Below are positions 1-64,000 of a stretch of DNA of 64,000 bases, piece after piece. This stretch comes from an uncultured Eubacteriales bacterium. GTDB lineage: Bacteria; Actinomycetota; Coriobacteriia; Anaerosomatales; PHET01. The notes beneath the pieces are model-generated. The model saw nothing but the letters and a program-made list of their open reading frames with translations. It had not been told where the DNA came from and made no database searches. How positions within the stretch are numbered: position 1 is the stretch's first letter; every line of letters starts with the position of its first letter. The stretch is from the NCBI GenBank assembly GCA_964403885.1, contig CAYOHY010000005.1, forward strand, positions 5,949 through 69,948, read 5' to 3'. The position numbers were made by a program, and so were the translations under genes.

Positions 1-1
1 G

Positions 2-511
2 ACCCACGTCGACGCTCCGGGCAACGTCGTGTCCGACAAGGTCATCAACGTTCCCGGTTGCCCCACCAACCCGTGGTGGTTCGTCCTGACGGTCGTGGCA
101 TGGCTGGTCGACTTCGTTCAGCCGTCGCGTCCGCTGGGCATCCTCACCGCCGGTGGAGCGATCAACACGGCCGCCGTCGACTCTCAGCGTCGACTCAAGG
201 CTGTCTACGGCGTGCCGCTTCACGGTCCCCAGTGCAAGCGCTTCGACTACTGGAACCAGGGCATCTACGCCACCAAGCCGGGCGAGCCCGGCTGCCTGCA
301 GCTCATCGGCTGTAAGGGCATGCAGACCATGACTCTGTGCGCGATGCACGGCTGGAACGGTCAGGCTCCCCACAACAGCACCGCACTCGATTACGGCGTG
401 AGCGGCGTGAATGGCTCCAAGGGCGGCAACTGTGTTGCCGGCGGTCACCCGTGCATGGCTTGCACGGAGACCGGCTACCCGGATGCCTTCCTGCCGTTCG
501 TGATCCGCTAG
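2..511 (+). CDS. [NiFe]-hydrogenase small subunit, C-terminal part (5' end outside window)
   Basis: Frame is open from base 2. Motifs: NVPGCP, HxxxCxR, GCL..IGCKG..T...C..HGWN, GNCVAGGHPCMACTE.GYPD. No C-terminal TM helix. Confidence 0.93.
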   Translation, partial: THVDAPGNVVSDKVINVPGCPTNPWWFVLTVVAWLVDFVQPSRPLGILTAGGAINTAAVDSQRRLKAVYGVPLHGPQCKRFDYWNQGIYATKPGEPGCLQLIGCKGMQTMTLCAMHGWNGQAPHNSTALDYGVSGVNGSKGGNCVAGGHPCMACTETGYPDAFLPFVIR

Positions 512-534
512 TTAGGGAAGGAGGGAAACGATAG

Positions 535-2595
535 ATGGCTCTTGTATCTAGGGAAGTCGACCCGATCTCCCGTATCGAAGGTCACTTGGGCGTGAAGCTC
601 ACGGTCGACGATACGACCAACACGGTCTCTGAGGCCAACGTTCACGGTAACCTGTGGCGCGGCTTTGAGAACTTCCTCATCGGTCGTGAGATCAACGACG
701 CAATCACCTTCACCCAGCGTATCTGTGGCGTGTGTCCTGTGCCCCACGGCAACGCCTCGACCTTCGCGGCCGACGCGGTGCTCGGGTACAACGACTGCTT
801 CCAGACCTGGGTTGCCGGCGGTAACCAGCTCTCAAGCACCACCGGTAACACGATTGTTCCGGTTCCGGCCGGCCAGGGTGTCCCCGAGAAGGCTGTGCAC
901 ATCCGCAACCTGGTGCTCTCTGCCGAGTTCCTGATGTCGCACATCACCCACTCGTACCACCTGGCTGCCCCGAGCTACGTTCAGGGCCCCAACATCCCGC
1001 CGTGGACGCCGTACTTTGACGACAGCTTCTACGCGGGTGCCCTCTTGTCGATCGGCCATGGCATCGATGCCAACGGCAAGCCCGGCAAGGGTGCCGACAA
1101 GTCCCCGGCTGGCGCCGACACCAACGGTGCCGTTCCGCGCGACGTCGAGGGCTTCTCGAACGACCTGTGGTCCGCGGTCATCAAGCAGTACGTCAAGGCG
1201 CTCCGCATCCGCCGCCTCACCTTCGAGGCTGGCGCGCTGTTCGCCGGTCGTATGCCTATGACTTCGTGCTTCGTGGCCGGCGGTGTGACCACCGACAAGT
1301 CGGAGGTCCTCACCACCAAGTGCACCAAGTACCGCACGATGATGGTCGAGATCGGCAACTTCATCATCCAGGAGTTCGTGCCGCTCTTCCTCGCCCTCGG
1401 CGTGCTGTATCCCGCATGGGACAACGTCAACAACCCGGGTGGCCAGGGCTACGGCGGCGGCGTGGGCAACTTCCTCGCATGGGGTGGTTTCCCGCAGACC
1501 GACGGTACGCTCGGCTCCGCTCGTGGCTACAAGATCGGTGTCGGCGGCGCTGTTCAGCCGATCACCAAGGCCGGCGTCCTCGCCAACCTGCGTGAGCACA
1601 TCAAGTACTCGCGCTATGAGGGTGCCTCGCAGGCCAACGACAACGCCGGCGTTCCCAACCCGGCCGGCGTCACCGACCCTGCTTCCGAGGACCGCACCAT
1701 CCCGAAGCGCAACGACGCCGCGAAGTACTCGTGGCTCAAGGCGCCTCGCTGGAACGGCAACCCCATGGAAGTCGGCCCGATGGCCCGCATGTTCGTCGCC
1801 GGTGTCTTCCAGAACAACGTGTACCTGCGCACCACGGTGCCGGGCTACACCGCGTACGCGAAGACCGTCGGTGCTGTCACCGGTCTGAACCCGGCTCTCG
1901 TCGCCGCCGACCTTGCGGTCGCGTGTGTGCGTGAGGGCGTCGCGACGCTCACCATCGTCGATGGTGTCGCGCCCGGTACTGACCTCGTGGCTGACGCCGC
2001 GTACCTCGTGGGCAAGACGAACGCGCAGATCGCTGCTGCGTACGCCAACCCCAACGCGGTCATCACCGGTACTATCGCCGGTCGCATCTACAACATGAAG
2101 GCCGGCCTCTCCACGATCGACCGCCTCCGTGCGCGTCCGATCGAGGCCCTGGTCCTCATCCAGAAGATGATCGGTGGCTTCACCCCGGGCACCAACGGCC
2201 TGGATCCGATCAGCTGGGGCGGCACCGGTTGGGTCGATCAGCTGGCTGCGGCCACTGGCGACACCTTCATATCCAAGGCTCCGTCCGTGACGGGCGCCTT
2301 CGGGTTCGGTGCCGTCGAGGCTCCGCGTGGCGCGCTCATGCACATGGCCGCCATCGACGGTGCAGGCAAGATCGTTCGTTACCAGTGCATCGTTCCCACC
2401 ACGTGGAACGCGGCTCCCAAGGACGCGAATGACGTTCGCGGTCCCATGGAGCAGGCGATGATCGGTATTCCGTACTCGCCCGCAACGACGGCCTTCAACG
2501 GTGGCGCCGGCACTTCGCTCGTCGCCGGTGGTGGCGTCGAGGCTCTGCGTGTCGCCCAGTCCTTCGATCCGTGCATCGCTTGCGCGGTCCACTAA
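535..2595 (+). CDS. [NiFe]-hydrogenase large subunit, group 1-type, 686 aa
   Basis: RIEGH, RGFE, L1 motif QRICGVCPVPH, EAPRGAL.H, VPTTWN, L2 motif SFDPCIACAVH followed directly by TAA. RBS ggagg upstream. Confidence 0.97.
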   Translation: MALVSREVDPISRIEGHLGVKLTVDDTTNTVSEANVHGNLWRGFENFLIGREINDAITFTQRICGVCPVPHGNASTFAADAVLGYNDCFQTWVAGGNQLSSTTGNTIVPVPAGQGVPEKAVHIRNLVLSAEFLMSHITHSYHLAAPSYVQGPNIPPWTPYFDDSFYAGALLSIGHGIDANGKPGKGADKSPAGADTNGAVPRDVEGFSNDLWSAVIKQYVKALRIRRLTFEAGALFAGRMPMTSCFVAGGVTTDKSEVLTTKCTKYRTMMVEIGNFIIQEFVPLFLALGVLYPAWDNVNNPGGQGYGGGVGNFLAWGGFPQTDGTLGSARGYKIGVGGAVQPITKAGVLANLREHIKYSRYEGASQANDNAGVPNPAGVTDPASEDRTIPKRNDAAKYSWLKAPRWNGNPMEVGPMARMFVAGVFQNNVYLRTTVPGYTAYAKTVGAVTGLNPALVAADLAVACVREGVATLTIVDGVAPGTDLVADAAYLVGKTNAQIAAAYANPNAVITGTIAGRIYNMKAGLSTIDRLRARPIEALVLIQKMIGGFTPGTNGLDPISWGGTGWVDQLAAATGDTFISKAPSVTGAFGFGAVEAPRGALMHMAAIDGAGKIVRYQCIVPTTWNAAPKDANDVRGPMEQAMIGIPYSPATTAFNGGAGTSLVAGGGVEALRVAQSFDPCIACAVH

Positions 2596-2615
2596 CAGAG
2601 AGGGAGGTGAACAAA

Positions 2616-3866
2616 GTGAAGAGAGTATCCATCATCCTGGCCCTCACGGCCGTGATGCTGCTGGCCTTCGCCGGCTCCGCCTTCGCGAACTTCGGTCCGC
2701 ACGGCGGCTACGCCCTCGACACCGATGCGTGCGCCGGTTGCCACCGCGCACACACCTCGTTCTCTGAGGTGACGTGGGACAGCAACGGCACTCAGCGTAG
2801 CGCCCTTCTCGTGTCGTCGGCCAAGACGGCGACCGAGTTCTGCTACGCGTGCCACGGCAACGACGCCCCTGGTGCTTCCACCAACGTCGAGGCCGGTCTG
2901 TTCGATGCAGGCCCCTCCGGCGCCAACACTGTTCCGTTGGGCGGCGGTATCCTGTACGAGACCGAGTCCACCTTCAATGGTGGCCTCAACGGCGGTGCGT
3001 TCACCGGCGTGACGTCCATGCACGACATGGACAAGGGTGCGGTCACCGACCCGATGTGGGGCGCGGGCTCCTCGGCGCCGGCAGGCAAGAACCTGTCGTG
3101 CACGAGCTGCCACGACGTCCACGGTTCGTCCAACTACCGTCTCCTCAAGGACACGGTCGAGGGCGTGCCGGTCGGCGGCTACAACGCCAGCGACACCCCG
3201 ACCCCGATCGTCGTCTCGTACGAGACGAACTATCCGGTCGGCGGCTGGCTGAAGCACACCCCGGGTGCTGCTCAGATGGCGGCTTACCGTCCCAACTACA
3301 CCGAGCCCAAGTACAAGATCCTGCTCGGTGGCGGCGGCGCGGCCGGCCCCAACCGTTCGATGTCCACGTGGTGCTCCACCTGCCACGCGGCGTACAACGA
3401 CAAGACGAGCGCGTACGACTACGGTGCGTATGAGTCCAATGGCGCCATCAGCCGCGACGGCTTCGGCCAGCTCACGGTCACCGGTGCGACTCAGGCCGTT
3501 GGCTCGCGTGTCCGCCATCGTCACCCCGTCGACTCGACCGTGGTCTCCGCGAACACGGTGTCGGCCGGCTTTGGCACGAACGCCATCGTCGACTCGCTGC
3601 TTCCGCTCCAGCGCACCACCTCTACCGAGGGCAATGCCGCGGACAGCGTCCAGGACTACCTCGGCTGCCTGACCTGCCACCGTGCACACGGTTCGTCCGC
3701 GGTCATGACCGGCTGGGCCAACGCCCGCCTTGTCAATCGCGCGACGATCCCCACGTGGTCGGTCGAGCCCACGACGGCCCTCCCGGCTGGCGTGAACCCG
3801 AACGTGTCCTCGGCGATCCTGCGTGTGAACAACCGCGGCGTGTGCGAGCGTTGCCACAACAAGTAG
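2616..3866 (+). CDS. Exported hexaheme c-type cytochrome, OmcS-like architecture
   Basis: GTG start after agggagg. Signal peptide MKRVSIILALTAVMLLAFAGSAFA. Six CxxCH motifs (CAGCH, CYACH, CTSCH, CSTCH, CLTCH, CERCH) and six candidate distal His. Ends CERCHNK. Confidence 0.9.
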   Translation: MKRVSIILALTAVMLLAFAGSAFANFGPHGGYALDTDACAGCHRAHTSFSEVTWDSNGTQRSALLVSSAKTATEFCYACHGNDAPGASTNVEAGLFDAGPSGANTVPLGGGILYETESTFNGGLNGGAFTGVTSMHDMDKGAVTDPMWGAGSSAPAGKNLSCTSCHDVHGSSNYRLLKDTVEGVPVGGYNASDTPTPIVVSYETNYPVGGWLKHTPGAAQMAAYRPNYTEPKYKILLGGGGAAGPNRSMSTWCSTCHAAYNDKTSAYDYGAYESNGAISRDGFGQLTVTGATQAVGSRVRHRHPVDSTVVSANTVSAGFGTNAIVDSLLPLQRTTSTEGNAADSVQDYLGCLTCHRAHGSSAVMTGWANARLVNRATIPTWSVEPTTALPAGVNPNVSSAILRVNNRGVCERCHNK

Positions 3867-3897
3867 CAACCACCGCTCACAAAGCACCTGCACTGTC

Positions 3898-3936
3898 GAA
3901 GGGCCTCGGACGCAAGTCCGGGGCCCTTCTGCTTTC
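3898..3936 (+). terminator. Probable intrinsic terminator after the hydrogenase-cytochrome operon
   Basis: Hairpin gaagggcc-tcggac-gcaa-gtccg-gggcccttc followed by tgctttc. Confidence 0.75.
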
Positions 3937-4094
3937 TGTGCACATCACAGCTGCGAACGGGGACCAGATGAGAGCAGACGGATAGCAAATCGTTCAGCCC
4001 AACCCGTTGGCGGCCCGACAGACCTGCACAAACGCCCCTCGCAGCCCTATACTGTGCAGGTCAGGGGTTGTGCCCGCGCACGGGAATCCGGCCG

Positions 4095-5525
4095 ATGTCC
4101 CAGTGCCCCGAGGTAAGGAAGTGCATACGCGTGGAATCTCGCGAAGTCGCCGCTGGCGACATCCGTTCGCTGGGCCTCGTCGACGACCCCTTTCGGGTCG
4201 TGGATGACGGCTCCGGTAACGCCCCGGGCGTGAAGCTGGCCATCAATGCGGCCGCACTGCGCCTGTTCTGTGCGATCGAGGCCTCCGCGGCTGATCCGTC
4301 GCACCGCCCGATCGTCATCGAGAAGAACCGTGACATCCCGGCGTACTACCCGGTTGCCGCGTTGGCGAGGGTCTTCTCCGGCCTCTCGGACGAGACTCCG
4401 GTCGCTGGCATCCTGCAGTCATACATCCCGCTCGACATGATGCGTGTGGGCCGAGTCCGCTCGCTGCTCAACGTGGTGTCGGGCCGTGTCGCCGGCACCG
4501 ATCCCGCCGGCACCATCGGCATGTGGTCGCGTGAGGCGTTCGTCGAGCCTGACGAGTCGCTCGAGGAGTGGGCGGCGATCCGCGACACCATCACCGTCGC
4601 CGACATCCTCGACGAGATCGATCAGGACCCGCGCGCGTTTTGCGAGCGCATCTTTGGCGAGGTGGTCGAGTCCCGCTCCGGCGCCGAGAACATCGAACAG
4701 CTCATGCGCGTGTCCACGTCGCGTCAGGACCGCCTCGAGACCGACCCCGAAGAGGGTGTGGAGCTCGCCATCGCCGAGGATCCGGAGAGCGGGGATCTGC
4801 TCGACGACGCGTTCATCGTGCCGCTGGGTGAGCTCGACGCCGAGGCGCTGCCCGAGCCTGATCCGGCTACCGCTGTCGACGGGCTGATCGCCGACTACAT
4901 CATCGCCTTCACCAAAGAGCATCTCTCGCCGGTGGTCGCTCGCGGCATCGCAGCGTTTCGCGCCCAGGGCGTCAACTCGATGGCCGAGGAGCTCAAGATC
5001 ACCAAGGCCCCCAGCAAGACGGTGCACGCTCTCTACCGATTCGCCCGTCCGCGGTTCCGCTCCGGCGCCGTGATCTACGACCGCCTCGAGATGTGGGAGA
5101 ACGTGCCCACTGAGCTGCGGACCAAGATCGTGGGCACGATGACCGAGCTTCGCTGGGCACTGAAGGACGACGCATCGCTCGTGTTGATGCTCGTTCCCGG
5201 CACCTGCCCTGAGATCGAAGAGGGCTTCGCCTCGGCGATCCATGTGTCCTGGAGCTTCAAAGACGTCGAGCCCGTCTCCCAGCCTGACTCACCCTTCGAT
5301 CGTGCAATCGCCGCCGAGTGGCTCGCTTCCGCCTCGCTTTCGACCGAGGCGCCTGCGTGGGGCGATGCACTCTTCGATGCCATTCCCGAGGGTACGACGC
5401 TTGCGAGTGCAGCGACCGCCCTCTCGCGTGCGATCGAGCACGCCGTGGATGCTGGCTTGGCCGTACCTGATCCGGCCGTCGTGGTGGCCGCGCTTGATGC
5501 GGAGAAGGAGGCTGCCCCCGCCTGA
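4095..5525 (+). CDS. Hypothetical cytoplasmic protein, possibly a degenerate P-loop ATPase fold
   Basis: Long ORF with coding-like bias. N-terminal LGLVDDPF resembles the ExeA-type N-terminus, and GAVIYD resembles a Walker B motif. No Walker A. Stop overlaps the next ATG (TGATG). Confidence 0.7.
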   Translation: MSQCPEVRKCIRVESREVAAGDIRSLGLVDDPFRVVDDGSGNAPGVKLAINAAALRLFCAIEASAADPSHRPIVIEKNRDIPAYYPVAALARVFSGLSDETPVAGILQSYIPLDMMRVGRVRSLLNVVSGRVAGTDPAGTIGMWSREAFVEPDESLEEWAAIRDTITVADILDEIDQDPRAFCERIFGEVVESRSGAENIEQLMRVSTSRQDRLETDPEEGVELAIAEDPESGDLLDDAFIVPLGELDAEALPEPDPATAVDGLIADYIIAFTKEHLSPVVARGIAAFRAQGVNSMAEELKITKAPSKTVHALYRFARPRFRSGAVIYDRLEMWENVPTELRTKIVGTMTELRWALKDDASLVLMLVPGTCPEIEEGFASAIHVSWSFKDVEPVSQPDSPFDRAIAAEWLASASLSTEAPAWGDALFDAIPEGTTLASAATALSRAIEHAVDAGLAVPDPAVVVAALDAEKEAAPA

Positions 5526-8512
5526 TGCGTTCACGCCTCTCCAGCGCCTGGGTGTGTGCGGCGGCCCTTGTGGCCGTGGCCTTCTTCAGTGCTGTCTGGG
5601 TGGGGCCCGCATGGGCAGGGCCGGCGACTCCTGCTGCCGGGTTGGCGCCTCACGTTCCGATCACCTACGACACCGACGTGTGTGCCATGTGCCATCGGAC
5701 TCACTCGGCCCCCGGTGATGCGACGTGGCGCGACTCGCTGAACCAGACGCGCACGGCGCTTGCGGCGGGAAGCCCGGGTAGTGGCGATGCGGGACTGTGT
5801 TACACGTGCCACGGCGTCGAGACTCTCGGCTCGGGCACCGATATCCAGAGCTCCTTCGACGCCACCTCCGGCCACTCGCTCGAACCCAGCCCGTCGGCGT
5901 TTGGCGTATCGCCCAAGAACTGCAGCACCTGCCACGACTCACACGGCGCGGCGCGTGTCAGCACCGGCGTGCCGTACCCTGCGCTCCTGCGCGCGCGCAC
6001 CGCTTCCGGTGCGCTCGTGTACTCGGGCGATGTGGTGTGCACGGGGTGTCACGGCGTCAGGGCGGCGAGCAGCTTCCCCGGCCAAAGCGTCTGGGCCGCG
6101 TCGCCGCACTCGCGTATCGCCACTCCGGCCAGCGGGACGCGCATCGTGTGCAGCGCCTGTCACGACCCGCACGGCTCTCCCATCGCGCCGTCAATCCGCA
6201 CGGCGTTGGCGACCCCGTCGGCACCCGGCACGTACACCGTCGCCGCTAACGACCGTCGCCTGTGCTTCGGCTGCCACTCGGCGAAGCTTGGTGTCTGGAA
6301 CGGCTCCGCTTCCTATCCCGGCTCCTCGCACGCCTCGTCGACCGCGACCGTGACGATCTCGGGCGAGTGGGTCACCGGCACCGTCGTGCCGTTCCGGGCT
6401 GTGGGCGAGTGCCAGGTCTGCCACGCCTCGATGGGCAAGGGCGATGCGTCGGGAACGATCATCCCCACGCTTCTCAACGCCACGGGCCGCATCCTGTGCG
6501 ACACCTGCCATCGCACCGGCGGACCGGCCGTGTCGAACCTCGCGTCGCTCGCGTACTCGCCAACCACGCCGGGCAACGAGATCGTCGCCGCGTGGGGTGC
6601 CGTGACGTCCGATCGCTACGGTCGAGCCCAGGTGTTCGCCCGTGAGGCCACGTCGACCACCACTCCGGTGGGACCGCGTGACCTGTACCCCGTCACCAAG
6701 GTGGGGGACATGGCCGTGGGCGACATCGATGGCAACGGTGCCGCCGAGGCGATCGTCTCGGATCTGTCTGCGGCACGCGTGGCCATCCTCACGCAAAGCG
6801 ATCTGCGCTCCGTCGTGGCCACGCTGGTCACGCTCCCCGGAGCCGCGCCGGCCGAGAAGCTCACCGTTGGCGACGTGTTCGTCGACGGCTCCGGGCTGCC
6901 TGAGCTCGTGAGCGTGACCTCGACCGGAACGGTGCGGGTGTCGCGCTACGTCGCAGGATCGCTCGTCTCGGTTGACTCGGTTGTCGTGACCGGCACGCCC
7001 ATCGCGGTGGCCAGCGGCAACGTGACAGGGACCGCGGGGGCAGACATCGTCGTCACCACGGCGGCGAACACGATGTTCATCATCACGGATTCGGCCGGCA
7101 CGCTCGTGTCGCACGGTCCGTATGCGACACGAACCAACCCGGTGTCGGTCTCTGTGGGCAACGCCGATACGGACACGTCCACCGCCGAGATCGCCGTCGG
7201 CAACGCGGGCGAGGTCAACAACATCGTCTCTCTGTATCGCGGGACCGGCGTGCGCTACGACGATGGCGGAGGGCCCCTGCCGGCCGGCGCAAGCGTCAAC
7301 GCCGTGCTCATGGCCGACGTCCTTCCCGGGGTTACTCCGGGCGGCACGTCCGGCGCCGAGATCGCCGTCGCGTACGCCAACGCAAGCAACCGCACGGGCC
7401 TGCTGGTCGTTCCGCAGCCGCTGTCCACCAGCACCACCCAGCTCTACCCGGCTGCTGACCGCTCCAACGCGCGCGCGTTGGGCTTTGGTGACACCGATGG
7501 CGACGGCGACAAGGACATCGTGGTCGCGCTCTCGGGTGCGTTCACCCGGGACGCGAGTGCGACGCCGCCGTCGATCGCCATCTACACCCCGGTGTCGCCC
7601 GGCGGTGCGACGCTCAGCTTGCAGCACACCGCGTGGGGCGCCGGCGCCGAGATGGTGTCGTCACGTGCGGCGATCGCCGTGGCCGATATGGGCGCTGTGG
7701 TGCCGTCTCGCCACCCGGCAGGCGTGGTCGCGGGTGCCCACACTCCCACGGAGACGCCGCCCTACACTCGGCATGTGGAGTGCGTGGACTGTCACAACGT
7801 TCACGAGGCCAAGAACGACTCGGCCGACACCACGCTGATGGCAGGCGAGGAGCTGGGCGCGTGGGGCGTCTCGCGGGCGGCACTCTCGTCGACCACGCCG
7901 GTCCGCGCTCGCGCCACCGCCGAGTACGAGGTGTGCTACGCGTGCCATTCGTCGGCCGATCCCTCGGCGAACCGCAACGTCGCCTCTGAGGTCGTCACGT
8001 CGGGCATGTCGTATCACCCCATCGAGGGCCGCTCTCCCAACACGAGCGCTACCGGATCGACCCTGACCACCGCCGTGGTGGCGGGGGACCGCATCCGCTG
8101 TACGTCATGTCACGGCAACGCCGGGACCGGCGCTGCCGGTCCGCACCGTTCCCCCGCGTGGCCGCTGTTGTACAAGCGGTTCTCCGGGACGGTGGCGGTC
8201 GACTCGCAGATGGTGTGCTACGGCTGTCATGCTCCCGGCGTGTATCTGACCGGGGCCAACGACGGTGTGGGTGGAACGCGCAGCGGCTTCTACAACACCG
8301 CTGCAGGCGTGGGTAAGCCCGAGCAGCGCAAGCTTCACTCGTATCACGCCACCGCTGGCGTGGCATGTGCTGCATGTCACCTCAGTCACGGCGCACCCAC
8401 CCGCCGAGCGATGCTGCGCGGCGATGCGTTCACGTGGACCGAGCTGGCAGGCGGAGGACAGTGTGACGTGGCGTGCCATACGCCATCGACCACACATTCA
8501 TACACTCGATAG
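5525..8512 (+). CDS. Exported multiheme cytochrome c (13 CxxCH + 1 CxxxCH) with central FG-GAP/VCBS beta-propeller
   Basis: Signal peptide ending AWA. Eight heme motifs precede and six follow a block of about 7 repeats such as GDIDGNGAAEAIV and GDTDGDGDKDIVV. Confidence 0.9.
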   Translation: MRSRLSSAWVCAAALVAVAFFSAVWVGPAWAGPATPAAGLAPHVPITYDTDVCAMCHRTHSAPGDATWRDSLNQTRTALAAGSPGSGDAGLCYTCHGVETLGSGTDIQSSFDATSGHSLEPSPSAFGVSPKNCSTCHDSHGAARVSTGVPYPALLRARTASGALVYSGDVVCTGCHGVRAASSFPGQSVWAASPHSRIATPASGTRIVCSACHDPHGSPIAPSIRTALATPSAPGTYTVAANDRRLCFGCHSAKLGVWNGSASYPGSSHASSTATVTISGEWVTGTVVPFRAVGECQVCHASMGKGDASGTIIPTLLNATGRILCDTCHRTGGPAVSNLASLAYSPTTPGNEIVAAWGAVTSDRYGRAQVFAREATSTTTPVGPRDLYPVTKVGDMAVGDIDGNGAAEAIVSDLSAARVAILTQSDLRSVVATLVTLPGAAPAEKLTVGDVFVDGSGLPELVSVTSTGTVRVSRYVAGSLVSVDSVVVTGTPIAVASGNVTGTAGADIVVTTAANTMFIITDSAGTLVSHGPYATRTNPVSVSVGNADTDTSTAEIAVGNAGEVNNIVSLYRGTGVRYDDGGGPLPAGASVNAVLMADVLPGVTPGGTSGAEIAVAYANASNRTGLLVVPQPLSTSTTQLYPAADRSNARALGFGDTDGDGDKDIVVALSGAFTRDASATPPSIAIYTPVSPGGATLSLQHTAWGAGAEMVSSRAAIAVADMGAVVPSRHPAGVVAGAHTPTETPPYTRHVECVDCHNVHEAKNDSADTTLMAGEELGAWGVSRAALSSTTPVRARATAEYEVCYACHSSADPSANRNVASEVVTSGMSYHPIEGRSPNTSATGSTLTTAVVAGDRIRCTSCHGNAGTGAAGPHRSPAWPLLYKRFSGTVAVDSQMVCYGCHAPGVYLTGANDGVGGTRSGFYNTAAGVGKPEQRKLHSYHATAGVACAACHLSHGAPTRRAMLRGDAFTWTELAGGGQCDVACHTPSTTHSYTR

Positions 8513-8577
8513 ATACAGTGAGGCCCCGCCCGCGGAACCGGACATTCCGGGGGTCCTCATGAGGAGATGATGGTGCA

Positions 8578-9369
8578 GTGGGTAAGGAAGGCACGCGTTT
8601 CACTCGCAACCGCTTGGTGTGGGGTGCCGTAGCGGCGCTCGCCTTGGCGGGAGTGATCTTCGCCGCATCCGCACTGTCGAGCCCCTCGAAGTCTGAGCCC
8701 CCCGCGCCATCCAAGCTCTCCGCGCCCATCAGGGCCGAGCAGCTCGCGCGCTCGGCGCAGCAGGCGCTCTCCGAGAACCAGACGGCCACGGCGCTCGCCG
8801 CGGCGAACCAGGCACTCAAGCTCGATCCGCAGAACGCGACCGCACAACAGGTCGTTAACTCGGCCACGACGCCGGAGCCCAGCGAGCCCGCACCGTCGAA
8901 GCCTGCCACCTCCACCACCACCAACACCGCCGCCGACGCCAAGTACCTCAAGCCGGTCAGCGACCTGGGTTCCTTGCTGCCCGCCTCGATCAGCGGATGG
9001 ACGGCCGGGCAGATGGTCAAGGTCAAGCCTGACGCGCTCGTGACGTTCGAGCCCAAGTCATCTACGGCCGCGGCCGGCAAGATCGTGCGCGTGATCTTCA
9101 ACGTGCACGACCAGGGCAGCGCGTCCAAGGCGTCACAGTTCGTGACGCGCGTCGACAAGCGCGCGTACACCAAGAATCAGAGCACCGTGGATGTGGGTGC
9201 GGTCAAGGGAGCGTTCTTTGGCACCGACGGGCGCGGGGTCGCGGTCGTCGCATTCGCCAGAGGCCGCTACGCCTTCGAGCTGATCGTGGCGGTGAAGCCG
9301 GGCACCGCACCCGGCACCCTCAAGCAGCTCGCCACACAGGTCGCGGGCTCGTTCCCGGCAACGAAATAG
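8578..9369 (+). CDS. Membrane-anchored exported protein with TPR-like helical hairpin and P/T-rich linker
   Basis: N-terminal hydrophobic helix, segment ATALAAANQALKLDPQNATA, PEPSEPAPSKPATSTTT linker, alpha/beta C-terminal domain. Confidence 0.75.
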   Translation: MGKEGTRFTRNRLVWGAVAALALAGVIFAASALSSPSKSEPPAPSKLSAPIRAEQLARSAQQALSENQTATALAAANQALKLDPQNATAQQVVNSATTPEPSEPAPSKPATSTTTNTAADAKYLKPVSDLGSLLPASISGWTAGQMVKVKPDALVTFEPKSSTAAAGKIVRVIFNVHDQGSASKASQFVTRVDKRAYTKNQSTVDVGAVKGAFFGTDGRGVAVVAFARGRYAFELIVAVKPGTAPGTLKQLATQVAGSFPATK

Positions 9370-9380
9370 GTGACAGGGCG

Positions 9381-12300
9381 ATGATGTGCTCGCGCAAAGC
9401 TCTCCGACGACTGGTCCAGCTCTCTGTCGCGTGGCTGTTGGTGGTGCCCTCTGTGGCCCTCGCGTCTCCCTACACCCAGCCCGTCGAGATCTTCAGGGAG
9501 ACGTTCGAGACGACGTCGACCGCGTACACGGTGTCGGCCATCCAGTCGTCCTCGCCGGCCAACTGGGAACGCATCACCAAGCGGTTCAAGAACGGTACCC
9601 GCGGACTGTGGTGCGCGGGTACGCTCGCTTCGGCGGTCACGGCGATGAAGTACCCGGCCAAGACCAGCACGTGGGCGCAGTTCGACCTCCCTCAGTTTGC
9701 AGACTACTACCAGCCGAGGGTCGACTTCGCCTACACGATGCCCACGTTGGGGGCGAACGACGCAGAGTCGTTCGTGGTGGCGTGGAGGCAGTCGTCGTCC
9801 GGCACAAACAATATGTTCAACCGGACGCCGTGGCCCAAGACCGGCGCCAGTGCGTGGGTCACCGGCACGGCCGATCTGACCACCGGCACGCAGTCGCTGT
9901 CGCGCTCCTCGGGCAGAATCGCCTTCAAGTTCATCGACATCGACGACACCAACCTCAGCCCTCAGCAGGGCGAGGGTACGACCATCGACGACGTCATCTT
10001 CTCCGGCTGGAAGTACGGTTCCCCGCGCAATCTTGCGTCTTCGGTGGGTACCTCGGCGATCAGACTGGACTGGACGCGTCCGTGGCGTTCGACGGCACAG
10101 ACCTCCACGGAGGAGCGCCCGATCACCTACCGTGTGTGGCGCGCGCCCGGGGGCACCACCACGTGGACCGAGCTCACGGATCCCAATCGCCTGACCGCTG
10201 ATCCGGCGAGCATGACCCTCAGTACGCCGATCATCGGCGAGGGTGTCTCGTACCGCTACTCGGTGCAGGCATGGGACACGGGTGACGGGCAGGGCCTGGG
10301 CCAGGCCTCGTTGACCACCGCCACGGTTCCTGCCGTCCCGCCGGGTGTCACGCTGATCTCGCCTGCGCAGAACTTCATGCTCTCGACCGCGCCCATCCTC
10401 ATCAGCGGAGGCGCGTCGGACACCGGTACCGGCGTCAACAACGTGCAGGTGCGCGTCCGCCGAGCGGACGGCAAGTGCCTCACCACTTTGGGCACCTGGT
10501 CGACCTCGGATGTGTGGTTGCCCACCACGTCGAGCGACGGATACGCCACGTGGTCTCGCACCTGGACGCCGGATGCGGAGACGCTTGCACTGGGTCAGAT
10601 AGTGACCATCACCGCCAAGTCGTTCGACGGCGCCGGGATGTCGGCCACCACGGGCGGCGTCGCCTCGACGGTGCCCATGAGCGCGTCGGTGTCGCTTGCG
10701 GGCGGCGCCCCCTTCACCACGCAGCGCGTCGTGAGCGCGGCGATCTCGGCCGCCGGAGCCACCCCCACCAAGATGCGTTGGAGCGTCGATGGTGCGGCAC
10801 CAAGCGGGTGGGTCAGCTACGCGACCTCGCAATCGGTCGATCTTGGCGCCGGCGATGGCACCAAGACCGTCACGTTCGAGCTGTCCGCCGACGGCGGCAC
10901 CAGTGTCGCCGCCGTGGCTTCTGACTCCATCGTCGTTCACACGAGCGTGCCGCAGGTCGTGCTCGTGACCCCGGCCGACGGCTTCGCCCTGACGTCGGGC
11001 GCGGTCGCGATCGACGCGAGCGCCACCGACGCCGGAGGGTCGATCCAGTCGGTCCAGGTGCGCGTGCGACGCAGCAGCGGTACCTCGTGGGACGGCTCGA
11101 GCTGGGTGGCGGCCGACACGTGGCTTCCCGCTAGCTTCAACGCCGCCACCTCCACCTGGAACTGCGCGTGGACGCCTGACGCGACGGTGATCGCCGCAGG
11201 CGAGATCGTCTCGGTGGTCGCGCGTGCCGTCGATGGAGCCGGCCTGGTGGGTACCAGCCCTGCTGCATCCTCGGCCACGCCGCTCGCAGCGTCGTTGTCG
11301 CTCGACGGTGGCGCCGCGGTGAGCACCGACCTCGACGTGCTCGCCTCGATCGTCGCGACGGGCTCGCCCACGTCGATGCGGTGGCGCGTGAACGGCGGCT
11401 CCTATGGCGCCCCTCAGCCGTTCGCATCGAGTGTCTCGGTGGCCCTGCCTGCGGGCGACGGCACCAAGACCGTTGAGTTCGAGCTCACCGGACCCGGTGG
11501 TGTGGTGACCGCGTCCGACACGATCATGGTCCACACGAGCGTCCCCGCTGTGTCGGTGTCGACGCCTCCGGGCGGCTTTGCGCTCAAGTCGGGCACCACG
11601 CACATCACCGGCACCGCGACCGATGCCGGCGGCTCGATCTCGGCTGTGGACGTGCTCATCAGGCGCGCCGACGGCCTGTGCTGGAACGGCAGCGGGTGGG
11701 TTGTGACTGAGACGTGGCTGGCGGCCTCGACCGCCAACGGCTACGCGGCGTGGTCCTACGACTGGACGCCGGCAGCTGGCGATATCGCCGCCGGCAAGAT
11801 CGTCACGGTCAGCGCGCGTGCGTTCGACGCATACGGCCTCTCAAGCACGACGACCGGTGTCTCCTCGGCGGTGCCGGTCTCGGCCTCGATCGCACTTGCG
11901 GGCGGCGCGCCCTTCTCGGGTTCTGCGACGATCCCTGTGGCGATCTCGGCGGTGGGGGCCACGCACATGCGGCACAGTGCCGATGGCGGCCCCATGTCGT
12001 CGTGGGTGGCCTTCAGCAGCGCCTCGACCGTCACCGTGACTCCGGCCGATGGCGTCAAGACCGTGACCTTCGAGTTCTCCTCGGATGGCGGCACGACCGT
12101 TGCGGCTACCGCCTCCGATGACATCGTGGTCGACGGGTCCATCCCGGTGGTCGCGATCACGGCGCCGCAAGCGCAGTTCCTCACCACGGCGACGCCCGTG
12201 ATCCAGGGAACGGCCACCGATACCGTCTCCGGCGTGAGCGGCGTGAAGGTGCGGATCAGCAGCAATGGCGAGTACTTCAACGGCATCGCGTGGCAGCCTG

Positions 12301-13079
12301 AGGCGTTCGACCTCACAGCCACCTCTGACGACGGCTTTGCCACGTGGCGTGTGCTGACCGTTCCGTCGGGCCCGGCGCTTCCGTGGCTGCCGATGACGGT
12401 TCAGGCCACGGCGGTTGACGCCGTGGGCAACTCGGCGGTATCGGGCTCCGTGGTCTCTAACGACCCGCTGGATCCGGCGGCGCTCAGTGTCGCCGTGTCT
12501 CGGACCACAGTGCTGTACGCGGGGAGCGCCAGCGTCACCGGTACCCTGACCGTGCTGTCAGGCGCCTCCGCAGTGGGTCGCGCGGTGGACCTGCAGTACC
12601 TCTCCGGCACCACGTGGACGCGCCTCGCGAGCGCTACGACCACGGCCTCGGGTCGCGTGACCTTCACCGTGAAGCCGGCGTCCAAGACGTCGTATCGGCT
12701 CGTGTGCGTCGCCCCCGGGCTCCAGCAGGTCGCGAGCGGCATCGTCGCGGTCACGCCGGGTGTCTCGGTGACGGTGCCCACCAAGCCTTCCGTGGCCTAC
12801 CGCAACCGGGCGTTCACATCAGTGGTCACGCTCAAGCCGCGACACACCGTGGGCACCTATCCCGTGAACATCCAGTGCTACCGACTGGAGAGCGGCAAGT
12901 GGGTGCTGCGAAAGACGGTCAAGGCCAAGGCGACCTACAGCTCGACCACCTACACCCGGTGCAGCGGCGCCGTGGCGCTGCCCTATACCGGTACGTGGAA
13001 GGTCCGCGCCGTCGCGGTGGCCGATTCCGCACATGCGGCGACAACCGGCACGTTCAGCGCGAACTTCTCGGTGAGGTAG
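9381..13079 (+). CDS. Large secreted surface protein with FN3 and tandem Ig-like (Big) repeats
   Basis: Signal peptide, FN3-like segment (PRNL..., LDW, YRVWR, YRYSVQAWD) and repeated ~200-aa beta-rich units. Confidence 0.85.
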   Translation: MMCSRKALRRLVQLSVAWLLVVPSVALASPYTQPVEIFRETFETTSTAYTVSAIQSSSPANWERITKRFKNGTRGLWCAGTLASAVTAMKYPAKTSTWAQFDLPQFADYYQPRVDFAYTMPTLGANDAESFVVAWRQSSSGTNNMFNRTPWPKTGASAWVTGTADLTTGTQSLSRSSGRIAFKFIDIDDTNLSPQQGEGTTIDDVIFSGWKYGSPRNLASSVGTSAIRLDWTRPWRSTAQTSTEERPITYRVWRAPGGTTTWTELTDPNRLTADPASMTLSTPIIGEGVSYRYSVQAWDTGDGQGLGQASLTTATVPAVPPGVTLISPAQNFMLSTAPILISGGASDTGTGVNNVQVRVRRADGKCLTTLGTWSTSDVWLPTTSSDGYATWSRTWTPDAETLALGQIVTITAKSFDGAGMSATTGGVASTVPMSASVSLAGGAPFTTQRVVSAAISAAGATPTKMRWSVDGAAPSGWVSYATSQSVDLGAGDGTKTVTFELSADGGTSVAAVASDSIVVHTSVPQVVLVTPADGFALTSGAVAIDASATDAGGSIQSVQVRVRRSSGTSWDGSSWVAADTWLPASFNAATSTWNCAWTPDATVIAAGEIVSVVARAVDGAGLVGTSPAASSATPLAASLSLDGGAAVSTDLDVLASIVATGSPTSMRWRVNGGSYGAPQPFASSVSVALPAGDGTKTVEFELTGPGGVVTASDTIMVHTSVPAVSVSTPPGGFALKSGTTHITGTATDAGGSISAVDVLIRRADGLCWNGSGWVVTETWLAASTANGYAAWSYDWTPAAGDIAAGKIVTVSARAFDAYGLSSTTTGVSSAVPVSASIALAGGAPFSGSATIPVAISAVGATHMRHSADGGPMSSWVAFSSASTVTVTPADGVKTVTFEFSSDGGTTVAATASDDIVVDGSIPVVAITAPQAQFLTTATPVIQGTATDTVSGVSGVKVRISSNGEYFNGIAWQPEAFDLTATSDDGFATWRVLTVPSGPALPWLPMTVQATAVDAVGNSAVSGSVVSNDPLDPAALSVAVSRTTVLYAGSASVTGTLTVLSGASAVGRAVDLQYLSGTTWTRLASATTTASGRVTFTVKPASKTSYRLVCVAPGLQQVASGIVAVTPGVSVTVPTKPSVAYRNRAFTSVVTLKPRHTVGTYPVNIQCYRLESGKWVLRKTVKAKATYSSTTYTRCSGAVALPYTGTWKVRAVAVADSAHAATTGTFSANFSVR
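10340..12470 (+). repeat. Intragenic tandem repeat, about 3.5 units of ~600 nt
   Basis: Recurrent motifs: ASD.GG.I..V.V..RR.DG..W.G..W, GYA.WS..WTPD, AS..LAGGAPF, GDG.KTV.FE. Unit starts near 10340, 10945, 11540 and 12140. Boundaries are approximate. Confidence 0.75.
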
Positions 13080-13108
13080 CGCGACCGACTCGCGGGGCAC
13101 GCGAAGGG

Positions 13109-14203
13109 CTACGGCACGATGTAGACCTGCGTGCCGATCTCGACGCGGTCGTAGAGGTCCTCGATGTCGTGCCGCACCATGCGCATGCAGCCGTGGCTCG
13201 CGGCCGAGCCGATCGACCCGATGTTGTTGGTGCCGTGGAAGCGGATACCCGACGCGCTCAGGTTCAGCGCGCGTGTGCCCAGGGGGTTGTCGGGTCCGGG
13301 CGGGATGAACGGCGGCATCGTCTTGGCCCACTCGCTGCCGGGGTTGACCCACGTGGGCCGATACCGCTTCGCCACGATCTCGAAGTGGCCCTTGGGTGTG
13401 GGGTGGGCCGGGGTGCCGATCGCGCACGCGTAGGTCTTCTCGATGACGGCGCCCTTGAACAGGCGGATGCGGCGCTCGGAGAGATCCACCACGATGGTCT
13501 TGCCAAAGCTCTTCGCGGTCACCTTGGCGGGAACCACTGCCACCGGTGCCTCAAGGGTCTTCTCGGAGGCAGCGAGAGCGCCGTCACCGCTGAACGCTTC
13601 CGTGATGAGCGCGACGGTCTCGGTCGCATCGGTCCTGCGGCCCGTTGATTCGGGCGTGATCTTCACTCGGTTCACGTCGACGGCGAGCGTCGCGTCGACG
13701 GCGCGGCGGTCGACCTGTGCAGCCTGTGATGCGACCCACTTCTTGACTGCGGCCTGGTCGACGGTGAAGGCCGGCTCGATCTCGGTAGTCAGGGGCGCAC
13801 CCGTCACGGCGTGGCCGACGCGATCCAGATAGGCGGCGGTGCGACGCGGCGCGTAGGCGGCGTCGATCATCCCGTTCACGTCGACGGCGACCGCACCCGC
13901 GGGGTCGAACGTCAGGTTCCTGCCGTCCATGGTCACGGTGACCGGACGCATCAACGGTGCGGACACCGCGGACTCGATCGCCGTGCGCGCCTCGGCCTCG
14001 GTCATGCCTGAGAGGTCGGTTCCAGCCACCGACACGCCCTGGGGAACGATGCCCCGCTCGGTGTAGTCGTAGACGGCGGCCCATGCCATCGAGGCCGAGA
14101 GCGCGAGCAGCATCGTCGCGAGCACGACGAGCATGATCCGTTGCCCGGTACCTGGAGCCTTCACAAAAGTGCCTCTCGCGTAATCAAACGGTGCGTCCGA
14201 CAT
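13109..14203 (-). CDS. L,D-transpeptidase (YkuD domain) with peptidoglycan-binding region
   Basis: IVVDLSERR, NPLGTRAL, IRFHGT...IGSAASHGCMRM. N-terminal TM helix. Confidence 0.92.
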   Translation of the reverse strand: MSDAPFDYARGTFVKAPGTGQRIMLVVLATMLLALSASMAWAAVYDYTERGIVPQGVSVAGTDLSGMTEAEARTAIESAVSAPLMRPVTVTMDGRNLTFDPAGAVAVDVNGMIDAAYAPRRTAAYLDRVGHAVTGAPLTTEIEPAFTVDQAAVKKWVASQAAQVDRRAVDATLAVDVNRVKITPESTGRRTDATETVALITEAFSGDGALAASEKTLEAPVAVVPAKVTAKSFGKTIVVDLSERRIRLFKGAVIEKTYACAIGTPAHPTPKGHFEIVAKRYRPTWVNPGSEWAKTMPPFIPPGPDNPLGTRALNLSASGIRFHGTNNIGSIGSAASHGCMRMVRHDIEDLYDRVEIGTQVYIVP

Positions 14204-14274
14204 ACTATTATAGGCACGGCACCTCCTTTGCCCGCTACCGCGGGCGCCGGCGGGTGTCGGGGTAAGGGGGACGG

Positions 14275-15120
14275 GTGATCGAGGCGGAACCCGCGCACGC
14301 CAGCCGCGGCAGCATCGATAGGCTCATAGCGAAGATCAACGAGACGCGCGGTATCGACCTCTCTCAGTACCGTATCGCCTACGTCGAGCGGCGCCTCGCT
14401 GCGCGCATGCGCACGCTTGATGTGCGCACCTACCGCCAGTATGCCGACCTGCTCGAGTCGGACCCCGACGAATTCGCCAAGATGCTCGACACCCTCACGA
14501 TCAACGTCACCGACTTCTTCCGCGACGGTGTCATGTGGGAGTCCCTGCGCAACAACGTGCTTCCCTCGCTGGTCGAGGCGAAGCGCGCGGGACGCAACCG
14601 CACCATCCGCCTCTGGTCCGCAGGCTGTGCCACCGGCGAGGAGGCGTACTCGCTCGCGATGATGATGCTCGACCATCTGGGTCCCGAGGCATCGCGCTAT
14701 CTCATCTCCGTGTTAGCAACCGACCTTGACCCCATCGCGCTCAAGAAGGCCGAGGCGGGCGTCTATCACGTGGATCGCCTCAAGCGCATTTCGCCAAGCT
14801 ATCAGGTACGATTCACGCGAAGCGTGAGCGACACACAGTTCGAGATCAGACCCGAGGTCAAGCGGATGGTCAGGTTCAGGCGGATGAGCCTGTTCGACCC
14901 AACGCCGGTCAGGGTCATCGATCTCATCTTGTGCCGCAACGTGTTCATCTATTTCGATCGCGAACAGCAGGCCCGGGTGCTCGACAACTTCTGGGACTCC
15001 CTCAGCCGTGGCGGGTACCTCGTGCTCGGCCGGAGTGAGAAGTTGTCGCCGGACATGTCCGCCCGGCTCGAATCGGTTGACGGCAAGGAACGCATCTATC
15101 GCAAGCCGGCCCGCCCGTAG
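14275..15120 (+). CDS. cheR: Chemotaxis protein-glutamate methyltransferase
   Basis: [44 protein letters not shown]. Confidence 0.96.
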
Positions 15121-15161
15121 GGTCGACACCCGACCCGCTGGGTCGGCGAGGGGAGTCTCGT

Positions 15162-16484
15162 ATGACGCAGGAGCACCGCCACAGTGCAATGAGGCACGGT
15201 CTGTCGTCGACGTTCACGGTCCTCACGTGGATGACCATCGGACCGCCTGTGTTGCTCGGCCTCGTCGCCACGGCCTTCTTCGCCGAGCGGTGGCTGGATC
15301 TGTCCTGGGGTCAGATGGCGCCGGTGATCGGTTTCGGTGCTGTCGCGATGCTCGTGATGGCCCCGGTCGGAACGCTCGCGTGGCGCTGGCAGTTCAAGTC
15401 ACGCATCCTCAGGCCGCTTCGCGATCTGGGCGGCGTGATGATCGAGGCCGGCAAGGGTGACCTGACGCAGCGTGCGGACATCCATCGCGACGACGAGATC
15501 GGCATGCTCGCCAACGAGTGCAACATGCTCGTCGCATCCCTGGGCACCATCGCCAACCAGGTCCGCCGTTCCGCCGAGAGTGTCTCGGCCGCCGCATCGC
15601 AGCTGTCGGCGTCTTCGCAAGAGATCAACTCGTCCACCATCGAGATCTCGAGCTCGGTGCAGCAGATCGCGCACGGTGCCGAGCTGCAGTCGCGCAAGGT
15701 CGACGAGACCAGCCGCTCGATGGAGATCATCGCAGGCACGACCCGCGAGGTCGCCGTCAAGGCCCGCGACGCCGCGTTCACGAGCGACGAGGCCTTGAGT
15801 GTCGCTCGACACGGCGAGGAGGCGACCACACAGGCCATCGTCAAGATCGCCGAGGTGCAGCAGGCCATCGAGACCCTCGCCGAGTCGGTCGAGGTCCTCG
15901 GCCAGCGCAGCGAGAAGATCGGCGGCATCGTCGACGTCATCACCTCGATCGCGGACCAGACCAACCTGCTCTCACTCAACGCCGCCATCGAGGCGGCCCG
16001 TGCCGGCGAGTCCGGCCGCGGCTTCTCGGTGGTCGCCGAGGAGGTCCGCAAGCTCGCCGAAGGCTCCGGGCGTGCCGCCGAGCAGATCGGCGACCTCATC
16101 CGCGAGGTCCAGGCCGAGACCGCCAAGGCGCTGCGCTACATGGAGATCGGCACGCGCGAGGTCGAGGTGGGCAGCGAGGTCGTAGGCCGCACAAGCGATG
16201 CGCTGCGCCTCATCACCGACGCCGTCACGCGAACGTCCACGCTCGCCAGCGAGATCAACAAGTCAATGCAGGCGCAGTCGGAGCGCACCGCCGAGGTCGA
16301 CCGAGCGATGCATGAGATCGCTGCGGTGGTCGAGGAGAACGCCGCGTCCGCCGAGGAGACCGCCGCCGCGGCCGAGGAGCAGACCGCCTGCATGGAGGAG
16401 ATCACCGCATCCGCACAGGACCTGTCGGATATGGCAGAACGCCTGGATGATGCGGTCCACCGCTTCAAGACAGAAGAGGGATAG
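15162..16484 (+). CDS. Methyl-accepting chemotaxis protein (2 TM, HAMP, signalling domain)
   Basis: GDLT....DEIG HAMP motif and [37 protein letters not shown]. Confidence 0.96.
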
Positions 16485-16488
16485 GACG

Positions 16489-16977
16489 GTGGGCGAGTCC
16501 AAGGGCGCGAGCTACGTGGTGTTCCGCCTCGGCTCCGAGGAGTACGGGCTTCCCGTGGGCGCCGTCAACAGCATCATTCGGTACGAGGATGCGACGCCCG
16601 TCCCGCGGGCACCCGCTTCCGTGCTTGGCGTGATCAACCTTCGGGGGCGCGTCGTTCCGGTGATCGACCTGCTGTACCGATTCTCGGGCAAGCGTTTCGA
16701 GCCGCGCCCCATGTCGCGCATCGTGGTGGCCGAGGGGCGGACCGGCCCTGTGGGTGTCGTCGTGGACGCTGCCCACGAGGTCGCGCAGTTCTCCGAGGAG
16801 TCGTTTTGTGAGGTGCCCGAAGGGGTGCTGAGCCCGGAGACCGCCCGCGCCTTCACCGGTGTGGTCGAGCGCGACGGGTCTTTGGTCATACTGCTCGATC
16901 TCGATGAAGCAGTCCCGCGCGTCGAACTCGGCGCTTCGAACCCCGATGCATACGAGGAAGGGGAGACGGATGTCTAA
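16489..16977 (+). CDS. cheW: Chemotaxis adaptor
   Basis: YVVFRLGSEEYG, VPRAP..VLGVINLRGRVVPVIDL. Confidence 0.93.
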   Translation: MGESKGASYVVFRLGSEEYGLPVGAVNSIIRYEDATPVPRAPASVLGVINLRGRVVPVIDLLYRFSGKRFEPRPMSRIVVAEGRTGPVGVVVDAAHEVAQFSEESFCEVPEGVLSPETARAFTGVVERDGSLVILLDLDEAVPRVELGASNPDAYEEGETDV

Positions 16978-17341
16978 GACCGTGCTCGTGGTCGACGACG
17001 CCGCTTTCATGAGGATGATGATTCGAGACATCCTGGCGAAGGAAGGCTACGTGATCCACGAGGCCGTCAACGGCCGTGACGCCGTTGAGAAGTACGCGGA
17101 GCTGAAACCCGACCTCGTCACCATGGATATCACGATGCCCGAGGTCGACGGCATCTCGGCGCTGCGGTCGATCAGAGAGGCGGATCCGGGCGCGCGCGTG
17201 CTCATGGTGAGCGCCATGGGCCAGCAGAAGATGATCGTCGAGGCCCTCGAGGCCGGCGCACTGGACTTCCTGGTAAAGCCCTTCCAGCCAACCAAGGTGC
17301 TCGAGACGGTCAAGAAGTGCCTCGACGCGTCCGCCGGATAG
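16970..17341 (+). CDS. cheY: Single-domain response regulator
   Basis: VLVVDDAAFMRMMI, PDLVTMDITMPEVDG, SAMGQ, FLVKPF (B. subtilis/Thermotoga CheY type). Confidence 0.93.
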   Translation: MSKTVLVVDDAAFMRMMIRDILAKEGYVIHEAVNGRDAVEKYAELKPDLVTMDITMPEVDGISALRSIREADPGARVLMVSAMGQQKMIVEALEAGALDFLVKPFQPTKVLETVKKCLDASAG

Positions 17342-17353
17342 GGTTCTCACGTC

Positions 17354-18451
17354 ATGCCATCCACGATCCGCGTGCTCGTTGTCGACGACTCGGCGCTCAT
17401 CAGGCAGATGCTCACGCGAGCGCTGTCGATGGATCCGCGCATCGAGATCGTCGGCACAGCCAAGACCGGCGTGGAGGCTATCGAGCGTGCCCGTGAACTC
17501 GACCCCGACGTGGTGACGCTCGACATCGAGATGCCTGAGCTGACAGGGCTTGAGGCGCTGCCGCACATCTGCCGTCACACCCGCGCGCGCGTGGTCATGC
17601 TCTCGTCGCTCGATGATCCCGATACCACCTATCGAGCGCTGTCATCGGGCGCGGTGGACTTCATCCCCAAGCCCAGCACGGGCATGGCGAGCTCGCTGGC
17701 TGAGCTCACGGACACACTGCTCAAGAAGATCAAGACCGCCAACCGCATCAGCCCCGATCGCGCCGCCGCCATACGTGGCGAGCTCGAGGCTCCGGCTGCG
17801 CAGCTGCGCGATGTGTCGGCTGGCGAGGTGACCCGTCCTCTGCCGGCTACTGCAGGGCCCATCTCATCGGTGGTCGCTATCGCGGCTTCCACCGGCGGCC
17901 CGCCTGCGCTCGAACGCGTCATGGCCGGCCTGAGCGCGAGCATGGGTGCCACCTACCTGATCCTGCAACACCTCCCCAAGGGGTTCTCGGCGTCACTTGC
18001 CAGGCGACTGAACACGGTGGGCGACTTGACCGTTGTCGAGGCCGAGGACGGCATGCCGCTTGAGCCCGGGAGAGGCTACCTGGCCCCCTACGGTCGCCAC
18101 ATGGTTGTCGATCGCTCAAGCGGCGTGGGATGCATCGCGTTCGTGGACGCGCCGCCGCTGCACGGTGTTCGCCCCGCGGCCGATGTCTTGTTCGACAGCG
18201 TGGCCTCGGCCTATCACGATCGCGCGGTGGCGGTCGTGCTGACGGGCATGGGGGCCGATGGGGCGCTCGGCGCCCGCAAGATCCGCGACGCCGGGGGAGA
18301 GGTCGTGGTCCAGGACGAGCCCACGAGCGTCGTCTGGGGCATGCCCGGCGCAGCGATTCGCGAGGGCGCGTCTTCGCGGGTGGTCCCTTTGGGGCTGGTG
18401 GCCGCGGAGATTCGCCGCGCGGTGAGGATGCGGGCCGGTGATTCCTCATGA
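17354..18451 (+). CDS. cheB: Chemotaxis methylesterase (REC + CheB domain)
   Basis: REC domain, AASTGGP, ILQHLP, RPAADVLF, VLTGMGADG. Confidence 0.96.
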   Translation: MPSTIRVLVVDDSALIRQMLTRALSMDPRIEIVGTAKTGVEAIERARELDPDVVTLDIEMPELTGLEALPHICRHTRARVVMLSSLDDPDTTYRALSSGAVDFIPKPSTGMASSLAELTDTLLKKIKTANRISPDRAAAIRGELEAPAAQLRDVSAGEVTRPLPATAGPISSVVAIAASTGGPPALERVMAGLSASMGATYLILQHLPKGFSASLARRLNTVGDLTVVEAEDGMPLEPGRGYLAPYGRHMVVDRSSGVGCIAFVDAPPLHGVRPAADVLFDSVASAYHDRAVAVVLTGMGADGALGARKIRDAGGEVVVQDEPTSVVWGMPGAAIREGASSRVVPLGLVAAEIRRAVRMRAGDSS

Positions 18452-20391
18452 CGGACATGGATCAGTACCGCGATGTGTTTCTCGCTGAGAGCGCGGACTA
18501 CCTCCAGCAGATCGTCGACGGACTGCTCGCGCTTGAGGCCGGCGACTCGGATGACGTGCCGATCGAAACCATCTTCAGAGGCGCACACTCCCTGAAGGGC
18601 ATGTCGGCCGCGATGGGCTACGAGCGAACGGCGGATGTCACGCACAAGATGGAAAGCGTGATGGACCGCGTCCGCAAGGGCGAGATGGCTGTCACGCCGC
18701 AGACTGTGAATCTCATGCTCTCGGCGGTCGACCTCGTTCGTGACCTCATTGACGACGAGTCTGCCGGTCAGCACGCGATCGATCCCACAGAGCTCATCGG
18801 CGCACTCGATTCGTGTTGCGCAGAGACCGACGATGCAGAGCATGAAGCGGCGGCGCTGGCCGCCGCAGCACAGCTCATGCCCGGCGAGAGCGCGTTCTCG
18901 GTCAAGGTGGAGCTTGAGGAGACCTGTGTCCTCAAAGCGGTTCGCGCGTACATGGTCATCAAGCGCCTTGCGCACACGGCGCGCGTTCTGGAGACGGTGC
19001 CCTCGGAGCGCGATATCGAAGACGAGCGCTTCGATCGGACCTTCGAGGTCATCGTCGCCACCGCTGCGGATCCGGCGACGCTGCAGTCAGCTGCGGAGCA
19101 CGTGAGCGAGGTCGAGCGCGCGCAGGTCGAACCCGTGGCGTTGACCGCGGTGAGCGCCGGTGTACCTGAGCCCGTGGCCGTTGACGGTACCATCCGGCGT
19201 TCGCGGGAGCTCCCGAGGCTCTCGCAGACGCAGACGGTCCGCGTCGCGATCGGACATCTCGACACGCTGGTCGACTTGGTGGGCGAGCTCGTCATCTTGC
19301 GCTCGCGCCTCGAGGCGATCGCCGCGAGCCGTTTCGACGTCGAGCTCTCTGAGACCATGGATGAGATGCATCGCATCTCGACCGATCTGCAGTACGAGAT
19401 CATGCAGACGCGCATGGTGCCCGTGGGCAACATCTTCAACCGATTCCCGAGAATGGTGCGTGACTTGGCCGTTGACCTGGGGAAGCAGGTCGACTTCCAG
19501 ATGGAGGGGCTTGAGATCGAGCTCGACCGCACCGTACTCGACGAGATCGGCGATCCGCTGGTCCATCTGCTGCGCAACAGCATCGATCACGGCATCGAGT
19601 CCGCGAGCCATCGTATGCAGGCCGGCAAGCCTCCTATCGGCAGCATCCGGCTCTCGGCGATGCGCGAGCGCGACCATGTGGCAATCGTTGTGAGCGACGA
19701 TGGCGCAGGCATCGACCCGGAGAAGGTCTGGACCGCGGCGTGTGAGCGCGGCTTCGCCCGCCCCGAAGAACGCGCCGAGTACACCGAGGGCGACATCCTG
19801 CTGTTCACCTGCGTTCCGGGATTCTCGACCGCACAGACCGCGACGAAGATCTCCGGTCGAGGCGTGGGCATGGATGTGGTGAAGGGCAAGGTCGAGCATC
19901 TTGGCGGCACGATCCAGATCGCTTCGCGGGTGGGGGCCGGAACCGACTTCATCCTGAGGCTGCCTCTCACGCTCGCGATCGTCCAGGCGCTCATCGTCGG
20001 GGCGAAAGGCCAGGCGTTCGCCTTGCCGCTTTCGGCGGTCGAGGAGGTCTATCTCGCCCAGGATGTGAGGATCGAGACGATCGATGGCGTGCCGGTGGTC
20101 ATCATGCGCGACGGCTCGCTTGTGCCGCTCAGCCGGCTCGATAAGCTTCTCCTCGATGCCGACGACGGACCGATTCCCGACCCCCGGTCGAGCATCGTCT
20201 TGGTCCGGTCCGGTGCCGAGACGCGCGCACTCCACGTGGACGCACTCCTCGGCAGGCGCGAGATCGTGGTCAAGCCGCTCTCGGGCCTGTTCCGGGACGC
20301 GAAGGGATACTCCGGCGCGACCATCCTGGGTGACGGTCGCGTGATGTTGATCCTCGATCCGCGCACCATCTTCACCGTTCAGGAGGCGTGA
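18448..20391 (+). CDS. cheA: Chemotaxis histidine kinase (Hpt-P2-dimer-HATPase-CheW)
   Basis: IFRGAHSLKGMS, HLLRNSIDHGIE, SDDGAGID, GFST, SGRGVGMDVV, LPLTLAI. Confidence 0.97.
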   Translation: MTDMDQYRDVFLAESADYLQQIVDGLLALEAGDSDDVPIETIFRGAHSLKGMSAAMGYERTADVTHKMESVMDRVRKGEMAVTPQTVNLMLSAVDLVRDLIDDESAGQHAIDPTELIGALDSCCAETDDAEHEAAALAAAAQLMPGESAFSVKVELEETCVLKAVRAYMVIKRLAHTARVLETVPSERDIEDERFDRTFEVIVATAADPATLQSAAEHVSEVERAQVEPVALTAVSAGVPEPVAVDGTIRRSRELPRLSQTQTVRVAIGHLDTLVDLVGELVILRSRLEAIAASRFDVELSETMDEMHRISTDLQYEIMQTRMVPVGNIFNRFPRMVRDLAVDLGKQVDFQMEGLEIELDRTVLDEIGDPLVHLLRNSIDHGIESASHRMQAGKPPIGSIRLSAMRERDHVAIVVSDDGAGIDPEKVWTAACERGFARPEERAEYTEGDILLFTCVPGFSTAQTATKISGRGVGMDVVKGKVEHLGGTIQIASRVGAGTDFILRLPLTLAIVQALIVGAKGQAFALPLSAVEEVYLAQDVRIETIDGVPVVIMRDGSLVPLSRLDKLLLDADDGPIPDPRSSIVLVRSGAETRALHVDALLGRREIVVKPLSGLFRDAKGYSGATILGDGRVMLILDPRTIFTVQEA

Positions 20392-20393
20392 CG

Positions 20394-21005
20394 ATGAAGC
20401 CAGAGTCCCTTACCCCGCTTCAGCTCGACGCCCTGCGTGAGGTGGGCGGTATCGGCGCGGGCCATGCTGCGACCGCGCTGTCACAGTTGGTCGACCGCCC
20501 GGTGACCCTTGGCGTTCCGCGGATAGAGATACTCCCGATCGCCAGGGTTCCGTACGTCTTCGGGGGCCCCGAAGACCTGGTCTTGGCGGTCTACGCGCGC
20601 ATGCTCGGAGACGTCAGCGGTGGCGTGTTGTTCATGGCGCCCAGAGACGTCGCGCTGTCCCTTTTCGACCTTCTGCATGGCAGAGAGGTGGGGACCACGA
20701 AGTCGGTGGGGCACGAGGAAGAGGGCCTGCTCAGGCACGTCGCCTCGATCCTCATCTCCGCTTACCTCGCAGCCATCGCCCGCATGGCCGATCTCGATGT
20801 GCTGCCCTCGAGTCCTGCATTGGCGTTCGACATGGCGGGTGCCCTGCTGCAATCGGCGATAGCCGAGATCGGCCTAGGTGGCGACGACGCCCTGCTCGTG
20901 AGGACCTCGTTCGTCGATGAGGGCCGTGTGCTCGACGCCGCACTCTTCTTCTTGCCTGACCCCGAAAGCCTCTCGGTGCTTCTCGGCCGTCTTGGGATGG
21001 CCTGA
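20394..21005 (+). CDS. cheC: Chemotaxis phosphatase
   Basis: LDALREVGGIGAGHAATALSQL and a second repeat of the motif. Operon context. Confidence 0.88.
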   Translation: MKPESLTPLQLDALREVGGIGAGHAATALSQLVDRPVTLGVPRIEILPIARVPYVFGGPEDLVLAVYARMLGDVSGGVLFMAPRDVALSLFDLLHGREVGTTKSVGHEEEGLLRHVASILISAYLAAIARMADLDVLPSSPALAFDMAGALLQSAIAEIGLGGDDALLVRTSFVDEGRVLDAALFFLPDPESLSVLLGRLGMA

Positions 21006-21008
21006 CGC

Positions 21009-21515
21009 GTGGGTCACGATCACGTCATCTGGCACGTCGAAGACAAGCTGATCGAAGTGGGCATCGGCGGTCTGGTCGTGAGCGACGCTCCCTATCGGAT
21101 CATGACGCCTGCACTGGGCTCGTGCGTGGCGGTCGCCATCTTCGACACGTTCGCGAAGCGCGGCGGTCTCGCACACATCATGCTGCCCACCGCCACTCCG
21201 GGCACCAAGGCAGAGGTCGGCCGATTCGCCGATCAGGCGGTACCGGAGTTGGTGAACCGCCTGTCTGAGGCCGGGTCGCTCAGGATGAGGCTTCAGGCCA
21301 AGATCGCGGGTGGTGCCGCGATGTTTCACGGTGAGAGCGCGATCGCGAGCATCGGCGAGCGCAACATCACCGAGGTGAAGCGTCAACTCGCGCTCATGTC
21401 GGTGCCCCTCGTGGCCGAAGATACAGGAGAGGCGCACGCGCGCACGGTCGAGCTGTCCCTGGACACGGGGGCGTTGCAGGTGCGGAGCTACCAGTTTGGT
21501 GTCAGGCGCCTCTAG
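21009..21515 (+). CDS. cheD: Chemoreceptor glutamine deamidase
   Basis: LGSCVAVAIFD...GGLAHIMLP, AKIAGGA.MF, IGERN, EDTG. Confidence 0.94.
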   Translation: MGHDHVIWHVEDKLIEVGIGGLVVSDAPYRIMTPALGSCVAVAIFDTFAKRGGLAHIMLPTATPGTKAEVGRFADQAVPELVNRLSEAGSLRMRLQAKIAGGAAMFHGESAIASIGERNITEVKRQLALMSVPLVAEDTGEAHARTVELSLDTGALQVRSYQFGVRRL

Positions 21516-21533
21516 GAAGGAACACTGCCGCAC

Positions 21534-23030
21534 ATGGCCCTGACGGATCCCATAGAGTCGTTCGTCGCCCAGACCGACCGGCGGCCGCGCGAGATCACCA
21601 TCGCGATCGTGGGTGGCGGTACGCGTGCGGCGTCGTTGCTCCGGCTGGTGAGCGACCTCGAAAGCGTGCGCGTTGCCGCCGTGTGCTCGGCGACGGTAGG
21701 CTCCCCGGCCATGCGGCTCGCCAACGATCTGGGCATCTTCGCGACCAATCACCTCGTAGAGGTCTTCCAGGTCCCTCAGCTCGATCTGGTCGTCGACATC
21801 TCCGACGACCCCCGCGTCTACGCCGAGATCGAAGCCACGCGCCCCGGGCACGTGAGCCTCATCGGGTCCACAGGCTCTGAGTTGCTATGGGACCTGCTGG
21901 TCGCCCGCAAGCGGGGCGAGGAGCAAGAGAAGCTCTTCGTCGAGCTGCAGGTGGCCTACGACAAGATCCGTAGCCATGAGCGCCACATGCAGTCGAGCAA
22001 AGAGGCGCTCGAGGCCGCGAACGAGGAGCTCGAGAGCCGGCTGGCCGAGATCTTCTTCACTCACGAGTTCTTCAAGGCGCTGACCCAGTTCACTCAGGTC
22101 GACGACGTGTGTTCGCTGATCGTGGATGGCTGCAACGGCATCCTCGGCGCTGAGATCAGTTGCGTGTATCTGTTCAATCGTGATGACTGGACCCTTCACC
22201 TGAGGGCGTCCCAGGGCCGCCCGCACCACGCGTTCGTCGAGGTGATTCCGGTCTCGGAGACGGTGCTCGGCTATGCGTTTCGCGAGGGCTCGGTACACGA
22301 ACCTCATGTCGACGCAGGCACCGGCTCCTCGGCGTGGGTGGTTGACACGGCTGATGTCGCGAGCCAGGCGGCTGTTCCGCTGCGCGCCGGCGAGAACGTG
22401 TTCGGTGTCATGGTCATGGCGTCCGCCATGCACCGCGAGCTGTCGCCGGTCGAGCTTGAGCGCCTGCAGGTCCTGGGCAACCAGGCTTCGCTCTCGCTTC
22501 AGAACGCGCTGCTCCACAGCGAGCTTGAGCGCCTCTCCGTCACCGATCGGCTGACCGACCTCTACAACCACGGCTACTTCCAGCAGCGCCTCGAAGAGGA
22601 GCTGAAGCGGTCCGACAGGTTCGGGCACGCGCTGTCGCTCATCATGCTCGATATCGATGACTTCAAGGAGTTCAACGATACCTACGGGCATCCGCGTGGC
22701 GATGCGGTCCTCAAGGCCGTCGCATCCGTCATCAGCAGCAACCTGCGCGACATGGACATCGCCGCACGCTACGGCGGTGAGGAGTTCGTGCTCGTGCTCC
22801 CGGAGACCGACTGTGCCGGGGCGACGGCGGTCGCAGAGCGAATCAGGCTCGGGATCGAGGAGATCTCGATCGACGTGCGTGGTACCTCGTGCGGGCGCAC
22901 CGTCTCCATCGGCGTGGCGAGCTTCCCGAGTCATGCAGATGGCCCTCAGCGCCTTCTCGAGGTCGCCGACCAGGCGATGTACAGAGCCAAGCGAGCGGGA
23001 AAGAACCGGGTGGAGACCGCCTGCGGATAG
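21534..23030 (+). CDS. Diguanylate cyclase (Rossmann-like N-terminus, coiled coil, GAF, GGEEF)
   Basis: TDRLTDLYNH, DIDDFKEFNDTYGH..GD, RxxD I-site RDMD, RYGGEEF. Confidence 0.93.
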   Translation: MALTDPIESFVAQTDRRPREITIAIVGGGTRAASLLRLVSDLESVRVAAVCSATVGSPAMRLANDLGIFATNHLVEVFQVPQLDLVVDISDDPRVYAEIEATRPGHVSLIGSTGSELLWDLLVARKRGEEQEKLFVELQVAYDKIRSHERHMQSSKEALEAANEELESRLAEIFFTHEFFKALTQFTQVDDVCSLIVDGCNGILGAEISCVYLFNRDDWTLHLRASQGRPHHAFVEVIPVSETVLGYAFREGSVHEPHVDAGTGSSAWVVDTADVASQAAVPLRAGENVFGVMVMASAMHRELSPVELERLQVLGNQASLSLQNALLHSELERLSVTDRLTDLYNHGYFQQRLEEELKRSDRFGHALSLIMLDIDDFKEFNDTYGHPRGDAVLKAVASVISSNLRDMDIAARYGGEEFVLVLPETDCAGATAVAERIRLGIEEISIDVRGTSCGRTVSIGVASFPSHADGPQRLLEVADQAMYRAKRAGKNRVETACG

Positions 23031-23047
23031 ACGAGGGGTGATGGTCG

Positions 23048-23398
23048 GTGGGACTGCGCAGCGCGCTTGCCGCGCTCCCGGACGACCGTGACACTCGCGA
23101 AGCGGTGCGCTCGACGCTGTTGTTCCTCGTAGGCCATCAGGGCGAAGCGGTCGATGAAGCGAGGATCGCGCGGGCGACCTCGCTCGACCCCGACCGTCTC
23201 AGGCCCGTTCTTGAGGCTCTGGATCACGCCTTCGTGATAGACTGCGGCGTTGGCTCGGACCCGGATTCGTGTACGTATGCACCCGATCCGGTGCTCGCGC
23301 TCGAGGTGCGCCGCTTCCTTCAGGCTGCGGGCGTCCCTCAGCAGCGACTCCAGCGGGGGGTCGACCGTTTCCGCGGGCGGTTTGGTTCGAGCGCGTAG
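23048..23398 (+). CDS. Hypothetical protein, possible winged-helix fold
   Basis: Fills the gap between two + strand genes. No recognised motif. Confidence 0.55.
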   Translation: MGLRSALAALPDDRDTREAVRSTLLFLVGHQGEAVDEARIARATSLDPDRLRPVLEALDHAFVIDCGVGSDPDSCTYAPDPVLALEVRRFLQAAGVPQQRLQRGVDRFRGRFGSSA

Positions 23399-23418
23399 TG
23401 CCTGGGAGGACTCAATCG

Positions 23419-24312
23419 ATGAAGCCGGTGCGTCTCGGCGACCGCGGCATGGCCGTGGAGGACATACAGCGTCGCTTGCGCGCGCTCGGATACGACCTGG
23501 GGCCCACCGGCATCGATGGCGTCTTCTTTGGCCGCACTGCCGAGGCCGTCACGGCGTTTCAAGCGGAGCGGGGACTTGCCGATGACGGTCTCGTGGGCGA
23601 CGAGACGTGGGCGGCGCTGGTCGATGCCACCTTCACGCTCGGTGACAGGATGCTCTACCTGCGCATGCCGCACTTCCACGGGCGCGATGTCGCCGTGTTG
23701 CAGGAGGCGCTCAACGCATTGGGCTTTGCGTGTGGCGAGCCCGATGGGATCTTTGGCGGATTCAGCGAGCGGGCGGTGAGGGAGTTCCAGCGCAACTCGG
23801 GCCTCACTCCTGACGGGATCGCCGGTGACGACACCATCCGCGCCATCATGGCGCTCAAGCACGTCTGGCAAGGCAAGGACCCGTACGCCCACTCTGCGGC
23901 GCGCGCGACCACCGCTCGCGCATGCGAGGGACTCTCGAAGGCCCGGATCGTCGTAGGCGGCCTCGACGAGGCGGGCGCAGAGGTGGCGAAGCGTCTTGCG
24001 AACCTGGCCGTGGCCACCACGCCGGACGCCGACGTGGTCGTCGTGGACCACGGTGCGGAGGTTCCCACGGCAGCCTCGCTGGTGCTGTGGATATGCGGCG
24101 ACGGCACAGCATCTGCTGTCGTAGGTCGTCCCGTTGTACGCGCGGATCGCCCTGAGACGCTCTCCGCGAGACTGCTCGCTGCCGTCACCGTTGCACGTTC
24201 GGGGTGTCCCGAGGTGGTCGTGGAGCTGGCGCTCGATGATGCGGGAGATGAGCATGAGCAGCAGCGCGCTGCGGTGCATCTGCTCGATGCGGTGTGTGGT
24301 GTCTTCGCCTAG
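23419..24312 (+). CDS. Peptidoglycan-binding protein (two PGBD repeats, CwlM N-terminus-like)
   Basis: LGDRG.AV..IQ..L...GY...IDG.FG..T..AV..FQ..RGL..DG.VG..TW, plus a second copy. RBS ggagga. Confidence 0.85.
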   Translation: MKPVRLGDRGMAVEDIQRRLRALGYDLGPTGIDGVFFGRTAEAVTAFQAERGLADDGLVGDETWAALVDATFTLGDRMLYLRMPHFHGRDVAVLQEALNALGFACGEPDGIFGGFSERAVREFQRNSGLTPDGIAGDDTIRAIMALKHVWQGKDPYAHSAARATTARACEGLSKARIVVGGLDEAGAEVAKRLANLAVATTPDADVVVVDHGAEVPTAASLVLWICGDGTASAVVGRPVVRADRPETLSARLLAAVTVARSGCPEVVVELALDDAGDEHEQQRAAVHLLDAVCGVFA

Positions 24313-24347
24313 CGGCGGGGCCTCGTGTTAGAATTCGACGGTGGAAT

Positions 24348-25403
24348 ATGCCGCCGGACAGCCAGGGAGGCAACGAACTGACTACCCGACGTAATGTCGT
24401 ATGCGCGCTTCTCTTGAGCGCAGCGCTCCTCATAAACGCCACTCCCGCAGTGGCGGTGCCGTCCAGCAAGCTGGACCAGGCCCGGGCTGTGAAGTCCCAG
24501 GTCGACGCCCTCGATGCGCGTGTCGAGAGGGCTTCTGAGCGCTACAACGAAGCCGCAGACAAGCACGCAAAGCTGCTCGTGCAGAAGCGCGCTGCGGAGA
24601 AGAAGCTCAAGAAGGTGCGCGCCCGCATGGACGTGGTGCAGAAGCATCTCAACGTCCGCGCCCGCAGCATGTATCGTTCAGGCCCGATGGGCTTCGTCGA
24701 CGTGCTTCTCGGTGCGCAGTCGTTCGATGAGTTCGCCGCCACGTGGGACGTGCTGCGCGACTTGAACGAGAGCGACGCCGCCTCGGTGGCCGAGCTCAAG
24801 TCGCTGCGCGCCGAGGCCAAAGCGGCCCACAAGACGCTTGCGGCCAAGGAGAAGGCGGCATCGCACCAGGTCGCGATCATGCGCACCAACCGCAACGCCA
24901 TCCTCGACAAGCTCGCCGAGCGCAAGCGCAAGCTCGCCGGACTCGAGTCTGAGATCGCCGCTCTCGAGCGCGCCGAGGAGGCCGCACAGGCCGCACGCGC
25001 GGTCTCGTTCGTGAAGCATCGCTCTCGCGGCGACCGCAACTTCCCGCCGCCTCGCCATGCTGCACGCAGTGAGGTCGTGGCCATCGCCAAGCAGTACCTT
25101 GGCGCGCCGTACGTGTGGGGTGCGGACGGCCCCAACTCGTTTGACTGCTCCGGCCTGACCATGTTCGTGTACCGCCAGGTGGGCGTGAGTCTGCCGCACA
25201 GCTCGCGGGCACAGATCAACTGCGGTGAGCGCGTGAGCCGCTCGGACCTTCAGCCCGGCGACCTCGTGTTCTTCGGGTCGCCCATCCACCACGTGGGCAT
25301 CTACGTGGGTGGCGGGATGTACATCCACGCACCGCACACGGGCGACGTGGTCAAGATATCGCCGCTCAACCGCAACGACTATGCGGGTGCCTGCCGCCCG
25401 TAG
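24348..25403 (+). CDS. Secreted NlpC/P60 peptidoglycan endopeptidase with coiled-coil N-terminus
   Basis: YLGAPYVWGADGPNSFDCSGL, DLQPGDLVFF, HHVGIYVGGG. Start position uncertain. Confidence 0.92.
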   Translation: MPPDSQGGNELTTRRNVVCALLLSAALLINATPAVAVPSSKLDQARAVKSQVDALDARVERASERYNEAADKHAKLLVQKRAAEKKLKKVRARMDVVQKHLNVRARSMYRSGPMGFVDVLLGAQSFDEFAATWDVLRDLNESDAASVAELKSLRAEAKAAHKTLAAKEKAASHQVAIMRTNRNAILDKLAERKRKLAGLESEIAALERAEEAAQAARAVSFVKHRSRGDRNFPPPRHAARSEVVAIAKQYLGAPYVWGADGPNSFDCSGLTMFVYRQVGVSLPHSSRAQINCGERVSRSDLQPGDLVFFGSPIHHVGIYVGGGMYIHAPHTGDVVKISPLNRNDYAGACRP

Positions 25404-25422
25404 CCGCTGAATAGCTCCAGTC

Positions 25423-25468
25423 CGCGCCCCCGCACTCCGATAGCGAGTGTGGGGGCGCGCTGCTTTGG
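25423..25468 (+). terminator. Probable intrinsic terminator
   Basis: cgcgcccccgcactc / gagtgtgggggcgcg stem followed by ctgcttt. Confidence 0.6.
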
Positions 25469-25529
25469 GGCGCCCGCGTGCGCTAGACTGAGCGCACGAC
25501 CATGCATCACACACGGGAGATGACTCGCG

Positions 25530-26633
25530 ATGGCGGAGATCGACGGCCTGCTTCGGATCATGACTGAGCGTGGGAGCTCTGACCTTCACGTGAAGGCGGG
25601 GAGTCCTCCGGCGGTTCGGTTGAACGGCCGACTGCTCGTTCTCAATGACCTGCCGGTCCTCACCGCCGAGCAGACGCAGATCCTTGCCCTCGGCATGATG
25701 GACGAGCGACAGAAGTCGTCGTTCGAGAATCACTGCGAGACGGACTTCGCGTACTCGCTGCCCGGTGTGGGGCGGTTCCGCGTCAACGTCTTCCATCAGC
25801 GCGGCAGCCTAGGAATGACACTGCGCCGAGTGGCCACCGAGCGCGCAAGCCTCGAGGAGCTGGGTCTTCCCCCGGTCATCCGTCGGCTTGCCGACGAGTC
25901 GCGCGGACTGATTCTCGTGACCGGCACGGCAGGGTCGGGCAAGACCACGACGCTCGCCGGCATGATCGATCACATCAACCACACCCGCGAGGGTCACATC
26001 GTGACCATCGAGGATCCCATCGAAGTCCTTCACAAGGACGACAAGTGCATCGTCAACCAGCGCGAGATCGGTCTCGACACCGAGAGCTATGCTGACGCGC
26101 TGCGCCACGTGGTGCGGCAAGACCCCGACGTCATCCTCATCGGAGAGATGCGAGATCACGAGACCGTTGCCGCCGCGCTCACGGCTGCCGAGATCGGCAA
26201 CCTCGTGCTGTCGACACTGCACACGATCGACGCGACCGAGACGATCAACCGAGTCATCGACTTCTTCCCGCCGTATCAGCAGAAGCAGATCAGGCTCATG
26301 CTCTCTGCCACGCTGAGGGGCATCGTGTCCCTGAGGCTGATCCCTTCCATCCAGGGCGGTCTCGTTCCGGCCGTCGAGGTGCTCGTCGTCACGGCGACGG
26401 TCAGGGAGTACATCAACGACCCGGACAAGACCTATCTGATCCGAGACGCGATGGAGGACGGCGAGTACTACGGCATGCAGACGTTCGACCAGTCACTCCT
26501 GCGTCTCTACCAGGAGCGGCGCATCACCTTGGACGACGCGATCGCGATGGCCAACAACGCCCATGACTTCAAGATCAAGGTCCGTCAGCTGGGCATCGAT
26601 CCGCACTCTGCAGCTCAGACCGGCGTCTACTAG
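25530..26633 (+). CDS. PilT/PilU-family type IV pilus ATPase
   Basis: GSSDLH, GRFRVNVF.QRG, Walker A GTAGSGKTT, TIEDPIE, PDVILIGEMRD, STLHT, GMQTFDQ. Confidence 0.93.
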   Translation: MAEIDGLLRIMTERGSSDLHVKAGSPPAVRLNGRLLVLNDLPVLTAEQTQILALGMMDERQKSSFENHCETDFAYSLPGVGRFRVNVFHQRGSLGMTLRRVATERASLEELGLPPVIRRLADESRGLILVTGTAGSGKTTTLAGMIDHINHTREGHIVTIEDPIEVLHKDDKCIVNQREIGLDTESYADALRHVVRQDPDVILIGEMRDHETVAAALTAAEIGNLVLSTLHTIDATETINRVIDFFPPYQQKQIRLMLSATLRGIVSLRLIPSIQGGLVPAVEVLVVTATVREYINDPDKTYLIRDAMEDGEYYGMQTFDQSLLRLYQERRITLDDAIAMANNAHDFKIKVRQLGIDPHSAAQTGVY

Positions 26634-27031
26634 GCCCGCTTCGATCCAAAGAGGCGTCTCCCCAGGTAGAGCACTGTGACCGCGGTCGCCGCGCCGGCTG
26701 TGTCGGTGAGCCAGTCGATCGGGTCCGGAGTGCGCAGCGGCACGAACGACTGGTGGAACTCGTCGGTGATCGCGTAGCCCGATGCCACAGCGAGCGCCAA
26801 CCACGCTGAGCGCGCGGGGGAGTTGTCGACCCTCAGTGCGCCGTAGAGCAATGAGGCGAGGATCGCGTACTCGGTGAAGTGCGCCACCTCGCCGTACTTG
26901 CCGGGGATGCGCGATCCGGGCACGGAAGACACGGCGAAGATCGCGGCCGCCCAGGCGGCGCACGCCGCCCAGAGAAGCAGCCGCCTTACGGTGCGGTGTC
27001 GATGTGTGGTGGGTGTGCTGTCATCTGCCAT
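26630..27031 (-). CDS. VanZ-family membrane protein
   Basis: AHFTEYAILA, YAITDEFHQSFVPLR..DPIDWLTD. Confidence 0.88.
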   Translation of the reverse strand: MADDSTPTTHRHRTVRRLLLWAACAAWAAAIFAVSSVPGSRIPGKYGEVAHFTEYAILASLLYGALRVDNSPARSAWLALAVASGYAITDEFHQSFVPLRTPDPIDWLTDTAGAATAVTVLYLGRRLFGSKRA

Positions 27032-27104
27032 CGCGCGAGTCTATCATCATCGACTACGGCGCGAGGCGAGTTCGGCTCGGGCGACGCTTCTCGATGGAGG
27101 TCAC

Positions 27105-28013
27105 ATGCAGCGCAGGTGGTCATTGGTCGCGGTTGTTCTCTCGGCAGCGTGCTTCGGGACGCTGGCGATCCTGACGCCGCTCGCCTACGAGGCGAACGCC
27201 AAGCCTCTCCCGCTGCTCGCGTGGCGATTCGTCATAGCGGCCCTGCTCCTCGGGGTGCTTGCGTCCTGGCGAGACCGCCGGGCGCTCTTCGTTCCGGCGG
27301 CGGATGTCGGACGCTACGCACTGTTGGCGCTCACGGGCTACGGCGCCGCATCGGTCTGCTTCTTCTACGCGCTCAAGTTCGCAGCGGCGTCCGTCGTGGC
27401 GGTGCTGCTCTATGCCTATCCGGCTCTGGTTGCGATCGCCGGGTGGGTGTTTCTCAAGCAGAAGGCCACCTGGCAGCAGGCGGTGGCCGTCGTCGTCACC
27501 TTCGTCGGCTGCGCTCTGGTGGTGGGACTGGGGACCGCAGGCGCGGTGGCGTCGTGGCAGGGTATCGCGTTGGGTCTTGGGGCGGCGGTGGGCTATACCC
27601 TGTTCAATCTGCTCTCGGCCCGCTGGCTCCCTGGCAGGTCCCGACTGACGATGATGGCGTACACGTTCGGTATCGCCGCATTGCTGCCGGCGGTAGGCGC
27701 GCTGGCCTCGGGCGGCCAGGGGGCGCTGTCTCCGGCGTCGTGGCATCCTGAGGCGTGGGTCTATCTCATCGCGATCGTGCTGGTGCCCACCTTCGCGGCG
27801 ATCGTGCTCTACCTTGAGGGAATCCGAGGCCTCGGCCCCGCGCAGGCGGCAGTCATCTCGACCCTCGAGCCGCTGTTCACCATCGCGTTGGCCGCAGTGG
27901 TGCTGGATGAGCGACTCGCGCCGCTCCAGTGGCTTGGCGCGGCTCTCGTGCTGGGGGGCGTTGTCACTGCCGAGGTGGGCGCTCGCGCTGTGGATCAGCC
28001 GGCTCCGTCCTAG
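27105..28013 (+). CDS. DMT/EamA-family transporter
   Basis: About 10 TM helices, LAWRF, duplicated halves, STLEPLFT. RBS ggagg. Confidence 0.9.
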   Translation: MQRRWSLVAVVLSAACFGTLAILTPLAYEANAKPLPLLAWRFVIAALLLGVLASWRDRRALFVPAADVGRYALLALTGYGAASVCFFYALKFAAASVVAVLLYAYPALVAIAGWVFLKQKATWQQAVAVVVTFVGCALVVGLGTAGAVASWQGIALGLGAAVGYTLFNLLSARWLPGRSRLTMMAYTFGIAALLPAVGALASGGQGALSPASWHPEAWVYLIAIVLVPTFAAIVLYLEGIRGLGPAQAAVISTLEPLFTIALAAVVLDERLAPLQWLGAALVLGGVVTAEVGARAVDQPAPS

Positions 28014-28621
28014 CCTCGTGCGGCGATCCAGCCCACCCATGCGTTGATCGCAAGCCAGCCCAGGACGGCCACCGCTGCCTGAGCGCCCCACGTGATGAGC
28101 ACCGCGCGGCGTGCTGAGACGCGGGCCTCCCCAAGCCGGAGCAGCGCCCACAGGGTGAGGGCCGCTGAGGCGGCCCATGCGACGACCGCAAGCAACGGAT
28201 CGAGCGCGACCACCCATGCGCACGTCCCAAGTGCCCACGCGCCGCGAACAGCGGAGGGGTCGCGGCGAAGGGTGCGCACGGTGAGCCCGAGAATGGCGAG
28301 CCTGGCCAGCGCCCAGATGACCTGCGACATCGCCGCGATCGCGGCAGCGCCACGTTCAGCTCCCGGCGAGGCCACTGCGATTCTCAGCAAAGCGCCCAGC
28401 GACAGCATCAAGACGCAGACGATGACCGCCGAGGGTCGCAGGAGCGCCTCGATGCGTCCCGAGCGGGCCACGCGCAACTCGTCCGCCACGCTCTGCGCGA
28501 GCGCGGTCCCTGCCTGTGTCGTCCCAACCGCTGTGCGGTTCACCAAGCGGTGCCACCAGCGGAAAAGCGACTGAGGCAGGGATCGGGAGCCCGTCTCGGC
28601 ACTGGGTTTGCGTGATACCAT
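28010..28621 (-). CDS. Hypothetical multi-pass membrane protein
   Basis: Several hydrophobic helices. Fills the gap between two + strand genes. Start uncertain. Confidence 0.55.
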   Translation of the reverse strand: MVSRKPSAETGSRSLPQSLFRWWHRLVNRTAVGTTQAGTALAQSVADELRVARSGRIEALLRPSAVIVCVLMLSLGALLRIAVASPGAERGAAAIAAMSQVIWALARLAILGLTVRTLRRDPSAVRGAWALGTCAWVVALDPLLAVVAWAASAALTLWALLRLGEARVSARRAVLITWGAQAAVAVLGWLAINAWVGWIAARG

Positions 28622-28724
28622 GTTCGCGTCGCTTTCAGCGCTCGGGCGGCGCGTTTCGTGCCGCCGCGGCCGCCGTGTGGAGCCGCCTCAGGCAAGTGTA
28701 CTCGACCCGATCAAGGAGGAGCCG

Positions 28725-30713
28725 ATGTCGCTCGGGAAGCGCGTCGGCCTGATGCTCAAGATCACGGCAGGCTTGCTGGCGGCGTTCTTCGTCGTCACGC
28801 TGGCGGCCGGCATCTACCTGCTCCAGCTGTCCCAGACGCTGCCTGATCTCCAAGTGGAGCGCACCACCGCGCGCACGCCTCAGACGTCCATCGTCTATGC
28901 CGCCGACGGCACCGTGCTGGCCCAATGGCACGGGGAGCAGGACCGCACGATCGTTCCGTTCAAGGACATGCCACTCCACCTGCGTGAAGCCGTCGTCGCG
29001 ATCGAGGACCAGAGGTTCTATCAGCACAACGGCGTGGATCTGGAGGGCATCGCCCGAGCGCTTCGCACGAACGCCGGATCGGGTGAGGTGCGACAGGGTG
29101 GTTCGACCATCACCCAGCAGCTCGTCAAGATCCTGTTCACCGACGGCGAGCGCACGCTCACTCGCAAGATCCGCGAGGCACTGCTCGCCTATGAGCTCGA
29201 GTCCAAGGAGAACAAGGACCAGGTGCTCGGCACCTACCTGAACACCGTCTACTTCGGCGGCGGGGCCTACGGTGTGGAGAGTGCGTCCCAGCACTACTTC
29301 GGCAAGAAGACCGCATCGCTGTCGCTCCCGGAAAGCGCACTGTTGGCGGCGGTCATCCGCTCGCCTGCGCGCTACAGTCCCGTTGCTGAACCGCAGGAAG
29401 CGCGCAGGCGGCGAAACCTTGTCCTGTCGGAGATGCGCAAGCAGGGCTACATCACCGAGGAGCAGGAGATCTCGGCTGCGAGGACGCCGCTCAAGCTCGC
29501 GCCTCCGCGTGACATCCCCCAAGTCGCCCCGTACTTCGTCGAGTACGTGAAGCAGGATCTCATCGAGCGCCTGGGGGCCGACAAGGTGTACGGCGGCGGG
29601 CTCAGGGTCTACACGACGCTCGAGCCAGACATCCAGAAAGCAGCCGAGAAGGCTGCGCGTCAACTGTCCGGACCCCGTGATCCCGAGGTTGCCATCGTCG
29701 CGGTTCGCCACGACGATGGCTCGGTGTTGGCGATGGTCGGCGGACGCGACTTCGCGAAGAACCAGTTCAATCTGGCCGCCCAAGGACGTCGACAGCCCGG
29801 ATCGGCCTTCAAGCCCTTCGTGCTTGTCGCCGCGCTCGAAGAAGGCATCCGACCTCAGCAGAGATTCTCCTCGTCGCCGTACTCCGTCCGCGTCAAAGAC
29901 GGGGTCTGGAACGTGCAGAACTACGAGAACACCTATACGCACGGGAGCCTGTCGTTGCAGGCCGCGACCAACTGGTCGGTCAACGCCGTCTACGCGCGGC
30001 TCATCATGATGATCGGGCCGGCGAAGGTGGTCGAGACGGCGAAGCGACTGGGCATCAAGAGCCCGCTTGAGCCCAATCCGGCGATCGCTCTTGGTGGTCT
30101 GAGCAGGGGAGTCTCACCGCTGGAGATGGCGTCTGCCTACGGCACGTTGGCGAGCGGCGGCATGCGAGTCGAGCCCAGCGGTATCGCGCGTGTCACGGAC
30201 ACGCGAGGCAAGACGCTCTACGAGCCGGCGCGCGGCGCGAAGCGCGTCTTGGACAAGGGTGTCGCGGTTCAAGCGTCGCTCATGCTCCACGACGTGGTCG
30301 AGCAGGGCACGGGAACCGCCGCGCGGATCGGCAGCTGGACCGCGGGCAAGACCGGAACCACGCAGTCGTATCGTGACGCGTGGTTCGTCGGGTGGTCCGG
30401 GGACGTCTCCTCCGCCGTCTGGGTCGGATACCCTGAGGCACAGGTCGACATGACGAACGTTCACGGCATCAAAGTGACGGGAGGTAGTTTCCCGGCCAAG
30501 ATATGGGCGCAGTTCATGCGAGGGGCGACGACCGCACGTTCACGCGCCGTCACGCCGCCAAGTCCCCAGGGGTCAGACGGTTCGACCGGGAATCAGGTCC
30601 TCGTGCGGATATGCCAGGACAGTATGAAGCTGGCCAACAAGCGCTGCCCCAACACGGTCGAGATCTACCTCGCGCCCGAGATGGTGCCGCGGAACACCTG
30701 CACGCTGCACTAG
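28725..30713 (+). CDS. Class A penicillin-binding protein (transglycosylase-transpeptidase)
   Basis: AIEDQRFYQH.GVD, GGSTITQQL, RK..E, RQPGSAFK (SxxK), S.N, AGKTGTT. Confidence 0.96.
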   Translation: MSLGKRVGLMLKITAGLLAAFFVVTLAAGIYLLQLSQTLPDLQVERTTARTPQTSIVYAADGTVLAQWHGEQDRTIVPFKDMPLHLREAVVAIEDQRFYQHNGVDLEGIARALRTNAGSGEVRQGGSTITQQLVKILFTDGERTLTRKIREALLAYELESKENKDQVLGTYLNTVYFGGGAYGVESASQHYFGKKTASLSLPESALLAAVIRSPARYSPVAEPQEARRRRNLVLSEMRKQGYITEEQEISAARTPLKLAPPRDIPQVAPYFVEYVKQDLIERLGADKVYGGGLRVYTTLEPDIQKAAEKAARQLSGPRDPEVAIVAVRHDDGSVLAMVGGRDFAKNQFNLAAQGRRQPGSAFKPFVLVAALEEGIRPQQRFSSSPYSVRVKDGVWNVQNYENTYTHGSLSLQAATNWSVNAVYARLIMMIGPAKVVETAKRLGIKSPLEPNPAIALGGLSRGVSPLEMASAYGTLASGGMRVEPSGIARVTDTRGKTLYEPARGAKRVLDKGVAVQASLMLHDVVEQGTGTAARIGSWTAGKTGTTQSYRDAWFVGWSGDVSSAVWVGYPEAQVDMTNVHGIKVTGGSFPAKIWAQFMRGATTARSRAVTPPSPQGSDGSTGNQVLVRICQDSMKLANKRCPNTVEIYLAPEMVPRNTCTLH

Positions 30714-30727
30714 CCCAGGGAGAGGGA

Positions 30728-31012
30728 ATGGATCACTACCGAGTGCTTCAGGTCACCCGCGATGCGGAACCCGAGGTCATCGAGCGAGCCTATAAGGCCC
30801 TTTGCCTCAAGTATCATCCGGACGTCGTGGGTGATTCACCGGCCTCGACCCGTAGGATGCAAAGGATCAACGAAGCGTATCGGATCCTGGGCTCCCCTGA
30901 GCGGAGGCGCGTGTACGACGCCTCGCTTTCCCCTGAGCGCGCTCAGGGGTGGGACCGCTTCCTTGCCGACGGACTCGTCGGCCTGTTCGCTGATCGCTAC
31001 ATCCGGCGATGA
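30728..31012 (+). CDS. Small J-domain protein
   Basis: MDHYRVLQV....E.EVIERAYKAL..KYHPD, INEAYRIL....RRR.YD. Confidence 0.88.
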   Translation: MDHYRVLQVTRDAEPEVIERAYKALCLKYHPDVVGDSPASTRRMQRINEAYRILGSPERRRVYDASLSPERAQGWDRFLADGLVGLFADRYIRR

Positions 31013-31028
31013 GGCCTCGCCGGATCTC

Positions 31029-32180
31029 CTAGCGCCCGCGCCCTCTGGTTGCGAACTTCGCGATCGCGGGAACCTTGAGCCCGATGACCTGCGGCGGGCA
31101 CAGCTCCTGGCAGCAGTAGCAGCGTATGCATGTCGAGTAGTCGAACGCCGGCCCGTCTTCGCCCACGACGATGGCGCCCACAGGGCACGACTGCTCGCAC
31201 TTCTTGCACCGGGTGCACCCGGCGGGTCTCTCGAGGATCGGGCGTGCGGTGGTCCAGGCGCGCAGGCGCGGCCCCAGCCATGCGGGCATCATGGACGACA
31301 GGTCGCGCGCAGGTAGCTCGAACCCGTCGGGCGCGAGCTCACGCCAGTCCGCGCCCACGACGGTAACCTCGTCCACTGACTTGGGACCCAAGCCGCGGTT
31401 GGCGGCCGCCTTGTTGGAGTACACCTCCATGGGGTCGAGGCCGGCCATCGCCGAGGCCACCACATCAAGTGACACGCTGTCGGCGGATGCGATGAGCGCG
31501 CCCACCTTGCGCGGCGTGCCTCCTGCGGGGCCCTCGCCCTCCATGCCAACGACCGCGTCCATCACGGCGAGTGTTGGCCGGCATGCGAGCATCAGGTCGA
31601 TCAGCATCGACCCGAAGTCGTCGCGGTCGGGAACCTTGAGGTGATACTGGGCCTTCTCGAGGCCGGGAATGCAGCCGAACAGGTTCTTCACGGCGCCCGT
31701 GAACATCATGAATCCGTGCGTCTTGAACTTGGGCACGGTGATGAGCACGTCGGCATCGATCACCGCTCTGCCCAGAGTGAACGTGTTGTAGAGCTTCGCC
31801 TCGGAACAGGTGCCTCGTGCGCAATCGTCGTCGAACAGCACCAGCTCGACGCCCTCCTCGGCGCACACGGCTCCGATGCCGCTGTCCTCCCAGACGCGCT
31901 TGACCTGCGCGGGAGTGTTTGGCCCACCGGGGCTGTCACCCACGATCGGTGTGCCCCCGGCCGCCCGTACGGATCGGATGAGGGCTCGCACGACCTCGGG
32001 GTGTGTGGTGACCGCGCGTTCAGGAAGTGCTCGCGAGAGCAGGTTCACCTTCAGCAGGACGCGCTGGCCTTCACTGACGAACGCCGCCATCCCCCCGAGT
32101 GGGGAGAGGGCGGCGTTCAGTGACTCTTCGACTGTGGCGCGATCGTAGTCGTCGCATCGCGCGATGCTCACGGTATCCAT
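31029..32180 (-). CDS. DUF362-family protein with C-terminal 2x[4Fe-4S] ferredoxin domain
   Basis: VLLKVNL, TTHPEVV, PKFKTH...TGAVKNLFG, DAVVGMEGEGP, CTRCKKCEQSCP, CIRCYCCQELCP. Confidence 0.92.
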   Translation of the reverse strand: MDTVSIARCDDYDRATVEESLNAALSPLGGMAAFVSEGQRVLLKVNLLSRALPERAVTTHPEVVRALIRSVRAAGGTPIVGDSPGGPNTPAQVKRVWEDSGIGAVCAEEGVELVLFDDDCARGTCSEAKLYNTFTLGRAVIDADVLITVPKFKTHGFMMFTGAVKNLFGCIPGLEKAQYHLKVPDRDDFGSMLIDLMLACRPTLAVMDAVVGMEGEGPAGGTPRKVGALIASADSVSLDVVASAMAGLDPMEVYSNKAAANRGLGPKSVDEVTVVGADWRELAPDGFELPARDLSSMMPAWLGPRLRAWTTARPILERPAGCTRCKKCEQSCPVGAIVVGEDGPAFDYSTCIRCYCCQELCPPQVIGLKVPAIAKFATRGRGR

Positions 32181-32207
32181 GCCGTGAGTCTAGCGCAGTC
32201 GCAAGGA

Positions 32208-32552
32208 TCAGGCTTGTGCCTGCTCGCGCTCGAGCAACTTGTTGTGAACCGCGCGAAGTATCGCCGGGTAGCTTACGGCTCCATCGTAGACGGCAAGTCC
32301 GTCGACGCATGTGACGGGGAAGAGCAGTCCCTTGGTCTGAATCTCTTCGATCATCTGGCCGTGCGCCTGCTGCACATCGGGCGACTCGGCGTTGTAGTAG
32401 AGGATCTGAGCGTCGTCACCGTAACGGCGTTCGAGCTCGGCGCGGATGATGGCCGTGATCTCCTCCGGAGACCAAGAGGGGCCTCATCCACCGGAGAAGC
32501 ATTCGGTGGCGGTGGGGACGTCGAACACCTCGACGATGACGGGATCAGGCAT
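32208..32552 (-). CDS. Putative selenoprotein (in-frame UGA at 32484-32486), thioredoxin-like fold, 114 aa
   Basis: RBS AGGAGG-cctc-ATG. Reads MPDPVIVEVFDVPTATECFSGG-UGA-GPSWSPEEIT...LLFPVTCVDG...YDGAVSY, and the frame stays open 91 codons after the UGA. SECIS-like hairpin. Not in the supplied ORF track. Confidence 0.8.
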
Positions 32553-32560
32553 GAGGCCTC

Positions 32561-32764
32561 CTAGGCGAAAGTGATGGCGCCGCCGGCGCACACCCGGACG
32601 CACGCACCGCACCCGGTGCACTTGTCTTGGTCGATAGCGTACCCGTTGGCACCCGGGCGCGCTCCGCCCGGAATGGGTGTGATGGCACCCTTGGGGCACA
32701 CGCGCCTTGCAGGGCACCCCGGCGATCGGTCACAGCGGGCGACATCGATGGTGACGGCTGGCAT
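32561..32764 (-). CDS. Small ferredoxin (4Fe-4S dicluster type)
   Basis: [14 protein letters not shown] and [19 protein letters not shown] aggag. Confidence 0.88.
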
Positions 32765-32816
32765 TCGAACGGTCTCCTGGTTCGTCGGCTGGCGGATTCG
32801 ACCGCCGTTACAGGGG

Positions 32817-32845
32817 AGTATACCCACGGGGGTATGAAAGCGCAA
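32817..32845 (-). promoter_or_regulatory. Sigma70-type promoter (TTGCGC-17-TATACT) overlapped by a CsoR/CstR-type palindrome ATACCC-N4-GGGTAT (32820-32835)
   Basis: Minus strand reads ttgcgc tttcatacccccgtggg tatact. The inverted repeat has perfect 6-bp arms. Confidence 0.72.
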
Positions 32846-32938
32846 CCTGTGCCAACACGTGCTCGGGTAGCGACCCGAGCGCGGCGCGGTGATAGTATGA
32901 GCGACGATGCAGTAGGTTTCCTGTCGAGTGGAGGACCG

Positions 32939-34099
32939 GTGGCGAGCAAGCGTTCAATCGGAGTTACCAGGCGTCGACTCATGCTTGTGATGGGTTCTGC
33001 CGGGTTGGCTATCGGTGCTCTGTTCCCGCTGCTGGCGCGGTTCTTCGTCGAGCCCAAGAGCCCCTCGGCGTTCTTCATGTTCTGGGGTCTGTGCATCGTT
33101 GCCGGTGTCGCGCTGGGTATCGTGTGTGCGCTTCTCTCCGCCCGCGTGGGCGAGCGCATGTTCCAGTCTGTGCTGACACAGGCCCAGTCCAGGTTCGGCA
33201 TCGCCGCCGACCAGAGCGGCGACGCCGATGACCTTCAGAACGAGACTCTGAGGCTCATCGGCGAGGTGACCAGCATGCTTGGTCAGGTCAAGGCGGTGAA
33301 CAACGACATCCGCGCACTCACCTCCGAGGTGCTTGCCGCCACCGAGCAGCAGGCTTCGGGTGCAGCACAGCAGGCGGCCGCAGTCACCGAGACGAGCGCC
33401 ACGGTCGAGGAGCTCGCTCAGACCTCCAAGCAGATCGCCGACAACTCGCAGTCCGTCGCAGCCATCGCAGAGCGCACGCTCGCATCGGCCGAGGACGGCA
33501 TGCAGGCCGTGGCCGACACCGTCGCCGGCATCGAGGAGATCCGCGAGAGCACCCAGGTCGCCTCGGACCGCATCCTTGCGCTGGGCGAGCGCAGCCAAGA
33601 GATCGGCCGCGTGCTCGTCATCATCGACGACATCGCCGAGCAGACCAAGATCCTCGCGCTGAACGCGGCCATCGAGGCCGCGCGTGCGGGCGAGGCCGGC
33701 AAGGGCTTCGCCGTCGTCGCTGAGGAGATCCGCAAGTTGGCCGACTCCGTGACGGAGTCGACCTCCGAGATCGGCCGCGTCGTTCGCGAGATCCAGTCGA
33801 GCGCAGGGTCGCTCGTCATGTCGACGGAGCGCGCGCAGAAGAAGGTCGAAGAGGGCAAGATGCAGGCGCGTCGCACCGCGGATTCACTCGACAAGATCGT
33901 GCAGCGCGTCGAGGAGACCACGGACTCCGCGAAGCAGATCTCCATCGCCACTCAGCAGCAGAGGACCGCATCCGACCAGGTGGTCATCTCGATGCGCGAG
34001 ATGGCCCAGGTCTCGTCGCAGGCCGCCGAGGCGTCCCGTCAGATCCAGGGCGCCATCAGCGAGCTCAACCGCCTCGCCGACTCGCTGGCGGTGCGCTGA
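32939..34099 (+). CDS. Methyl-accepting chemotaxis protein (2 TM, short linker)
   Basis: [40 protein letters not shown] after ggagga; alternative ATG at 32897. Confidence 0.92.
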
Positions 34100-34557
34100 T
34101 GTCGACCGTCGCCGATCGCCTTGAAGACGCAGGCCTCACGCTTCCGGCTGCACCGATGCCCGCCGGCGCCTACGTGCCTGCCGTGCTGTCAGGCACGCTG
34201 GTCTTCACATCGGGGCAGCTTCCCATGCGCGACGGCGCGCTCATGACCACCGGCATCGTTGGCGCCGAGGTGTCTGCGGAGACCGCGTTCGACTGTGCCC
34301 GCCAGTGTGCGCTCAACGCGCTCGCGGCAGCCGCCACCGTGTGCGACCTCGATCGCGTCGTGCGCGCCGTCAAGCTCACCGGTTACGTGGCCTCGGCCGA
34401 CGGCTTCACCGCGCAGCCCGGGGTCATCAACGGTGCCAGCGAGGTGCTCGCGACCGCCTTCGCGGAGTGCGGCGCTCATGCACGCGAGGCTGTTGGCGTG
34501 GCACAGCTCCCCCTGGGTGCGCCCGTCGAGGTCTCGATCGTGCTCGAGATCGGCTGA
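34099..34557 (+). CDS. RidA/YjgF-family protein
   Basis: P.PAGAYVP, VFTSGQLP, VINGAS.VL, HAREAVGVAQLPLGAPVE. Confidence 0.9.
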   Translation: MSTVADRLEDAGLTLPAAPMPAGAYVPAVLSGTLVFTSGQLPMRDGALMTTGIVGAEVSAETAFDCARQCALNALAAAATVCDLDRVVRAVKLTGYVASADGFTAQPGVINGASEVLATAFAECGAHAREAVGVAQLPLGAPVEVSIVLEIG

Positions 34558-34686
34558 TTTACCCACCCGTTCGCCCCCTCGTTCGGTTGTAGACGCGCGG
34601 GAACTCTTATAGAGTTCTCATGGAATGCCGCGCGACGGTCGCCGGCACGCGCGTCGCGTGTAAGAACTAGCGAGGAAGAGGTGCGT

Positions 34687-36813
34687 ATGGCGAAGATCTC
34701 CCTAGCCGGGTTCAAGGACCCGGTTCGCCGACCGCGATACATCATCTGGACCGGCGTCGCCGTCCTGGTGCTGGCCGCGGTCATGATCGTGGCCCTGGGG
34801 GTGACTTCCACCCGCTGGTTCTGTTCCGAGGGCTGCCATAAGGTCCAGGACGACACCATCATCGCCTACTCGCACTCCTCGCACTCAGAGATCTCGTGCA
34901 TGGCGTGCCACATGCCCGTCGGCGCGAACCCCGTGATCTTCATCCTGCACAAGGCTGAGGCGCTCGGCGAGCTCTATATGACCGTCACTGACAACTTCGA
35001 GCTCCCGCTGAACGGCGAGTCTGAAGTCTCGCTCACCATGAAGCAGACTCAGTGCACCCAGTGCCATAACCTCGAGAACAGGCCGATCACGCCCAGCAAG
35101 GGCATGAAGATCGACCACAAGGTTCACTCTGAGATCAACGCATCGTGCCCGGTGTGTCACAACCGCATCGCGCACCGCGAGGACTTCAAGCTCACTCTGA
35201 CCGACCCCAAGACCGGCGAGCCCAACAAGAAGCACAACGACTTCATGTCGATGACCGCGTGCTTCCGTTGCCACAGCCAGGACAAGGGTTCGGAGGCGCC
35301 GGGCGCCTGCTCCGCGTGCCACACGCCGGGCTTCGAGCTCAAGCCGCCGTCGCACAAGACCTCCGACTTCTTCCCCAAGGGTCACGGCGAGATGGCGAAG
35401 GAGGCCCAGGCGGAGTCCGCCAAGGCCAAGGCTGAGCACGCCAAGAAGCTCGCCGAGGAGGGCAAGGCCGAGGGCAAGGACGTCAACGAGGTCATCGCCG
35501 AGCAGCGCAAGGGCGAGACCGAGGAGGGCGCCAGCATCGGCGAGGAGCTCCCCACCGTCGAGTCGGTCTACTACTGCGCCACCTGCCATACCGATCAGTT
35601 CTGCGTGAACTGCCACGGTATGGAGATGCCGCACCCGGCCGAGTTCAAGGAGCCCAAGGACGTCAAGGACCCCAACGGCCACCCGGTGATGTCCAAGACC
35701 AAGGCTGACAAGTGCCAGATGTGCCACCAGCCCAAGAAGACCCAGTTCTGCAACGAGTGCCACCACGGCAAGGCCGTCGGCTACGAGTACAACAAGGCCG
35801 TCGCGTGGACCACTCAGCACCCCAAGGCTGTCCAGAAGTCCGGTGTGAAGTCCTGCACCGCCAAGTGCCACAGCCCCAAGTTCTGCGTGGATTGCCACAC
35901 CGGCCGCAAGGTCGTCCCGTCGTCGCACCGTGCCGCGGGTTGGGTCAAGACCGCCAAGAAGACCGTGACCGTCTACGGTCAGACTCCTGCGGCTCCCTCG
36001 GCCAAGCACGCGCTCGAGGCGCAGAAGTCGATCGAGTCTTGTGAGGTATGCCACGGTGCCGGCGGCACCCAGGCGGCCTTCTGCAAGGCCTGCCACAAGG
36101 CTGAGATGCCGCACCCGGCAGAGTTCAAGAAGAACCACATCAACGGTCGTAAGACGCCCGCGGTGTGCACGAACTGTCACAACTGGAAAGAGCTGTGCAG
36201 CAACTGCCACCACATCGGTGCGTCCTACACCCGTCCGTGGACCGCGGTGCACGGCGCGTCGGTCAACAAGAACGGTGCGACCGACTGCCTCAAGTGTCAC
36301 GGCGGCGAGTCCGGTACGGACAAGTCGTTCTGCGTGAAGTGCCACACGGCCCGCAAGGTCAAGCCTGCCTCGCACCGTGCAGCCAAGTTCGTGCGCGACT
36401 ACAGCGCCAAGGATGCCGTGCACGTCCAGCTCTACACCAAGGACGGCGAGGTGTGCACCTACTGCCACAAGGGCGACGCGGCCAAGCTGCCGACGTCCAC
36501 CTTCTGCCAGGGTTGCCACAAGCTCCCGATGCCGCACCCCGAGGGCTTCGGCGCCAAGGGCAAGGGCAACGGCGGCGAGCACCAGAAGCTGCTGAAGTCC
36601 AAGAAGACGAGCAAGGCTGTCTGCGCGAACTGCCACCAGCCCACGTTCTGCAACTCTTGCCACCACGAGGGTGCCCCGGCGAACCGCCCGTGGCTCCGCT
36701 ACCACCCCAACGTGGTCAAGAAGAACGGCGCGACCGGCTGCTTCGACTGCCACGCCGAGACGTTCTGCTCGAACTGCCACGTCAACCTGGCGAAGCGTGG
36801 TCTGCTGAACTAG
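34687..36813 (+). CDS. Membrane-anchored multiheme cytochrome c (22 CxxCH + 2 CxxxCH) with NapC/NirT-like N-terminus
   Basis: N-terminal TM helix, then TST.WFCSEGCH, SHS.ISCMACH, LHKAEALGELY, then repeated CxxCH...FCxxCH pairs. Confidence 0.93.
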   Translation: MAKISLAGFKDPVRRPRYIIWTGVAVLVLAAVMIVALGVTSTRWFCSEGCHKVQDDTIIAYSHSSHSEISCMACHMPVGANPVIFILHKAEALGELYMTVTDNFELPLNGESEVSLTMKQTQCTQCHNLENRPITPSKGMKIDHKVHSEINASCPVCHNRIAHREDFKLTLTDPKTGEPNKKHNDFMSMTACFRCHSQDKGSEAPGACSACHTPGFELKPPSHKTSDFFPKGHGEMAKEAQAESAKAKAEHAKKLAEEGKAEGKDVNEVIAEQRKGETEEGASIGEELPTVESVYYCATCHTDQFCVNCHGMEMPHPAEFKEPKDVKDPNGHPVMSKTKADKCQMCHQPKKTQFCNECHHGKAVGYEYNKAVAWTTQHPKAVQKSGVKSCTAKCHSPKFCVDCHTGRKVVPSSHRAAGWVKTAKKTVTVYGQTPAAPSAKHALEAQKSIESCEVCHGAGGTQAAFCKACHKAEMPHPAEFKKNHINGRKTPAVCTNCHNWKELCSNCHHIGASYTRPWTAVHGASVNKNGATDCLKCHGGESGTDKSFCVKCHTARKVKPASHRAAKFVRDYSAKDAVHVQLYTKDGEVCTYCHKGDAAKLPTSTFCQGCHKLPMPHPEGFGAKGKGNGGEHQKLLKSKKTSKAVCANCHQPTFCNSCHHEGAPANRPWLRYHPNVVKKNGATGCFDCHAETFCSNCHVNLAKRGLLN

Positions 36814-36837
36814 GCGATCGTGTCACTGCTCGATCAA

Positions 36838-36874
36838 GAGGGGCCCGTCCCGAGAGGGGGCGGGCCCCTCTTCT
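36838..36874 (+). terminator. Intrinsic terminator after the 24-heme cytochrome gene
   Basis: gaggggcccgtccc-gaga-ggggcgggcccctc followed by ttct. Confidence 0.7.
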
Positions 36875-36965
36875 GTGCGAGCAGCCCCCACCAGAGGCAA
36901 TCTGCATATCTGCAGGTCTTTGGGGTTGGCGGCGCGGCGGGGGCGTGCTAGCATAGCGCCTCGTC

Positions 36966-37042
<77 letters not shown>

Positions 37043-37103
37043 TCGAATACAGGCGGCGGGCCGCATCTGCGGCCCGCCGTTCCCGTTTCCAAAAGAGGTG
37101 TCC

Positions 37104-37793
37104 GTGCTCCAAGGCTTTCTGCATTGGATCGGGTTCGGCCTGTGTCATCAGCTGCCGGAGCGCTCCTTCTTTGGCGGCGGTGTCCAGGTCCCCGTGTGCG
37201 CGCGTGATACCGGCATCTACTTCGGATTCATGATCTCGCTTGCCGTCGTCGCCATCGTGCACCGGGGTGAGCGCCCTCGGGGGTTTCCTCGGATGCATGT
37301 CTGGGTCCTGATGGGCCTGCTGCTCGTTCTCATGGGCTGGGACGGCGTGTCTTCGTATTCAGGCCTGCGTACCACCACCAACGACCTTCGGCTCCTTACA
37401 GGGCTCGGTGTGGGCTTCTCGGCGGCTGTGGTCATCTACCCGATGCTTCAAGATGAGCTGTGGACCCATCCAACGCCGGGTCGGGTCTTGGACCCCGTCT
37501 GGCGATTCACGACATGGGCGGCGAGCATGTTCGCCGCGTTCGCTGCGCTGCGGTGGGGGGCGCCACTGTTGGGGTTGGGCTACCCGCTCGCGGCGGCCGG
37601 CGCGATCATCGCGACGCTGACCACGATCAACCTCGTCGTCGTCGCGATGCTGCCCGCGTTCGACCGGAAGGCCTCCTCCGTACGGCAGATCCTCGTGCCG
37701 ATCGCCATATCGATGGTGATCGCGTTCGCCGAGATCGAGCTCGCGGCGCTTCTGCGTGCTTGGATCGACGCGATGGTGAAGTCAGTCTCCTGA
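37104..37793 (+). CDS. DUF2085-family membrane protein
   Basis: LCHQLPERSF....QVPVCARDTGIYFG, DGVSSY.GLR.TTNDLRLLTG. Confidence 0.85.
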   Translation: MLQGFLHWIGFGLCHQLPERSFFGGGVQVPVCARDTGIYFGFMISLAVVAIVHRGERPRGFPRMHVWVLMGLLLVLMGWDGVSSYSGLRTTTNDLRLLTGLGVGFSAAVVIYPMLQDELWTHPTPGRVLDPVWRFTTWAASMFAAFAALRWGAPLLGLGYPLAAAGAIIATLTTINLVVVAMLPAFDRKASSVRQILVPIAISMVIAFAEIELAALLRAWIDAMVKSVS

Positions 37794-37861
37794 GCGCGTG
37801 CCCAGATGGCCCGAGATGCGGTAGATTCTGGGTAAGCCCGATTCGAAGCAGGGGGAGCACC

Positions 37862-38101
37862 GTGTACACATCCAAGGACAAGGTCCGCTGTGTGGTCGTG
37901 GTCGGCAATTGGCGCGTCGAGGGTGACATCCACGTCCTTGCGGGAAGCCGGCTCACGGACGCCCTGAACTCAAAGGCGAAGGACTTCATCGCCGTGACCG
38001 ACAGCGTGGTGTTTGATGCGACGACCGGCAAAGAGCTCTTCCGGCCGCCCTATCTCGCCGTGAACCGTGACGCGATGTCGGTCATCTTCCCTGTGGAGTA
38101 G
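37862..38101 (+). CDS. Small conserved hypothetical protein (DUF6812-like)
   Basis: VEGDIHV..GSRLTDALN...DFIAVTD...YLAVNRDA. Confidence 0.7.
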   Translation: MYTSKDKVRCVVVVGNWRVEGDIHVLAGSRLTDALNSKAKDFIAVTDSVVFDATTGKELFRPPYLAVNRDAMSVIFPVE

Positions 38102-38183
38102 CGCCCGGGCCGCAGGCCCTCGACTTCGATGTCAGAGCCGGCCGATATCTTCACTGCGAACACACGTTCGTAGGAGGAATCGC

Positions 38184-38561
38184 ATGGCTACCACACGGGT
38201 CATCTCGGCACTCGACCGTCGCATCGATGAGCTCATCTATGAGGCGAGGCTGCGGGAGGTGGCAGAGCCTGTCGTCGCGCGTGCCGCGACCGCGACTCGT
38301 TCTGCACTCGCGACCGCGGATCTCGAGAGCGACTGCATATCACGACGGGCCAGGGCCTACTTCTGGGCGGTCGTCCGCAGGGGCCTCGTGCGCGAGGCAG
38401 GTTCGCCTGCAACAGCGCGCATGGTACTTGAGTCGGTGGTTGCCGACTTGAAGGCTTCCGGGCGAGACGGCGCCGAGGTATGGCGCGAGTTGCAGACCGG
38501 CTGGCGCGGCAAGGTCCCCGGCGAGGTCCTCGAGGAGTACCGCGCGCGTCTGTGCGCCTAA
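38184..38561 (+). CDS. Hypothetical helical protein
   Basis: Strong RBS aggagga. No recognised motif. Confidence 0.6.
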   Translation: MATTRVISALDRRIDELIYEARLREVAEPVVARAATATRSALATADLESDCISRRARAYFWAVVRRGLVREAGSPATARMVLESVVADLKASGRDGAEVWRELQTGWRGKVPGEVLEEYRARLCA

Positions 38562-39001
38562 CGCGTGCCTGAGTACAGGACGTCGCCTTGGGGGTCGATG
38601 ACCCACAGGCGTTCATCCACGAGCTGACCGCCCTTGGGGCCGATCAGCTCGACGACCACCAGTGCCGGCGTCCCCTCGAAGGTCACATTCTGGATGGCGA
38701 CCGGCACTCCCGGGGTGCTGTCGGGGAAGGTCTTGGTGATCAAGTCGGCGGCCGCCGCAGCATCTCCGCCTTGACTGCGCAGGTCGGACAGCGCTTGGTG
38801 CCTGAACTGTCGTGCTTCGGCCACCGGTTTGCCGGCGAACGGCGAAGGCTCGGTGGAATCGAACACGGTGGCGACCGTGGTTGCGGTGTATGCGTCACCG
38901 TTGTCGCTATACGTGATCGAGCTGTCATCACAGCCGGCGATGCCGGTTGCAAGGACAACGATACACAGGAACGCGGCGGTTGAACGTCGAATCGCGTACA
39001 C
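38558..39001 (-). CDS. Putative lipoprotein
   Basis: Hydrophobic N-terminus with lipobox-like IAGC. Confidence 0.65.
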   Translation of the reverse strand: MYAIRRSTAAFLCIVVLATGIAGCDDSSITYSDNGDAYTATTVATVFDSTEPSPFAGKPVAEARQFRHQALSDLRSQGGDAAAAADLITKTFPDSTPGVPVAIQNVTFEGTPALVVVELIGPKGGQLVDERLWVIDPQGDVLYSGTR

Positions 39002-39070
39002 AGCATCACCTCAAGGTCGGGTACTACCATACTAGTGCATCGGCCATGGCTGCGGACGGACGGGGAGAGC

Positions 39071-39874
39071 ATGCAGACGATCATCTGTTTCGTCTCAGAC
39101 TTCGGACTCGACGACACGTGGGTGGGGGTGTGTCATGCGGTCGTTCACAGGGCATGCCCGCAGGCACGTGTGGTCGACCTCGGTCACCACATCCCGCCGT
39201 TCGATATCCGGAAAGGGGCGGCGACCGCCGCGTCGGGTGTCTACCAGCTGCCGGATGCGATTCATCTGATAGTGGTCGATCCCGGCGTGGGCCCCGGACG
39301 TCGTGACCTGTGCCTGGTGACCGCTTCGGGCGCTCGGCTCGTGGGGCCCGACAACGGCGTGCTGCTTCCGGCGGCGTGGCGCGCCGGCGGCGTGGTCGAG
39401 GCGTTTGCTTTGGACTCGTCGAAGATCGACTTTCGCAGCCCACTGCCAACCTTCCATGCGCGCGATGTGCTGGCGCCAGCTGCTGCGGCCTTGGCGTGCG
39501 GTGTCGAGCCGGAGTCTCTGGGTGACCTGGTCGACGTTGAGAGCCTCGTCGAAGCGCCGTTCGGGAGATGTCACGCCGATGGCGATTGGGTCGTGGGCGA
39601 GGTCTTGGAGGCCGACAGATTCGGGTCGCTGAGGTTCAACGTCCCGTCCGAGGAAATGTCGCGCCTCGGCCTGAAGTCGCAACGTCTCGAGTTCATGATC
39701 GGTCACAACACGATCGCGGCACCGTTTGCACGTACCTACTCCGATGTGGACGAGGGAGAGGTCGTGGCGCTCGTGGACTCGTCGGGCTGGCTGACGTTGT
39801 CGGTCAACAGGGGAGACGCTCAGGACCGATTCGGTGTGGATCCAGGCGCAACGGCGAGGGTTCGAGCGGTCTAG
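39071..39874 (+). CDS. SAM hydroxide adenosyltransferase (DUF62 family)
   Basis: SDFGLDD..VGVCH, VVDPGVG..RR, VGPDNG, TFHARD, DRFG. Confidence 0.9.
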   Translation: MQTIICFVSDFGLDDTWVGVCHAVVHRACPQARVVDLGHHIPPFDIRKGAATAASGVYQLPDAIHLIVVDPGVGPGRRDLCLVTASGARLVGPDNGVLLPAAWRAGGVVEAFALDSSKIDFRSPLPTFHARDVLAPAAAALACGVEPESLGDLVDVESLVEAPFGRCHADGDWVVGEVLEADRFGSLRFNVPSEEMSRLGLKSQRLEFMIGHNTIAAPFARTYSDVDEGEVVALVDSSGWLTLSVNRGDAQDRFGVDPGATARVRAV

Positions 39875-39936
39875 GTCGAATGTCAGAGCCGGTTGCTACC
39901 TTCGGACTGCAGATTCGCGCGGAACGGAGGCAGGTA

Positions 39937-40935
39937 ATGGTGGCTCGCTACGTCAACGAACTCGCCGAGGGGACTCACGTCGACTCCTCATTCGTGCTCA
40001 AGGCCAAGGAGCTCCGTTCGGCGCGCAACGGTGAACGCTATCTGGCTGTGGAGCTGGCCGATCGGACGGGCGTGATCCCCGGAGTGGCGTTTCGCCCTTC
40101 CCGCGTCGCCTTGGATGCCCCCGCCGGCACGGTCGTCCGTGTTCGCGGTACGGTCACCACCTTTCGCGGGCTGCGCCGCATCACCATCGATGGCCTGACT
40201 CCGGCAGAGACTTGGAGCGGCGAGGACTTCATCGCTCAGGGCGCCAGGTCGCGCGACGAACTCGTGGCGGAGTTCACGGCGGTCGTCAGGAGCGTGAAGC
40301 ACAGGGAGCTTCGTTCGCTGCTGCGTTCGGTGTTCGGCGACAAAGAGGTGCTCGACCGTTTCAGCGTATGCCCCGGCGCGCAGAGCTACCATCACGCCTA
40401 CCTCGGCGGCCTGATCGAGCACACCGTCTCGGTGGCGACCTTGTGCGCGTCGTCTGCCGAGCGGTACGCGGGAGTCGATACCGACCTTCTCATCACGGCC
40501 GCGCTGCTTCACGACATCGGCAAGATCGATGAGCTGGCTTTCGACACGACAATCACCTACACCGACGAGGGCCGACTGATCGGTCACGTCGTCCTCGGCG
40601 TGCAGCGCGTGGCCCGTGCCGGCGAGCGGGTCGGTATGGGGACGGCGTTGCTTTCGCGACTTGAGCACGCGATCCTCTCACACCACGGCGAGCTCGAATG
40701 GGGTTCACCCAAGCGGCCTTCGACGATCGAGGCGCTCCTGCTCCACCACGCGGACAATCTCGACGCGAAGGCTTCGGGATTCGCCGAGATCCTTGCTGGT
40801 GCGTCGCACGCCGAAGAGTCCTGGACCGACTCGTCGAACCTCTTCCGGCGACCCCTACACGCACCGCGACCGGCAGAAGACGACCGGCCCGTAAGGCCCG
40901 ACGAAGACGCCGATCATTTCTTGAGGTCGGCCTAG
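39937..40935 (+). CDS. OB-fold + HD domain 3'-5' exoribonuclease, YhaM-like
   Basis: L.L.DRTG, PGA.SYHHAYLGGLIEHT, LLHDIGK, GRLIGH, HHGELEWGSPK.P.TIEA.LLH.ADN.DA. Confidence 0.9.
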   Translation: MVARYVNELAEGTHVDSSFVLKAKELRSARNGERYLAVELADRTGVIPGVAFRPSRVALDAPAGTVVRVRGTVTTFRGLRRITIDGLTPAETWSGEDFIAQGARSRDELVAEFTAVVRSVKHRELRSLLRSVFGDKEVLDRFSVCPGAQSYHHAYLGGLIEHTVSVATLCASSAERYAGVDTDLLITAALLHDIGKIDELAFDTTITYTDEGRLIGHVVLGVQRVARAGERVGMGTALLSRLEHAILSHHGELEWGSPKRPSTIEALLLHHADNLDAKASGFAEILAGASHAEESWTDSSNLFRRPLHAPRPAEDDRPVRPDEDADHFLRSA

Positions 40936-41024
40936 GGCACGGTCACGTGCGTCGAGGGGTATCCTCTACAATCGCAACACGTCGATTACCGTGGTACCAC
41001 GTCACTTTTCAAGGAGGATTACGG

Positions 41025-41822
41025 ATGCCCCAGCTTCCGCAGGTCGAGATAGGCGTGTTCGGCGGCAGTGGATTCTACGAGCTGCTGGACAACCCCAAGG
41101 AGTATCGCGTCAGCACGCCGTTCGGCGCACCTTCGTCTCCGGTGATGGTCGGCGAGATCGGCGGCAGGTCGGTTGCGTTCCTTCCGCGACACGGCAAGGA
41201 GCACACGCTGCCTCCGCACATGATCAACTATCGGGCGAACGTCTGGGCGATGAAGGAGATCGGTGTCTCCCGCATCATCGGTCCCAACGCATGCGGCTCG
41301 CTTCAGAAGGAGGTCGAGCCCGGCCATTTCGTGATCTGTGACCAGTTCGTCGATCGCACCTGGGGTCGCAAGGACACCTTCTACGATGGACCCGTCACCA
41401 CTCACGTGTCGTCGGCTGACCCCTACTGCCCGACCATGCGCTCGGTCGCATTCGAGACCTGCAACGACCTCGGTATCACCGCACACCCCACCGGGACCGT
41501 GGTCGTGATCCAGGGCCCGCGCTTCTCGACCCGCGCGGAGAGCGTGTGGTTCGCATCGCAGGGCTGGGAGGTCATCAATATGACCCAGTACCCCGAGTGC
41601 TACCTCGCCCGTGAGCTGGAGATCTGCTACTGCAACATCTCCCTTATCACGGACCACGACGCGGGGGCCGAGGGTGCCGAGCCGGTCACCAACGACGAGG
41701 TCGTGCGCGTCTTCAACGCGAACAACCAGAAGGTCAAGGACCTGCTGTACACGATGATTCCGCGTCTGCCCGAGGAGCGGTCGTGCGTGTGTGCGACCGC
41801 CCTTGAAGGCGCGGCGTTCTAG
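41025..41822 (+). CDS. mtnP: S-methyl-5'-thioadenosine phosphorylase
   Basis: IGVFGGSG, FLPRHG..H..PPH.INYRAN, GPRFSTRAES, INMT.YPE..LARE. Confidence 0.9.
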   Translation: MPQLPQVEIGVFGGSGFYELLDNPKEYRVSTPFGAPSSPVMVGEIGGRSVAFLPRHGKEHTLPPHMINYRANVWAMKEIGVSRIIGPNACGSLQKEVEPGHFVICDQFVDRTWGRKDTFYDGPVTTHVSSADPYCPTMRSVAFETCNDLGITAHPTGTVVVIQGPRFSTRAESVWFASQGWEVINMTQYPECYLARELEICYCNISLITDHDAGAEGAEPVTNDEVVRVFNANNQKVKDLLYTMIPRLPEERSCVCATALEGAAF

Positions 41823-41881
41823 TCCGAGTCGCGAGCGACGGGCGCCCTGATGGGCGCCCGTCGTTGCATCTGGAGGCAGCT

Positions 41882-43009
41882 GTGTTTGACTTCCCGTCGT
41901 TTCGAGTGGGCAGGCTGTTCGGGATACCCGTCGAGGTCAACGCCAGCTGGCTGGTGATCTTCGCGCTCGTCTCGTTCTCGCTGACAACCAGCTACTTCCC
42001 CGCGATAGGACAGGCGCGCGGCGCATCTCCGGCACTGCTTGTCGTTGTCGGGGTCGTCACGTCGCTGCTCTTCTTCCTCTCGGTGCTTGCACACGAGCTC
42101 TGCCACTCGCTCGTCGTGAAGGCCGAGGGTGGCCACGTCGACAGGATCACCCTGTTCATCTTTGGCGGTGTCGCTCAGATGGACGAGGAGCCGCGCTCTC
42201 CGGGCAGGGAGTTCCTGATGGCCGCGGCCGGGCCGGCGATGAGCCTGCTCATCTCGGCTGTGTGCTTCGGCGGGTTCGCGCTCGCAGTGGCCAACTCGGC
42301 GCCGTGGTGGGTGTGGGCACCGCTCGAGTACCTCGCTGCGATCAACCTGGCCGTTGGCGTCTTCAATCTCTTGCCCGGGTTCCCGCTCGACGGTGGCCGC
42401 GTTCTGCGTTCCATCCTGTGGGCCATAACCGGCGACATCCTGAAGGCGACGCGGTGGGCATCGAGGTCGGGTCAGGTCATCGGATGGGCGATGGTGGCCT
42501 CAGGCGTTCTCGGCGTGCTCAACGGGCGGACGGATCTGATCTGGTTCGGGCTCATCGGCTGGTTCATCGCCTCGTTGGCCGGGCAGGCATATCGGCAGCA
42601 GGTGCTGCACTCGCGAATCGAGGGCGTGACCGCCGAGCAGATCATGACCGCGACCCCCACCTACATCGATGGCGATGCCACTCTGGACCAGGCGGTGCAC
42701 GACCACTTCCTGTCGGGGCAGCACACACGCTATCCGGTCATGTACGAGGGGGCGATCATCGGACTGGTCACGCTTCAAGACATCAAGCGGGTCGACAAGG
42801 CCGACTGGCCCTTCGTGAGAGTCGTCGATGTCACCGACCGTAGCCTCGACGAGCTCGTCGTGGATCGGCTCGATCTCGTCGACACGCTGATAGCGAGGCT
42901 GGCAGGCGACCGACCGGGAGCGTTGCTGGTCGTGGGTGAGGGCCGACTCGTGGGCGTCATCACGCGCGCTGACGTACTCGCGCTGCTGCAGGAGCGCGCA
43001 GACGCGTGA
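41882..43009 (+). CDS. Site-2 protease (M50) with CBS pair
   Basis: HELCH, AGP, FNLLPGFPLDGGR, followed by two CBS domains. Confidence 0.92.
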   Translation: MFDFPSFRVGRLFGIPVEVNASWLVIFALVSFSLTTSYFPAIGQARGASPALLVVVGVVTSLLFFLSVLAHELCHSLVVKAEGGHVDRITLFIFGGVAQMDEEPRSPGREFLMAAAGPAMSLLISAVCFGGFALAVANSAPWWVWAPLEYLAAINLAVGVFNLLPGFPLDGGRVLRSILWAITGDILKATRWASRSGQVIGWAMVASGVLGVLNGRTDLIWFGLIGWFIASLAGQAYRQQVLHSRIEGVTAEQIMTATPTYIDGDATLDQAVHDHFLSGQHTRYPVMYEGAIIGLVTLQDIKRVDKADWPFVRVVDVTDRSLDELVVDRLDLVDTLIARLAGDRPGALLVVGEGRLVGVITRADVLALLQERADA

Positions 43010-43036
43010 TCGTCACGCAAGATCGCTTGTGCCCGT

Positions 43037-43054
43037 TTGTAACACTTGTTACGA
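43037..43054. promoter_or_regulatory. Putative Rex operator upstream of rex
   Basis: TTGTAAC-ACTT-GTTACGA, an 18-bp imperfect palindrome with Rex-box geometry (TTGTGAA-N4-TTCACAA). Confidence 0.5.
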
Positions 43055-43105
43055 TATCCGCGAATCAGGCAAGCGAATCGTCCGGCAACGATTCGGGGCA
43101 CGTCC

Positions 43106-43762
43106 ATGGTCGCAAGCAAGCCCGAGCAGCGAATCCCTCAGGGCGTCATCGAGAGGCTTCCGCACTATCTGAACGTCCTGTTGCACCTCAGGGGTGAGGG
43201 GAGCCAGACGGTCTCCTCGGCACGCCTCTCGGAGCTCGCCGAGGTAAACGCAGCACAGATCAGGCGTGATCTCGCCTACTTCGGCTCCTTTGGAAAGCGC
43301 GGTGTCGGGTACGACATTCCGCTGCTCATCGACCACATCCAGCGCATCCTCGGCTCCGATCACGCTCACCGGATCGCCATCGTCGGGGCGGGCAACCTGG
43401 GTTCGGCCATCGCCAGCTACGACGGTCTGCGCGCGCGTGGATTCGTGGTCGCCGGGCTGTTCGACACCGATCCGCGACGGGTCGGGACGCGCATCGGCGA
43501 CCTCATCGTTCGCGATGTGTGCGAGCTGCAGCGCGTGGTCGAAGAGCAGGGCATCCGCTTCGGCGTCATCGCGGTTCCGCCCGAATCCGCCCAAGACGCC
43601 GCTGATCGTCTCTGCCGCGCCGGGGTGCGTGTGTTGCTCAACTACTCGCCGTCATTTGTGAACGTTCCCGACGGAGTCATGCTGCACAACACCGACCCAG
43701 TACGGGAGTTGCTACATACGCTGTATTACCTGTCGCGCACAGAAGGCGTGGCAGGCGCATGA
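43106..43762 (+). CDS. rex: Redox-sensing transcriptional repressor
   Basis: IP...I.RLP.Y, AAQIRRDLAYFGSFGKRGVGY, IVGAGNLGSA. Confidence 0.96.
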   Translation: MVASKPEQRIPQGVIERLPHYLNVLLHLRGEGSQTVSSARLSELAEVNAAQIRRDLAYFGSFGKRGVGYDIPLLIDHIQRILGSDHAHRIAIVGAGNLGSAIASYDGLRARGFVVAGLFDTDPRRVGTRIGDLIVRDVCELQRVVEEQGIRFGVIAVPPESAQDAADRLCRAGVRVLLNYSPSFVNVPDGVMLHNTDPVRELLHTLYYLSRTEGVAGA

Positions 43763-43841
43763 CGCTGGTGGTACATTAGCCGCTGGCGTTCACTCGGCCG
43801 ACCGGCATCGGCTGTCACTGATTGAACTGGAGGACCGCAGA

Positions 43842-44057
43842 ATGTTCAGAAGCATCGGTTGGCAGGAACTCATGATCGTGCTCGTGATCGTGCTGATCCT
43901 GTTTGGACCCAAGCGTCTTCCGCAGCTTGGCAAGACGCTCGGCAAGACGATGCGTTCGATCCGAGACGGCGTCGAAGGCAAGCTCGAGACGGGCGACGAG
44001 GACGAGACCACCGAGGACGCTCCGGCTGAGAAGAAGGCCGAGGAGAAGACCAGCTAG
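43842..44057 (+). CDS. tatA: Twin-arginine translocase TatA/TatE subunit
   Basis: IGWQELMIVLVIVLILFGPKRLPQLGKTLGK. Confidence 0.92.
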   Translation: MFRSIGWQELMIVLVIVLILFGPKRLPQLGKTLGKTMRSIRDGVEGKLETGDEDETTEDAPAEKKAEEKTS

Positions 44058-44240
44058 ACGCGATGGCTTCGTAGCGGCTCTTACGCTCCAAGGGGCGTGG
44101 GTTCGTGCCCAGGTTGCCGCTTCAGGATCATCGGATATACTTTCGTGGACATTTCGGCGGGCTGCTCGCTCTTAGAGGGGCAGCCCGTGCGCATACGGCG
44201 AGCACGGGGCGGGGGTCCCGCGGCCGACAGGAGTAAAGCC

Positions 44241-44717
44241 ATGCACAAGGAGATCGCACTCACGCCCGAGGGTCAGGCAAAGCTCGAGGATGAGCTCCGG
44301 CACCTCGAGACCGTTCGTCGCCGCGAGGTGGGCGAGCGCATCAAGGAGGCCAAGGAGTTTGGCGATCTCTCGGAGAACTCCGAGTATGACGACGCCAAGA
44401 ACGAGCAGGCGTGGGTAGAGAGCCGCATCATCGAGATCAACCAGATCCTCGCACACGCGACCATCATCGACGCCCCCAAGAGCACCCCGACCAAGGTCAC
44501 GTTGGGCTGTAAGGTGGAGCTCGAGGACGTCGAGACCAGCGACATCCACGTCTACCAGGTCGTCGGCTCCGCCGAGGCGGACCCGACGCATGACCGCATC
44601 AGCAACGAGTCGCCGGTCGGCCAGGCCATCATGGGCCACAAGAAGGGCGACACCGTTCAGGTGACCACGCCTCGCGGCAGCGTCATCGAGTACGTCGTCC
44701 GTTCGATCAAGCGCTAG
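44241..44717 (+). CDS. greA: Transcription elongation factor
   Basis: LTPEG..KLEDEL..L, AKEFGDLSENSEYDDAK, ISNESPVG.AIMG. Confidence 0.96.
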   Translation: MHKEIALTPEGQAKLEDELRHLETVRRREVGERIKEAKEFGDLSENSEYDDAKNEQAWVESRIIEINQILAHATIIDAPKSTPTKVTLGCKVELEDVETSDIHVYQVVGSAEADPTHDRISNESPVGQAIMGHKKGDTVQVTTPRGSVIEYVVRSIKR

Positions 44718-44720
44718 ACG

Positions 44721-46220
44721 ATGTCTGACGAGCAGCCGAACCCGATCCCTGTCGAGGACGACCCGTTCGTCGTTCGTCGCGCCAAGTTGGATGCCCTGCG
44801 GGCACGCGGCATCGAGCCGTTCGTGAACGGTTTCGATGTCGACTCCCGCGCCGCCGACCTCAACGAGCGGTATGCGGAGCTTGAGGATGGCGCGGAGACC
44901 GCCGACGTGGTCCGGGTCGCCGGCAGGCTGGTCGCCAAGCGCGATCAGGGCAAGATGGCGTTTCTCGTGATCCGCGACGCAACGGGCGATCTGCAGCTGT
45001 TCTGCCGCATCAACGTCCTCGGTGAGGATGGATTCGAGTTCGCGAAAGACCTGGACCTGGGCGACTGGGTGGGCGCTACGGGCATCGTGCTGCGCTCACG
45101 CCGAGGAGAGCTCTCGGTCCAGCCCAGCGAGTTGACGCTGCTTTCGAAGTCGCTCACCCCGCTTCCCGAGAAGTTCCATGGCCTCACTGACACCGAGACG
45201 CGGTATCGCCGTCGCTACGTCGATCTGATCGCGAACCCTGAGGTCCGCAAGGTCTTCGAGGCGCGGTTCCGCATCATCGCGGCCATCCGTCGCTACATGG
45301 AGGCGCAGGGCTATCTCGAGGTCGAGACGCCGATGCTCCAGCCCATCCCCGGCGGAGCCACAGCTCGACCGTTCGTGACACATCACAACGCACTCGACAT
45401 GCCGCTCTATCTGCGCATCGCGCCGGAGCTCTATCTCAAGCGCCTGTTGGTGGGCGGGTTCGAGCGCGTGTACGAGATCAACCGCTCGTTCCGCAACGAG
45501 GGCATGTCGCCGCGACACAACCCCGAGTTCACCATGCTCGAGGCGTACCAGGCGTACGGCAACATGGCCACGATGATGGACCTGACCGAGGGCATCATCA
45601 CCACGGCCGCCAACGACGTGCTCGGTACGTTGGAGTTCGAGTATCAGGGCACCGCGGTCTCGCTTGAGCGCCCGTGGCGTCGTGCGACCATGGCGGAGCT
45701 CACGAGCGAGAAGGCGGGCGTCGATATCAGCGTCCACACCCCCATCGACGAGCTTCGTGCGCTGTGTGAGCGCCACGAGGTGGCTGTCGAGGCGAGCTGG
45801 GGTCCCGGCAAGTTGCTCACCGAGTTGTTCGAGAAGCTCGTCGAGCACACGCTCATCGAGCCCACCTTCGTGACGATGTATCCCGCCGAGACATCGCCTC
45901 TGGCCCGTCGCAGCGACGAGGATCGTGAGCTGACCGATCGCTTCGAGCTGATCGTCACGGGCCGCGAGTTCGCCAACGCGTTCTCGGAGCTCGTGGACCC
46001 TGTCGACCAGCGTGGGCGCTTCGAAGCACAGGCAGCCGCCAAGGATGCCGGCGACGACGAGGCCATGTGGGTCGACGAGGACTACCTGCGGGCGCAGGAG
46101 TACGGCATGCCGCCCGCCGGCGGGCTCGGCATCGGCATCGACCGTCTCGTGATGCTGCTCACGGACTCTGCGAGCATCCGCGACGTGCTGCTCTTCCCGC
46201 ACATGCGCCCGGAGGCCTAG
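44721..46220 (+). CDS. lysS: Lysyl-tRNA synthetase (class II)
   Basis: LPEKFHGL, RYR.RY.DL, LRIAPELYLKRL.VGG, FRNEG....HNPEFT, YGMPP.GGLGIGIDRL. Confidence 0.97.
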   Translation: MSDEQPNPIPVEDDPFVVRRAKLDALRARGIEPFVNGFDVDSRAADLNERYAELEDGAETADVVRVAGRLVAKRDQGKMAFLVIRDATGDLQLFCRINVLGEDGFEFAKDLDLGDWVGATGIVLRSRRGELSVQPSELTLLSKSLTPLPEKFHGLTDTETRYRRRYVDLIANPEVRKVFEARFRIIAAIRRYMEAQGYLEVETPMLQPIPGGATARPFVTHHNALDMPLYLRIAPELYLKRLLVGGFERVYEINRSFRNEGMSPRHNPEFTMLEAYQAYGNMATMMDLTEGIITTAANDVLGTLEFEYQGTAVSLERPWRRATMAELTSEKAGVDISVHTPIDELRALCERHEVAVEASWGPGKLLTELFEKLVEHTLIEPTFVTMYPAETSPLARRSDEDRELTDRFELIVTGREFANAFSELVDPVDQRGRFEAQAAAKDAGDDEAMWVDEDYLRAQEYGMPPAGGLGIGIDRLVMLLTDSASIRDVLLFPHMRPEA

Positions 46221-46383
46221 CTCCTCCGCCCTCCATACAAAATCTGAGCGTGCCACACTCATATCTGTGGCACTCGCCTTGCTCATACCACGTCACTCGC
46301 CGACTGCTGTCAGAGCGACGGGTATACTCGACGTAGGCACCAACCGGTCCTCGAGGCCGTCGACCCGCAAGGGGTGCATCCAC

Positions 46384-48942
<2,559 letters not shown>

Positions 48943-48944
48943 TA

Positions 48945-50294
48945 GTGGCGGCGAAGGCGCGCGCGGTCTGGCGGTGTCAGAACTGCGGGGCCAGTGCGCC
49001 CCGCTGGATCGGTCGCTGCAACGAGTGCGGCGAGTTTGGGACCTATGTCGAGGAGATCGAACAGGCCGCCCAGCCAGGGCGGCCTGTTCGCAGTGCTCCA
49101 ACGCCCATCTCGTTGGCGAACGCGGGTGCCGAAGAGGCGCCCAGGCGAAGCACGGGGATCACGGAACTCGACAGGGTTCTCGGTGGAGGGCTGGTCGAGG
49201 GCTCGCTCGTGCTTCTGGGCGGTGAGCCCGGTATCGGTAAGTCGACGCTCCTGCTCCAGACCGCACAGTCACTGGCGTTGTCAGGCTCGAGCATCCTGTA
49301 CGTGTGCGGAGAGGAATCTCCCCAACAGGTCGGCCTTCGCGCGCGGAGGCTTGGTGCGGACGCCCCCGGAGTATCGCTGCTCGCGGAGATAGACATCTCG
49401 GCCGTCGAGGCCGCAGTCCGAGAGCACAAGCCCCACGTGCTCGTCCTCGACTCCATTCAGACGGTGTTCGACCCTGATCTCTCAGGCGCGCCGGGAAGCG
49501 TGGGTCAGGTGCGCGCGAGCACTGCCCGACTCATGCGCATCGCAAAGGACCTGGCCGTGACGACGCTCATCGTCGGGCACGTCACCAAGGACGGGTCGCT
49601 CGCCGGTCCGCGCGTGCTCGAGCACATGGTCGATGCGGTGTTGTACTTCGAAGGCGACCGCGATCACGCTTTTCGAATAGTGCGTGCGGTCAAGAACCGT
49701 TTTGGCTCGGCCAGTGAGGTCGGCATCTTCGAGATGGGCGATGCGGGCCTTGTCGGAGTGGGGTCACCTTCTGCTTCGTTCCTGTCGGAACGAGGTGCTG
49801 AGGTCTCGGGGTCCGCTGTCATGGCGGCCATGGAGGGAAGCAGGCCTCTGCTGCTTGAGATACAGGCCCTCGTGTCGCCCAGCTACCTGCCTGCCCCGCG
49901 AAGACTGGCCACCGGCATAGAGACCGCTCGGCTGCTTCAGGTCATCGCAGTGCTTGAGCGCAGGGCGGGTCTGTCGTTCGCGGGTCAAGATGTCTTGGTG
50001 TCGGTCGCCGGTGGCCTCAAAGTCAGCGAGCCCGCGGTCGATCTTCCGCTGGCCATGGCGCTTGCATCGGCTGTGAGTGATCGTCCGGTTCCGCTCAACG
50101 TCGCGGCGTTTGGCGAGATCGGGTTGACGGGCCGGGTCCGTCCCGTCTCGCACGCGGCGACCCGCGTCAAAGAGGCCGCGCGGTTCGATCTCAACAGGGT
50201 GTTCGGTGCGGTCGGGCCGTCACTGGCGGGCCAGAAGATGGAGGGTCTTGAGCGTATCGACGCGCTGGGTGACGCGCTCAGTGCGTTGAGGTGA
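48945..50294 (+). CDS. radA: DNA repair protein RadA/Sms
   Basis: CQNCG.....WIGRC.ECG, GGEPGIGKSTLLLQ, KNRFG. Confidence 0.97.
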   Translation: MAAKARAVWRCQNCGASAPRWIGRCNECGEFGTYVEEIEQAAQPGRPVRSAPTPISLANAGAEEAPRRSTGITELDRVLGGGLVEGSLVLLGGEPGIGKSTLLLQTAQSLALSGSSILYVCGEESPQQVGLRARRLGADAPGVSLLAEIDISAVEAAVREHKPHVLVLDSIQTVFDPDLSGAPGSVGQVRASTARLMRIAKDLAVTTLIVGHVTKDGSLAGPRVLEHMVDAVLYFEGDRDHAFRIVRAVKNRFGSASEVGIFEMGDAGLVGVGSPSASFLSERGAEVSGSAVMAAMEGSRPLLLEIQALVSPSYLPAPRRLATGIETARLLQVIAVLERRAGLSFAGQDVLVSVAGGLKVSEPAVDLPLAMALASAVSDRPVPLNVAAFGEIGLTGRVRPVSHAATRVKEAARFDLNRVFGAVGPSLAGQKMEGLERIDALGDALSALR

Positions 50295-51430
50295 CACCAC
50301 CGTATTCCGAACGGGCATCTTCTCTGCAAGAATCGATGAACCATGACGCGAGAATCGAGGAGCACGTGACCGACCAGCGTACGCTGCAAGAGGCGATGAG
50401 CGAGGAGCTCCGCAAGGTCGCGCCGGGCACCCGATTGCGTGAGGCGCTCGACATGCTGATCTCTGCGCGCAGTGGCGCACTGATCGTCCTTGGCGACGTT
50501 CACACGCTCGAACCGCTCTGCAACGGCGGGTTTCATCTCGACACGCCATTCACTCCCCAGCGGCTCTTCGAGCTCGCGAAGATGGATGGCGCCATCATCC
50601 TCGACCACGAGTGCGACAGGATCGTGAAGGCGAACGTTCACCTCGTGCCGGACGCTTCACTCCCCACGTCCGAGACAGGCATGCGGCACCGCACGGCCGA
50701 GCGCATGAGCCGCCAGACCGATGCTCTGTCGATCGCCATCTCCGGCCGGCGCAACGTCGTCAGCCTCTACCTCATGGGCCGCCGCATCCAGCTTGAGGAG
50801 ATCGAGGTCCTGCTCGCCAAGGCGAACCAGGCCATCCAGACGCTCCAGAACTATCGGCAGCGCCTTGATGAGATGCTCGAACGGCTCACGCTGCTGGAGT
50901 TCGAAGACCTCACGACACTCGGCGATGTCGCCGAGGTGATCGGACGCTTCGAGATGCTGCGCCGTGTGGCGCGAGAGGTGCAGCGCTTCACCACTCAGCT
51001 GGGCACGGAAGGTCGCCTGGTCAGGATGCAGTCCGATGAGCTCACCGCCGGCGTCACCGAGGCATTCTCGCTGGTGCTCAGGGACTACGCCGCAGAGTCC
51101 ACCACACGCCGGGTCGCGGCCATCAAGGAGCGTCTCGCCGAGCTGCCTGCGGAACGACTGCTTGAGCCCGAGTCCATCGCGCACGAGCTCAGCCTGACCT
51201 CCGCCGAGCAGGCCGAGCAGCATCTTCGGCCGCGAGGGTATCGAGCGCTCGCCCAGGTGCCCATGATCCCCAACAGCGTGATCGTGCGTATCGTCGAGCG
51301 GTTTGGCTCGCTCCCTGATATCTCGCGCGCGACCGTGGAAGAGCTGGACAGCGTCGATGGGGTTGGAGAGCGTCGGGCAAAGGCGATCTCGTCAGGCCTC
51401 TCAAGGCTTCGCGCGCACGTCTCGGTCTAG
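50291..51430 (+). CDS. disA: DNA integrity scanning diadenylate cyclase
   Basis: APGT.LRE.L, ELAKMDGAIIL, ETGMRHRTAER, C-terminal HhH (VDGVGERRA). Start uncertain. Confidence 0.93.
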   Translation: MTPPYSERASSLQESMNHDARIEEHVTDQRTLQEAMSEELRKVAPGTRLREALDMLISARSGALIVLGDVHTLEPLCNGGFHLDTPFTPQRLFELAKMDGAIILDHECDRIVKANVHLVPDASLPTSETGMRHRTAERMSRQTDALSIAISGRRNVVSLYLMGRRIQLEEIEVLLAKANQAIQTLQNYRQRLDEMLERLTLLEFEDLTTLGDVAEVIGRFEMLRRVAREVQRFTTQLGTEGRLVRMQSDELTAGVTEAFSLVLRDYAAESTTRRVAAIKERLAELPAERLLEPESIAHELSLTSAEQAEQHLRPRGYRALAQVPMIPNSVIVRIVERFGSLPDISRATVEELDSVDGVGERRAKAISSGLSRLRAHVSV

Positions 51431-51560
51431 TCTCTGAAGCTCCTTAGTGGCGGTGCGCGCCTGTGCTACCATCGAACCATCCTAGGGCTCCTACGGCGCC
51501 TCTGATGGGCGCGGAGGGAGGTGACGGCGCGACGGCCACGGTGCCGTCAACGCCAGATTC

Positions 51561-52634
51561 ATGATCCAGGCATTCACCCGCTTCTTCTTTGTCACGGCGG
51601 GGCTCCTGGGCGGGTACTTCGTCACCCAAGCGGTCGACTGGCAGGCACAACTTCCCGGGCTGGCCCCCAACTACGTCATCTTCCTGTTCATTCTTCTCGG
51701 GGCCTCGATGGGTTACGTGCTCGGCGGCATTCTCGGACGAGAGCTGTCGACGGCGTGGGTCAGGGTCGAGATGCGACTCGCCGAGATCTCCGGCGCGGAC
51801 ATCATCCTGGGTACGATCGGCCTGCTCGTGGGTCTCTCGGTGGCCTTCCTGGCCGCACAGCCGCTGAGGCTTCTGACGCCCACGGGGCTTGCTGTCGCCA
51901 CCATGATCCTGTTGTCGATCGTCGCCGCCTATATGGGGGTCTCCGTCGCCCTGACACGCCGTCGCGAGTTCGCCGCGATGTTCCCCGGTCTGGCGCCGGT
52001 AGAGCTCGTTCCCGCCGGCGAGCGCCTCGTCGTGCTCGATACCAGCGCGGTCATCGACGCCCGATTCGTCGAGCTTCGTCGGATCGGCTTCATCCAGGGC
52101 AAGGTCAAGGTGCCTCGCTTCGTGCTGGCGGAGCTGCAGACGCTCGCGGACTCCGCGGATGACACCAAGCGCGCTCGGGGTCGGCGTGGGCTCGATCTGC
52201 TCTCCACGCTCCCGGAGAAGGACGCCGTGGAGGTGCTGGAGCTCGACTACCCCGACATGGCTGCGGTCGACGAGAAGCTCATGCGGCTCACCGTCGATGC
52301 GAGCGCGCTGCTCCTCACCGTCGACTTCAACTTGACGAAGGTCGCCCGCGTGCGAGGTATCGAGGTCATCAATCTCAACGAGGCCGCTGCGGCGCTCAGG
52401 CCGTCGTTCCTTCCGGGTGACGTCATCCAGTTGCGGGTGACCAAGGCGGGCAAGGAGCAGGGCCAGGGCGTGGGCTACCTCGAGGACGGCACGATGGTCG
52501 TCATCCAAGACGGCCGAGGACTCGTGGGCACCGAGGCGCCCGTAGAGGTCACCTCCGTCCTGCAGACATCCGCCGGACGCATGGTGTTCGCGCGACCCGC
52601 CGACGGACACGACGAGGCTGCGAGTCGTTCATGA
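51561..52634 (+). CDS. Membrane PIN/TRAM domain protein (YacL-like)
   Basis: LDTSAVIDAR, ELQ.LADS.D..KR.RGRRGLD, GKEQGQGVGYLEDGTMVV, VLQTSAGRMVF. Confidence 0.92.
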   Translation: MIQAFTRFFFVTAGLLGGYFVTQAVDWQAQLPGLAPNYVIFLFILLGASMGYVLGGILGRELSTAWVRVEMRLAEISGADIILGTIGLLVGLSVAFLAAQPLRLLTPTGLAVATMILLSIVAAYMGVSVALTRRREFAAMFPGLAPVELVPAGERLVVLDTSAVIDARFVELRRIGFIQGKVKVPRFVLAELQTLADSADDTKRARGRRGLDLLSTLPEKDAVEVLELDYPDMAAVDEKLMRLTVDASALLLTVDFNLTKVARVRGIEVINLNEAAAALRPSFLPGDVIQLRVTKAGKEQGQGVGYLEDGTMVVIQDGRGLVGTEAPVEVTSVLQTSAGRMVFARPADGHDEAASRS

Positions 52635-53344
52635 CGGCCCGAACCGCTGCGATCGTGGTCGCCGGGGGCACCGGCAACCGCTTCGGTCGTGCCGAGGGCA
52701 AGCAGCTCCTTGCCATCGGCGGGCGTCCGGTGGCGTGGTGGGCGATCTCGGCGGTCTCATCGGCGGCGAGTGTCGACATGGTCGTGGTCGTCTGCCATCC
52801 CGACAGGGTCGCTGAGTACCGGGAGTCGCTCTCCTCGGCCAGTCGGCTCGACGACCTGCGGTTCGTGGCCGGAGGAGACACCAGACAGGCCTCCGTCGCA
52901 GCAGGTCTTGCAGCGGTGGGCGACTCTGCGGATATCGTCGCCGTACACGACGGTGCGAGGCCACTCGTGCTCCCTGAGACCGTCGATAGCGCCGTGGCGC
53001 TGCTCGCGAGCTCGCCTGAGCTCGACGGTGTCATCATCGGCCACCCGTCGACTGACACGCTCAAGCTCGCACAGGATGGTCTCGTCGCGGGCACCCCGGA
53101 CCGGTCCCAGTACTGGGCGGTCCAGACCCCGCAGGTCTTCCGCCGCGACGCACTTGTTCGTGCTTCGGCGTTCGCGGACTCACAGGGGTTCGTGGGCACG
53201 GACGACGCGTCCCTGATCGAGCTCGCCGGGGGGCGCGTGGCTCTTCTGGAGGGTCCTCGCGACAATCTGAAGATCACGGTTCCCGAGGACGCCGCCATCG
53301 CGGAAGCGATACTCGGGTGGCGCGCGCGAGAGGAGTCACAATGA
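52631..53344 (+). CDS. ispD: 2-C-methyl-D-erythritol 4-phosphate cytidylyltransferase
   Basis: AGG.G.RFG....KQ, TRQASV..GL, VHDGARP, QTPQ.F, TDDASL, NLKIT.PED. Confidence 0.94.
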   Translation: MTARTAAIVVAGGTGNRFGRAEGKQLLAIGGRPVAWWAISAVSSAASVDMVVVVCHPDRVAEYRESLSSASRLDDLRFVAGGDTRQASVAAGLAAVGDSADIVAVHDGARPLVLPETVDSAVALLASSPELDGVIIGHPSTDTLKLAQDGLVAGTPDRSQYWAVQTPQVFRRDALVRASAFADSQGFVGTDDASLIELAGGRVALLEGPRDNLKITVPEDAAIAEAILGWRAREESQ

Positions 53345-53814
53345 GAATCGGTCTGGGCTATGACGTGCACGCGTTCGCCGACGACAGGCCGCTCATCCTC
53401 GGCGGGGTGCGCATCGAGCATGCGCAGGGACTCGCCGGCCACTCGGATGCCGACGTGCTCGCTCACGCGCTCATGGACGCGCTTCTCGGCGCGCTGCGCG
53501 AGGGCGACATCGGCAAGCTGTTCCCTGACACCGATCCCGCCTACAAAGGCGCCGACTCGATCGCGCTGCTCGCCCAAGTCGCTCAGTTGGTGCAAGAACG
53601 CGGCTTCGTCGTGGTGGACGCCGACTGCGTGCTCATTCTCGAGCAGCCCAAGATCTCGCCACACCGGGAGCGAATGCGCGCGAACCTAGCCGCGGCCATG
53701 GGTGTCGACATCGATCGCGTGGGCGTCAAGGCCACCACCACCGAAGGGCTCGGGTTCGAGGGGCGCCGGGAGGGCGTGGGCGCCAAGGCGGTCGTCTTGC
53801 TCGAGAACGCCTGA
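53341..53814 (+). CDS. ispF: 2-C-methyl-D-erythritol 2,4-cyclodiphosphate synthase
   Basis: MRIGLGYDVH, GHSDADVLAHA, DIG..FPD, VKATTTEGLGF.GR.EG. Confidence 0.96.
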   Translation: MRIGLGYDVHAFADDRPLILGGVRIEHAQGLAGHSDADVLAHALMDALLGALREGDIGKLFPDTDPAYKGADSIALLAQVAQLVQERGFVVVDADCVLILEQPKISPHRERMRANLAAAMGVDIDRVGVKATTTEGLGFEGRREGVGAKAVVLLENA

Positions 53815-53897
53815 CGCCGGCGCGCTCCTGATAGACTGTTCGGCGTGCGGCCCGCGTGGTCGCTCCGGTAACCGAAGAGGCGAGTGGAGCTGCGGCG

Positions 53898-54614
53898 ATG
53901 TTCGGGCGCATGCGAGAGGACATACGAGCGGTCAAGGAGCGCGACCCCGCTGCTACCTCGACCCTCAGCGTGCTGCTCAACTACCCCGGTCTGCATGCGC
54001 TGTGGTCTCACCGCCTGAACCATTGGCTGTGGGTCCATGGCCGCAAGGGCTTCTCTCGATTCGGCTCCCAGGTGACCCGCTGGCTTACGGGGATCGAGAT
54101 CCATCCCGGTGCCCGGATAGGCGACCGCTTCTTCATCGACCACGGCAGCGGTGTGGTCATCGGCGAGACCACGATCATCGGCAACGACGTGACGCTGTAC
54201 CAGGGCGTCACGCTCGGTGGTACGGGCAAGGAGTCCGGTAAGCGCCACCCCACCCTTGAGGACTGCGTCGTGGTGGGCGTGGGTGCCGCCGTGCTCGGCA
54301 ACATCACGATCGGTCGCGGCAGCAAGGTCGGCGGTGGCGCGGTCGTCATCGACGACGTGCCGCCCAACTGCACCGTCGTCGGCGTCCCCGGCCGCGTCGT
54401 GGTTCGCAGTGGCGAGCGGGTCGACGCGATCGACCTGCACCACGAGGACCTGCCCGACCCGGTGGTGGAGATGTTCGTGTGCCTCACCCGGCGCATCGAC
54501 CGGCTCGAGCGCCGCCTCGCGCGCGATGAGGGACTGTCCGATGAGCGCGGCGAGGCACCGTTCGAGACCCCGGAATCTGAACAGGCAAACGACGGCGAGA
54601 CCTGCGAGATCTAG
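53898..54614 (+). CDS. cysE: Serine O-acetyltransferase
   Basis: [41 protein letters not shown]. Confidence 0.94.
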
Positions 54615-54656
54615 CCTCGGCACGACCAGGGGGCAGATGCCCCCAGGAGGAGACCC

Positions 54657-56141
54657 ATGCGCGTCTATAACACCCTCAGCCGCTCGAAAGAGGAGTTCGT
54701 CCCTCGCGAGCCCGGCAAGGTCGCCATGTACGTGTGCGGCCCCACGGTCTACAACCACATCCACATCGGCAACGCGCGCACGTTCCTGTCGTTCGACACC
54801 ATGCGCCGCTACCTCACGTGGAAGGGCTTCGAGGTCACCTTCGTGCAGAACGTGACCGACGTGGACGACAAGATCATCAACCGGGCCAACGAAGAGGGCC
54901 GTCCCGCCTCCGAGGTCGCCGAGGAGTACACGGCGGCCTTCATCGACGCCATGCGGCGGCTCGGCGTGCAAGACCCCACGGTGCGCCCGCTCGCAACCAA
55001 GACCATCCCCCAGATGATCGATCTCATCGAGCGGCTCATCGCGACGGGCCACGCCTACGTGGTCGAAGGCGACGTCTACTTCTCGGTGCGCAGCTTCCCT
55101 GACTACGGCAAGCTGTCCGGCCGAGACATCGACGAGATGCACTCGGGCGCCCGCGTCGAGGTCGACGAGCGCAAGGCGGACCCGCTCGACTTCGCGCTGT
55201 GGAAGTCGGCCAAGCCCGGCGAGCCGCACTGGCCCAGCCCCTGGGGCGAAGGCCGTCCCGGCTGGCACATCGAGTGCTCGGCGATGAGCGAAGAGGAGCT
55301 CGGGCTGCCGTTCGACATCCATGGCGGCGGCGCCGACCTGACCTTCCCGCACCACGAGAACGAGCTGGCCCAGTCCGAGGCCGCCACCGGCAAGCCGTTC
55401 GTGACCTACTGGCTTCACGGCGGAATGCTCCAGGTCAACGCCGAGAAGATGAGCAAGTCGCTGGGCAACTTCCTGCTGCTCAAAGACGTGCTCGAGCGCT
55501 ATCCGGCGCCCGTCATCCGCCTGCTCATGCTTCAGACCCACTACCGCAGTCCGCTCGACTTCTCCGACGCGCGGCTCGACGAGACCACCCATGCCTACGT
55601 CCGCCTTGAGAACCTCGTGCGCAACCTGCGCTGGGCGGAGACCCTTGTCGCACAGGGCACCGGTGCCCCCGCGGAAGCGTGCAGCGGTCTCAATCTTCAG
55701 GTCACCATGGCTCGCGACAAGTTCGCAGCCGAGATGGACGACGACTTCAACACCGCCGGTGCCTTGGCAGCGGTGTTCGAGCTGGCGAAGGCGGCCAACG
55801 TCTTCCTCTCTGAGTTCCAGGTGGATCTGTGCGCCGACGACAAGGCTGCACTCGAAGCCGCTGCACACACCGTGGTCGAGCTGCTGGCCGTGCTGGGCGT
55901 CGAGATCGCCGAGGAAGAGGAGAGGGCCTATCCGGCCGAGGTGGTCGACTTGGCGCGAGATGTGGCTGGGTACCAGGGTTCTGACGCGGAGCAGGCCGTC
56001 GCCGCACTGCTCGCCGCGCGTGCCGACGCCCGCGCCGCCAAGGACTGGTCGCGCGCTGACGCGGTCCGGGACGGTCTGAACGCTCTTGGTCTCAAGATCG
56101 AGGACACGCCGCAGGGTGCGCGCGTCGTCCAGAGCGCGTGA
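54657..56141 (+). CDS. cysS: Cysteinyl-tRNA synthetase
   Basis: YVCGPTVY...[30 protein letters not shown]. Confidence 0.97.
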
Positions 56142-56875
56142 TGGTGCTCGAGGGCCGGAACGCGGCGCTCGAGGCATTGCGTGCGGGCATGCCGCTCTCT
56201 CGGATCCTGATCGCCGAGGGGACCAAACCCGACCGTACTATCGAAGAGATCGAACGACGCGCCGGAGAGGCGGGGTTGAAGGTCGTGCGGGCGCCCCGCC
56301 GCGACCTCGACAAGCTGAGCGAACGCGGAGCCCATCAGGGCGTCATCGTCGAGGCGGCACCCTTTCGCTATGCTCCGGTCGAGAAGGTGCTCAAGGCGAC
56401 GAAGGGTGCTGAGTCGGCGCTGGTCATCGCCCTCGACCACGTGACTGACCCTGGCAACCTCGGCGCGATCGCCCGAAGCGCCGAGGTCATCGGAGCCGCG
56501 GGTGTCGTTGTGCAGAAGCGCCGAAGCGCCGCGGTGACTCCCGCGGCATGGAAGGCGGCTGCGGGCGCGCTCGCTCATGTGCCGCTCGTGCAGGAGACCA
56601 ACCTGGTGCGCACGCTCGAGCGCTTCAAGCAGGAGGGTTTCTGGATCGCCGGAGCCTCGGAGAAGGCCCGCCAGACGGTCTGGGAGGCTCCTCTCGAAGG
56701 TCGCCTCGTCCTCGTCATGGGCTCGGAGGGGGAGGGGCTGTCGCGTCTCACCGCTGAGACGTGCGACTTTCTCGTCAGCCTGCCGCAGGCCGGCAAGGTC
56801 GGCTCGCTGAACGTGGCTCAGGCCACCACCGCGATCGCGTACGAGTGGATGCGGAGGACGGCGGTCGCCACGTGA
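56138..56875 (+). CDS. rlmB: 23S rRNA (Gm2251) 2'-O-methyltransferase
   Basis: HQGV, DHVTDPGNLGAI.RSA, GSEGEGL, SLNVAQA. Confidence 0.9.
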   Translation: MMVLEGRNAALEALRAGMPLSRILIAEGTKPDRTIEEIERRAGEAGLKVVRAPRRDLDKLSERGAHQGVIVEAAPFRYAPVEKVLKATKGAESALVIALDHVTDPGNLGAIARSAEVIGAAGVVVQKRRSAAVTPAAWKAAAGALAHVPLVQETNLVRTLERFKQEGFWIAGASEKARQTVWEAPLEGRLVLVMGSEGEGLSRLTAETCDFLVSLPQAGKVGSLNVAQATTAIAYEWMRRTAVAT

Positions 56876-57387
56876 GCGTGCGGCGCGTCCTGATCGTCGA
56901 CGGGTACAACGTCATCCGCATGACCCCACCGTACAGCGCTATCGCCGAGCAAGATCTCGACTCCGCCAGGGTCGCTCTCGTGTCGGACGTGGCAGCCTAC
57001 GCACACGGTGCGTGGGATGCGACCGTGGTCTTCGACGGGGGCGGTAATCTACAGTCCACCGGCACGCCGCATCGAACCGCCGGCGTCACGGTCATCTTCT
57101 CCCGCTACGGCGTCGAGGCCGACTCGGTCATCGAACGCCTCGCCAGGGATGCGCGCGAGGCCGGCTGCGTCGTCGAGGTTGTCACGAGTGATGCTCAGAC
57201 CCAGTGGGCGGTGATGGGTGGGGGAGTGGTTCGTCGCTCGTCCGCCGAGTTCGCGGGGGATCTGCGCATCGACGAATCAGAGTGGCGCGAGCATTCTCCC
57301 TCTGGCAGCTCGCGCAGCCGCATCGAGGATCGCGTCAGCGCCGACGTGCGCGAGCGGCTCGATCGCTGGGCTCGAGGCCTCGACTGA
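56872..57387 (+). CDS. NYN domain protein (YacP/Rae1-like)
   Basis: LIVDGYNVI, VVFDG, FS.....AD.VIERL, VVTSD...Q. Confidence 0.88.
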   Translation: MSVRRVLIVDGYNVIRMTPPYSAIAEQDLDSARVALVSDVAAYAHGAWDATVVFDGGGNLQSTGTPHRTAGVTVIFSRYGVEADSVIERLARDAREAGCVVEVVTSDAQTQWAVMGGGVVRRSSAEFAGDLRIDESEWREHSPSGSSRSRIEDRVSADVRERLDRWARGLD

Positions 57388-57546
57388 TGTTTCTTGCCCG
57401 CGAAGGGTAAAAGAGACTCAGGGGGAACCTTGACGTAGATTAATGTCGGGTCTACGTTCTCGATGTCGGCTTAGATCGCGCTGCCATCGCAGGCAGCACC
57501 GCCCACCCCTCTGGGCGACTCGAGTGTGGACCGAGGGGGCGTCGCC

Positions 57547-58200
57547 ATGGGCGACCAAAGGGTTTGGATTTCTCGCCACAGCACCAGTGACAGGTCTGGG
57601 GATCTGGCTTTGGTGCGAGCGGCACAGGAGGGCGACCAACTCGCGAGCTGCGAGCTGGTGAAGCGATACCGTTCCCTCATCCGCTACAAAGCACGCACCT
57701 ACTTCCTTGTCGGTGCGGATCGCGAGGACATCATCCAAGAGGGCATGATCGGCCTGTTCAAGGCGATCCGGGACTACGACCCCACGCGGCAGGCGAGCTT
57801 TCACTCGTTCGCAGAGCTGTGCGTGACCCGGCAGATCATCACAGCGGTGAAGTCGTCCACGCGACAGAAACATTCGCCGCTCAACGGCTACGTCTCGCTC
57901 TCGCGTCCGGCAGGCTCCGAAGATGAGGGGGAGCGCCTGCTCTCGGACATCATCGCCGCGCGTGAGATCTGTGACCCGGCCGAGATCGTCATCGGAGCGT
58001 GGGAGGCCGAGTACATACGGGGCGGTGTCGTCGAGGCACTTTCGCCGTTCGAGCACGAAGTCCTTCGGCTCTACACCTCCGGGCGATCGTATCAGCAGAT
58101 CGCCGAGCAGCTGGGGCGGCACACCAAGGCGGTCGACAACGCACTTCAGCGAGTCAAGCGGAAGCTGGAATCTCAGGTAAGGGCCTGCAACGCCTGCTAG
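57547..58200 (+). CDS. sigH: RNA polymerase sigma factor, Firmicute SigH type
   Basis: KARTYFLVGADREDIIQEGMIGLFKAIRDY, SF..FAELC..RQIITAVK..TRQKH.PLN.YVSL, K.VDNALQRVKRKL. Confidence 0.9.
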   Translation: MGDQRVWISRHSTSDRSGDLALVRAAQEGDQLASCELVKRYRSLIRYKARTYFLVGADREDIIQEGMIGLFKAIRDYDPTRQASFHSFAELCVTRQIITAVKSSTRQKHSPLNGYVSLSRPAGSEDEGERLLSDIIAAREICDPAEIVIGAWEAEYIRGGVVEALSPFEHEVLRLYTSGRSYQQIAEQLGRHTKAVDNALQRVKRKLESQVRACNAC

Positions 58201-58237
58201 CGAGCGCGCGACTCTCGCGCTAAACTTCTGCGGGTTC

Positions 58238-58313
58238 GCTGGCGTGGCGCAATTGGCAGCGCACCTGACTTGTAATCAGGGGGTTGGGGGTTCAAGTCCC
58301 CCCGCCAGCTCCA
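58238..58313 (+). tRNA. tRNA-Thr(TGT)
   Basis: Cloverleaf, anticodon arm cctga-ctTGTaa-tcagg, encoded CCA. Confidence 0.95.
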
Positions 58314-58369
58314 GGTACACGCGAAGCGGCCCGGGAACACGTTCCCGGGCCGCTCTGTGTCGAGTCCGT

Positions 58370-59932
58370 CTACTCCGCCGCCAGACGCTCGCGCGGGTCA
58401 CGCGCGTCCATGGAGTCGTCCCACAGGACTTCGAGCACCTCGACGGCACGCGCGATGTTCTTGAGCTCGAACTCGCCATGTGAGTAGGTGCGAACCGAGG
58501 CGCCTGCCGCATCCGCCACCTGTCTTGTGGTGAAGACCTGGCCGCCGTCAGCAAGGTTCATGACGCGTGCGGCCAGATTGAGCGCCGCGCCGATGAACGG
58601 GCGCCCGCCCTTGTCGAGCACGACCTCGCCGTCGGCAACGCCTATGCGTACGCTGATGTCGCGTTCGGACGCGCGCGATTCATTGTGCTCCCGCAAGGTG
58701 CGTTGCATCTCGGCGGCCGCCAAGAGCGCCGATTCAGGTGAGGTGAACGAAGCGACGAGCCCGTCGCCACCGGTCGACTTGCCGCTGCCCCCGTGGCGCT
58801 CGATCACAGGCAACAGCAGATCGCGATGCCGCTGGATGGCTTTGGCCGTCAGGATGCTGCCGTCCTCCTCGGTCATGCGCGAGAACGACTTCATGTCGGT
58901 GATCATGACCACACGCGTGGTGGTGTGTTGGCTCGCGAGCTTCTCTTCCGCGGTCGCGATCAGGCGAAGCAGCTCGTCGACATCGGCGTCCTCGGTGGCC
59001 ATCGATGCGCTCCGTGCCTTGGGGGCGGCCACCGGGGCGACCTCGAGCGGGAAGACCTTCTCGAAGAGCAACACGAAGCCCAGTCCAAGCACGAGCGAGC
59101 TCACGGTAGCCGATGCAAGCTGGTCCCACCGCACCGGGACGTCGACCAGTGAGTGGGTGACGACGGAGCCGAAGGCGGCGATGGTAACGCCCGTCGCGGC
59201 GCCAATGTAGCGCAGTGATACGCTGCGGCGCTTTCGCGACTCCCGCACCATGATGGCCGCGACGGCCGCCGCAAGTGCCCACACGGCAGGCTGTACAGCG
59301 AACGCGACGAGGTGCTGTGCCTTGGTGGCGGTGTCGATCACCTTGTCCACCGAGGAAGTGCCGATGGAACCGAATGAGGCGGCGACCCATTCAGGGCCGA
59401 ACATCGTCGACGGCACCTTGTCGAAAGCGACGAGGGGCGTGGTTCCGGACAGGACCGTGGAGCCGTTCATGGCGGCCGCCCGGCCCAGTGCGATGCCGAC
59501 CGTCTGTACCGACACGCACGCGATCGCAGCGGCGAGAGCGCTTTCGCCGGCTGACATCAGGTACGCCGCTATGGCGATCGGTGCCCACACGGGACCCAGG
59601 AATGCGCCTGCGACCGCTGCTGCCACAAGGAGGAACACGCGCCCTCCGTCGGCTCCCAGGTAGCGGACCCCGACGATGCCCAGCACGGCGAAGAGGATGC
59701 CGGCTACCGGGTTGGCGGCGGTGACGGGCAATGCCATCGCGATGACCGCTGCGAGCACGCCAAGGTCCATCGAGGCGAGGGCGAGTATCCCGGCGACCGC
59801 GGCGAGCAGCACGGCACCCCAGAGGGGGGCGAAGTGCATACCTACCAGCGCGCCGAGCGTGGCGGCGGCGACTCCGGCCGCACGCAGCCAGGTCAAGACC
59901 GCCTCGTTCTTCCTGCGCGTCCGTTTTGCCAT
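58370..59932 (-). CDS. Polytopic membrane protein with C-terminal class III nucleotide cyclase domain
   Basis: About 10 TM helices, then MITDMKSFS, GGDGLVASF, VRIGV..GEV, GAALNLAARV..LA.GGQV. Confidence 0.9.
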   Translation of the reverse strand: MAKRTRRKNEAVLTWLRAAGVAAATLGALVGMHFAPLWGAVLLAAVAGILALASMDLGVLAAVIAMALPVTAANPVAGILFAVLGIVGVRYLGADGGRVFLLVAAAVAGAFLGPVWAPIAIAAYLMSAGESALAAAIACVSVQTVGIALGRAAAMNGSTVLSGTTPLVAFDKVPSTMFGPEWVAASFGSIGTSSVDKVIDTATKAQHLVAFAVQPAVWALAAAVAAIMVRESRKRRSVSLRYIGAATGVTIAAFGSVVTHSLVDVPVRWDQLASATVSSLVLGLGFVLLFEKVFPLEVAPVAAPKARSASMATEDADVDELLRLIATAEEKLASQHTTTRVVMITDMKSFSRMTEEDGSILTAKAIQRHRDLLLPVIERHGGSGKSTGGDGLVASFTSPESALLAAAEMQRTLREHNESRASERDISVRIGVADGEVVLDKGGRPFIGAALNLAARVMNLADGGQVFTTRQVADAAGASVRTYSHGEFELKNIARAVEVLEVLWDDSMDARDPRERLAAE

Positions 59933-60064
59933 GGATCCTCCATCGGCGTCACCGGCGGATGTTCAGTCGGTCACCATTCTGCCGCATCAGACGCGGGCGT
60001 GTGCGGTAGAATCTCTACACGTGCGGTGGGCCCGCGCGTCACAGATGACTTCAGAGGAGTTCGC

Positions 60065-60478
60065 ATGGCGCACGAGGAGTTCATGGCACGCGTGCCGATC
60101 TTCGCCAGCTGTACCGCCGAGGAGATCGGCGCCATCGCCGGGGTCGCTCAGGAGAGCCAGTTCGCGCCGGGGCAGATCATCGTTACCCAAGGCACGCCCG
60201 GACAGGCTTTCTACCTGGTCCTTTCCGGACGGGTGGAGATCCTGCGTGACGGGGTGTCGCTGGGCGCTTTTGGCCCCGGGGACTTCTTCGGTGAGATGTC
60301 TCTGCTGGATCAGGCGCCTCGTTCCGCCACTATTCGGGCCATCGATCCCACCGTCTGCCTCATGCTCTCGAGCTGGGACTTCAAGGCCTTGCTCGAGAAG
60401 CATCCCTCTATCGCCATCAAACTGCTCGAGGTGCTCAGCCGCCGTCTTCGCGTAGCCGACGAGCGCCTGGGTCGATAG
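60065..60478 (+). CDS. Stand-alone cyclic-nucleotide-binding domain protein
   Basis: IVTQG.PG..FYLVLSGRVEI, LG.FGPGDFFGEMSLLDQAPRSATIRA. No HTH. Confidence 0.92.
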   Translation: MAHEEFMARVPIFASCTAEEIGAIAGVAQESQFAPGQIIVTQGTPGQAFYLVLSGRVEILRDGVSLGAFGPGDFFGEMSLLDQAPRSATIRAIDPTVCLMLSSWDFKALLEKHPSIAIKLLEVLSRRLRVADERLGR

Positions 60479-60489
60479 AAGGGATCTCG

Positions 60490-61107
60490 ATGTCTCTCAC
60501 GGGTATGTCGCTGCTCCAAGCGGTCTCCGAGCGGGTACTGCTTCGTTGGATGGAGCGTCAGGGTAGGGTCGACGTGCAGTCGACCAATGGCTTCAGGTCA
60601 CTCGGCAAGGCCGTGGACGCGACCTACTCCTGGGAGGGTTCGCGCCGACGCGTCAAGGTCAAGCCCGATCCGTACTTCGGCACGGACAACGCGCTGATCG
60701 CCGACCGGGCCCTCACGTACTATCGAGCCGACTCGGGGGCCTACGCCTTCGAGGCGGTGGCCAACACAGCGACCCGTGAGCCCGGGTGGATCTTCGATTC
60801 AGAGGCGGACGATCTCTACTACTACTACGTCGCGTTGTCACAGACCGAGGATGAGGTGCGCGCACTGCTCGGTGAGCCCGACGAGGTGTTCTTCTCTGAG
60901 CTCGCGATCACTCGCGACGAGCTGGTGGTTCTGCCGCTGCGCGCCACGCGCGAGTGGTTTGAGAACAACTACGAGGCATATACGCCGCGACCGGTTATGG
61001 TCGGCGGGGCCTCGGCGTGGTACCGTCTGGTTCCGCGCCGCGACTTGGAGCGGGCCGTGCAGGGTATCAACATGGTCGGACCGGTGTTTCGGTCGCTTGG
61101 AAGATAG
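60490..61107 (+). CDS. Hypothetical protein, PD-(D/E)XK-like pattern
   Basis: VD...RVKVKPD...AFE...EPGWIF.SEADDLYYY. Confidence 0.7.
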   Translation: MSLTGMSLLQAVSERVLLRWMERQGRVDVQSTNGFRSLGKAVDATYSWEGSRRRVKVKPDPYFGTDNALIADRALTYYRADSGAYAFEAVANTATREPGWIFDSEADDLYYYYVALSQTEDEVRALLGEPDEVFFSELAITRDELVVLPLRATREWFENNYEAYTPRPVMVGGASAWYRLVPRRDLERAVQGINMVGPVFRSLGR

Positions 61108-61171
61108 CCTGTATCCCTGAGGGGATACGCGCTTCACGGGAGTATGGAAACGCCCGGCACCGTGGTCGGCG

Positions 61172-61201
61172 TTGACACCCGAGAAGCGTATGCATTACTA
61201 T
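61172..61201 (+). promoter_or_regulatory. Sigma70-type promoter of the tRNA-tuf operon
   Basis: TTGACA (61172-61177), 18-nt spacer, TACTAT (61196-61201). Confidence 0.65.
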
Positions 61202-61278
61202 CCCCTCTGCCTTTGCCGAGGCGCTTTCTCGGCACGCAACTTGAAAAGCGCAGACAGGTTCTATTTTTTTGTGTTCAT

Positions 61279-61363
61279 GGGGGTGTGCCCGAGTGGCTAA
61301 AGGGGACGGGCTGTAAACCCGTTGGCTATGCCTACGATGGTTCGAATCCATCCGCCCCCACCA
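61279..61363 (+). tRNA. tRNA-Tyr(GTA)
   Basis: acggg-ctGTAaa-cccgt, long variable arm, encoded CCA. Confidence 0.95.
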
Positions 61364-61403
61364 TGCACACACTCGCGGACCACGCGTTCGCGTTATGTAA
61401 CAC

Positions 61404-61479
<76 letters not shown>

Positions 61480-61511
61480 CCGAACCGCACTGCGGCGGGA
61501 CGAACACCAAT

Positions 61512-61588
61512 GGCGGTGTAGCTCAGCTGGTCAGAGCACGCGGTTCATACCCGCGGCGTCGCTGGTTCGAGTCCAGCCACCGCTACCA
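61512..61588 (+). tRNA. tRNA-Met(CAT), probably elongator
   Basis: cgcgg-ttCATac-ccgcg, GGCGGTG acceptor stem, encoded CCA. Confidence 0.93.
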
Positions 61589-61728
61589 GGTTCTACACGC
61601 CGCGCGAGCGGCGTTTCGAATAACGCATGCACGCGCGAAGCACATGGAACGCACGAGAGAAGACGGACCGCGGCCGGCGCCCTGAAGGGGCCGGCTCCGT
61701 CGCAAGAGGTCCTTGAAGGAGGAGACTC

Positions 61729-62916
<1,188 letters not shown>

Positions 62917-62938
62917 CAATCGCTTCGCAGCGAATTGT

Positions 62939-62969
62939 GCGGGGCCCGGCATGCGCCGGGCCCCGTTTC
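62939..62969 (+). terminator. Probable terminator after tuf
   Basis: gcggggcccggc-atgc-gccgggccccg followed by tttc. Confidence 0.65.
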
Positions 62970-63078
62970 GCCGCCACTGGTTGGCGGCACCTGAGTTTGA
63001 CAGTGCAGAAAACCGGGTGCTAAAGTACCCACCCGCGCCTGTGCCCGAAGGGCGCCGGACGCGGACCGAGGAGGATCC

Positions 63079-63228
63079 ATGCGAACGCTGGTGACGCTGG
63101 CGTGCACAGAGTGCAAGCGCCGCAACTACACCACTAACAAGAACAAGCAGTCGAATCCTGAGCGCATCGAGTTCAAGAAGTACTGCAAGTGGTGCAAGAC
63201 CCACACGGTGCACAAGGAAACCCGCTAG
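63079..63228 (+). CDS. rpmG: 50S ribosomal protein L33 (Zn-ribbon form)
   Basis: [49 protein letters not shown]. Below the ORF-track length cutoff. Confidence 0.96.
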
Positions 63229-63251
63229 CACCGAGTGGCCTGCAATGACGT

Positions 63252-63328
63252 AGGCCAGTAGCTCCAATTGGTAGAGCGCCGGTCTCCAAAACCGGATGTT
63301 GGGGGTTCGAGTCCCTCCTGGCCTGCCA
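63252..63328 (+). tRNA. tRNA-Trp(CCA)
   Basis: ccggt-ctCCAaa-accgg, encoded CCA. Confidence 0.96.
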
Positions 63329-63408
63329 GTCACACCCCGTCGCGGCCCAGGCCGCGACGTTTGTTGAACGGCGACATCACCGATGTCGCGAGACGGACGG
63401 AAGAAGAT

Positions 63409-63684
63409 ATGGCCAAGGCAATCAACGCCGATACAAAGCAGCCGGCCAAGACCGACAAGGCCAAGGCTGCCAAGCCGGATAAGCCGGGCTTCTTTGCCCG
63501 TATCGGTCAGTACTTCCGTGATGTTCGCTCCGAGATGAAGCGCGTCGTATGGCCGCAGCGTCCGGAGGTCATCAACTCCAGCGTGGTCGTAGTGGTCACG
63601 CTGCTCTTCTTCACCGCCCTGACGTTCGTGGTGGACGCGATCGTCGTCGAGGCGCTCAAACTCCTGACCCAGATCGGAAGCTAG
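63409..63684 (+). CDS. secE: Preprotein translocase subunit
   Basis: YFRDVRSEMKRVVWP.R.E followed by one TM helix. Confidence 0.94.
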   Translation: MAKAINADTKQPAKTDKAKAAKPDKPGFFARIGQYFRDVRSEMKRVVWPQRPEVINSSVVVVVTLLFFTALTFVVDAIVVEALKLLTQIGS

Positions 63685-63690
63685 GGCATC

Positions 63691-64000
63691 ATGGCGAAGA
63701 AGTGGTACGTCATCCACACGTACTCCGGGTACGAGAACAAGGTCCGGACGAACCTGCTCCATCGCATCGAGTCGATGGGTATGCAGGACAAGATCTTCGA
63801 CGTGAAGATCCCTACCGAGACCGTCACGGACATCAAGGAGGGTGGCCGCAAGGTCACTTCCGAGAAGAAGGTCTTCCCGGGCTACATCCTTGTGCAGACC
63901 GAGCTTGACGACGAGTCGTGGTACGTCGTGCGCAACACGCCTGGCGTGACCGGCTTCGTCGGCAGCCAGGGCAAGCCCGTGCCGCTTTCGCGCGACGAGT
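63691..64000 (+). CDS. nusG: Transcription termination/antitermination factor (3' end outside window)
   Basis: MAKKWYVIHTYSGYENKV, KVFPGYILV, WYVVRNTPGVTGFVG. Confidence 0.96.
   Translation, partial: MAKKWYVIHTYSGYENKVRTNLLHRIESMGMQDKIFDVKIPTETVTDIKEGGRKVTSEKKVFPGYILVQTELDDESWYVVRNTPGVTGFVGSQGKPVPLSRDE

Follow-up and report, generated by a model that had tools for sequence, protein, structure and literature searches.

A hydrogenase and a cytochrome in one operon

Where does a [NiFe] hydrogenase send the electrons from H2 when its genes provide neither a membrane anchor nor a quinone-linked subunit, and the only other gene in the unit encodes a multihaem cytochrome? The question is raised by the start of the window (the whole 64,000-nucleotide stretch of DNA analysed), which belongs to an uncultured bacterium of the Actinomycetota (Coriobacteriia-type), i.e. 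a monoderm, as the first-pass annotation had supposed. Three co-oriented genes at 2-3866 (+ strand) encode the C-terminus of the small subunit (SSU), a 686-aa large subunit (LSU) and a 416-aa secreted hexahaem cytochrome. Read from the sequence, the gap between the SSU stop and the LSU ATG is 23 nt and that between the LSU stop and the cytochrome GTG is 20 nt, and both contain a GGAGG-type ribosome binding site (GGAGG at 520-524 for the LSU, GGGAGGTG at 2602-2609 for the cytochrome, both +). There is no terminator inside the three-gene unit, which ends at an intrinsic terminator (3898-3939, +) consisting of a 14-bp stem with 10 GC pairs (3898-3929) and a T-rich tail, TGCTTTCTGT. The folding energy of this terminator is -38.4 kcal/mol (z = -5.96 against shuffled sequences), a stability equalled by none of 200 shuffles. 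Pfam, the sequence and the folding energy therefore bear out the gene identities, the orientation, the tight gaps with their ribosome binding sites and the terminator-bounded unit described in the first-pass annotation.

A search of other genomes for this synteny, which the annotation had suggested, found the order SSU-LSU-cytochrome-hairpin in about 35 species-level Coriobacteriia/Actinomycetota genomes. The gap between the LSU and cytochrome genes has a median of 20 nt (40 loci), the distant L075/L076 version shows a 4-nt overlap instead of a gap, and the tight spacing persists across lineages at only about 45% protein identity. Almost all related loci have a GC-rich hairpin 3' of the cytochrome gene. 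Because order, spacing and hairpin are repeated in about 38 independent loci, the gene arrangement is far beyond chance. Relatives have several OmcS-like paralogues per genome, but the hydrogenase-linked cytochromes are essentially one clade (35 linked and five derived unlinked copies) separate from the unlinked paralogues; the tree thus indicates long co-inheritance with the hydrogenase, and within the core Coriobacteriia clade the operon appears to have passed down by vertical descent. Upstream of the SSU, relatives have an NHL-repeat protein, a TPR protein and a promoter region of roughly 300 nt.

The operon encodes neither an anchor nor a quinone-linked subunit

The SSU is represented in the window by its C-terminal 169 aa (2-511, +; Pfam PF14720, NiFe_hyd_SSU_C, 1.4e-15), the N-terminus lying upstream. 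A pseudogene reading was rejected, as the gene is merely cut at the window edge. The protein ends in GYPDAFLPFVIR (PFVIR, then the stop codon) without a hydrophobic tail, and no TM segment or C-terminal membrane anchor is present in the window's part of the SSU. Full-length SSUs from relatives (453-459 aa, start MAITRRQFV) are also free of a membrane anchor, in agreement with the earlier description of an anchorless subunit, and carry the Tat signal that had been sought; by comparison with these, the window's own SSU would carry one too. The best PDB relatives of the SSU are periplasmic NiFeSe/NiFe small subunits.

The LSU (535-2595, +; PF00374, 2.7e-75) contains the motifs RIEGH and RICGVC and all four Ni-Fe cysteine ligands, and stops directly after DPCIACAVH, i.e. 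it has no C-terminal extension. Its best PDB match is 5jsu_B (NiFeSe group 1a, 8.6e-56), aligned in four blocks and with three insertions relative to group 1a enzymes; NCBIfam scores stay far short of the cut-offs (316 bits, cut-off 600). Among the matches listed, the C-terminal His is the end of the LSU in all 120 and both motifs are kept in 119 of the 120. The L076 and L049 versions, which are more distant, still have a C-terminal extension. With every Ni-Fe ligand present and the motifs this well conserved, the hydrogenase looks catalytically competent, and the solved structures nearest to it are those of soluble periplasmic enzymes of group 1a.

As the first-pass annotation had reported for cytochrome b and HybA/HybB, neither of these nor any NrfD family was found among the scanned ORFs downstream in the window. 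The upstream flank was checked in relatives with the same outcome, there being no cytochrome b, HybA or NrfD within +/-10 kb in L001 and L003. The cytochrome, like the hydrogenase, shows no anchor that can be recognised, a point against the reading proposed below.

The cytochrome is a distant homologue of OmcS

OmcS is a hexahaem cytochrome that polymerises into conductive filaments in Geobacter sulfurreducens. The operon cytochrome (2616-3866, +) has a Sec signal peptide (residues 1-24, ending AFA and followed by NFGPHGG), six CXXCH motifs and six invariant non-motif His, which would be enough for six bis-His haems. When a profile of 33 homologues was compared with the PDB, OmcS (6EF8) was the sole significant match (E 1e-12), extending over the full length with the six haem motifs colinear. 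All other matches up to E = 10 were non-significant (OmcE, 0.29; an unrelated cytochrome c domain, 1.2), so CXXCH motifs alone cannot explain the OmcS match. Direct comparison gave 25% identity by BLASTP (E 5e-11) and an hhalign probability of 98.9%. The OmcS-type call made in the first pass therefore holds as a genuine but distant homology, judged from these alignments.

The two proteins also share length class, the order of the six motifs, secretion, end-to-end alignment and the motifs CHDPH and CHRAH. The invariant His46 is aligned with OmcS His16, the residue that reaches into the neighbouring subunit, and the best-conserved segments are the two termini, which in OmcS carry the haems of the subunit junction. 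An OmcS-like polymer of this cytochrome is possible, if a little short of probable; such a polymer might also keep the anchorless enzyme at the monoderm surface. The AF2 model of the cytochrome (pLDDT 51) is unusable for fold or interface, and Foldseek on it is meaningless. Besides the low identity, the protein differs from OmcS (6EF8/6NEF) in coming from a Gram-positive actinobacterium and not from a diderm, and in being encoded behind a hydrogenase. To our knowledge Geobacter omcS is not so encoded.

The first-pass annotation knew of no description of the pairing, and our literature search found no published description of a hydrogenase with an OmcS-like cytochrome. However, a Coriobacteriales MAG that was abundant on an anode is already reported to encode 37 multihaem cytochromes and a homologue of OmcS (PMC7399161), so the novelty appears confined to the linkage with a hydrogenase.

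A companion operon encodes further extracytoplasmic proteins

Beyond the terminator there is a promoter-like site, a consensus match only (TGCACA-17-TATACT, 4025-4053, +), and then a companion operon conserved by synteny. Its first gene (P485; 4131-5525, +) encodes a 464-aa acidic cytoplasmic protein that lies 3' of the cytochrome in about 35 loci and has no sequence match in Pfam, NCBIfam or the PDB; its AF2 model (pLDDT 86) gave weak AAA+-like Foldseek matches (best E 0.09). The P485 stop overlaps the start of a gene for a 995-aa secreted cytochrome (5525-8512, +), 1.7 kb downstream of the hexahaem cytochrome gene, with a signal peptide, 13 CXXCH motifs and the Pfam domains Paired_CXXCH_1, MtrC/MtrF domain II/IV and FG-GAP_3 (a beta-propeller). 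This 13-haem cytochrome is found in the same neighbourhood of several relatives and probably belongs to the same extracytoplasmic electron-transfer network as the hydrogenase operon. P263 (8578-9369, +; conserved synteny) is anchored in the membrane by a single N-terminal TM segment (residues 13-31) and has an extracytoplasmic domain. A paralogue adjoins a second, upstream OmcS-like gene in L001 (BLASTP 1e-8), and P263 is a candidate membrane tether. The last gene of the operon (9381-13079, +; conserved synteny) encodes a large secreted protein of 1232 aa with a signal peptide or TM segment at residues 11-29, relatives of which have a bacterial Ig domain. A CheR-MCP-CheW-CheY-CheB-CheA cluster lies a few kb downstream in the window, L001 and L003.

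Comparison with known hydrogenase systems

A close parallel is the group 1a [NiFe]/[NiFeSe] hydrogenase of Desulfovibrio/Desulfomicrobium with its type I tetrahaem cytochrome c3. These enzymes, the best matches among solved structures, are Tat-exported heterodimers with an anchorless SSU and no cytochrome b, and they use a soluble multihaem c-type acceptor. However, c3 is a tetrahaem protein of ~13 kDa, whereas the partner here is an OmcS homologue with six haems and 416 aa that shares an operon with the hydrogenase, and the monoderm host lacks a periplasm in which soluble proteins would be kept. Both subunits contain large insertions (LSU 686 aa versus about 500, SSU about 455 versus about 315), and the LSU lacks the protease-cleaved C-terminal extension.

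The MIC hydrogenase of Methanococcus maripaludis is likewise a Tat-type secreted, anchorless [NiFe] enzyme, which works extracellularly at a solid surface and evolves H2 on Fe(0), but it is archaeal, has no reported cytochrome partner and lies on an unstable genomic island (PMC6181927), in contrast to the apparently vertical inheritance seen here. Cultured Anaerosomatales, which oxidise H2 with Fe(III), have a separate Coriobacteria-type hydrogenase of group 1i (PMC9686372; HydDB, PMC5037454). They belong to the same bacterial class as the present host, and their enzyme is likewise of the group 1 uptake type. Its cluster has genes for cytochrome b and for a maturation protease (PMC9686372), neither of which is found in the present operon, whose LSU needs no C-terminal cleavage. 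Since these relatives already own quinone-linked H2 respiration (PMC9686372), the purpose of a second route as proposed below is less obvious.

A further comparison is with the monoderm Dehalococcoides. The outward-facing [NiFe] hydrogenase Hup of Dehalococcoides works in a quinone-independent organohalide respiration complex, so that electrons reach extracytoplasmic redox proteins without quinones, as we propose here; its partners, however, are the Fe-S/molybdoenzyme-like HupX and OmeA in a membrane-bound supercomplex from which c-type cytochromes are absent.

A proposed route for the electrons

We propose that the assembled SSU and LSU would cross the membrane by means of the SSU Tat signal (seen in relatives and expected for the window) and that the OmcS homologue would be exported by Sec and matured outside. 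As the hydrogenase has no anchor, cytochrome b or HybA/B, we infer that electrons from H2 pass from its distal Fe-S cluster to the cytochrome transcribed with it, which would take the role that type I cytochrome c3 has for the Desulfovibrio periplasmic hydrogenases. Electrons could then enter a surface network of multihaem cytochromes (paralogous OmcS-like, 13-haem and NapC/NirT-type membrane proteins) and pass to Fe(III), humics, an electrode or a partner cell; alternatively they could return to complexes in the membrane. We favour, with moderate confidence, a reading in which the operon is dedicated to an extracytoplasmic group-1 [NiFe] hydrogenase plus its redox partner, and in which electrons from H2 pass through that partner into the surface network. 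Because an extramembrane route from H2 to Fe(III), as the first-pass annotation envisaged, moves no charge, a pure short circuit of this kind would, on chemiosmotic principles, conserve no energy by itself and could not alone be an energy-conserving respiration; entry into the wider cytochrome network is more likely than a direct route to Fe(III).

The same energetic argument bears on where the electrons finally go. Periplasmic hydrogenases usually conserve energy by feeding the quinone pool or cytoplasmic reductions, and a non-polymeric, c3-like cytochrome that carried electrons to membrane complexes for these purposes would solve the problem. The window encodes a candidate, a NapC/NirT-type 22-haem membrane cytochrome (34681-36813); several OmcS-like paralogues per genome are what is expected of a general electron-carrier family, and polymerisation need not persist at 25% identity. 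We regard such a carrier as a serious though doubtful alternative, since a free soluble protein would be lost from a monoderm without an outer membrane, and both the equivalent of the OmcS inter-subunit ligand and the termini are conserved. That the two proteins exchange no electrons directly and are only co-regulated because both serve one lifestyle, for instance H2-dependent metal reduction, with the true partner of the hydrogenase encoded elsewhere, would fit with the many other multihaem cytochromes encoded nearby and elsewhere. We consider this improbable given that the spacing is kept at such low identity and becomes an overlap in L075/L076, that the linked cytochromes are a dedicated clade and that the unit holds no other candidate acceptor gene.

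[NiFe] hydrogenases are reversible, and the direction of catalysis is not readable from sequence. The cytochrome could therefore take electrons from a low-potential donor outside the cell, such as Fe(0), a cathode or a syntrophic partner, and the surface hydrogenase make H2, which crosses membranes and would carry the electrons by diffusion into the cell or around it; the missing quinone-linked subunit would suit this reversal, but OmcS-type bis-His multihaem cytochromes generally lie well above the H+/H2 couple and group 1 enzymes usually work in uptake. The reversal would also cost proton-motive force, as external protons would be consumed and internal ones released on re-oxidation. Although the M. 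maripaludis enzyme sets a precedent for H2 production from Fe(0) (PMC6181927), we think reversal unlikely, and the group-1 affiliation together with the H2/Fe(III) physiology of cultured relatives (PMC9686372) points to H2 uptake. The chemotaxis cluster downstream, and an LSU that lacks the C-terminal extension as sensory hydrogenases do, could be taken to mean that the enzyme senses H2 for chemotaxis rather than serving energy metabolism. This is very improbable, because group 2b hydrogenases are cytoplasmic and have no Tat signal, whereas the SSU of relatives has one, the closest relatives are group 1, L076 and L049 keep the extension, and the partner is a cytochrome and not a kinase.

The operon is thus a conserved variation on the theme of a periplasmic hydrogenase with a multihaem cytochrome partner. 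By the mechanism that we propose, it would link H2 to extracellular electron transfer in a Gram-positive bacterium.

A conserved hydrogenase-cytochrome operon

From bp 1 to ~3.9 kb the window contains three genes, all on the + strand, which form a co-transcribed and conserved unit. The unit opens with the gene of a [NiFe] hydrogenase small subunit (SSU; 2-511, +; Pfam NiFe_hyd_SSU_C, 1.4e-15), of which the final 169 residues are encoded within the window and the 5' part lies outside it, and continues with the large subunit (LSU; 535-2595, +; 686 aa from an ATG start; PF00374, 2.7e-75) and a 416-aa cytochrome (2616-3866, +) that starts with GTG at 2616 and carries a signal peptide and six CXXCH motifs. 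The first-pass annotation of this DNA had described co-oriented genes with gaps of about 20-23 nt, an RBS for each and a terminator hairpin closing the unit, and its observations were right in each detail that could be checked. The gaps measure 23 nt (SSU-LSU) and 20 nt (LSU-cytochrome), and each holds an RBS, GGAGG at 520-524 (+) for the LSU and GGGAGGTG at 2602-2609 (+) for the cytochrome. The hairpin at 3898-3939 (+) has a 14-bp stem (10 GC) followed by a T-rich tail, and its stability of -38.4 kcal/mol (z = -5.96) was matched by none of 200 shuffled sequences; the GC content of the window is 65.8%.

We scanned one genome per GTDB species with a profile of the cytochrome, which returned 79 loci, nearly all of them labelled as MAGs of Actinomycetota (Coriobacteriia, Anaerosomatales, Thermoleophilia and unclassified), with the exception of several labelled 'uncultured Eubacteriales'. 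The order SSU-LSU-cytochrome recurs in ~35 genomes at species level, which come from groundwater, peat, sediments and biofilms; the first-pass annotation had suggested looking for this synteny in other genomes. Wherever the cytochrome was at least ~44% identical to that of the window and enough upstream sequence was available, the order extended to SSU-LSU-cytochrome-P485-P263, P485 (464 aa) and P263 being companion proteins encoded downstream of the cytochrome; the exceptions were L015 and L018, two recent extra copies. Paralogues at 36-43% identity had no hydrogenase. The gap between LSU and cytochrome was 13-32 nt (median 20; 40 loci), with a 4-nt gene overlap in the distant loci L075 and L076, and a GC-rich GGGGCCCCGG...CCGGGGCCCC hairpin was found 3' of the cytochrome in nearly all loci. 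As a palindrome, GGGGCCCCGG...CCGGGGCCCC recurs 30-90 nt past the cytochrome stop in ~38 loci (among L001-L078), with flanks that are not conserved.

In a neighbour-joining tree the hydrogenase-linked cytochromes formed one clade, made up of 35 linked members and 5 unlinked derived copies, with L075 and L076 as a second linked pair outside it. The single linked clade and the conserved gene order argue that the linkage is old, dedicated and largely vertical. The pairing had been put forward as one not known to have been described, and we likewise found no description of a hydrogenase/OmcS-homologue operon in the full-text literature, a body of text that leaves most subscription journals outside its coverage, such that an earlier report is possible. 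A Coriobacteriales genome from an anode biofilm has been noted to contain an OmcS homologue (28% identity, six haem motifs), in a paper with no mention of a hydrogenase (PMC7399161), and multihaem cytochromes and uptake hydrogenases have been noted together in Actinobacteria genomes (PMC5520028).

The cytochrome is a homologue of OmcS

The CXXCH motifs of the cytochrome lie at residues 39, 76, 162, 253, 351 and 410, the predicted signal peptide is cleaved after AFA, and 118 of the 120 listed homologues also have six CXXCH. A single-sequence phmmer search of the PDB gave no match. When a profile built from an alignment of 33 homologues was used instead, it matched OmcS (6ef8/6nef) at E 1e-12; positions 38-418 of the profile aligned with residues 8-406 of the chain, and the six haem motifs all fell in register. 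Apart from OmcS, the search up to E = 10 brought up just OmcE (0.29) and a single cytochrome c domain that is unrelated (1.2). Since multihaem cytochromes are numerous in the PDB and so few of them came up, CXXCH motifs by themselves do not account for the match to OmcS. Pairwise BLASTP, in which the OmcS sequence consisted of the residues given in the profile alignment to the PDB chain, aligned the two proteins end to end (25% identity, E 5e-11), and hhalign gave a probability of 98.9%. The description of the cytochrome as 'OmcS-type' was thus upheld by a full-length match. The GenBank name 'OmcS' of one relative (P0090) has no independent weight, because NCBIfam contains no OmcS model that could lie behind the label, and P0090 matches none.

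Across the 33 aligned sequences there are exactly six invariant His residues outside the haem motifs (29, 46, 136, 169, 303 and 358), enough to supply the second axial ligands if all six haems are bis-His ligated, as we infer. In OmcS filaments a His of one subunit ligates a haem of the next, and this partly holds the filament together (PMC9473688). The most conserved segments of the cytochrome in the 33-sequence alignment are its two termini. The cross-subunit ligand of OmcS, which we take to be His16 within CEGCHTMH, falls in a segment that the sequence alignment pairs with the invariant CAGCHRAH of the window family (His46). The AF2 model made with the 33 sequences was poor (pLDDT 51), and a Foldseek search with it found nothing below E 4.7, which is noise; OmcS-type folds are reported to defeat fold searches (PMC9473688). 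By sequence, then, the cytochrome belongs to the OmcS family, of which filament formation is the defining property, and we put the likelihood that it polymerises itself at a little short of even.

An exported, anchorless hydrogenase

The LSU contains RIEGH, RICGVC and a C-terminal DPCIACAVH, with the stop codon directly after the last of these. The RxCGxC and DPCxxCxxH motifs that provide the Ni-Fe ligands are kept in 119-120 of the 120 listed LSU homologues (46-97% identity), every one of which also terminates exactly at the final His. The protease-cleaved C-terminal extension that is a feature of group 1 enzymes is therefore absent from the window LSU and from all 120 listed homologues. Among exported group 1 enzymes, such a tail-less LSU with a DPCxxCxxH end (P0121-P0240 in our homologue list) is unusual. 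The loss seems to be derived inside the core clade, because the LSUs of two distant operons, L076 and L049, still have a C-terminal tail of ~10-22 residues.

The window SSU ends in ...GYPDAFLPFVIR*, with no hydrophobic tail. Since the window edge cuts this gene, its export signal and upstream anatomy were read from relatives. In HGW-Actinobacteria-7 (L001) and in L003 the full-length orthologues are 453-459 aa long and open with the twin-arginine signal MAITRRQFV; no TM segment is predicted in them, which agrees with the earlier reading of the SSU as lacking a TM anchor. A Tat signal, which that reading had proposed to look for upstream, is present as (I/V)TRRQF in the SSU orthologues of L001, L003, L076 and L049.

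Among solved structures, both subunits come nearest to group 1a, the soluble [NiFeSe]/[NiFe] enzymes found in the periplasm of sulfate reducers. Traits of that group are present, namely the anchorless SSU and the lack of a cytochrome b, and the operon structure points to a c-type cytochrome as acceptor. However, the NCBIfam score was 316 bits against a cut-off of 600, making the relationship a distant one, and both subunits contain sizeable insertions. With its nearest structures in group 1a and its scores far below the equivalog cut-offs, the hydrogenase may represent a separate deep lineage. The precomputed annotation of many LSU homologues (e.g. P0121) includes PF27537.1, which our local Pfam scan of the window LSU did not return; this family may correspond to one of the LSU insertions. 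A [NiFeSe] enzyme was rejected, as the fourth Ni ligand is Cys and not Sec (DPCIACAVH); the affinity to group 1 and the Tat signal speak against a sensory hydrogenase, which was likewise rejected. The enzyme, which has the Ni-Fe ligands of group 1 and in its relatives the Tat signal, but not the C-terminal processing feature, is apparently a group-1, Tat-exported, anchorless and catalytically competent hydrogenase.

The genomic neighbourhood and the search for a membrane partner

The first-pass annotation had seen no cytochrome b or HybA/HybB partner, and had named the upstream flank as the place where one might lie. None was found among the scanned window ORFs. In L001 and L003 the SSU is directly preceded by a ~300-nt non-coding stretch, and further upstream are genes for an NHL-repeat and a TPR protein, a small protein with an anchor, a 13-TM protein and a second OmcS-like cytochrome. 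Pfam searches within 10 kb on either side of these two loci found no gene of the cytochrome b, NrfD or HybA/HybB families, and a maturation protease was likewise absent from these flanks and from the scanned window ORFs. Pfam returned no match for the 13-TM protein encoded three genes upstream in L001. The gene for the second OmcS-like cytochrome, which lies 6-10 kb from the hydrogenase on its upstream side, is followed by those for the 13-TM protein and a paralogue of P263 (L001 1-3388; L003 1-3532), an arrangement that suggests 'OmcS-like plus membrane companion' to be a recurring module.

Directly past the terminator lies a second conserved unit (4131-13079), which appears to begin at a promoter-like site at 4025-4053 ahead of the P485 gene and encodes P485, a 13-haem cytochrome, P263 and a 1232-aa secreted protein as its last gene. 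P485 (4131-5525) is cytoplasmic, and its sequence matched nothing in Pfam, NCBIfam or the PDB; the confident AF2 model of P485 (pLDDT 86) has no significant structural neighbour in the PDB, the only matches being weak and AAA+-like (E at least 0.09). In L001 the other OmcS-like gene is followed by a gene for a 482-aa 13-TM protein, and P485 is no homologue of that protein. The start of the gene for the secreted 995-aa cytochrome (5525-8512) shares 1 nt with the P485 stop, and the protein has 13 CXXCH broken up by a beta-propeller region of FG-GAP/VCBS-like type. The N-terminus of this cytochrome (PHVPITYDTDVCAMCHRTH) resembles the one conserved across the OmcS-like family (GPHGGYALDTDACAGCHRAH). 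P263 (8578-9369) has an N-terminal membrane anchor, and its paralogue adjoins the other OmcS-like gene in L001; P263 is a candidate tether.

Farther along the window, a 710-aa membrane-anchored cytochrome (34681-36813) with 22 CXXCH and an N-terminal NapC/NirT domain is a candidate link from quinol to the surface cytochromes; it is followed by a polytopic membrane protein with DUF2085 (the pair spanning 34681-37793). A CheR-MCP-CheW-CheY-CheB-CheA(-CheC) cluster lies a few kb downstream of the operon in the window (14275-21005), in L001 (16455-21275) and in L003 (17336-21287). Peptidoglycan enzymes, Rex and the lysS-clpC-radA-disA genes are found elsewhere in the window, as are three ORFs with no Pfam match at E <= 1e-4: 51444-52610 (-; 388 aa), 53583-56177 (-; 864 aa) and 61531-63762 (-; 743 aa). 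The distant operon version in L076 has a 14-haem cytochrome upstream (3028-4119) and a Tat-signal protein downstream (11665-12294) with a CxxCxxxC N-terminus, which looks like a molybdopterin oxidoreductase.

Possible routes for the electrons

In working principle the operon is closest to the pairing of group 1a hydrogenases with cytochrome c3, whereas group 1i and other quinone-linked group 1 enzymes have a cytochrome b (or HybA/HybB) and a maturation protease in the operon, which are lacking here. By analogy with cytochrome c3, the Sec-exported OmcS homologue would accept electrons from the hydrogenase and would pass these H2-derived electrons into a surface multihaem network; we consider it somewhat probable that this is its role. 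The earlier interpretation went further, proposing that H2 chemistry is coupled directly to a cytochrome filament. Polymerisation would also explain how two anchorless proteins are retained on a cell without an outer membrane. In its full form, with a polymer serving as a wall-spanning or extracellular wire to which the anchorless hydrogenase is docked, such that H2 is interconverted with long-range current in a Gram-positive host and the quinone pool is bypassed, we regard the proposal as fairly unlikely. The exported anchorless hydrogenase, the OmcS homologue and the absence of a quinone-linked subunit speak for coupling between H2 and the cytochrome. However, if H2 is oxidised outside the cell and Fe(III) is also reduced outside, no charge crosses the membrane, and on its own this path therefore cannot support growth.

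In culture, Anaerosomatales use H2 for growth with Fe(III), thiosulfate or sulfur; their group 1i hydrogenase, which comes with cytochrome b and a protease, is a separate enzyme (PMC9686372). Given this separate enzyme and an external path that cannot itself sustain growth, the electrons may return to membrane complexes, in which case the OmcS homologue may be a c3-like carrier; alternatively, the system may serve non-growth functions. The enzyme could also run in reverse and evolve H2, since [NiFe] enzymes can work in both directions. M. maripaludis secretes a [NiFe] hydrogenase without an anchor that makes H2 from Fe(0) (PMC6181927), and relatives of these bacteria have been seen on a biocathode in a microbial electrolysis cell (PMC7399161); even so, we hold reverse operation to be quite improbable.

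Significance

The operon is real and widespread, and the reading of it as a hydrogenase wired to a filament is a hypothesis. The operon bears on how electrons pass through a thick Gram-positive wall and on how H2 metabolism is connected with extracellular electron transfer, and for that connection it offers a compact and widely conserved candidate, made up of an enzyme and an OmcS-family cytochrome without a membrane subunit. The LSU, lacking the usual C-terminal processing signal, is in addition of interest for hydrogenase maturation and heterologous expression. If the docked wire is real, it could explain why cytochrome-rich Coriobacteriia are found both on anodes and on H2-producing cathodes. 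If the cytochrome is the partner of the enzyme, the operon would serve in subsurface Actinomycetota as a defined genetic marker of chemistry in which H2 is linked to minerals, electrodes or corrosion, and the roles of the OmcS family would reach beyond the diderm metal reducers.

Follow-up and report, generated by a model that had tools for sequence, protein, structure and literature searches.

At its left end, the 64-kb window (the whole stretch of DNA that was analysed) carries a cluster of forward-strand genes in which a putative multihaem cytochrome directly follows the two subunits of a [NiFe]-hydrogenase (Table 1). The cytochrome reading frame runs from a GTG codon to a stop codon ending at position 3866. 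This start is backed twice, by the upstream GGAGG and by full-length homologues, all of which begin at the aligned MKR or MKK. A start at 2571 was rejected: it would overlap hydL, it has no ribosome-binding site, and the homologues begin at the MKR of 2616. The ..AxANFGPHGG junction at the predicted signal cleavage site is conserved across the family in an alignment of homologues, and inspection of the translation revealed neither a lipobox Cys nor an LPXTG motif. Six CxxCH motifs start at residues 39, 76, 162, 253, 351 and 410; they contain all 12 Cys of the protein, which has 14 His in total. We predict that the gene product is a secreted hexahaem c-type cytochrome. A preliminary description of this DNA had arrived at a GTG start at 2616 and a length of about 416 aa, in agreement with the 416-aa product, the GGAGG and the homologue starts, and the motifs that it quoted (PHGG, CAGCHRAH, CYACH, MHDM, APAG..LSCTSCHDVHG, MSTWCSTCH, RHP, CLTCHRAHGS and a terminal CERCHNK) all occur in the translation. 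The hydrogenase-operon context is absent from that description.

Table 1. Features of the hydrogenase–cytochrome cluster. Positions refer to the window; residue numbers refer to the cytochrome precursor.
Feature	Position	Strand	Remarks
[NiFe]-hydrogenase small subunit, C-terminal part	2..511	+	Pfam NiFe_hyd_SSU_C, 1.3e-15; gene continues beyond the window on the left
[NiFe]-hydrogenase large subunit, 686 aa	535..2595	+	Pfam NiFeSe_Hases, 2.7e-75
Shine–Dalgarno GGAGG	2603..2607	+	8 nt 5' of the cytochrome GTG; read from sequence
OmcS-family hexahaem c-type cytochrome	2616..3866	+	precursor 416 aa, mature 392 aa
Sec-type signal peptide MKRVSIILALTAVMLLAFAGSAFA/NFGPHGG, residues 1-24, cleavage AFA/N	2616..2687	+	translation
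H29, invariant non-motif His	2700..2702	+	aligns to OmcS precursor H27 (mature H2)
CxxCH 1, CAGCH, residues 39-43	2730..2744	+	motif scan, profile alignments
H46, 3 residues past the first CxxCH	2751..2753	+	aligns to OmcS precursor H41 (mature His16; HMMER, hhalign); candidate inter-subunit ligand
CxxCH 2, CYACH, residues 76-80	2841..2855	+	motif scan, profile alignments
H136 (MHDM), invariant	3021..3023	+	aligns to OmcS precursor H135 (GHN)
CxxCH 3 and distal-type His (H169), CTSCHDVH, residues 162-169	3099..3122	+	aligns to OmcS CSSCHDPH
CxxCH 4, CSTCH, residues 253-257	3372..3386	+	preceded by MSTW, cf. OmcS MSEW
H303 (RHRHP), invariant	3522..3524	+	hhalign to OmcS precursor H282 (LRHP); neighbouring H301 variable
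CxxCH 5 and His (H358), CLTCHRAH, residues 351-358	3666..3689	+	aligns to OmcS CLSCHRAH
CxxCH 6, CERCH, residues 410-414	3843..3857	+	2 residues before the C-terminus, as in OmcS
Terminator-like hairpin, 14-bp stem, 10 G-C pairs, T-rich tail	3898..3929	+	32 nt past the cytochrome stop
Conserved acidic protein ('485-aa'), without signal peptide	4068..5525	+	start probably about 30 codons past the TTG
13-haem secreted cytochrome with FG-GAP/VCBS-like middle region	5525..8512	+	found downstream in many related loci
263-aa protein, N-terminal membrane anchor or signal, weak TPR similarity	8578..9369	+	cluster-conserved

The hydrogenase small subunit ends in ...CMACTETGYPDAFLPFVIR without a membrane helix, and a full-length orthologue from a related locus combines the same anchorless C-terminus with a twin-arginine signal (MAITRRQFVTRLG...). 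The large subunit contains the C-terminal motif DPCIAC, with Cys rather than Sec, and stops at His without an extension. Its nearest solved relatives are periplasmic cytochrome-c3-reducing [NiFeSe]/[NiFe] hydrogenases from Desulfovibrio and Desulfomicrobium (E ~1e-55). Between the TAA stop of hydL (2593-2595) and the cytochrome start lie 20 nt, and the hairpin downstream of the cytochrome, one consensus match in a region whose match total is not above that of shuffles, is terminator-like and may close a hydS-hydL-cytochrome unit. A search of the cluster for a cytochrome b gene found none. By this arrangement the cytochrome gene is the predicted third cistron of an operon whose first two genes encode a soluble, anchorless [NiFe]-hydrogenase exported by the Tat route, and this position changes what its most likely function is. 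Further downstream, the '485-aa' protein has no Pfam, NCBIfam or PDB match. In those hydrogenase-type loci that reach far enough downstream, a homologue of it follows at a distance of +1.2 to +2.2 kb (mostly +1.4 to +1.7 kb), and none was found in the formate dehydrogenase (FDH)-type locus described below. Only three reading frames in the 64-kb window contain at least two CxxCH motifs (6, 13 and 22 haems), and no small trihaem cytochrome of the Ppc type was found there.

The relationship of this cytochrome to OmcS of Geobacter sulfurreducens (GSU2504; PDB 6EF8/6NEF) is distant, since a single-sequence phmmer search of the PDB matches nothing and a family profile is needed. With a profile of 36 family sequences, OmcS (6ef8/6nef) was the sole match among all PDB sequences (E 1.8e-11; next E 1.6), and the match spans profile positions 38-421 and OmcS chain residues 8-406 with all six CxxCH motifs in register. 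Comparison by hhalign with a 28-sequence profile of the Geobacter OmcS family gave a probability of 99.65% (E 3.7e-25, 311 columns) for a match that takes in segments away from the haem motifs, among them SNYR/YRR, MS.WC and RHP, and BLASTP against OmcS gave 27% identity over 401 columns (E 3e-12). These results bear on the objection that a generic multihaem cytochrome with OmcS-like CxxCH spacing might resemble OmcS by chance. The empty phmmer search and a high HMMER composition bias (24.6 bits) would agree with such a resemblance, as would the fact that Pfam and NCBIfam return generic CXXCH-type models only; however, the same holds for OmcS itself, since there is no model specific to it. Moreover, chance would have to account for OmcS being singled out among hundreds of multihaem chains in the PDB and for an hhalign match that extends through non-haem segments. 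The PDB profile, hhalign and BLASTP matches, together with the 12 invariant histidines discussed below, effectively refute this explanation, which we regard as very improbable. From these alignments the cytochrome is judged to be a true, albeit distant, homologue of the OmcS family.

Like OmcS and its paralogues OmcT, OmcJ and GSU2501, the protein is secreted, about 400 aa long and hexahaem with the same order of CxxCH motifs; the family also shares the six extra invariant histidines and a last haem motif placed right at the C-terminus. Unlike OmcS, the cytochrome described here has extra residues inserted behind haem motifs 2 and 4. The genomic settings also differ: G. sulfurreducens is a diderm member of the Desulfobacterota whereas the present host is a monoderm actinobacterium, and the gene stands third in a hydrogenase operon (its sister-clade counterparts in an FDH-like one) rather than in an omcS-omcT-GSU2501 arrangement. 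A gene for an NHL-type beta-propeller lies nearby in both the Geobacter omcS locus and the actinobacterial locus. In Geobacter, the companion genes for assembly and secretion occupy the block GSU2500-GSU2493. BLASTP of the actinobacterial cluster against the Geobacter locus, covered down to GSU2499, found no homologues of GSU2502, GSU2500 or GSU2499; the one similarity that emerged was weak, between NHL propellers (E 1e-6), and concerned the gene that lies upstream of omcS.

Across 146 sequences from both families, exactly 12 histidines are invariant: those of the six CxxCH motifs and H29, H46, H136, H169, H303 and H358. In 78 proteins drawn from species-representative genomes, the same 12 residues are retained at the positions that each sequence covers (one of the 78 is truncated, lacks the first positions and has R at H80), and H214 and H301 vary. 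The predicted counterparts of the six non-motif histidines in mature OmcS are H2, H16, H110, H147, H257 and H335. The assignment of the distal histidines to individual haems follows from this conservation, not from coordinates. OmcS His16 is said to have been recognised as the inter-subunit haem ligand by Wang et al. in 2019. Consistent with this role, the alignment returns OmcS His332 as the haem-5 motif His. Of the 12 axial His ligands in OmcS, each subunit itself supplies 11, and the twelfth, on haem 5, belongs to its neighbour (PMC6584659). The preliminary description had proposed a homologue of OmcS with a conserved histidine after the first CxxCH and six distal histidines for six haems. 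Each part of this proposal is borne out: the three search methods agree on OmcS with the six motifs in register, the profile search of the PDB singled out OmcS (E 1.8e-11), the residue that aligns with mature His16 (H46) is invariant in all 146 sequences, and the number of invariant non-motif histidines in the same set is six.

The association with exported enzymes is conserved. HydS-HydL are encoded immediately upstream of the cytochrome in 37 of 79 related loci, and a Mo-oxidoreductase with a Tat signal, accompanied by an Fer4 subunit, takes this place in another 31. The latter enzyme has the canonical selenocysteine site of formate dehydrogenases, HQARI-U-HSSTVAGLG. An exported dehydrogenase precedes the cytochrome in 68 of the 77 copies that could be assessed. 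Because the remaining copies (9/77) are not linked to an enzyme, the cytochrome family can also work without a fixed enzyme partner; in one locus the cytochrome stands alone among Ig-like surface proteins, and in three Thermoleophilia loci a TPR-NHL gene lies directly upstream. The cytochrome in the window is a member of the hydrogenase-type clade and shares 36-43% identity with the FDH-type clade, to which the locus of Coriobacteriaceae sp. EMTCatB1 belongs as a sister module. No cultured representative of the hydrogenase-type operon emerged from a search, which returned only metagenome-assembled genomes (MAGs).

OPB41/Anaerosomatales-like and related Coriobacteriia are common in H2-rich subsurface environments and in bioelectrochemical systems. 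The LysS of the present host, an uncultured Gram-positive actinobacterium, is 83-96% identical to that of Coriobacteriia-like MAGs, so the suggestion in the preliminary description that an OmcS homologue exists outside the Desulfobacterota is correct. Its novelty was overstated, as Arbour et al. had already reported in 2020 that the Coriobacteriales genome S27 encodes an OmcS homologue, 28% identical to OmcS and equipped with six CxxCH motifs (PMC7399161). This homologue belongs to the same actinobacterial lineage and protein family, and that paper describes no enzyme linkage (PMC7399161). Kobayashi et al. described in 2021 a multihaem cytochrome (1c0406) adjacent to FDH genes in EMTCatB1; on a working biocathode, the FDH genes "with" the adjacent cytochrome were in the top 10% of transcripts (PMC7943316). 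This protein is again of the same lineage and family, and the word OmcS does not occur in the paper (PMC7943316). As far as the texts read extend, neither paper connects OmcS homology with enzyme linkage. One source already labels a 48%-identical relative "c-type cytochrome OmcS". The literature searched contained nothing on a link between OmcS-like cytochromes and hydrogenases.

In Desulfovibrio, tetrahaem cytochrome c3 serves periplasmic hydrogenases and formate dehydrogenases (FdhAB). The hydrogenases of these systems are likewise Tat-exported, soluble and anchorless, without a cytochrome b, and they use a multihaem c-type cytochrome as acceptor, which is the role that we infer here. The FdhAB-c3 logic is also repeated, by the selenocysteine formate dehydrogenase-like enzyme and its cytochrome. 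However, c3 is a 13-kDa tetrahaem fold, whereas the present protein is a 392-aa OmcS-family hexahaem cytochrome encoded inside the operon, and its host, unlike Desulfovibrio, lacks an outer membrane that would enclose a periplasm. Pfam Cytochrom_c3_2 covers just a 16-residue CxxCH stretch of the protein, and no c3 chain was matched in the PDB profile search. By sequence, then, the cytochrome would work like the c3 system but is no member of it, having a fold other than that of c3; it would most likely be a cytochrome c3 in function and an OmcS by ancestry.

Since its gene comes third in the operon of an exported hydrogenase, the cytochrome most likely carries electrons away from H2 oxidation. 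We consider it probable that this secreted OmcS-family protein is the dedicated redox partner of the hydrogenase, with polymerisation being plausible. Adjacency and co-transcription support this partnership indirectly. The hydrogenase would oxidise H2 outside the membrane, and the electrons would pass through the FeS chain of the small subunit to the six bis-His haems of the cytochrome. From there they may go to further extracytoplasmic multihaem cytochromes, to the quinone pool of the membrane or to acceptors outside the cell; on a cathode, electrons could take the opposite direction. The homology to OmcS, the conserved histidines, the operon, the synteny and the export signals are shown by the sequences; we infer both the direction and the destination of the electron flow, as well as the polymer state considered below. 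Electron transfer from external H2 directly to external Fe(III) conserves no energy, and therefore the real route would have to include a membrane step.

An AlphaFold2 model based on 36 close homologues was discarded (pLDDT 49), and the 146-sequence alignment of both families gave a model with a pLDDT of 78. The longest poorly defined stretch in this model is the N-terminal arm of the mature protein (residues 24-52), which contains H29, haem motif 1 and H46; a second such stretch comprises the four residues 63-66. The low confidence of the arm would fit an arm whose binding partner lies outside the monomer. Fold comparison of the model with the OmcS filament subunit gave a weak match. Because all twelve OmcS-type ligand histidines are kept, H46 included, head-to-tail oligomerisation or polymerisation in the manner of OmcS is plausible, and such an assembly could take electrons through the thick cell wall.

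Two other arrangements have to be weighed against a redox partner that may polymerise. The cytochrome could be a non-filamentous, c3-like shuttle, either a soluble monomer or a closed dimer between membrane and wall, in which H46 ligates a haem in cis or across the dimer. Its operon logic would be identical to that of the hydrogenase-c3 and FdhAB-c3 pairs of Desulfovibrio, and the synteny favours an enzyme as partner. Ligation in cis is arithmetically possible, because the invariant non-motif histidines are as many as the haems, and the weak fold match to the OmcS filament subunit would also suit a shuttle. OmcS paralogues are, moreover, not known to polymerise (PMC12977616). On the other hand, the layout of the same 12 histidines in OmcS requires the adjoining subunit to contribute one of them (PMC6584659). 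H46 is only three residues away from the ligand of haem 1 and must therefore stay near this haem, and the N-terminal arm, although it is conserved more strongly than any other part, is folded with the least confidence in the model of the monomer. We regard a strictly non-filamentous shuttle as unlikely.

At the other extreme, and in line with the filament-forming protein proposed in the preliminary description, the cytochrome could form a free-standing nanowire of the OmcS type. As in Geobacter, respiratory electrons would then travel along micrometre-long filaments to reach minerals or partner cells, and the hydrogenase would simply be co-regulated. The complete set of 12 ligand histidines, including the equivalent of OmcS His16, and the collinear sequence of similar length agree with this proposal, but co-regulation alone hardly explains why 68 of 77 copies stand behind an exported dehydrogenase, here in the same transcription unit. 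Further large secreted multihaem cytochromes in the same cluster, and family members that stand alone among surface proteins, would also suit a wire. OmcS-type wires are charged by the periplasmic trihaem cytochromes PpcA-E (PMC10954620), yet no Ppc-like trihaem charger was found in the window; homologues of the Geobacter assembly genes GSU2500 and GSU2499 were not found in the cluster, and the host has no outer membrane to cross. In favour of a wire, the cultured relative Parvivirga formed pili-like appendages only on ferrihydrite, in a paper that makes no link to this gene (PMC9686372). Against it, wire formation is known for OmcS alone, whereas the function of the OmcS paralogues is unknown (PMC12977616). 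A free-standing nanowire thus appears rather improbable to us.

Beyond the role as redox partner of an exported enzyme, we tentatively raise the possibility that Coriobacteriia-like organisms use wall-spanning or extracellular wires of the OmcS family that are charged by, or decorated with, exported hydrogenase or FDH. Such wires and enzymes might form a self-contained module that interconverts H2 or formate and extracellular electrons without periplasmic shuttles or porin-cytochrome conduits. Three questions meet at this locus, namely how nanowires are charged, how electrons pass through the thick wall of a monoderm cell, and how enzymes are wired at cathodes, corroding iron or minerals. The hydrogenase operon in 37 species-level genomes and the selenocysteine FDH-like operon in 31 provide a concrete pairing of enzyme and conduit. 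Should the cytochrome polymerise, OmcS-type wires would be known for the first time from cells other than diderm bacteria, and they would be charged by an enzyme instead of a small cytochrome. If it does not polymerise, the OmcS fold would be an ordinary redox-partner module, and the family would serve as a warning against naming every OmcS homologue a nanowire.

The cytochrome gene begins with the GTG at 2616, as a preliminary description had proposed: a GGAGG (2603-2607) lies eight bases 5', the stop codon of hydL, the large-subunit gene of an exported [NiFe]-hydrogenase, occupies 2593-2595, and the aligned MKR/MKK that forms the N-terminus of every full-length homologue supports this start. 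The translation, in which we found every motif string quoted in that description, opens with a Sec-type signal peptide (predicted cleavage between AFA and NFGPHGG); the precursor contains neither a lipobox nor an LPXTG motif. All twelve cysteines fall inside six CxxCH motifs (residues 39, 76, 162, 253, 351 and 410), and there are 14 histidines.

Coordinates of features in the window and of related loci
Feature	Location	Strand	Remarks
hydL, [NiFe]-hydrogenase large subunit	535..2595	+	Pfam 2.7e-75
Cytochrome gene	2616..3866	+	ORF, stop at 3866, product 416 aa
Hairpin	3898-3929	+	14-bp G+C-rich stem, T-rich tail; just 3' of cytochrome stop
Acidic protein	4068-5525	+	no signal peptide
13-haem cytochrome	5525-8512	+	995 aa, secreted; 13 CxxCH (eight N-terminal, five C-terminal) flanking FG-GAP/VCBS-like middle
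L,D-transpeptidase (YkuD), then chemotaxis operon	13109-21005		YkuD on minus strand; CheR, MCP, CheB, CheA, CheC
T2SSE secretion-family ATPase (type II/IV)	25530-26633	+	adjoins peptidoglycan-binding and NlpC/P60 genes
22-haem cytochrome	34681-36813	+	710 aa, 22 CxxCH, N-terminal membrane helix, NapC/NirT-like first domain
Rex-type redox-sensing repressor	43046-43762
rex-greA-lysS-clpC-radA-disA	43046-51430		Gram-positive-type block
Stand-alone relative	L018 10001-11350		54% identical
FDH-type module	L046 5635-11113		TPR, NHL, selenocysteine alpha, 4Fe-4S beta, hexahaem cytochrome; also in 30 other loci
Both module types adjacent	L001 1-11257		one contig
Loci of 'uncultured Eubacteriales' MAGs	L006, L007, L009-L011, L013, L015, L016, L018, L029, L032, L043, L051, L053, L061; L090, L093, L094

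Curated libraries (Pfam, NCBIfam) returned only generic matches for the cytochrome, such as Paired_CXXCH_1. Since OmcS, the Geobacter sulfurreducens "nanowire" cytochrome (GSU2504), likewise matched only generic models in NCBIfam, there is no OmcS-specific model in that library. A single-sequence phmmer search against all PDB chains gave zero matches. With a profile of 36 homologues, OmcS (6ef8/6nef) was the one significant sequence in the PDB (E 1.8e-11; runner-up E 1.6), with positions 38-421 aligned to OmcS chain 8-406 and all six haem motifs in register. Comparison of the cytochrome-family profile with that of the Geobacter OmcS family by hhalign gave 99.65% probability (E 3.7e-25, 311 columns, 26% identity), and BLASTP of the two proteins gave E 3e-12 at 27% identity over 401 columns. 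These results show that the homology claimed in the preliminary description is real, full-length and distant. The OmcS-like family is of moderate size: a set of 1.84 billion representatives clustered at 50% identity contains 1,344 of its clusters at E <= 1e-3, of which 156 reach E <= 1e-30.

When 146 sequences of the two families were aligned together, exactly twelve histidine columns were invariant, namely the six CxxCH histidines together with H29, H46, H136, H169, H303 and H358 (precursor numbering); H214 and H301 are the two variable histidines of the cytochrome. The same pattern is kept in 78 further relatives from species-representative genomes, wherever the sequence covers these positions. 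By hhalign, the six non-CxxCH residues correspond to H27, H41, H135, H172, H282 and H360 of the OmcS precursor, or H2, H16, H110, H147, H257 and H335 of mature OmcS. The inter-subunit position singled out earlier is thus invariant: H46 matches His16, which Wang et al. 2019 reportedly identified as the trans ligand of OmcS. In the alignment the motif histidine of haem 5 falls at position 332 of mature OmcS, consistent with this assignment. Of the twelve axial histidines in OmcS, eleven come from the same subunit and one, that of haem 5, from the neighbouring subunit (Filman et al., PMC6584659); one neighbour-subunit ligand is also stated for both OmcS and OmcE (Wang et al. 2022, PMC9473688).

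The window has a G+C content of 62-70% and carries peptidoglycan enzymes and a Gram-positive-type gene block, whose Rex-type repressor gene shares the window with three multihaem cytochromes. Its LysS shares 83-96% identity with LysS from MAGs that bear the label Coriobacteriia, Actinomycetes or Actinobacteria (HGW-Actinobacteria-7 among them), and likewise from 'uncultured Eubacteriales' MAGs. Some 15 MAGs with the latter title have the actinobacterial cytochrome cluster, several of them together with a LysS 80-87% identical to that of the window. Because of this LysS similarity and the shared cluster, the Eubacteriales label appears to be wrong. Judged from these genes, the host is an uncultured Coriobacteriia-like actinobacterium, in line with the earlier placement outside Desulfobacterota.

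The preliminary description was right about homology and host and left the gene context unused. The cytochrome gene follows hydL after 20 nt, and hydL is preceded by the small-subunit gene hydS, the 5' part of which lies beyond the window. A hairpin follows the cytochrome gene, and a promoter-like site precedes the gene after the hairpin. This arrangement defines a hydS-hydL-cytochrome unit. In an orthologous locus the full-length small subunit has a twin-arginine signal (TRRQFV), and the C-terminal membrane helix is missing from both this protein and that of the window. No cytochrome b gene occurs in the cluster. Among enzymes of solved structure, HydL is closest to the [NiFeSe] and [NiFe] hydrogenases in the periplasm of Desulfovibrio and Desulfomicrobium, for which tetrahaem cytochrome c3 is the acceptor. 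With 686 aa, HydL exceeds the most similar Desulfovibrio enzymes by about 100-150 aa; its last residue is the His of DPCIACAVH (2569-2595), without a C-terminal extension for a maturation endopeptidase.

This gene order, already matched in two separate contig look-ups of relatives, recurred in a scan of one genome per species, which yielded 421 relatives. Among the best 79 loci of the 421, titled nearly all Actinomycetota, the OmcS-like gene lies directly 3' of HydS-HydL in 37 and of a Tat-signal molybdopterin oxidoreductase with a 4Fe-4S subunit in 31; nine have other arrangements and two are too short for judging. Hydrogenase-type loci usually read TPR, NHL-repeat membrane protein, HydS, HydL, cytochrome, a '485-aa' unknown, in some cases the 13-haem cytochrome, and finally a 263-aa protein. 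In formate-dehydrogenase (FDH)-type loci, TPR and NHL genes are again upstream of the enzyme. The enzyme of Coriobacteriaceae bacterium EMTCatB1 (L046) has an in-frame stop within HQARI-*-HSSTVAGLG, which is the canonical formate-dehydrogenase selenocysteine site. Identity between the two types of actinobacterial cytochrome is about 46%, and between either type and the Geobacter family about 27%; a single clade unites the FDH-linked proteins (31, with three others). Enzyme linkage is not universal among copies: one of the nine divergent loci, L018, holds a stand-alone relative flanked by surface proteins of Ig-like and SpaA-like type and by an amine-oxidase-type flavoprotein.

In L001 the order is Fer4 subunit, 422-aa OmcS-like cytochrome, 627-aa unknown, TPR, NHL, HydS, HydL and another OmcS-like cytochrome. 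Behind the cluster L001 has the YkuD-CheR flank seen in the window, so the wider neighbourhood is syntenic. The 13-haem gene is kept downstream in many related loci. The acidic-protein gene always stands behind the hydrogenase-type cytochrome gene in loci reaching that far, and no homologue was found in the FDH-type locus. Neither the family libraries nor the PDB gave a match for its product, and its listed TTG start is probably some 30 codons too far upstream.

The best-supported reading of this linkage is that an exported dehydrogenase has the cytochrome as its own dedicated redox partner. The proposed role resembles that of cytochrome c3 beside Desulfovibrio hydrogenase or FdhAB, but the scaffold is that of OmcS. 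Electrons could flow either way, from H2 uptake to acceptors or from a cathode to H2, and the next carriers may be the 13-haem FG-GAP cytochrome and the membrane-anchored 22-haem cytochrome, which may connect the quinone pool with extracytoplasmic cytochromes. A membrane step must exist in such a route, since no energy would be conserved if electrons passed directly from H2 to Fe(III) outside the cell. EMTCatB1 formate dehydrogenase 'with' an adjacent multihaem cytochrome was among the most abundant transcripts of a working biocathode (Kobayashi et al., PMC7943316).

Polymerisation as in OmcS is plausible, because all OmcS ligand histidines are kept and because H46, held near haem 1 by its position only three residues from the haem-1 ligand, could not, given an OmcS-like order of the haems, extend to haem 5 within its own chain. 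Moreover, conservation across the family is highest in the N-terminal arm, yet this arm is the worst defined in the monomer model. Among the actinobacterial cluster proteins compared, we found no homologues of GSU2502, GSU2500 or GSU2499; the Geobacter locus gave a single weak signal, an NHL-propeller similarity with the gene that lies 5' of omcS. In Geobacter, pilins were formerly proposed to aid OmcS export. The T2SSE ATPase in the window possibly belongs to a pilus or Tad-like system. Wire formation is known only for OmcS, and the functions of OmcT, OmcJ and GSU2501 are not known (PMC12977616).

An OmcS homologue (28% identity, six CxxCH) was reported in a Coriobacteriales genome in 2020 (PMC7399161), and in one source a 48%-identical relative already bears the name 'c-type cytochrome OmcS'. 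The OmcS homologues listed by Portela et al. (PMC10954620) are confined to Geobacter, Geoalkalibacter and Anaeromyxobacter, with charging by PpcA-E. Our literature search returned no paper on systematic hydrogenase or FDH linkage; Shen et al. 2025 ('widespread and ancient' OmcS assembly machinery) may overlap. The initial observation is thus confirmed and its interpretation partly supported, and the conserved enzyme-cytochrome module is the more interesting finding.

Follow-up and report, generated by a model that had tools for sequence, protein, structure and literature searches.

Four co-oriented genes, called A to D here, most likely encode the portion of an extracellular electron pathway that is located at the cell wall and surface. 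More specifically, we give a probability of about 0.5 to a reading in which A to D would form a separately promoted wall and surface electron-conduit module, coupled to the OmcS-family hexahaem cytochrome encoded just upstream, within an extracellular electron transfer locus of Coriobacteriia. The window, i.e., the whole stretch of 64,000 nucleotides that was analyzed, contains the following features, with positions counted from its first letter.

2..511, + strand: 3' end of the [NiFe] hydrogenase small subunit gene (HydS), truncated by the window edge; homologous to HydS in L077, L078 and other loci
535..2595, + strand: [NiFe] hydrogenase large subunit (HydL); Pfam NiFeSe_Hases, E=2.7e-75
2616..3866, + strand: OmcS-family hexahaem cytochrome c; gene-caller start, motif positions and profile match to OmcS
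3898..3929, + strand: GC-rich hairpin with a 14-bp stem and a 4-nt loop, 3' of the hexahaem gene
4025..4053, + strand: promoter-like site TGCACA-17-TATACT, 5' of gene A
4131..5525, + strand: gene A, 464 aa, cytoplasmic, acidic, of a small orphan family with a predicted alpha/beta fold; homologue searches, AF2 model and dN/dS
5525..8512, + strand: gene B, secreted 14-haem cytochrome; motifs, signal peptide, domain and profile matches
8578..9369, + strand: gene C, with an N-terminal transmembrane (TM) anchor, a TPR-like hairpin, a Pro/Ser/Thr-rich linker and a C-terminal globular domain; sequence analysis
9381..13079, + strand: gene D, secreted 1232-aa Ig-repeat protein; ORF, signal peptide and domain analysis
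13109..14203, - strand: YkuD-type L,D-transpeptidase with PG_binding_4, convergent with D; Pfam

The window comes from an uncultured Gram-positive Coriobacteriia genome. The four genes had been described as co-oriented and tightly spaced, and all the ORFs, their strand and their spacing were confirmed. The stop codon of A and the ATG of B share the sequence TGATG (5523-5527), 65 nt separate B from C, and 11 nt separate C from D. Comparison with a strain at a dS of approximately 0.3 to 0.4 yielded dN/dS values of 0.07 for A, 0.06 for B, 0.08 for C and 0.17 for D. All four genes are under purifying selection, indicating that they are real, constrained genes rather than chance ORFs of a sequence with 66% GC.

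The cassette follows an exported oxidoreductase and its cytochrome. In every locus analyzed, the hexahaem gene is found directly 3' of HydS-HydL or of a Mo-oxidoreductase with an FeS subunit, which distinguishes two locus types, one with a Tat-type, anchor-less [NiFe] hydrogenase, as is the case here, and the other, found in other relatives, with the Mo-enzyme and its FeS subunit. In the window, the hexahaem gene starts no more than approximately 20 nt past the hydL stop codon. The best NCBIfam matches of HydL were NiFe/NiFeSe large subunits, with scores below their cut-offs. The full-length HydS orthologue of L077 starts with MAITRRQF, which includes the Tat motif RRQF, and has no TM helix, and no cytochrome b gene is listed for L077, L078 or L079. 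The Tat signal, the lack of a cytochrome b or anchor gene and the adjoining multihaem cytochrome are the features predicted for a cytochrome-c-linked exported [NiFe] hydrogenase. In close relatives, the 5' part of the locus, which lies outside the window, encodes a 20-haem cytochrome, a TM-anchored TPR protein and a TM-anchored NHL propeller. This part was inferred from relatives more distant than the near-identical strains, whose contigs stop within the hexahaem gene.

The hexahaem cytochrome has a signal peptide that ends with AFA and is followed by NFGPHGGY, six CxxCH motifs, and CHNK as its C-terminus. It has no membrane anchor of its own. A profile built from 50 homologues and searched against PDB sequences matched OmcS (6EF8_A) with an E value of 4e-12, such that profile positions 38-420 covered OmcS residues 8-406 of 407, with the six motifs aligned. 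In contrast to the profile, phmmer searches of PDB sequences with the single sequences of the hexahaem cytochrome and of B returned no match, and the kinship with OmcS is therefore remote. We thus regard the protein as a true, albeit remote, homologue of OmcS over its full length, and its description as OmcS-like in the original prediction is upheld by the full-length profile match, the six colinear CxxCH motifs and the similar length. Its first haem motif, CAGCHRAH, aligned with CEGCHTMH of OmcS, and the His three residues past this first CxxCH is invariant across the 50 homologues. This residue aligns with His16 of OmcS, reportedly identified by Wang and colleagues in 2019 as an inter-subunit haem ligand. 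The CxxCHxxH pattern is not diagnostic, however, because it is also present in B and in many non-polymerizing cytochromes. An AF2 model of the hexahaem protein based on the 50 homologues had a mean pLDDT of 63.5, too poor for comparison with OmcS, and a Foldseek search of the PDB with this model yielded only noise, with no match at E<1.

We then surveyed 42 Coriobacteriia/Actinomycetota loci that contain a B homologue and sufficient flanking sequence, using raw counts. As supposed in the original prediction, the cassette does co-occur with the OmcS-like gene in relatives. An OmcS-like hexahaem gene was found at most 10 kb from the B homologue in 37 of the 42 loci, C was present in 36, and a gene for a large Ig-rich or wall-binding surface protein in 30. 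The adjacency is kept across two upstream enzymes, three gene orders and very divergent genomes, with 34-53% identity between B proteins. Exceptions exist on both sides. B homologues with full flanks and no hexahaem gene nearby were found in L015, L058 and L063, and possibly in L022 and L064, whose flanks may end before reaching it, and OmcS-like genes are found without A, B, C or D in L070-L076. A-like and C-like genes are paired in three distant low-GC contigs (L080, L081 and L083), together with B-like or other cytochromes and with no hexahaem gene in view. Three tandem OmcS-like genes are found in Solirubrobacterales, and the only companions that they have in common with the present locus are the TPR and NHL-propeller genes located beyond the window. 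The TPR and NHL genes, not A to D, are the companions common to all actinobacterial OmcS-like loci.

B had been described as a 14-haem propeller cytochrome, and sequence analyses agree with this description: 13 CxxCH motifs and one CxxxCH motif, all 14 conserved in 18 homologues, are distributed in eight haem sites that follow the signal peptide and six C-terminal ones, on either side of a central FG-GAP beta-propeller. Alignment of the hexahaem and B profiles with hhalign gave a probability of 99.2% and an E value of 9e-20 over B columns 12-140. The first three haems of B are thus predicted to form an OmcS-type module homologous to the N-terminus of the hexahaem cytochrome. The B profile otherwise returned only generic FG-GAP and cytochrome matches in the PDB. 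B is an electron carrier, not an obvious assembly factor. In a distant lineage with 46% GC, a gene beside the A-like and C-like genes encodes a 1621-aa fusion protein in which Ig, CBM and BNR domains are joined to a B-like cytochrome with 15 haems. Within this fusion, the OmcS-like module has an internal location, at residue ~707.

Gene A is cytoplasmic and without recognized function, as first described, but its start codon is the GTG at 4131 and not the ATG at 4095. The GTG is preceded by the Shine-Dalgarno-like sequence GGTAAGGAAG and is supported by all gene callers and homologues, and a strain with a 96% identical A protein has a 1-nt indel between the codons at 4095 and 4131. No signal peptide, TM segment, or Pfam or NCBIfam match was detected in A. 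Homologue searches recovered 25 sequences among 5.8e9 and 173 representatives among 1.84e9, and the full HMMER scan of the latter set delineated a closed family of 173 clusters with no tie to a larger superfamily. Pfam gave no match for the 25 members or for the seven most distant relatives, and a profile search of the PDB was empty. The AF2 model of A had a pLDDT of 86.5. Nearly all its top Foldseek matches were AAA+ proteins (BrxC, TnsC, ORC and Mpa), and these matches were weak, with E values of at least 0.16 and TM scores of at most 0.25. The Walker A P-loop, GxxxxGK[ST], is absent from the alignment of the 25 sequences and from the distant members, which have VEKxxxIPxYY or WILKD after the first strand. 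An ExeA-like ATPase, considered for its N-terminal GLxxNPF motif, was ruled out by the missing P-loop. We also considered a membrane protein of 501-531 aa, encoded in Mo/FeS-type loci, as a divergent A, and rejected this, as that protein is polytopic and BLASTP detected no similarity. A was present in 14 of 14 loci with hydL and never in Mo/FeS-type loci. It therefore tracks the hydrogenase-type locus, not the hexahaem gene as such.

The original description of C as a TM-anchored, TPR-like protein was borne out by its single N-terminal TM helix and single TPR-like hairpin. Positions 65-112 of the family profile match consensus TPR proteins, with whole-sequence E values down to 6e-15 that come from repeated matching of a single repeat-length stretch, and the Pfam TPR matches of the window protein itself are below the cut-off. 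The linker is of low complexity. In Mo/FeS-type loci, C is a lipoprotein with a lipobox. D, expected to be a 1232-aa Ig-repeat surface protein, does have a signal peptide and repeated pairs of Ig-like domains. Its signal peptide is followed by an N-terminal domain, an FN3-like domain recognized by visual inspection and with no family match, three repeats of a pair of Ig-like domains of about 110 and 90 aa, an extra copy of the first domain of the pair, and two C-terminal beta-sandwiches. Inspection of the sequence and Pfam searches revealed no LPXTG, SLH or CWB2 wall anchor and no C-terminal TM helix in D, and its N-terminal domain matched no PDB sequence and no Pfam family. Conservation among relatives is limited to the N-terminal ~300 aa, and D is replaced in some of them by giant proteins with CWB2 (in L017 and L078) or BNR domains. 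The L,D-transpeptidase gene directly follows the cluster in approximately 30 related loci of both types, and it is a possible member of the system. Other peptidoglycan enzymes are also encoded near the cluster.

The intergenic region upstream of A suggests how expression of the locus may be partitioned. The hairpin at 3898..3929 is a candidate terminator, attenuator or mRNA-stabilizing element. All 20 loci checked, which include both types, have an equivalent strong hairpin 8-72 nt past the hexahaem stop codon; the stem sequences vary between loci, and a T-to-C change in the L084 hairpin converts a G.U pair to G-C. The block around the promoter-like site (~4011-4090) differs from that of L084 by a single substitution, whereas the preceding stretch (3935-4010) has diverged. 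Published expression data exist for a relative, Coriobacteriaceae sp. EMTCatB1 (PMC7943316), whose genome harbors a sister locus of the Mo/FeS type (L017) with orthologues of the hexahaem cytochrome, C and B. Its gene numbers were mapped onto the L017 genes by gene order and annotation only, and orthology is thus presumed in what follows. In its transcriptomes, the hexahaem gene was expressed at 4-21 times the level of the next gene in each sample, and 1c0406-1c0408 were listed with the genes of highest expression on the cathode, as were NiFe hydrogenase genes located elsewhere in the genome (PMC7943316). The mean expression of 1c0406 (hexahaem), 1c0404 (C) and 1c0401 (B) was higher on the current-consuming cathode than at open circuit or with inhibitor, the two cathode replicates being ~15-fold apart (PMC7943316). 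The hairpin, the promoter-like block and the expression gap in EMTCatB1 together indicate that the cassette is expressed, at least in part, as a unit of its own.

The following working model can be proposed. The locus would open, outside the window, with the 20-haem cytochrome and the TM-anchored TPR and NHL-propeller proteins, followed by the Tat-exported [NiFe] hydrogenase. The hexahaem cytochrome would close this first unit as the redox partner of the hydrogenase, made in excess of the downstream genes by virtue of the hairpin past its stop codon, and A to D would supply the wall and surface stretch of the pathway. B is a secreted carrier, and its N-terminal OmcS-type module makes stacking onto, or docking with, the hexahaem cytochrome plausible, while the FG-GAP propeller might be a binding platform. 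D may serve as an Ig-rich stalk or scaffold for B, D-type and B-type proteins being fused in one distant lineage. C is a membrane-tethered protein with a long linker, and A, with its weak AAA+-like fold matches and no P-loop, a cytoplasmic protein that travels with C. A to D might thereby connect the oxidation or evolution of H2 on the outer side of the membrane with external acceptors or donors such as minerals, electrodes or partner cells.

Other readings must be weighed against this model. The original prediction held that the hexahaem cytochrome polymerizes to an OmcS-type filament and that A to D constitute a monoderm-specific apparatus for its export, nucleation or tethering across the thick wall, with B as the cap or base subunit via its OmcS-like module and C and D as a tether and a wall-spanning scaffold. 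The homology to OmcS over the whole length, which extends to the residue at the position of His16, the N-terminal module common to B and the hexahaem cytochrome, the tight co-occurrence and the precedent of companion genes in Geobacter are all consistent with it. Both the hexahaem cytochrome and the hydrogenase are anchor-less in a cell with no outer membrane, and some supramolecular retention would therefore be needed; the large excess of the hexahaem transcript over its neighbors is also what polymer subunits would require. However, a monomeric carrier made in abundance, such as cytochrome c3, would give the same expression pattern, the literature documents wire formation for OmcS itself and not for its paralogues, and polymerization here is a conjecture from sequence. 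The internal location of the OmcS-like module in the fused B-like protein, at ~707 rather than at a free N-terminus, the A-C pair of distant lineages with no hexahaem gene in view, the association of A with the hydrogenase-type locus, and the TPR and NHL genes as the companions common to actinobacterial OmcS-like loci also speak against an assembly machine, and we consider it unlikely. Of the original claim, the OmcS family membership and the co-occurrence stand, whereas the assembly and anchoring role fits poorly with B being a carrier, A tracking the hydrogenase, the A-C pair without hexahaem and the separate expression. Independent expression had been named as evidence against it, along with a lack of co-occurrence; the genes do co-occur, and their expression is at least partly separate, as judged from the hairpin, the promoter-like block and EMTCatB1. 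In its boldest form this reading would describe a first OmcS-type nanowire of a monoderm, with a filament that receives its charge directly from the extracellular, anchor-less hydrogenase (in the sister loci, from a formate-dehydrogenase-like enzyme), is capped or seated by B, and is assembled or tethered by A, C and D, and perhaps the L,D-transpeptidase, all unrelated to the Osc proteins, which we likewise find rather improbable.

Alternatively, the locus may consist of two independent neighboring units, HydSL and the hexahaem cytochrome forming a c3-like couple, and A to D a separate module in which B would be a terminal surface reductase or oxidase with accessory proteins of its own, fed by other carriers, for instance a 24-haem NapC-type cytochrome (34681-36813). 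That cytochrome and other large membrane cytochromes are indeed encoded in the window. The hairpin and conserved promoter-like block between the two units, their strongly unequal expression, the stand-alone A-like/C-like/B-like module of L080, L081 and L083, and the B paralogues without a hexahaem gene lend themselves to this explanation. Nevertheless, the adjacency outlasts the change of upstream enzyme, the gene rearrangements and the divergence of B to 34-53% identity, the B module is homologous to the hexahaem N-terminus, and the mean expression of both units shifts in the same way in EMTCatB1, which makes full independence unlikely. It could also be that A to D are ordinary wall or adhesion genes with no redox role and chance neighbors of a cytochrome, given that D has only Ig-like domains, that A and C lack cofactor motifs, and that the L,D-transpeptidase and other peptidoglycan enzymes are encoded nearby. 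This is highly improbable, as the 14 conserved haem sites of B and the synteny with cytochromes, kept across classes and in a gene fusion, effectively refute it. The reading of A to D as an electron conduit is backed by the OmcS homology, the invariable order of oxidoreductase and hexahaem genes, the anchor-less Tat hydrogenase, the co-occurrence, the B module, the fusion, the hairpin, the expression in EMTCatB1 and the selection on the genes. Against it are the poorly conserved and replaceable D, the non-significant likeness of A to AAA+ proteins, the B homologues without hexahaem and the OmcS-like genes without A to D.

Cytochrome nanowires, with the genes for their assembly, have been described in diderm Geobacter and relatives, and archaea also have cytochrome filaments; to our knowledge, the passage of electrons through the thick wall of Gram-positive bacteria is much less understood. 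The locus provides a concrete gene set that is widely conserved in Coriobacteriia lineages (OPB41/Anaerosomatales and relatives), organisms common in subsurface, peat and bioelectrochemical communities. In it, an OmcS-family cytochrome is directly linked with an exported hydrogenase or Mo-enzyme. Should this coupling be real, it would explain how electrons from cathodes or minerals yield H2 or formate, or the reverse, and the candidate parts can be named: the OmcS-like module of B, the A-C pair and the conserved hairpin. Our literature search, of incomplete coverage, returned no paper that deals with OmcS together with Coriobacteriia.

One of the closest described counterparts is the EMTCatB1 locus, reported as a multihaem cytochrome/formate dehydrogenase cluster on an electromethanogenic biocathode (PMC7943316), where that organism dominates and expresses the sister locus. 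The authors recognized neither the OmcS relationship nor the conserved module (PMC7943316). It differs from the present locus in that a polytopic membrane protein replaces A, C is a lipoprotein, and an NHL propeller and a CWB2 wall-binding giant replace D. The concept of haem proteins that conduct electrons across a thick wall is shared with OcwA of Thermincola potens and its relatives (cited in PMC7943316 and PMC9686372). The architecture nevertheless differs from OcwA-type chains by its propeller insertion and OmcS-type module, and the B and hexahaem profiles revealed no sequence relationship to Gram-positive wall cytochromes of the OcwA type among PDB sequences.

Regarding Geobacter, the original prediction took it as established that OmcS biogenesis needs neighboring genes, and the literature supports this, as OmcS depends on the neighboring osc genes (Shen et al. 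2025, as cited in PMC13194489 and bioRxiv 10.1101/2025.11.06.686851). The osc (OmcS companion) cluster of Geobacter sulfurreducens (GSU2493-2504) and the locus described here both encode an OmcS-family hexahaem cytochrome of ~400 aa with six colinear haem motifs, as well as large multihaem cytochromes. The G. sulfurreducens omcS region also has genes annotated as TPR-domain and YVTN beta-propeller proteins, and TPR and propeller genes are likewise found near the hexahaem gene here, while the OmcS-like triplets of Solirubrobacterales resemble omcS/omcT/GSU2501. The likeness of the companions to the Osc proteins is at the domain level only (TPR, NHL propeller, large multihaem cytochromes), and, going by descriptions, A, C and D lack a named counterpart. 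In contrast to Geobacter, the host is a monoderm in which no porin-type secretion step is expected, and the hexahaem gene is part of a hydrogenase or Mo-enzyme operon.

Desulfovibrio has periplasmic HynAB or HysAB hydrogenases that work with type I cytochrome c3, and the formate dehydrogenase FdhABC3. The present locus resembles these systems in that it encodes a soluble [NiFe] enzyme, exported by Tat and lacking a cytochrome b subunit, with the gene of a multihaem cytochrome c alongside, and in sister loci the same cytochrome family is also joined to a Mo-enzyme and an FeS subunit. It differs in that the partner is an OmcS-family hexahaem cytochrome rather than the tetrahaem c3, and in that no outer membrane holds the soluble proteins and the surface module A to D follows.

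The region described here begins within a hydrogenase gene and carries a six-haem cytochrome gene (hexahaem) followed by the cassette, genes A to D. Its features are as follows.

Start of window, + strand: 3' end of the hydrogenase small subunit gene (HydS), opening the 1-14.2 kb stretch
535-2595, + strand: [NiFe] hydrogenase large subunit, HydL (Pfam NiFeSe_Hases, E=2.7e-75)
2571/2616-3866, + strand: hexahaem cytochrome with six CxxCH motifs (two candidate starts)
3898-3929: GC-rich hairpin with a 14-bp stem, 32 nt past the hexahaem stop
4025-4053: promoter-like TGCACA-17-TATACT between hexahaem and A
4131-5525, 5525-8512, 8578-9369 and 9381-13079, + strand: A, B, C and D
13109-14203, - strand: YkuD L,D-transpeptidase with a PG_binding_4 domain, directly after the cluster and convergent with it
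14275-23030: complete chemosensory operon (CheR, MCP, CheW, CheY, CheB, CheA, CheC, CheD and, last, a GAF-GGDEF diguanylate cyclase)
23269-26633 and 28608-30713, downstream of the Che operon: PG_binding_1 protein, NlpC/P60 hydrolase, T2SSE-family (PilB/PilT-like) ATPase and class A penicillin-binding protein
34681-36813: 710-aa membrane-anchored cytochrome with a NapC/NirT-type N terminus and 24 haem motifs
36972-37793: DUF2085 membrane protein, after the 24-haem cytochrome
43046-43762: Rex-type redox-sensing repressor (Put_DNA-bind_N and CoA_binding)

The four co-oriented genes are spaced exactly as the original prediction had it, with a TGATG overlap between A and B and gaps of 65 nt (B-C) and 11 nt (C-D). 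Its descriptions of A as cytoplasmic, B as a 14-haem propeller cytochrome, C as a TPR-like protein with a transmembrane (TM) helix and D as an Ig-repeat protein match the sequence features. The start of A was moved from ATG 4095 to GTG 4131 on the evidence of a 1-nt indel between both codons in a related strain, whose B protein is 96% identical. GTG 4131 is preceded by the Shine-Dalgarno-like GGTAAGGAAG, and all A homologues start at the equivalent position. The dN/dS values against the related strain are low (A 0.07, B 0.06, C 0.08, D 0.17), indicating genuine, constrained genes.

A is acidic (80 D+E versus 43 K+R), and sequence prediction and Pfam/NCBIfam searches revealed no signal peptide, TM helix or family match. 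Its AF2 model is confident (pLDDT 86.5); Foldseek matches were weak and nearly all to AAA+ proteins (E of at least 0.16), and no P-loop was found in the A family alignment or its distant members. B has a signal peptide, then an eight-haem part, an FG-GAP propeller and a six-haem part, with 13 CxxCH and one CxxxCH motifs invariant across 18 homologues. C comprises a TM helix, a single TPR-like hairpin, a linker rich in Pro, Ser and Thr, and a C-terminal domain without an assigned fold. D opens with a signal peptide, followed by an N-terminal domain of about 190 aa and a domain judged by eye to be FN3-like, for which the family search gave no match. Three two-domain Ig-like repeats, a fourth copy of the first repeat domain and two beta-sandwiches follow, and no sorting signal was found in the sequence.

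The upstream gene had been called OmcS-like, which was borne out as remote homology. The single sequence had no match in the PDB, and a profile built from 50 homologues was needed to match OmcS (6EF8, E=4e-12). That alignment spans nearly the whole length of both proteins and takes in all six haem motifs, the CHDPHG that follows haem 3, the CHRAH that follows haem 5 and the CH-x-K at the C terminus. Members of the hexahaem family have a near-invariant C-terminal lysine (...CHNK), and one homologue carries the depositor's name OmcS. The hexahaem AF2 model was poor (pLDDT 63.5), and the Foldseek search returned no match. A His three residues past the first CxxCH, invariant in the family, aligns with OmcS His16, which would act in the filament as a ligand to a haem of the adjacent subunit. 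The hexahaem N terminus has a homologue in the first ~140 residues of B, which span haems 1-3 and include PH...D.D.C..CHR.H (hhalign probability 99.2%, E=9e-20). In OmcS this same part presumably extends into the next subunit within the filament; sharing the module, B could stack onto the hexahaem or dock to it.

More than 140 B homologues, all of about 1000 aa, were found in Coriobacteriia/Actinomycetota metagenome-assembled genomes. We searched 76 genomic loci with iterated profiles for every cluster gene, and two locus types emerged among the related loci. The hydrogenase type (H), to which the window belongs, runs 20-haem cytochrome, TM-anchored TPR, TM-anchored NHL propeller, HydS, HydL, hexahaem, A, then B, C and D (as B-C-D or C-D-B), and L,D-transpeptidase. 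The first three genes, with a cytochrome of about 530 aa, precede the hydrogenase genes in loci L077 (528-3144), L078 (54-4502) and L079 (1762-6104), and by analogy those of the source organism would lie just past the left window edge. The Mo/FeS type (F) runs Mo-oxidoreductase, FeS subunit with a C-terminal TM helix, hexahaem, a polytopic membrane protein of 500-530 aa, lipoprotein C, NHL propeller, often a CWB2/BNR/Ig giant, B and L,D-transpeptidase. Examples are L036 (684-12928) and L017 (493-12853), from Coriobacteriaceae sp. EMTCatB1. The polytopic protein has 10-12 TM helices and no match in a Pfam search.

Co-occurrence was counted in the 42 loci whose sequence upstream of B extends for 8.5 kb or more. 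The predicted association with the hexahaem was upheld in 37 of these, two of the five exceptions seemingly being clipped by the flank; C was present in 36, a large surface protein in 30 and the NHL propeller in 28. A occurs in all 14 loci with visible hydL (the HydL gene), in two more where the flank ends upstream of the hexahaem, and in none of 21 FeS-type loci; the polytopic protein has the opposite distribution. Four Solirubrobacterales loci (L071, L074, L075 and L076; about 7.8-19.8 kb) contain TPR, NHL, three tandem OmcS-like genes and TPR, with a 20-haem cytochrome a few kb downstream, and profile searches found no homologues of A, B, C or D there. OmcS-like loci thus exist without the cassette, and it is the TPR and NHL genes that accompany OmcS-like genes in every actinobacterial locus. 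The triplet is reminiscent of Geobacter omcS/omcT/GSU2501.

The A family is small and closed, with 25 clusters in 5.8e9 sequences and 173 representatives in 1.84e9; its farthest members are on contigs of 43-51% GC, and the window has 64-70%. Three such loci, L080 (1827-10178), L081 and L083 (43-46% GC), have the order C-like, A-like, C-like, giant protein, and neither hexahaem nor hydrogenase was found within the 9.7-14 kb in view. The L080 giant, of 1621 aa, joins a B-like 15-haem cytochrome (B profile E=6e-72) and CBM/Ig/BNR surface domains in one polypeptide, physically tying a D-like scaffold to B. L081 has a sortase gene near the C-like/A-like cluster. In L082 a heptahaem with an OmcS-like N terminus lies directly upstream of the A-like gene, which a C-like gene follows. 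A and C therefore travel together, alongside cytochromes bearing the OmcS-like N-terminal module. C has a TM helix and cytoplasmic tail in Coriobacteriia loci of type H, where A is present, and is a lipoprotein in type F, where A is absent; this pattern, a correlation only, fits a contact between A and C.

All 20 loci checked, this one and 19 related loci, with both types represented, have such a hairpin 8-72 nt past the hexahaem stop; the stem sequences are unrelated, and dG is -34 to -50 kcal/mol (reported 48-60-nt windows). Perfect stems of at least 12 bp with short loops are rare elsewhere in the window, a repeat scan having found three in the 64 kb. The near-identical strain has gained one G-C pair in the hairpin at 3898-3929. 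The probable effect of the hairpin is a high hexahaem yield relative to the downstream products. The ~80 nt around the promoter-like site (4011-4090) differ by one substitution from a strain with dS of 0.3-0.4, relative to which the spacer between hairpin and block has diverged; the block is probably a regulatory element. The sister type F locus is expressed in EMTCatB1 cathode transcriptomes (PMC7943316), for which six consecutive genes were matched to L017, a mapping inferred from order and annotation.

Mean TPM of the assigned EMTCatB1 genes on the working cathode
1c0406, hexahaem: 2716
1c0405, membrane protein: 135
1c0404, C: 162
1c0403, NHL propeller: 54
1c0402, giant surface protein: 585
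1c0401, B: 297

The assigned hexahaem transcript was 4-21 times that of the next gene in every sample, and the authors place 1c0406-1c0408 within the top 10% of transcripts (PMC7943316). All six genes had a higher mean on the cathode than in open circuit or with inhibitor, the two cathode replicates being ~15-fold apart for the hexahaem. Together with the hairpin/promoter-like boundary, the expression gap indicates that the cassette is a separate, lower-level expression unit, whose expression tends to shift in the same direction as that of the hexahaem.

The L,D-transpeptidase likewise directly follows the cluster in about 30 related loci, and such an enzyme could conceivably join a cluster protein covalently to peptidoglycan. 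Many related loci likewise have CheR and MCP after the cytochrome genes, pointing to a linked system of sensory or biofilm control. The 24-haem NapC-type cytochrome is a candidate link from the quinone pool to extracellular cytochromes. Given the genes beyond the cluster, including housekeeping genes (ClpC, RadA, DisA, tRNA synthetases, EF-Tu), the window is core chromosome.

We give about even odds (roughly 0.5) to the cassette being a wall/surface electron-conduit module coupled to a hydrogenase-linked OmcS-family carrier. That the hexahaem unit and the cassette are two units merely adjacent is possible but doubtful: a hairpin and a promoter-like site divide them, and they recur together across loci and tend to respond alike. 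The original prediction, a nanowire-assembly machine, is unlikely; its OmcS relationship and co-occurrence stood, and a conduit module fits the data better than dedicated filament assembly. A recent preprint holds that wire formation is known for OmcS itself only, not its paralogues, and that nanowire calls from homology are error-prone. A non-redox role is very improbable for a cassette that includes a 14-haem cytochrome. We found no OmcS-Coriobacteriia link in the searchable literature; the OPB41 and EMTCatB1 (PMC7943316) papers list multihaem clusters and do not recognise the present module.

The hexahaem gene lies directly 3' of an exported catalytic enzyme in types H and F alike. The HydS orthologue carries the Tat motif RRQF and lacks a C-terminal anchor, the hexahaem has no anchor either, and no cytochrome b gene occurs in the type H gene lists (L077, L078, L079). 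In cells with no outer membrane, the unanchored hydrogenase and hexahaem would have to be retained somehow, perhaps by polymerisation or by binding to anchored partners (TPR, NHL, C, 20-haem cytochrome). In sulfate reducers, the periplasmic hydrogenases and formate dehydrogenases linked to cytochrome c3 have the same layout; here an OmcS-family protein occupies the c3 position.

What the first reader, a model, noticed from the sequence alone, without database searches (positions are those of the whole stretch)
34687..36813. Single-chain 24-heme cytochrome: NapC/NirT-like quinol-oxidising head fused to a 20-heme extension
Seen: one N-terminal TM helix and 24 heme-binding motifs in about 710 aa, two of them CxxxCH (CSEGCH, CTAKCH). 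After the head, motifs recur in pairs CxxCH-x(n)-FCxxCH separated by P.SH, MPHP or W...H segments that supply distal His. The gene is monocistronic, with a terminator and then a tRNA. Inference: a one-protein wire from the quinone pool across the cell wall, replacing CymA + periplasmic shuttles + porin-cytochrome conduits of diderms. With the genes at 2616 and 5525, the window encodes 44 heme sites.
Basis: partly seen in the sequence, partly recalled or inferred. Interest (0 to 1): 0.7.

Follow-up and report, generated by a model that had tools for sequence, protein, structure and literature searches.

The report
Membrane-anchored 24-heme NapC-headed cytochrome
This is a real, well-conserved and transcribed gene of environmental Gram-positive Coriobacteriia for a membrane-anchored protein with 24 heme groups, most likely a built-in electron cable from the cell membrane outwards; it is a long variant of a known protein class rather than a new kind.

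Summary
The gene runs from 34687 to 36813 on the + strand and encodes 708 aa. It has one N-terminal membrane helix, 22 CxxCH and 2 CxxxCH motifs, and no cysteine outside a motif.

In 120 relatives all 48 Cys are invariant. Exactly 24 non-motif His are conserved, one candidate distal ligand per heme.

Residues 25-166 are a NapC/NirT-type tetraheme head: Pfam is above threshold and hhalign to E. coli NapC gives 94%. Its first site is atypical, CxxxCH-KV instead of CxxCHxM. The remaining 20 sites are a diheme pair plus three tandem paralogous hexaheme modules, which have no solved relative.

The gene has its own conserved promoter, a strong terminator-like hairpin and a conserved downstream tRNA-Pro. 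It sits at the same housekeeping locus in about 40 Coriobacteriia genomes. By gene order, its EMTCatB1 ortholog is 1d0898, a very highly expressed cytochrome on an electron-donating cathode.

"NapC-like head fused to a long heme chain" is supported. [quoted passage not shown] is not shown:
- Other multihemes co-occur in the window and in relatives.
- Quinones were not detected in two cultured members of the related order Anaerosomatales.

The architecture is widespread, with 8 to 49 hemes. I rate it a new variant of a known kind.

The parts
34587..34615 (+). Promoter-like element: -35 TTGTAG (34587-34592), 17-nt spacer, -10 TAGAGT (34610-34615)
   Evidence: It is conserved as GTTG..17 nt..TTCTTATA in 24 of the 25 upstream regions aligned (window plus 24 loci), while the flanking sequence is not conserved. 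The consensus scan missed it. RNA contigs begin downstream of it, at 34648.
34672..34681 (+). Shine-Dalgarno sequence GAGGAAGAGG, 5 nt before the ATG at 34687
   Evidence: Read directly from the sequence. An AAGGAGAG block is conserved at the same place in the orthologs.
34687..36813 (+). Coding sequence of the 24-heme c-type cytochrome (708 aa; about 77 kDa without hemes, about 92 kDa with 24 hemes; pI 8.8)
   Evidence: GC3 is 0.91, as expected for a real gene in this genome. More than 490 homologs were found; the best 120 are 51-71% identical.
34738..34815 (+). Single transmembrane anchor helix, aa ~20-45 in 710-aa numbering, preceded by a K/R-rich N-terminus
   Evidence: Hydropathy scan, charge count, and helix 15-40 in the AlphaFold2 model.
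34753..35178 (+). NapC/NirT-type tetraheme head, aa 25-166. Hemes 1-4 are at C48 (CxxxCH), C73, C125 and C156. K91 and E97 are invariant
   Evidence: Pfam PF03264, E 4.4e-14. NrfH 2j7a_C is the only PDB sequence relative. MAFFT alignment with E. coli NapC and hhalign at 93.8%.
35233..35355 (+). Extra heme pair (C194, C210) ending in PPSH; it resembles the last pair of each later repeat unit
   Evidence: Pfam Cytochrome_C7 matches 144-215. Unit alignment.
35386..35556 (+). K/A/E-rich helical insertion, aa ~236-292, acidic with pI 4.9. Its length varies: the gap between motifs 6 and 7 is 67-141 aa across the family
   Evidence: AlphaFold2 predicts helices 228-257 and 266-275 with pLDDT 84-89. 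The insertion lies where units 2 and 3 have only a short connector.
35557..35916 (+). Hexaheme module 1 (C299, C308, C345, C357, C392 as CxxxCH, C402)
   Evidence: It is 41% identical to module 2 (E 1.6e-29) and 34% to module 3 (E 4e-22). All Cys and His are invariant.
35917..36363 (+). Hexaheme module 2 (C454, C468, C496, C506, C536, C551), starting at PSSH
   Evidence: The module model has pLDDT 71. No PDB relative was found by fold or by sequence.
36364..36810 (+). Hexaheme module 3 (C592, C609, C648, C657, C687, C696), starting at PASH. There is no sortase (LPxTG) signal at the C-terminus
36835..36875 (+). GC-rich terminator-like hairpin followed by UUCUGUG
   Evidence: Sequence. The stretch 36814-36900 folds at -54.6 kcal/mol, z -5.6, and 0 of 200 shuffles fold as well. 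No RNA contig covers 36825-36945.
36966..37042 (+). tRNA-Pro(CGG), a conserved downstream neighbour and a separate gene
   Evidence: ARAGORN. It lies 73-168 nt after the stop codon in 37 of 38 orthologous loci.

Best explanation
The gene encodes a membrane-anchored, outward-facing c-type cytochrome that carries one chain of 24 covalently bound hemes. Most or all of them are probably bis-His ligated.

A NapC/NirT-type tetraheme module sits directly on the single membrane helix. It most likely exchanges electrons with the membrane, through the menaquinol/menaquinone pool or a membrane redox complex. Two further hemes and three tandem hexaheme modules then pass electrons heme to heme, away from the membrane and into or through the Gram-positive wall. 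The partners there would be wall-located or extracellular: minerals, electrodes or other multiheme cytochromes. The direction is probably reversible, covering both reduction outside and electron uptake.

Shown here:
- the motif count and its conservation;
- the membrane anchor;
- homology of the head to NapC/NirT;
- the repeat architecture;
- an own promoter and terminator-like hairpin;
- a core syntenic position in this lineage;
- transcripts in soil metatranscriptomes.

Taken from a paper: the very high expression of the EMTCatB1 gene 1d0898 on a working cathode. That 1d0898 is the ortholog is my inference from gene order.

Inferred only: heme ligation, a continuous heme chain, quinol reactivity, the length and reach of the protein, and its physiological partners.
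For: Real and constrained:
- 24 motifs against 0.2 expected by chance.
- All 48 Cys are invariant and exactly 24 non-motif His are at least 94% conserved in 120 homologs. 36 of 38 syntenic orthologs have 24 motifs and two have 23.

Head:
- PF03264 above threshold; NrfH is the only PDB sequence hit.
- NapC aligns at all four hemes, at the distal His positions and at K91/E97; hhalign gives 93.8%.
- CX3CH next to the membrane helix has a precedent in CymA homologs of Rhodoferax (PMC6295460).

Tail:
- Three paralogous hexaheme modules, at only about 23 residues per heme.
- Mean pLDDT is 81 but pTM only 0.53. That fits well-defined modules whose mutual arrangement is uncertain.
- Variants with 8, 12, 18 and 24 hemes share the same head, so the tail is a modular extension.

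Transcription:
- Conserved promoter and hairpin.
- Near-identical metatranscriptome contigs cover 34648-36789 but not the flanking sequence.

Physiology:
- In EMTCatB1 the gene order is mrcB, dnaJ, tar, 1d0898, predicted membrane protein. L017 shows the same PBP1, MCP, cytochrome, DUF2085 order.
- 1d0898 has TPM 2347 on the poised cathode. That is about twice tufB and 16-25 times its neighbours. The authors proposed it for electron uptake (PMC7943316).
- Cultured Anaerosomatales are Gram-positive and respire with H2 or formate; one is an Fe(III) reducer, and both carry 17-18 multihemes (PMC9686372).

Quinone link: in relatives the 12-heme paralog with the same head lies two genes upstream of a MenG/UbiE methyltransferase, which scores 246 bits against a cut-off of 158.
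Against: - Quinones were reported as not detected in both cultured Anaerosomatales.
- Heme 1 lacks the CxxCHxM signature of NapC/NrfH.
- The NrfH equivalog model scores far below its cut-off, 38.8 against 134 bits.
- No redox partner is encoded next to the gene in any of about 40 loci.
- The shape and length of the protein were not measured.
- The 17-fold cathode/open-circuit TPM ratio is matched by tufB at 14-17-fold. It may therefore reflect general activity rather than specific induction.
- Other multihemes co-occur, so the protein is unlikely to act alone.
- No RNA was found in the small RNA run from the window's own sample.
Confidence: 0.55

Rival explanations
1. The protein is a hub, not a wall-spanning wire. 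It would be a CymA-like quinol dehydrogenase whose long tail stays near the membrane. The tail would serve as a docking platform and electron reservoir, feeding several other extracytoplasmic cytochromes and reductases, and those would make the contact with the outside.
For: - The window also encodes a 14-heme secreted cytochrome with an FG-GAP repeat and a hexaheme cytochrome next to a hydrogenase.
- Relatives have 17-18 multihemes.
- The gene is core and solitary, like cymA, rather than part of one dedicated conduit cluster.
- The 12-heme paralog is paired with a 15-heme DmsE/MtrA-like protein.
Against: Eighteen extra hemes in three conserved modules is far more than a docking role needs. 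Module number varies between paralogs as if length mattered. Neither reading has been tested by localisation.
Confidence: 0.28
2. The head does not react with quinol. The helix would be only an anchor, and electrons would enter or leave through protein partners such as the membrane-bound hydrogenase or formate dehydrogenase with their own cytochromes. The NapC-like fold would be retained merely as a heme scaffold.
For: - Quinones were not detected in the two cultured Anaerosomatales.
- Heme 1 is atypical: CxxxCH-KVQDD with no Met.
- With H90 counted, every heme has a conserved candidate sixth ligand. That would leave no open, high-spin heme as in NrfH or CymA.
- A hydrogenase with an attached hexaheme cytochrome c lies in the same window.
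Against: - The Lys and Glu of the quinol-site helix are invariant.
- Heme 1 sits 3-5 residues from the membrane helix, as in all NapC/NirT proteins.
- H90 is replaced by Lys in the EMTCatB1 group, so it may not be a ligand.
- A MenG/UbiE gene lies beside the paralog's cluster in relatives.
Confidence: 0.15
3. Chance or artefact: the motifs come from composition, or the ORF is not a gene.
For: None was found. High-GC DNA does give many long spurious ORFs on other frames.
Against: Shuffles give 0.2 motifs against 22 observed. GC3 is 0.91. There are hundreds of full-length homologs with invariant Cys and His, conserved synteny and transcripts.
Confidence: 0.01

Closest known systems
NapC/NirT family of membrane-anchored tetraheme quinol dehydrogenases (NapC, CymA, NrfH; TorC as a fused pentaheme example)
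   Same: One N-terminal helix is followed at once by heme 1. Four heme motifs stand in the same order and spacing, with conserved distal His positions. A conserved Lys and acidic residue lie in the helix after heme 2. Evidence: Pfam above threshold, hhalign 93.8% to E. coli NapC, and NrfH as the only PDB sequence relative. From my own knowledge, TorC shows that this head can carry a fused extra heme domain.
   Different: This protein has 24 hemes instead of 4-5. The first site is CxxxCH-KV rather than CxxCHxM. The NrfH equivalog model is not reached. No reductase gene is adjacent.
[quoted passage not shown]
   Same: It is the ortholog by gene order. The L017 protein is 51-53% identical, has 24 motifs, and has the same tRNA-Pro downstream. 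It is very highly expressed on a methane-producing biocathode, and the authors proposed it for electron uptake.
   Different: The paper treated it only as one of several expressed multihemes. In the parts I could read, its head, repeats and heme count were not analysed (Table S9 was cut off).
Multi-protein electron chains of Gram-positive metal reducers (Thermincola potens ImdcA/PdcA/CwcA/OcwA; Carboxydothermus ferrireducens, including a 20-heme 'putative Q-oxidase'; PMC7829351)
   Same: The problem is the same, moving electrons from the membrane across a thick wall, and multihemes with membrane-anchor-like domains have been proposed as the quinol-oxidising entry point. The Anaerosomatales paper already speaks of 'putative quinol oxidizing multihemes' in this lineage.
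   Different: Those systems use several proteins in series. No sequence comparison with them was made here. A similar-sized 20-heme relative, P0190, turned out to be from Actinomycetota and not from C. ferrireducens.
Uncharacterised proteins with a NapC-like head and arrays of paired CxxCH motifs (8-49 hemes)
   Same: The layout is the same: membrane helix, NapC-like head, then repeated CxxCH..FCxxCH..PH..W..H units. The profile search found 2103 clusters at E<=1e-3 (743 at 1e-10). Among the 150 best, many complete sequences have this layout, and the more distant ones often carry the canonical CxxCHEM first motif.
   Different: The Coriobacteriia group has the CxxxCH first site, a hexaheme super-repeat and a fixed chromosomal position. 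I found no biochemical study of any member.
Modular multiheme 'wires' such as the Geobacter dodecaheme GSU1996 (c7-type repeats) and MtrA
   Same: Heme density is very high and the build is repeat-based. There are weak Pfam matches to c7, c3 and MtrC/F domain models.
   Different: There is no significant sequence or fold match to any solved multiheme structure. Those proteins are soluble or porin-held, not anchored by a NapC head.

Membership tests
NapC/NirT cytochrome c family (Pfam PF03264) | Match to the family profile above the curated threshold, over most of the profile | tested here: met
   53 bits against a cut-off of 24.1; residues 25-166 cover profile positions 16-170 of 174. hhalign to E. 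coli NapC gives 93.8%, E 1.8e-7.
NapC/NirT cytochrome c family (Pfam PF03264) | A single N-terminal membrane helix, with heme 1 immediately after it on the outer face | tested here: met
   The helix covers about aa 20-45 and C48 follows. The K/R-rich N-terminus predicts N-in topology.
NapC/NirT cytochrome c family (Pfam PF03264) | Four heme c sites in the conserved order, with conserved distal His | tested here: met
   C48, C73, C125 and C156 align with the four sites of NapC and of NrfH. H68, H146 and H165 align with His of NapC.
NapC/NirT cytochrome c family (Pfam PF03264) | Heme-1 signature CxxCHxM (the Met that ligates heme 1 in NrfH) | tested here: not met
   The first site is CSEGCHKV: one extra residue and Val in place of Met. 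All 38 syntenic orthologs have CxxxCH-[KAS]V.
NapC/NirT cytochrome c family (Pfam PF03264) | Conserved Lys and acidic residue of the quinol-binding helix after heme 2 (NrfH K82/D89 from my own knowledge) | tested here: met
   HKAEALGELY aligns with NapC RKLKASKELY. K91 and E97 are invariant in 57 sequences. Their role is inferred, not tested.
NapC/NirT cytochrome c family (Pfam PF03264) | Quinol dehydrogenase or quinone reductase activity | not testable with these tools
   This needs purified protein. Caveat: quinones were not detected in cultured relatives, although a MenG/UbiE gene lies near the paralog's cluster in relatives.
NrfH (NCBIfam TIGR03153, equivalog) | Score above the equivalog cut-off, and an adjacent nrfA | tested here: not met
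   38.8 bits against a cut-off of 134.2. No nitrite reductase gene is adjacent in about 40 loci.
Doubled CXXCH domain (Pfam PF09699 / TIGR01905) | Profile match above threshold in the repeat region | tested here: not met
   17.0 bits against a cut-off of 20.6, E 0.0049. The neighbouring-type 15-heme protein of relatives does match strongly, so the tail here is at best a divergent relative.
MtrC/OmcA outer-surface decahemes | Match to the family-level model (TIGR03507) | tested here: not met
   16.3 bits against a cut-off of 209. The PF22113 domain hit (51 bits) lies on the NapC-like head, residues 51-202, and overlaps PF03264.
Polymerising cytochrome nanowires (OmcS/OmcE/OmcZ type) | A secreted subunit without a membrane anchor that stacks into filaments | tested here: not met
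   An uncleaved-looking N-terminal anchor with heme 1 a few residues after it. No sequence or fold match to any solved cytochrome filament. Polymerisation itself is not testable here.

The most novel reading that the evidence does not exclude
A single polypeptide forms an unbroken heme wire of about 20 nm, running from the membrane quinone pool to the outer face of a Gram-positive wall. On this reading it is a core, constitutively strong gene of a whole lineage of subsurface and soil Coriobacteriia. It would let these tiny cells both discharge electrons to minerals and take them up from cathodes or partner cells without porins, shuttles or filaments. Its reach would be set by the number of hexaheme modules (12, 18 or 24 hemes).
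Probability: 0.22. Interest if true: 0.75.

Novelty: new variant of a known kind. Interest (0 to 1): 0.5.

Why it matters
How Gram-positive bacteria move respiratory electrons across a thick wall is known only in outline and for a few Firmicutes.

This family offers a simple and testable case. It is one gene, conserved at one locus across an abundant but barely cultured actinobacterial lineage. Its head is recognisable as a membrane quinol-type module, and its tail is built from countable heme modules.

The ortholog is among the most expressed genes of the bacterium that dominates an electromethanogenic cathode. The family may therefore matter for electron uptake in bioelectrochemical systems and in subsurface iron and hydrogen cycling.

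It is also a good structural target. The hexaheme module has no solved relative.

Tried and rejected
- PDB sequence searches with the single protein, the family profile and a module profile found only NrfH, at E 0.0096, and nothing for the tail.
- The structure tool gives no coordinates.
- The consensus promoter/terminator scan found nothing relevant. The promoter came from aligning orthologous upstream regions and the hairpin from folding.
- I suspected that the 20-heme, 458-aa relative P0190 was the C. ferrireducens 'putative Q-oxidase'. The cluster look-up shows Actinomycetota sources instead, so I dropped that link.
- I looked for the orthologs of the cultured Anaerosoma and Parvivirga with a second genome scan. 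Only MAGs came back by name, so presence in the isolates remains untested.
- The small RNA run from the window's own sample has no contig on the region.
- Table S9 of the EMTCatB1 paper, which lists heme counts, was truncated in the held copy.
- The downstream gene at 43046, which I suspected was a quinone methyltransferase because of paralog hits near the 12-heme cluster, is a Rex-type regulator.
Full report
**1. What is there**

The ORF listing gives an ORF at 34681..36813 on the + strand, 710 aa from a GTG. The real start is the ATG at 34687. A Shine-Dalgarno block, GAGGAAGAGG, ends 5 nt before it. The database copy of the protein has 708 aa (P0001). The family consensus begins MAKISLAGF, and the same SD-ATG spacing is conserved in orthologs.

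The protein has 22 CxxCH and 2 CxxxCH motifs (CSEGCH at C48, CTAKCH at C392). All 48 cysteines lie in these motifs. Two thousand shuffles of the sequence give a mean of 0.21 CxxCH and at most 3.

One hydrophobic helix covers about aa 20-45. It is preceded by a K/R-rich segment, 5 basic against 1 acidic residue. That predicts N-terminus in and heme domain out, as heme c attachment requires. There is no LPxTG signal. GC3 is 0.91, typical of real genes in this 65% GC window.

**2. Conservation**

The protein search returned 493 homologs. The best 120 are nearly all 680-770 aa and 51-71% identical. Where they are named, it is 'NapC/NirT family cytochrome c', 'nitrate/TMAO reductase-like tetraheme cytochrome c subunit' or 'hypothetical', from Coriobacteriia/Actinomycetota MAGs.

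- In those 120, all 48 Cys are 100% conserved and almost all sequences have 24 motifs (22+2, 21+3 or 20+4).
- Of the 26 His outside motifs, exactly 24 are at least 94% conserved. That is one candidate sixth ligand per heme.
- One of these, H90, is only 94% conserved and is Lys in the EMTCatB1 group. Heme 1 could therefore still be five-coordinate.

**3. Architecture**

*Head.* Residues 25-166 match Pfam Cytochrom_NNT (NapC/NirT) at 53 bits against a cut-off of 24.1, over nearly the whole profile.
- The only PDB sequence relative of the family profile is NrfH of Desulfovibrio (2j7a_C, E 0.0096).
- E. coli NapC, fetched from the K-12 record, aligns at all four heme sites and at three distal His. 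It also aligns at the helix after heme 2: RKLKASKELY in NapC against HKAEALGELY here. K91 and E97 are invariant in the 57-sequence family alignment.
- hhalign gives 93.8% probability, E 1.8e-7.
- The head differs at heme 1. One residue is inserted, giving CxxxCH, and the Met of CxxCHxM is replaced, giving CHKVQDD. This holds in all 38 syntenic orthologs examined.
- A CX3CH beside the membrane helix has been noted in CymA homologs of Rhodoferax (PMC6295460).
- The NrfH equivalog model is far below its cut-off.

*Tail.* After the head come a further heme pair (C194, C210) ending in PPSH, then a K/A/E-rich acidic helical insertion of variable length, then three tandem paralogous hexaheme modules.
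- The modules are 34-41% identical to each other (E 1e-22 to 1e-29).
- The gap between motifs 6 and 7 varies from 67 to 141 aa. It lies where later units have only a short connector.
- Each unit reads P.SH ... H ... CxxCH-FCxxCH-.MPH ... H ... CxxCH-CxxCHH ... W..H ... CxxCH-FCxxCH.
- The tail has about 23 residues per heme. That leaves room for little besides wrapping hemes.

**4. Structure**

AlphaFold2 with a 57-sequence alignment gave mean pLDDT 81 and pTM 0.53. The model is all-helical or coil, and the insertion is modelled as two confident helices. High local confidence with a low pTM fits well-defined modules whose mutual arrangement is uncertain, but it does not prove an elongated shape.

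Coordinates are not returned, so I could not measure length. Foldseek against the PDB found nothing for the full model or for a separate module model. A module profile has no PDB sequence relative either.

From my own knowledge of MtrA (10 hemes, about 8 nm), OmcS (6 hemes per 4.7 nm) and GSU1996 (12 hemes, about 12 nm), a linear 24-heme chain would be roughly 19-24 nm. This is an estimate, not a result.

**5. Transcription unit**

- Aligning 140 nt upstream of the window gene and 24 orthologs reveals a conserved promoter-like pair in otherwise unconserved sequence. In the window it is TTGTAG at 34587-34592, 17 nt, then TAGAGT at 34610-34615.
- Downstream, 36835-36875 forms a 15-17 bp GC hairpin. 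The stretch 36814-36900 folds at -54.6 kcal/mol, z -5.6. Its U tail is weak, which explains why the consensus scan missed it.
- tRNA-Pro(CGG) follows at 36966-37042 and does so in 37 of 38 orthologous loci.
- Contigs from three soil RNA libraries lie on 34648-36789. Some are near-identical: 269 nt with 1 mismatch and 247 nt with 2 mismatches. There is no coverage of the upstream RidA/MCP region (33921-34646) or of 36825-36945.
- Contig depth is a poor measure and DNA carry-over cannot be excluded, but the pattern fits a separately and well transcribed gene.

**6. Genomic context**

The neighbours are unrelated to respiration:
- upstream, a chemotaxis receptor and a RidA-family protein;
- downstream, a DUF2085 membrane protein;
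- further out, cell-wall and housekeeping genes.

This order is kept in about 40 Coriobacteriia genomes whose cytochromes are only 46-68% identical. The gene is therefore an old, vertically inherited core gene of this lineage and not part of a mobile or dedicated conduit cluster.

The same genomes carry a 12-heme paralog made of the same head (60% identical), the insertion and one hexaheme module. In the three such loci I mapped, its neighbours are:
- upstream, a multiheme cytochrome: 15 hemes and DmsE/MtrA-like in L040 and L049, 7 motifs in L060;
- further upstream in L040, an NHL-repeat protein;
- downstream, a B12/radical-SAM protein and, in L040 and L049, a MenG/UbiE methyltransferase, confirmed in L040 by TIGR01934 at 246 bits against 158.

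Close relatives with 8 and 18 hemes also exist.

The wider search found 2103 protein clusters at E<=1e-3, 743 of them at 1e-10. Among the 150 best, many complete sequences share the helix, NapC-like head and paired-CxxCH array layout. They have 8 to 49 hemes, and the distant ones often carry the canonical CxxCHEM first site. The architecture is widespread and modular. The Coriobacteriia form is one branch of it.

**7. Link to published physiology**

The genome of Coriobacteriaceae sp. EMTCatB1 holds an ortholog (L017; 24 motifs). [quoted passage not shown] L017 shows the same order: PBP1, MCP, cytochrome, DUF2085. I therefore identify 1d0898 as the ortholog. This is an inference from gene order.

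- Its TPM is 2347 on the current-consuming cathode, against 137 with a methanogenesis inhibitor and 130 at open circuit.
- The authors list it among five highly expressed multihemes and propose direct electron uptake through it (PMC7943316).
- Caveat: tufB shows the same 14-17-fold ratio, so the change may be general.
- The absolute level is still striking: about twice tufB and 16-25 times the flanking genes.

The cultured Anaerosomatales are Gram-positive and use H2 or formate as electron donors. One is an obligate Fe(III) reducer. Both carry 17-18 multihemes, and the authors already mention 'putative quinol oxidizing multihemes'. Respiratory quinones were not detected in either strain (PMC9686372).

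**8. Interpretation**

The best-supported reading is a membrane-anchored electron conduit. A NapC-type head exchanges electrons with the membrane, and a 20-heme modular tail carries them outwards, probably in both directions.

The step from 'long NapC-headed heme chain' to 'one protein spans the wall and replaces all other parts' is not supported by anything I could test. The co-occurring multihemes also argue against it.

Two rivals remain live:
- a CymA-like hub that feeds other cytochromes;
- a head that is fed by protein partners rather than by quinol, a reading encouraged by the quinone report and the atypical heme 1.

**9. Novelty**

The family is annotated automatically, and its EMTCatB1 member has been flagged by expression. 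Several features do not appear in the papers I could read:
- the 4+2+3x6 build;
- the altered heme-1 site;
- the core syntenic position with its own promoter;
- the series of 8/12/18/24-heme variants that share this head.

I found no biochemical study of any member. I rate it a new variant of a known kind, of moderate interest, and a good target for structural and biochemical work.

Noticed in passing
window 29-3866: A [NiFe] hydrogenase small subunit (cut at the window edge) and a 686-aa large subunit are followed directly, with overlap, by a membrane-anchored hexaheme cytochrome c. That position is usually held by a cytochrome b subunit. It suggests H2 oxidation wired straight into a heme c chain.
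   Followed up: partly
window 4068-13079: Downstream of the hydrogenase lie four genes: a 485-aa protein with no Pfam match, a 995-aa 14-heme cytochrome with an FG-GAP repeat and a signal-like N-terminus, a 263-aa membrane protein, and a 1232-aa secreted-looking protein with no Pfam match. This may be an extracellular electron-transfer cluster.
   Followed up: partly
window 34587-34615 and the orthologous loci L001-L074: A promoter-like pair (GTTG..17 nt..TTCTTATA) is the only conserved block in the upstream region across genomes whose proteins are only about 50-70% identical. The standard consensus scan misses it.
   Followed up: yes
window 36966-37042; L001-L074: tRNA-Pro(CGG) lies 73-168 nt after the cytochrome's stop codon in 37 of 38 orthologous loci. 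This is an unusually stable gene-tRNA linkage.
   Followed up: yes
L040 5180-13384 (also L049 and L060): Relatives carry a 12-heme paralog (same head plus one hexaheme module). In L040 it sits in a cluster with an NHL-repeat propeller, a 15-heme DmsE/MtrA-like cytochrome, a TIGR04190 B12/radical-SAM protein, a MenG/UbiE methyltransferase and an amidohydrolase.
   Followed up: partly
window 43046-43762: This is a Rex-type redox-sensing regulator (DNA-binding N-terminus plus CoA-binding domain). Weak paralogs of it lie beside the 12-heme cluster in several relatives (L043, L045, L050, L053).
   Followed up: partly
window 14275-23030 and 25530-26633: A chemotaxis gene cluster (CheR, receptors; CheA- and CheB-like ORFs by their N-terminal sequences, not searched) and a PilT-type ATPase are present, although the cultured Anaerosomatales, a related order, are described as non-motile with pili-like appendages. 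A second chemoreceptor lies directly upstream of the cytochrome in nearly all genomes.
   Followed up: no
window 31029-32180 (- strand): A DUF362 protein with a C-terminal 4Fe-4S dicluster domain is conserved in about half of the syntenic loci. Its function is unknown.
   Followed up: no
P0191, P0196, P0207, P0264 (related protein clusters): Distant relatives with the same helix, NapC-like head and array layout reach 28-32 hemes in about 700 aa. One 1313-aa protein has 49 motifs. Most come from unnamed metagenome contigs.
   Followed up: partly
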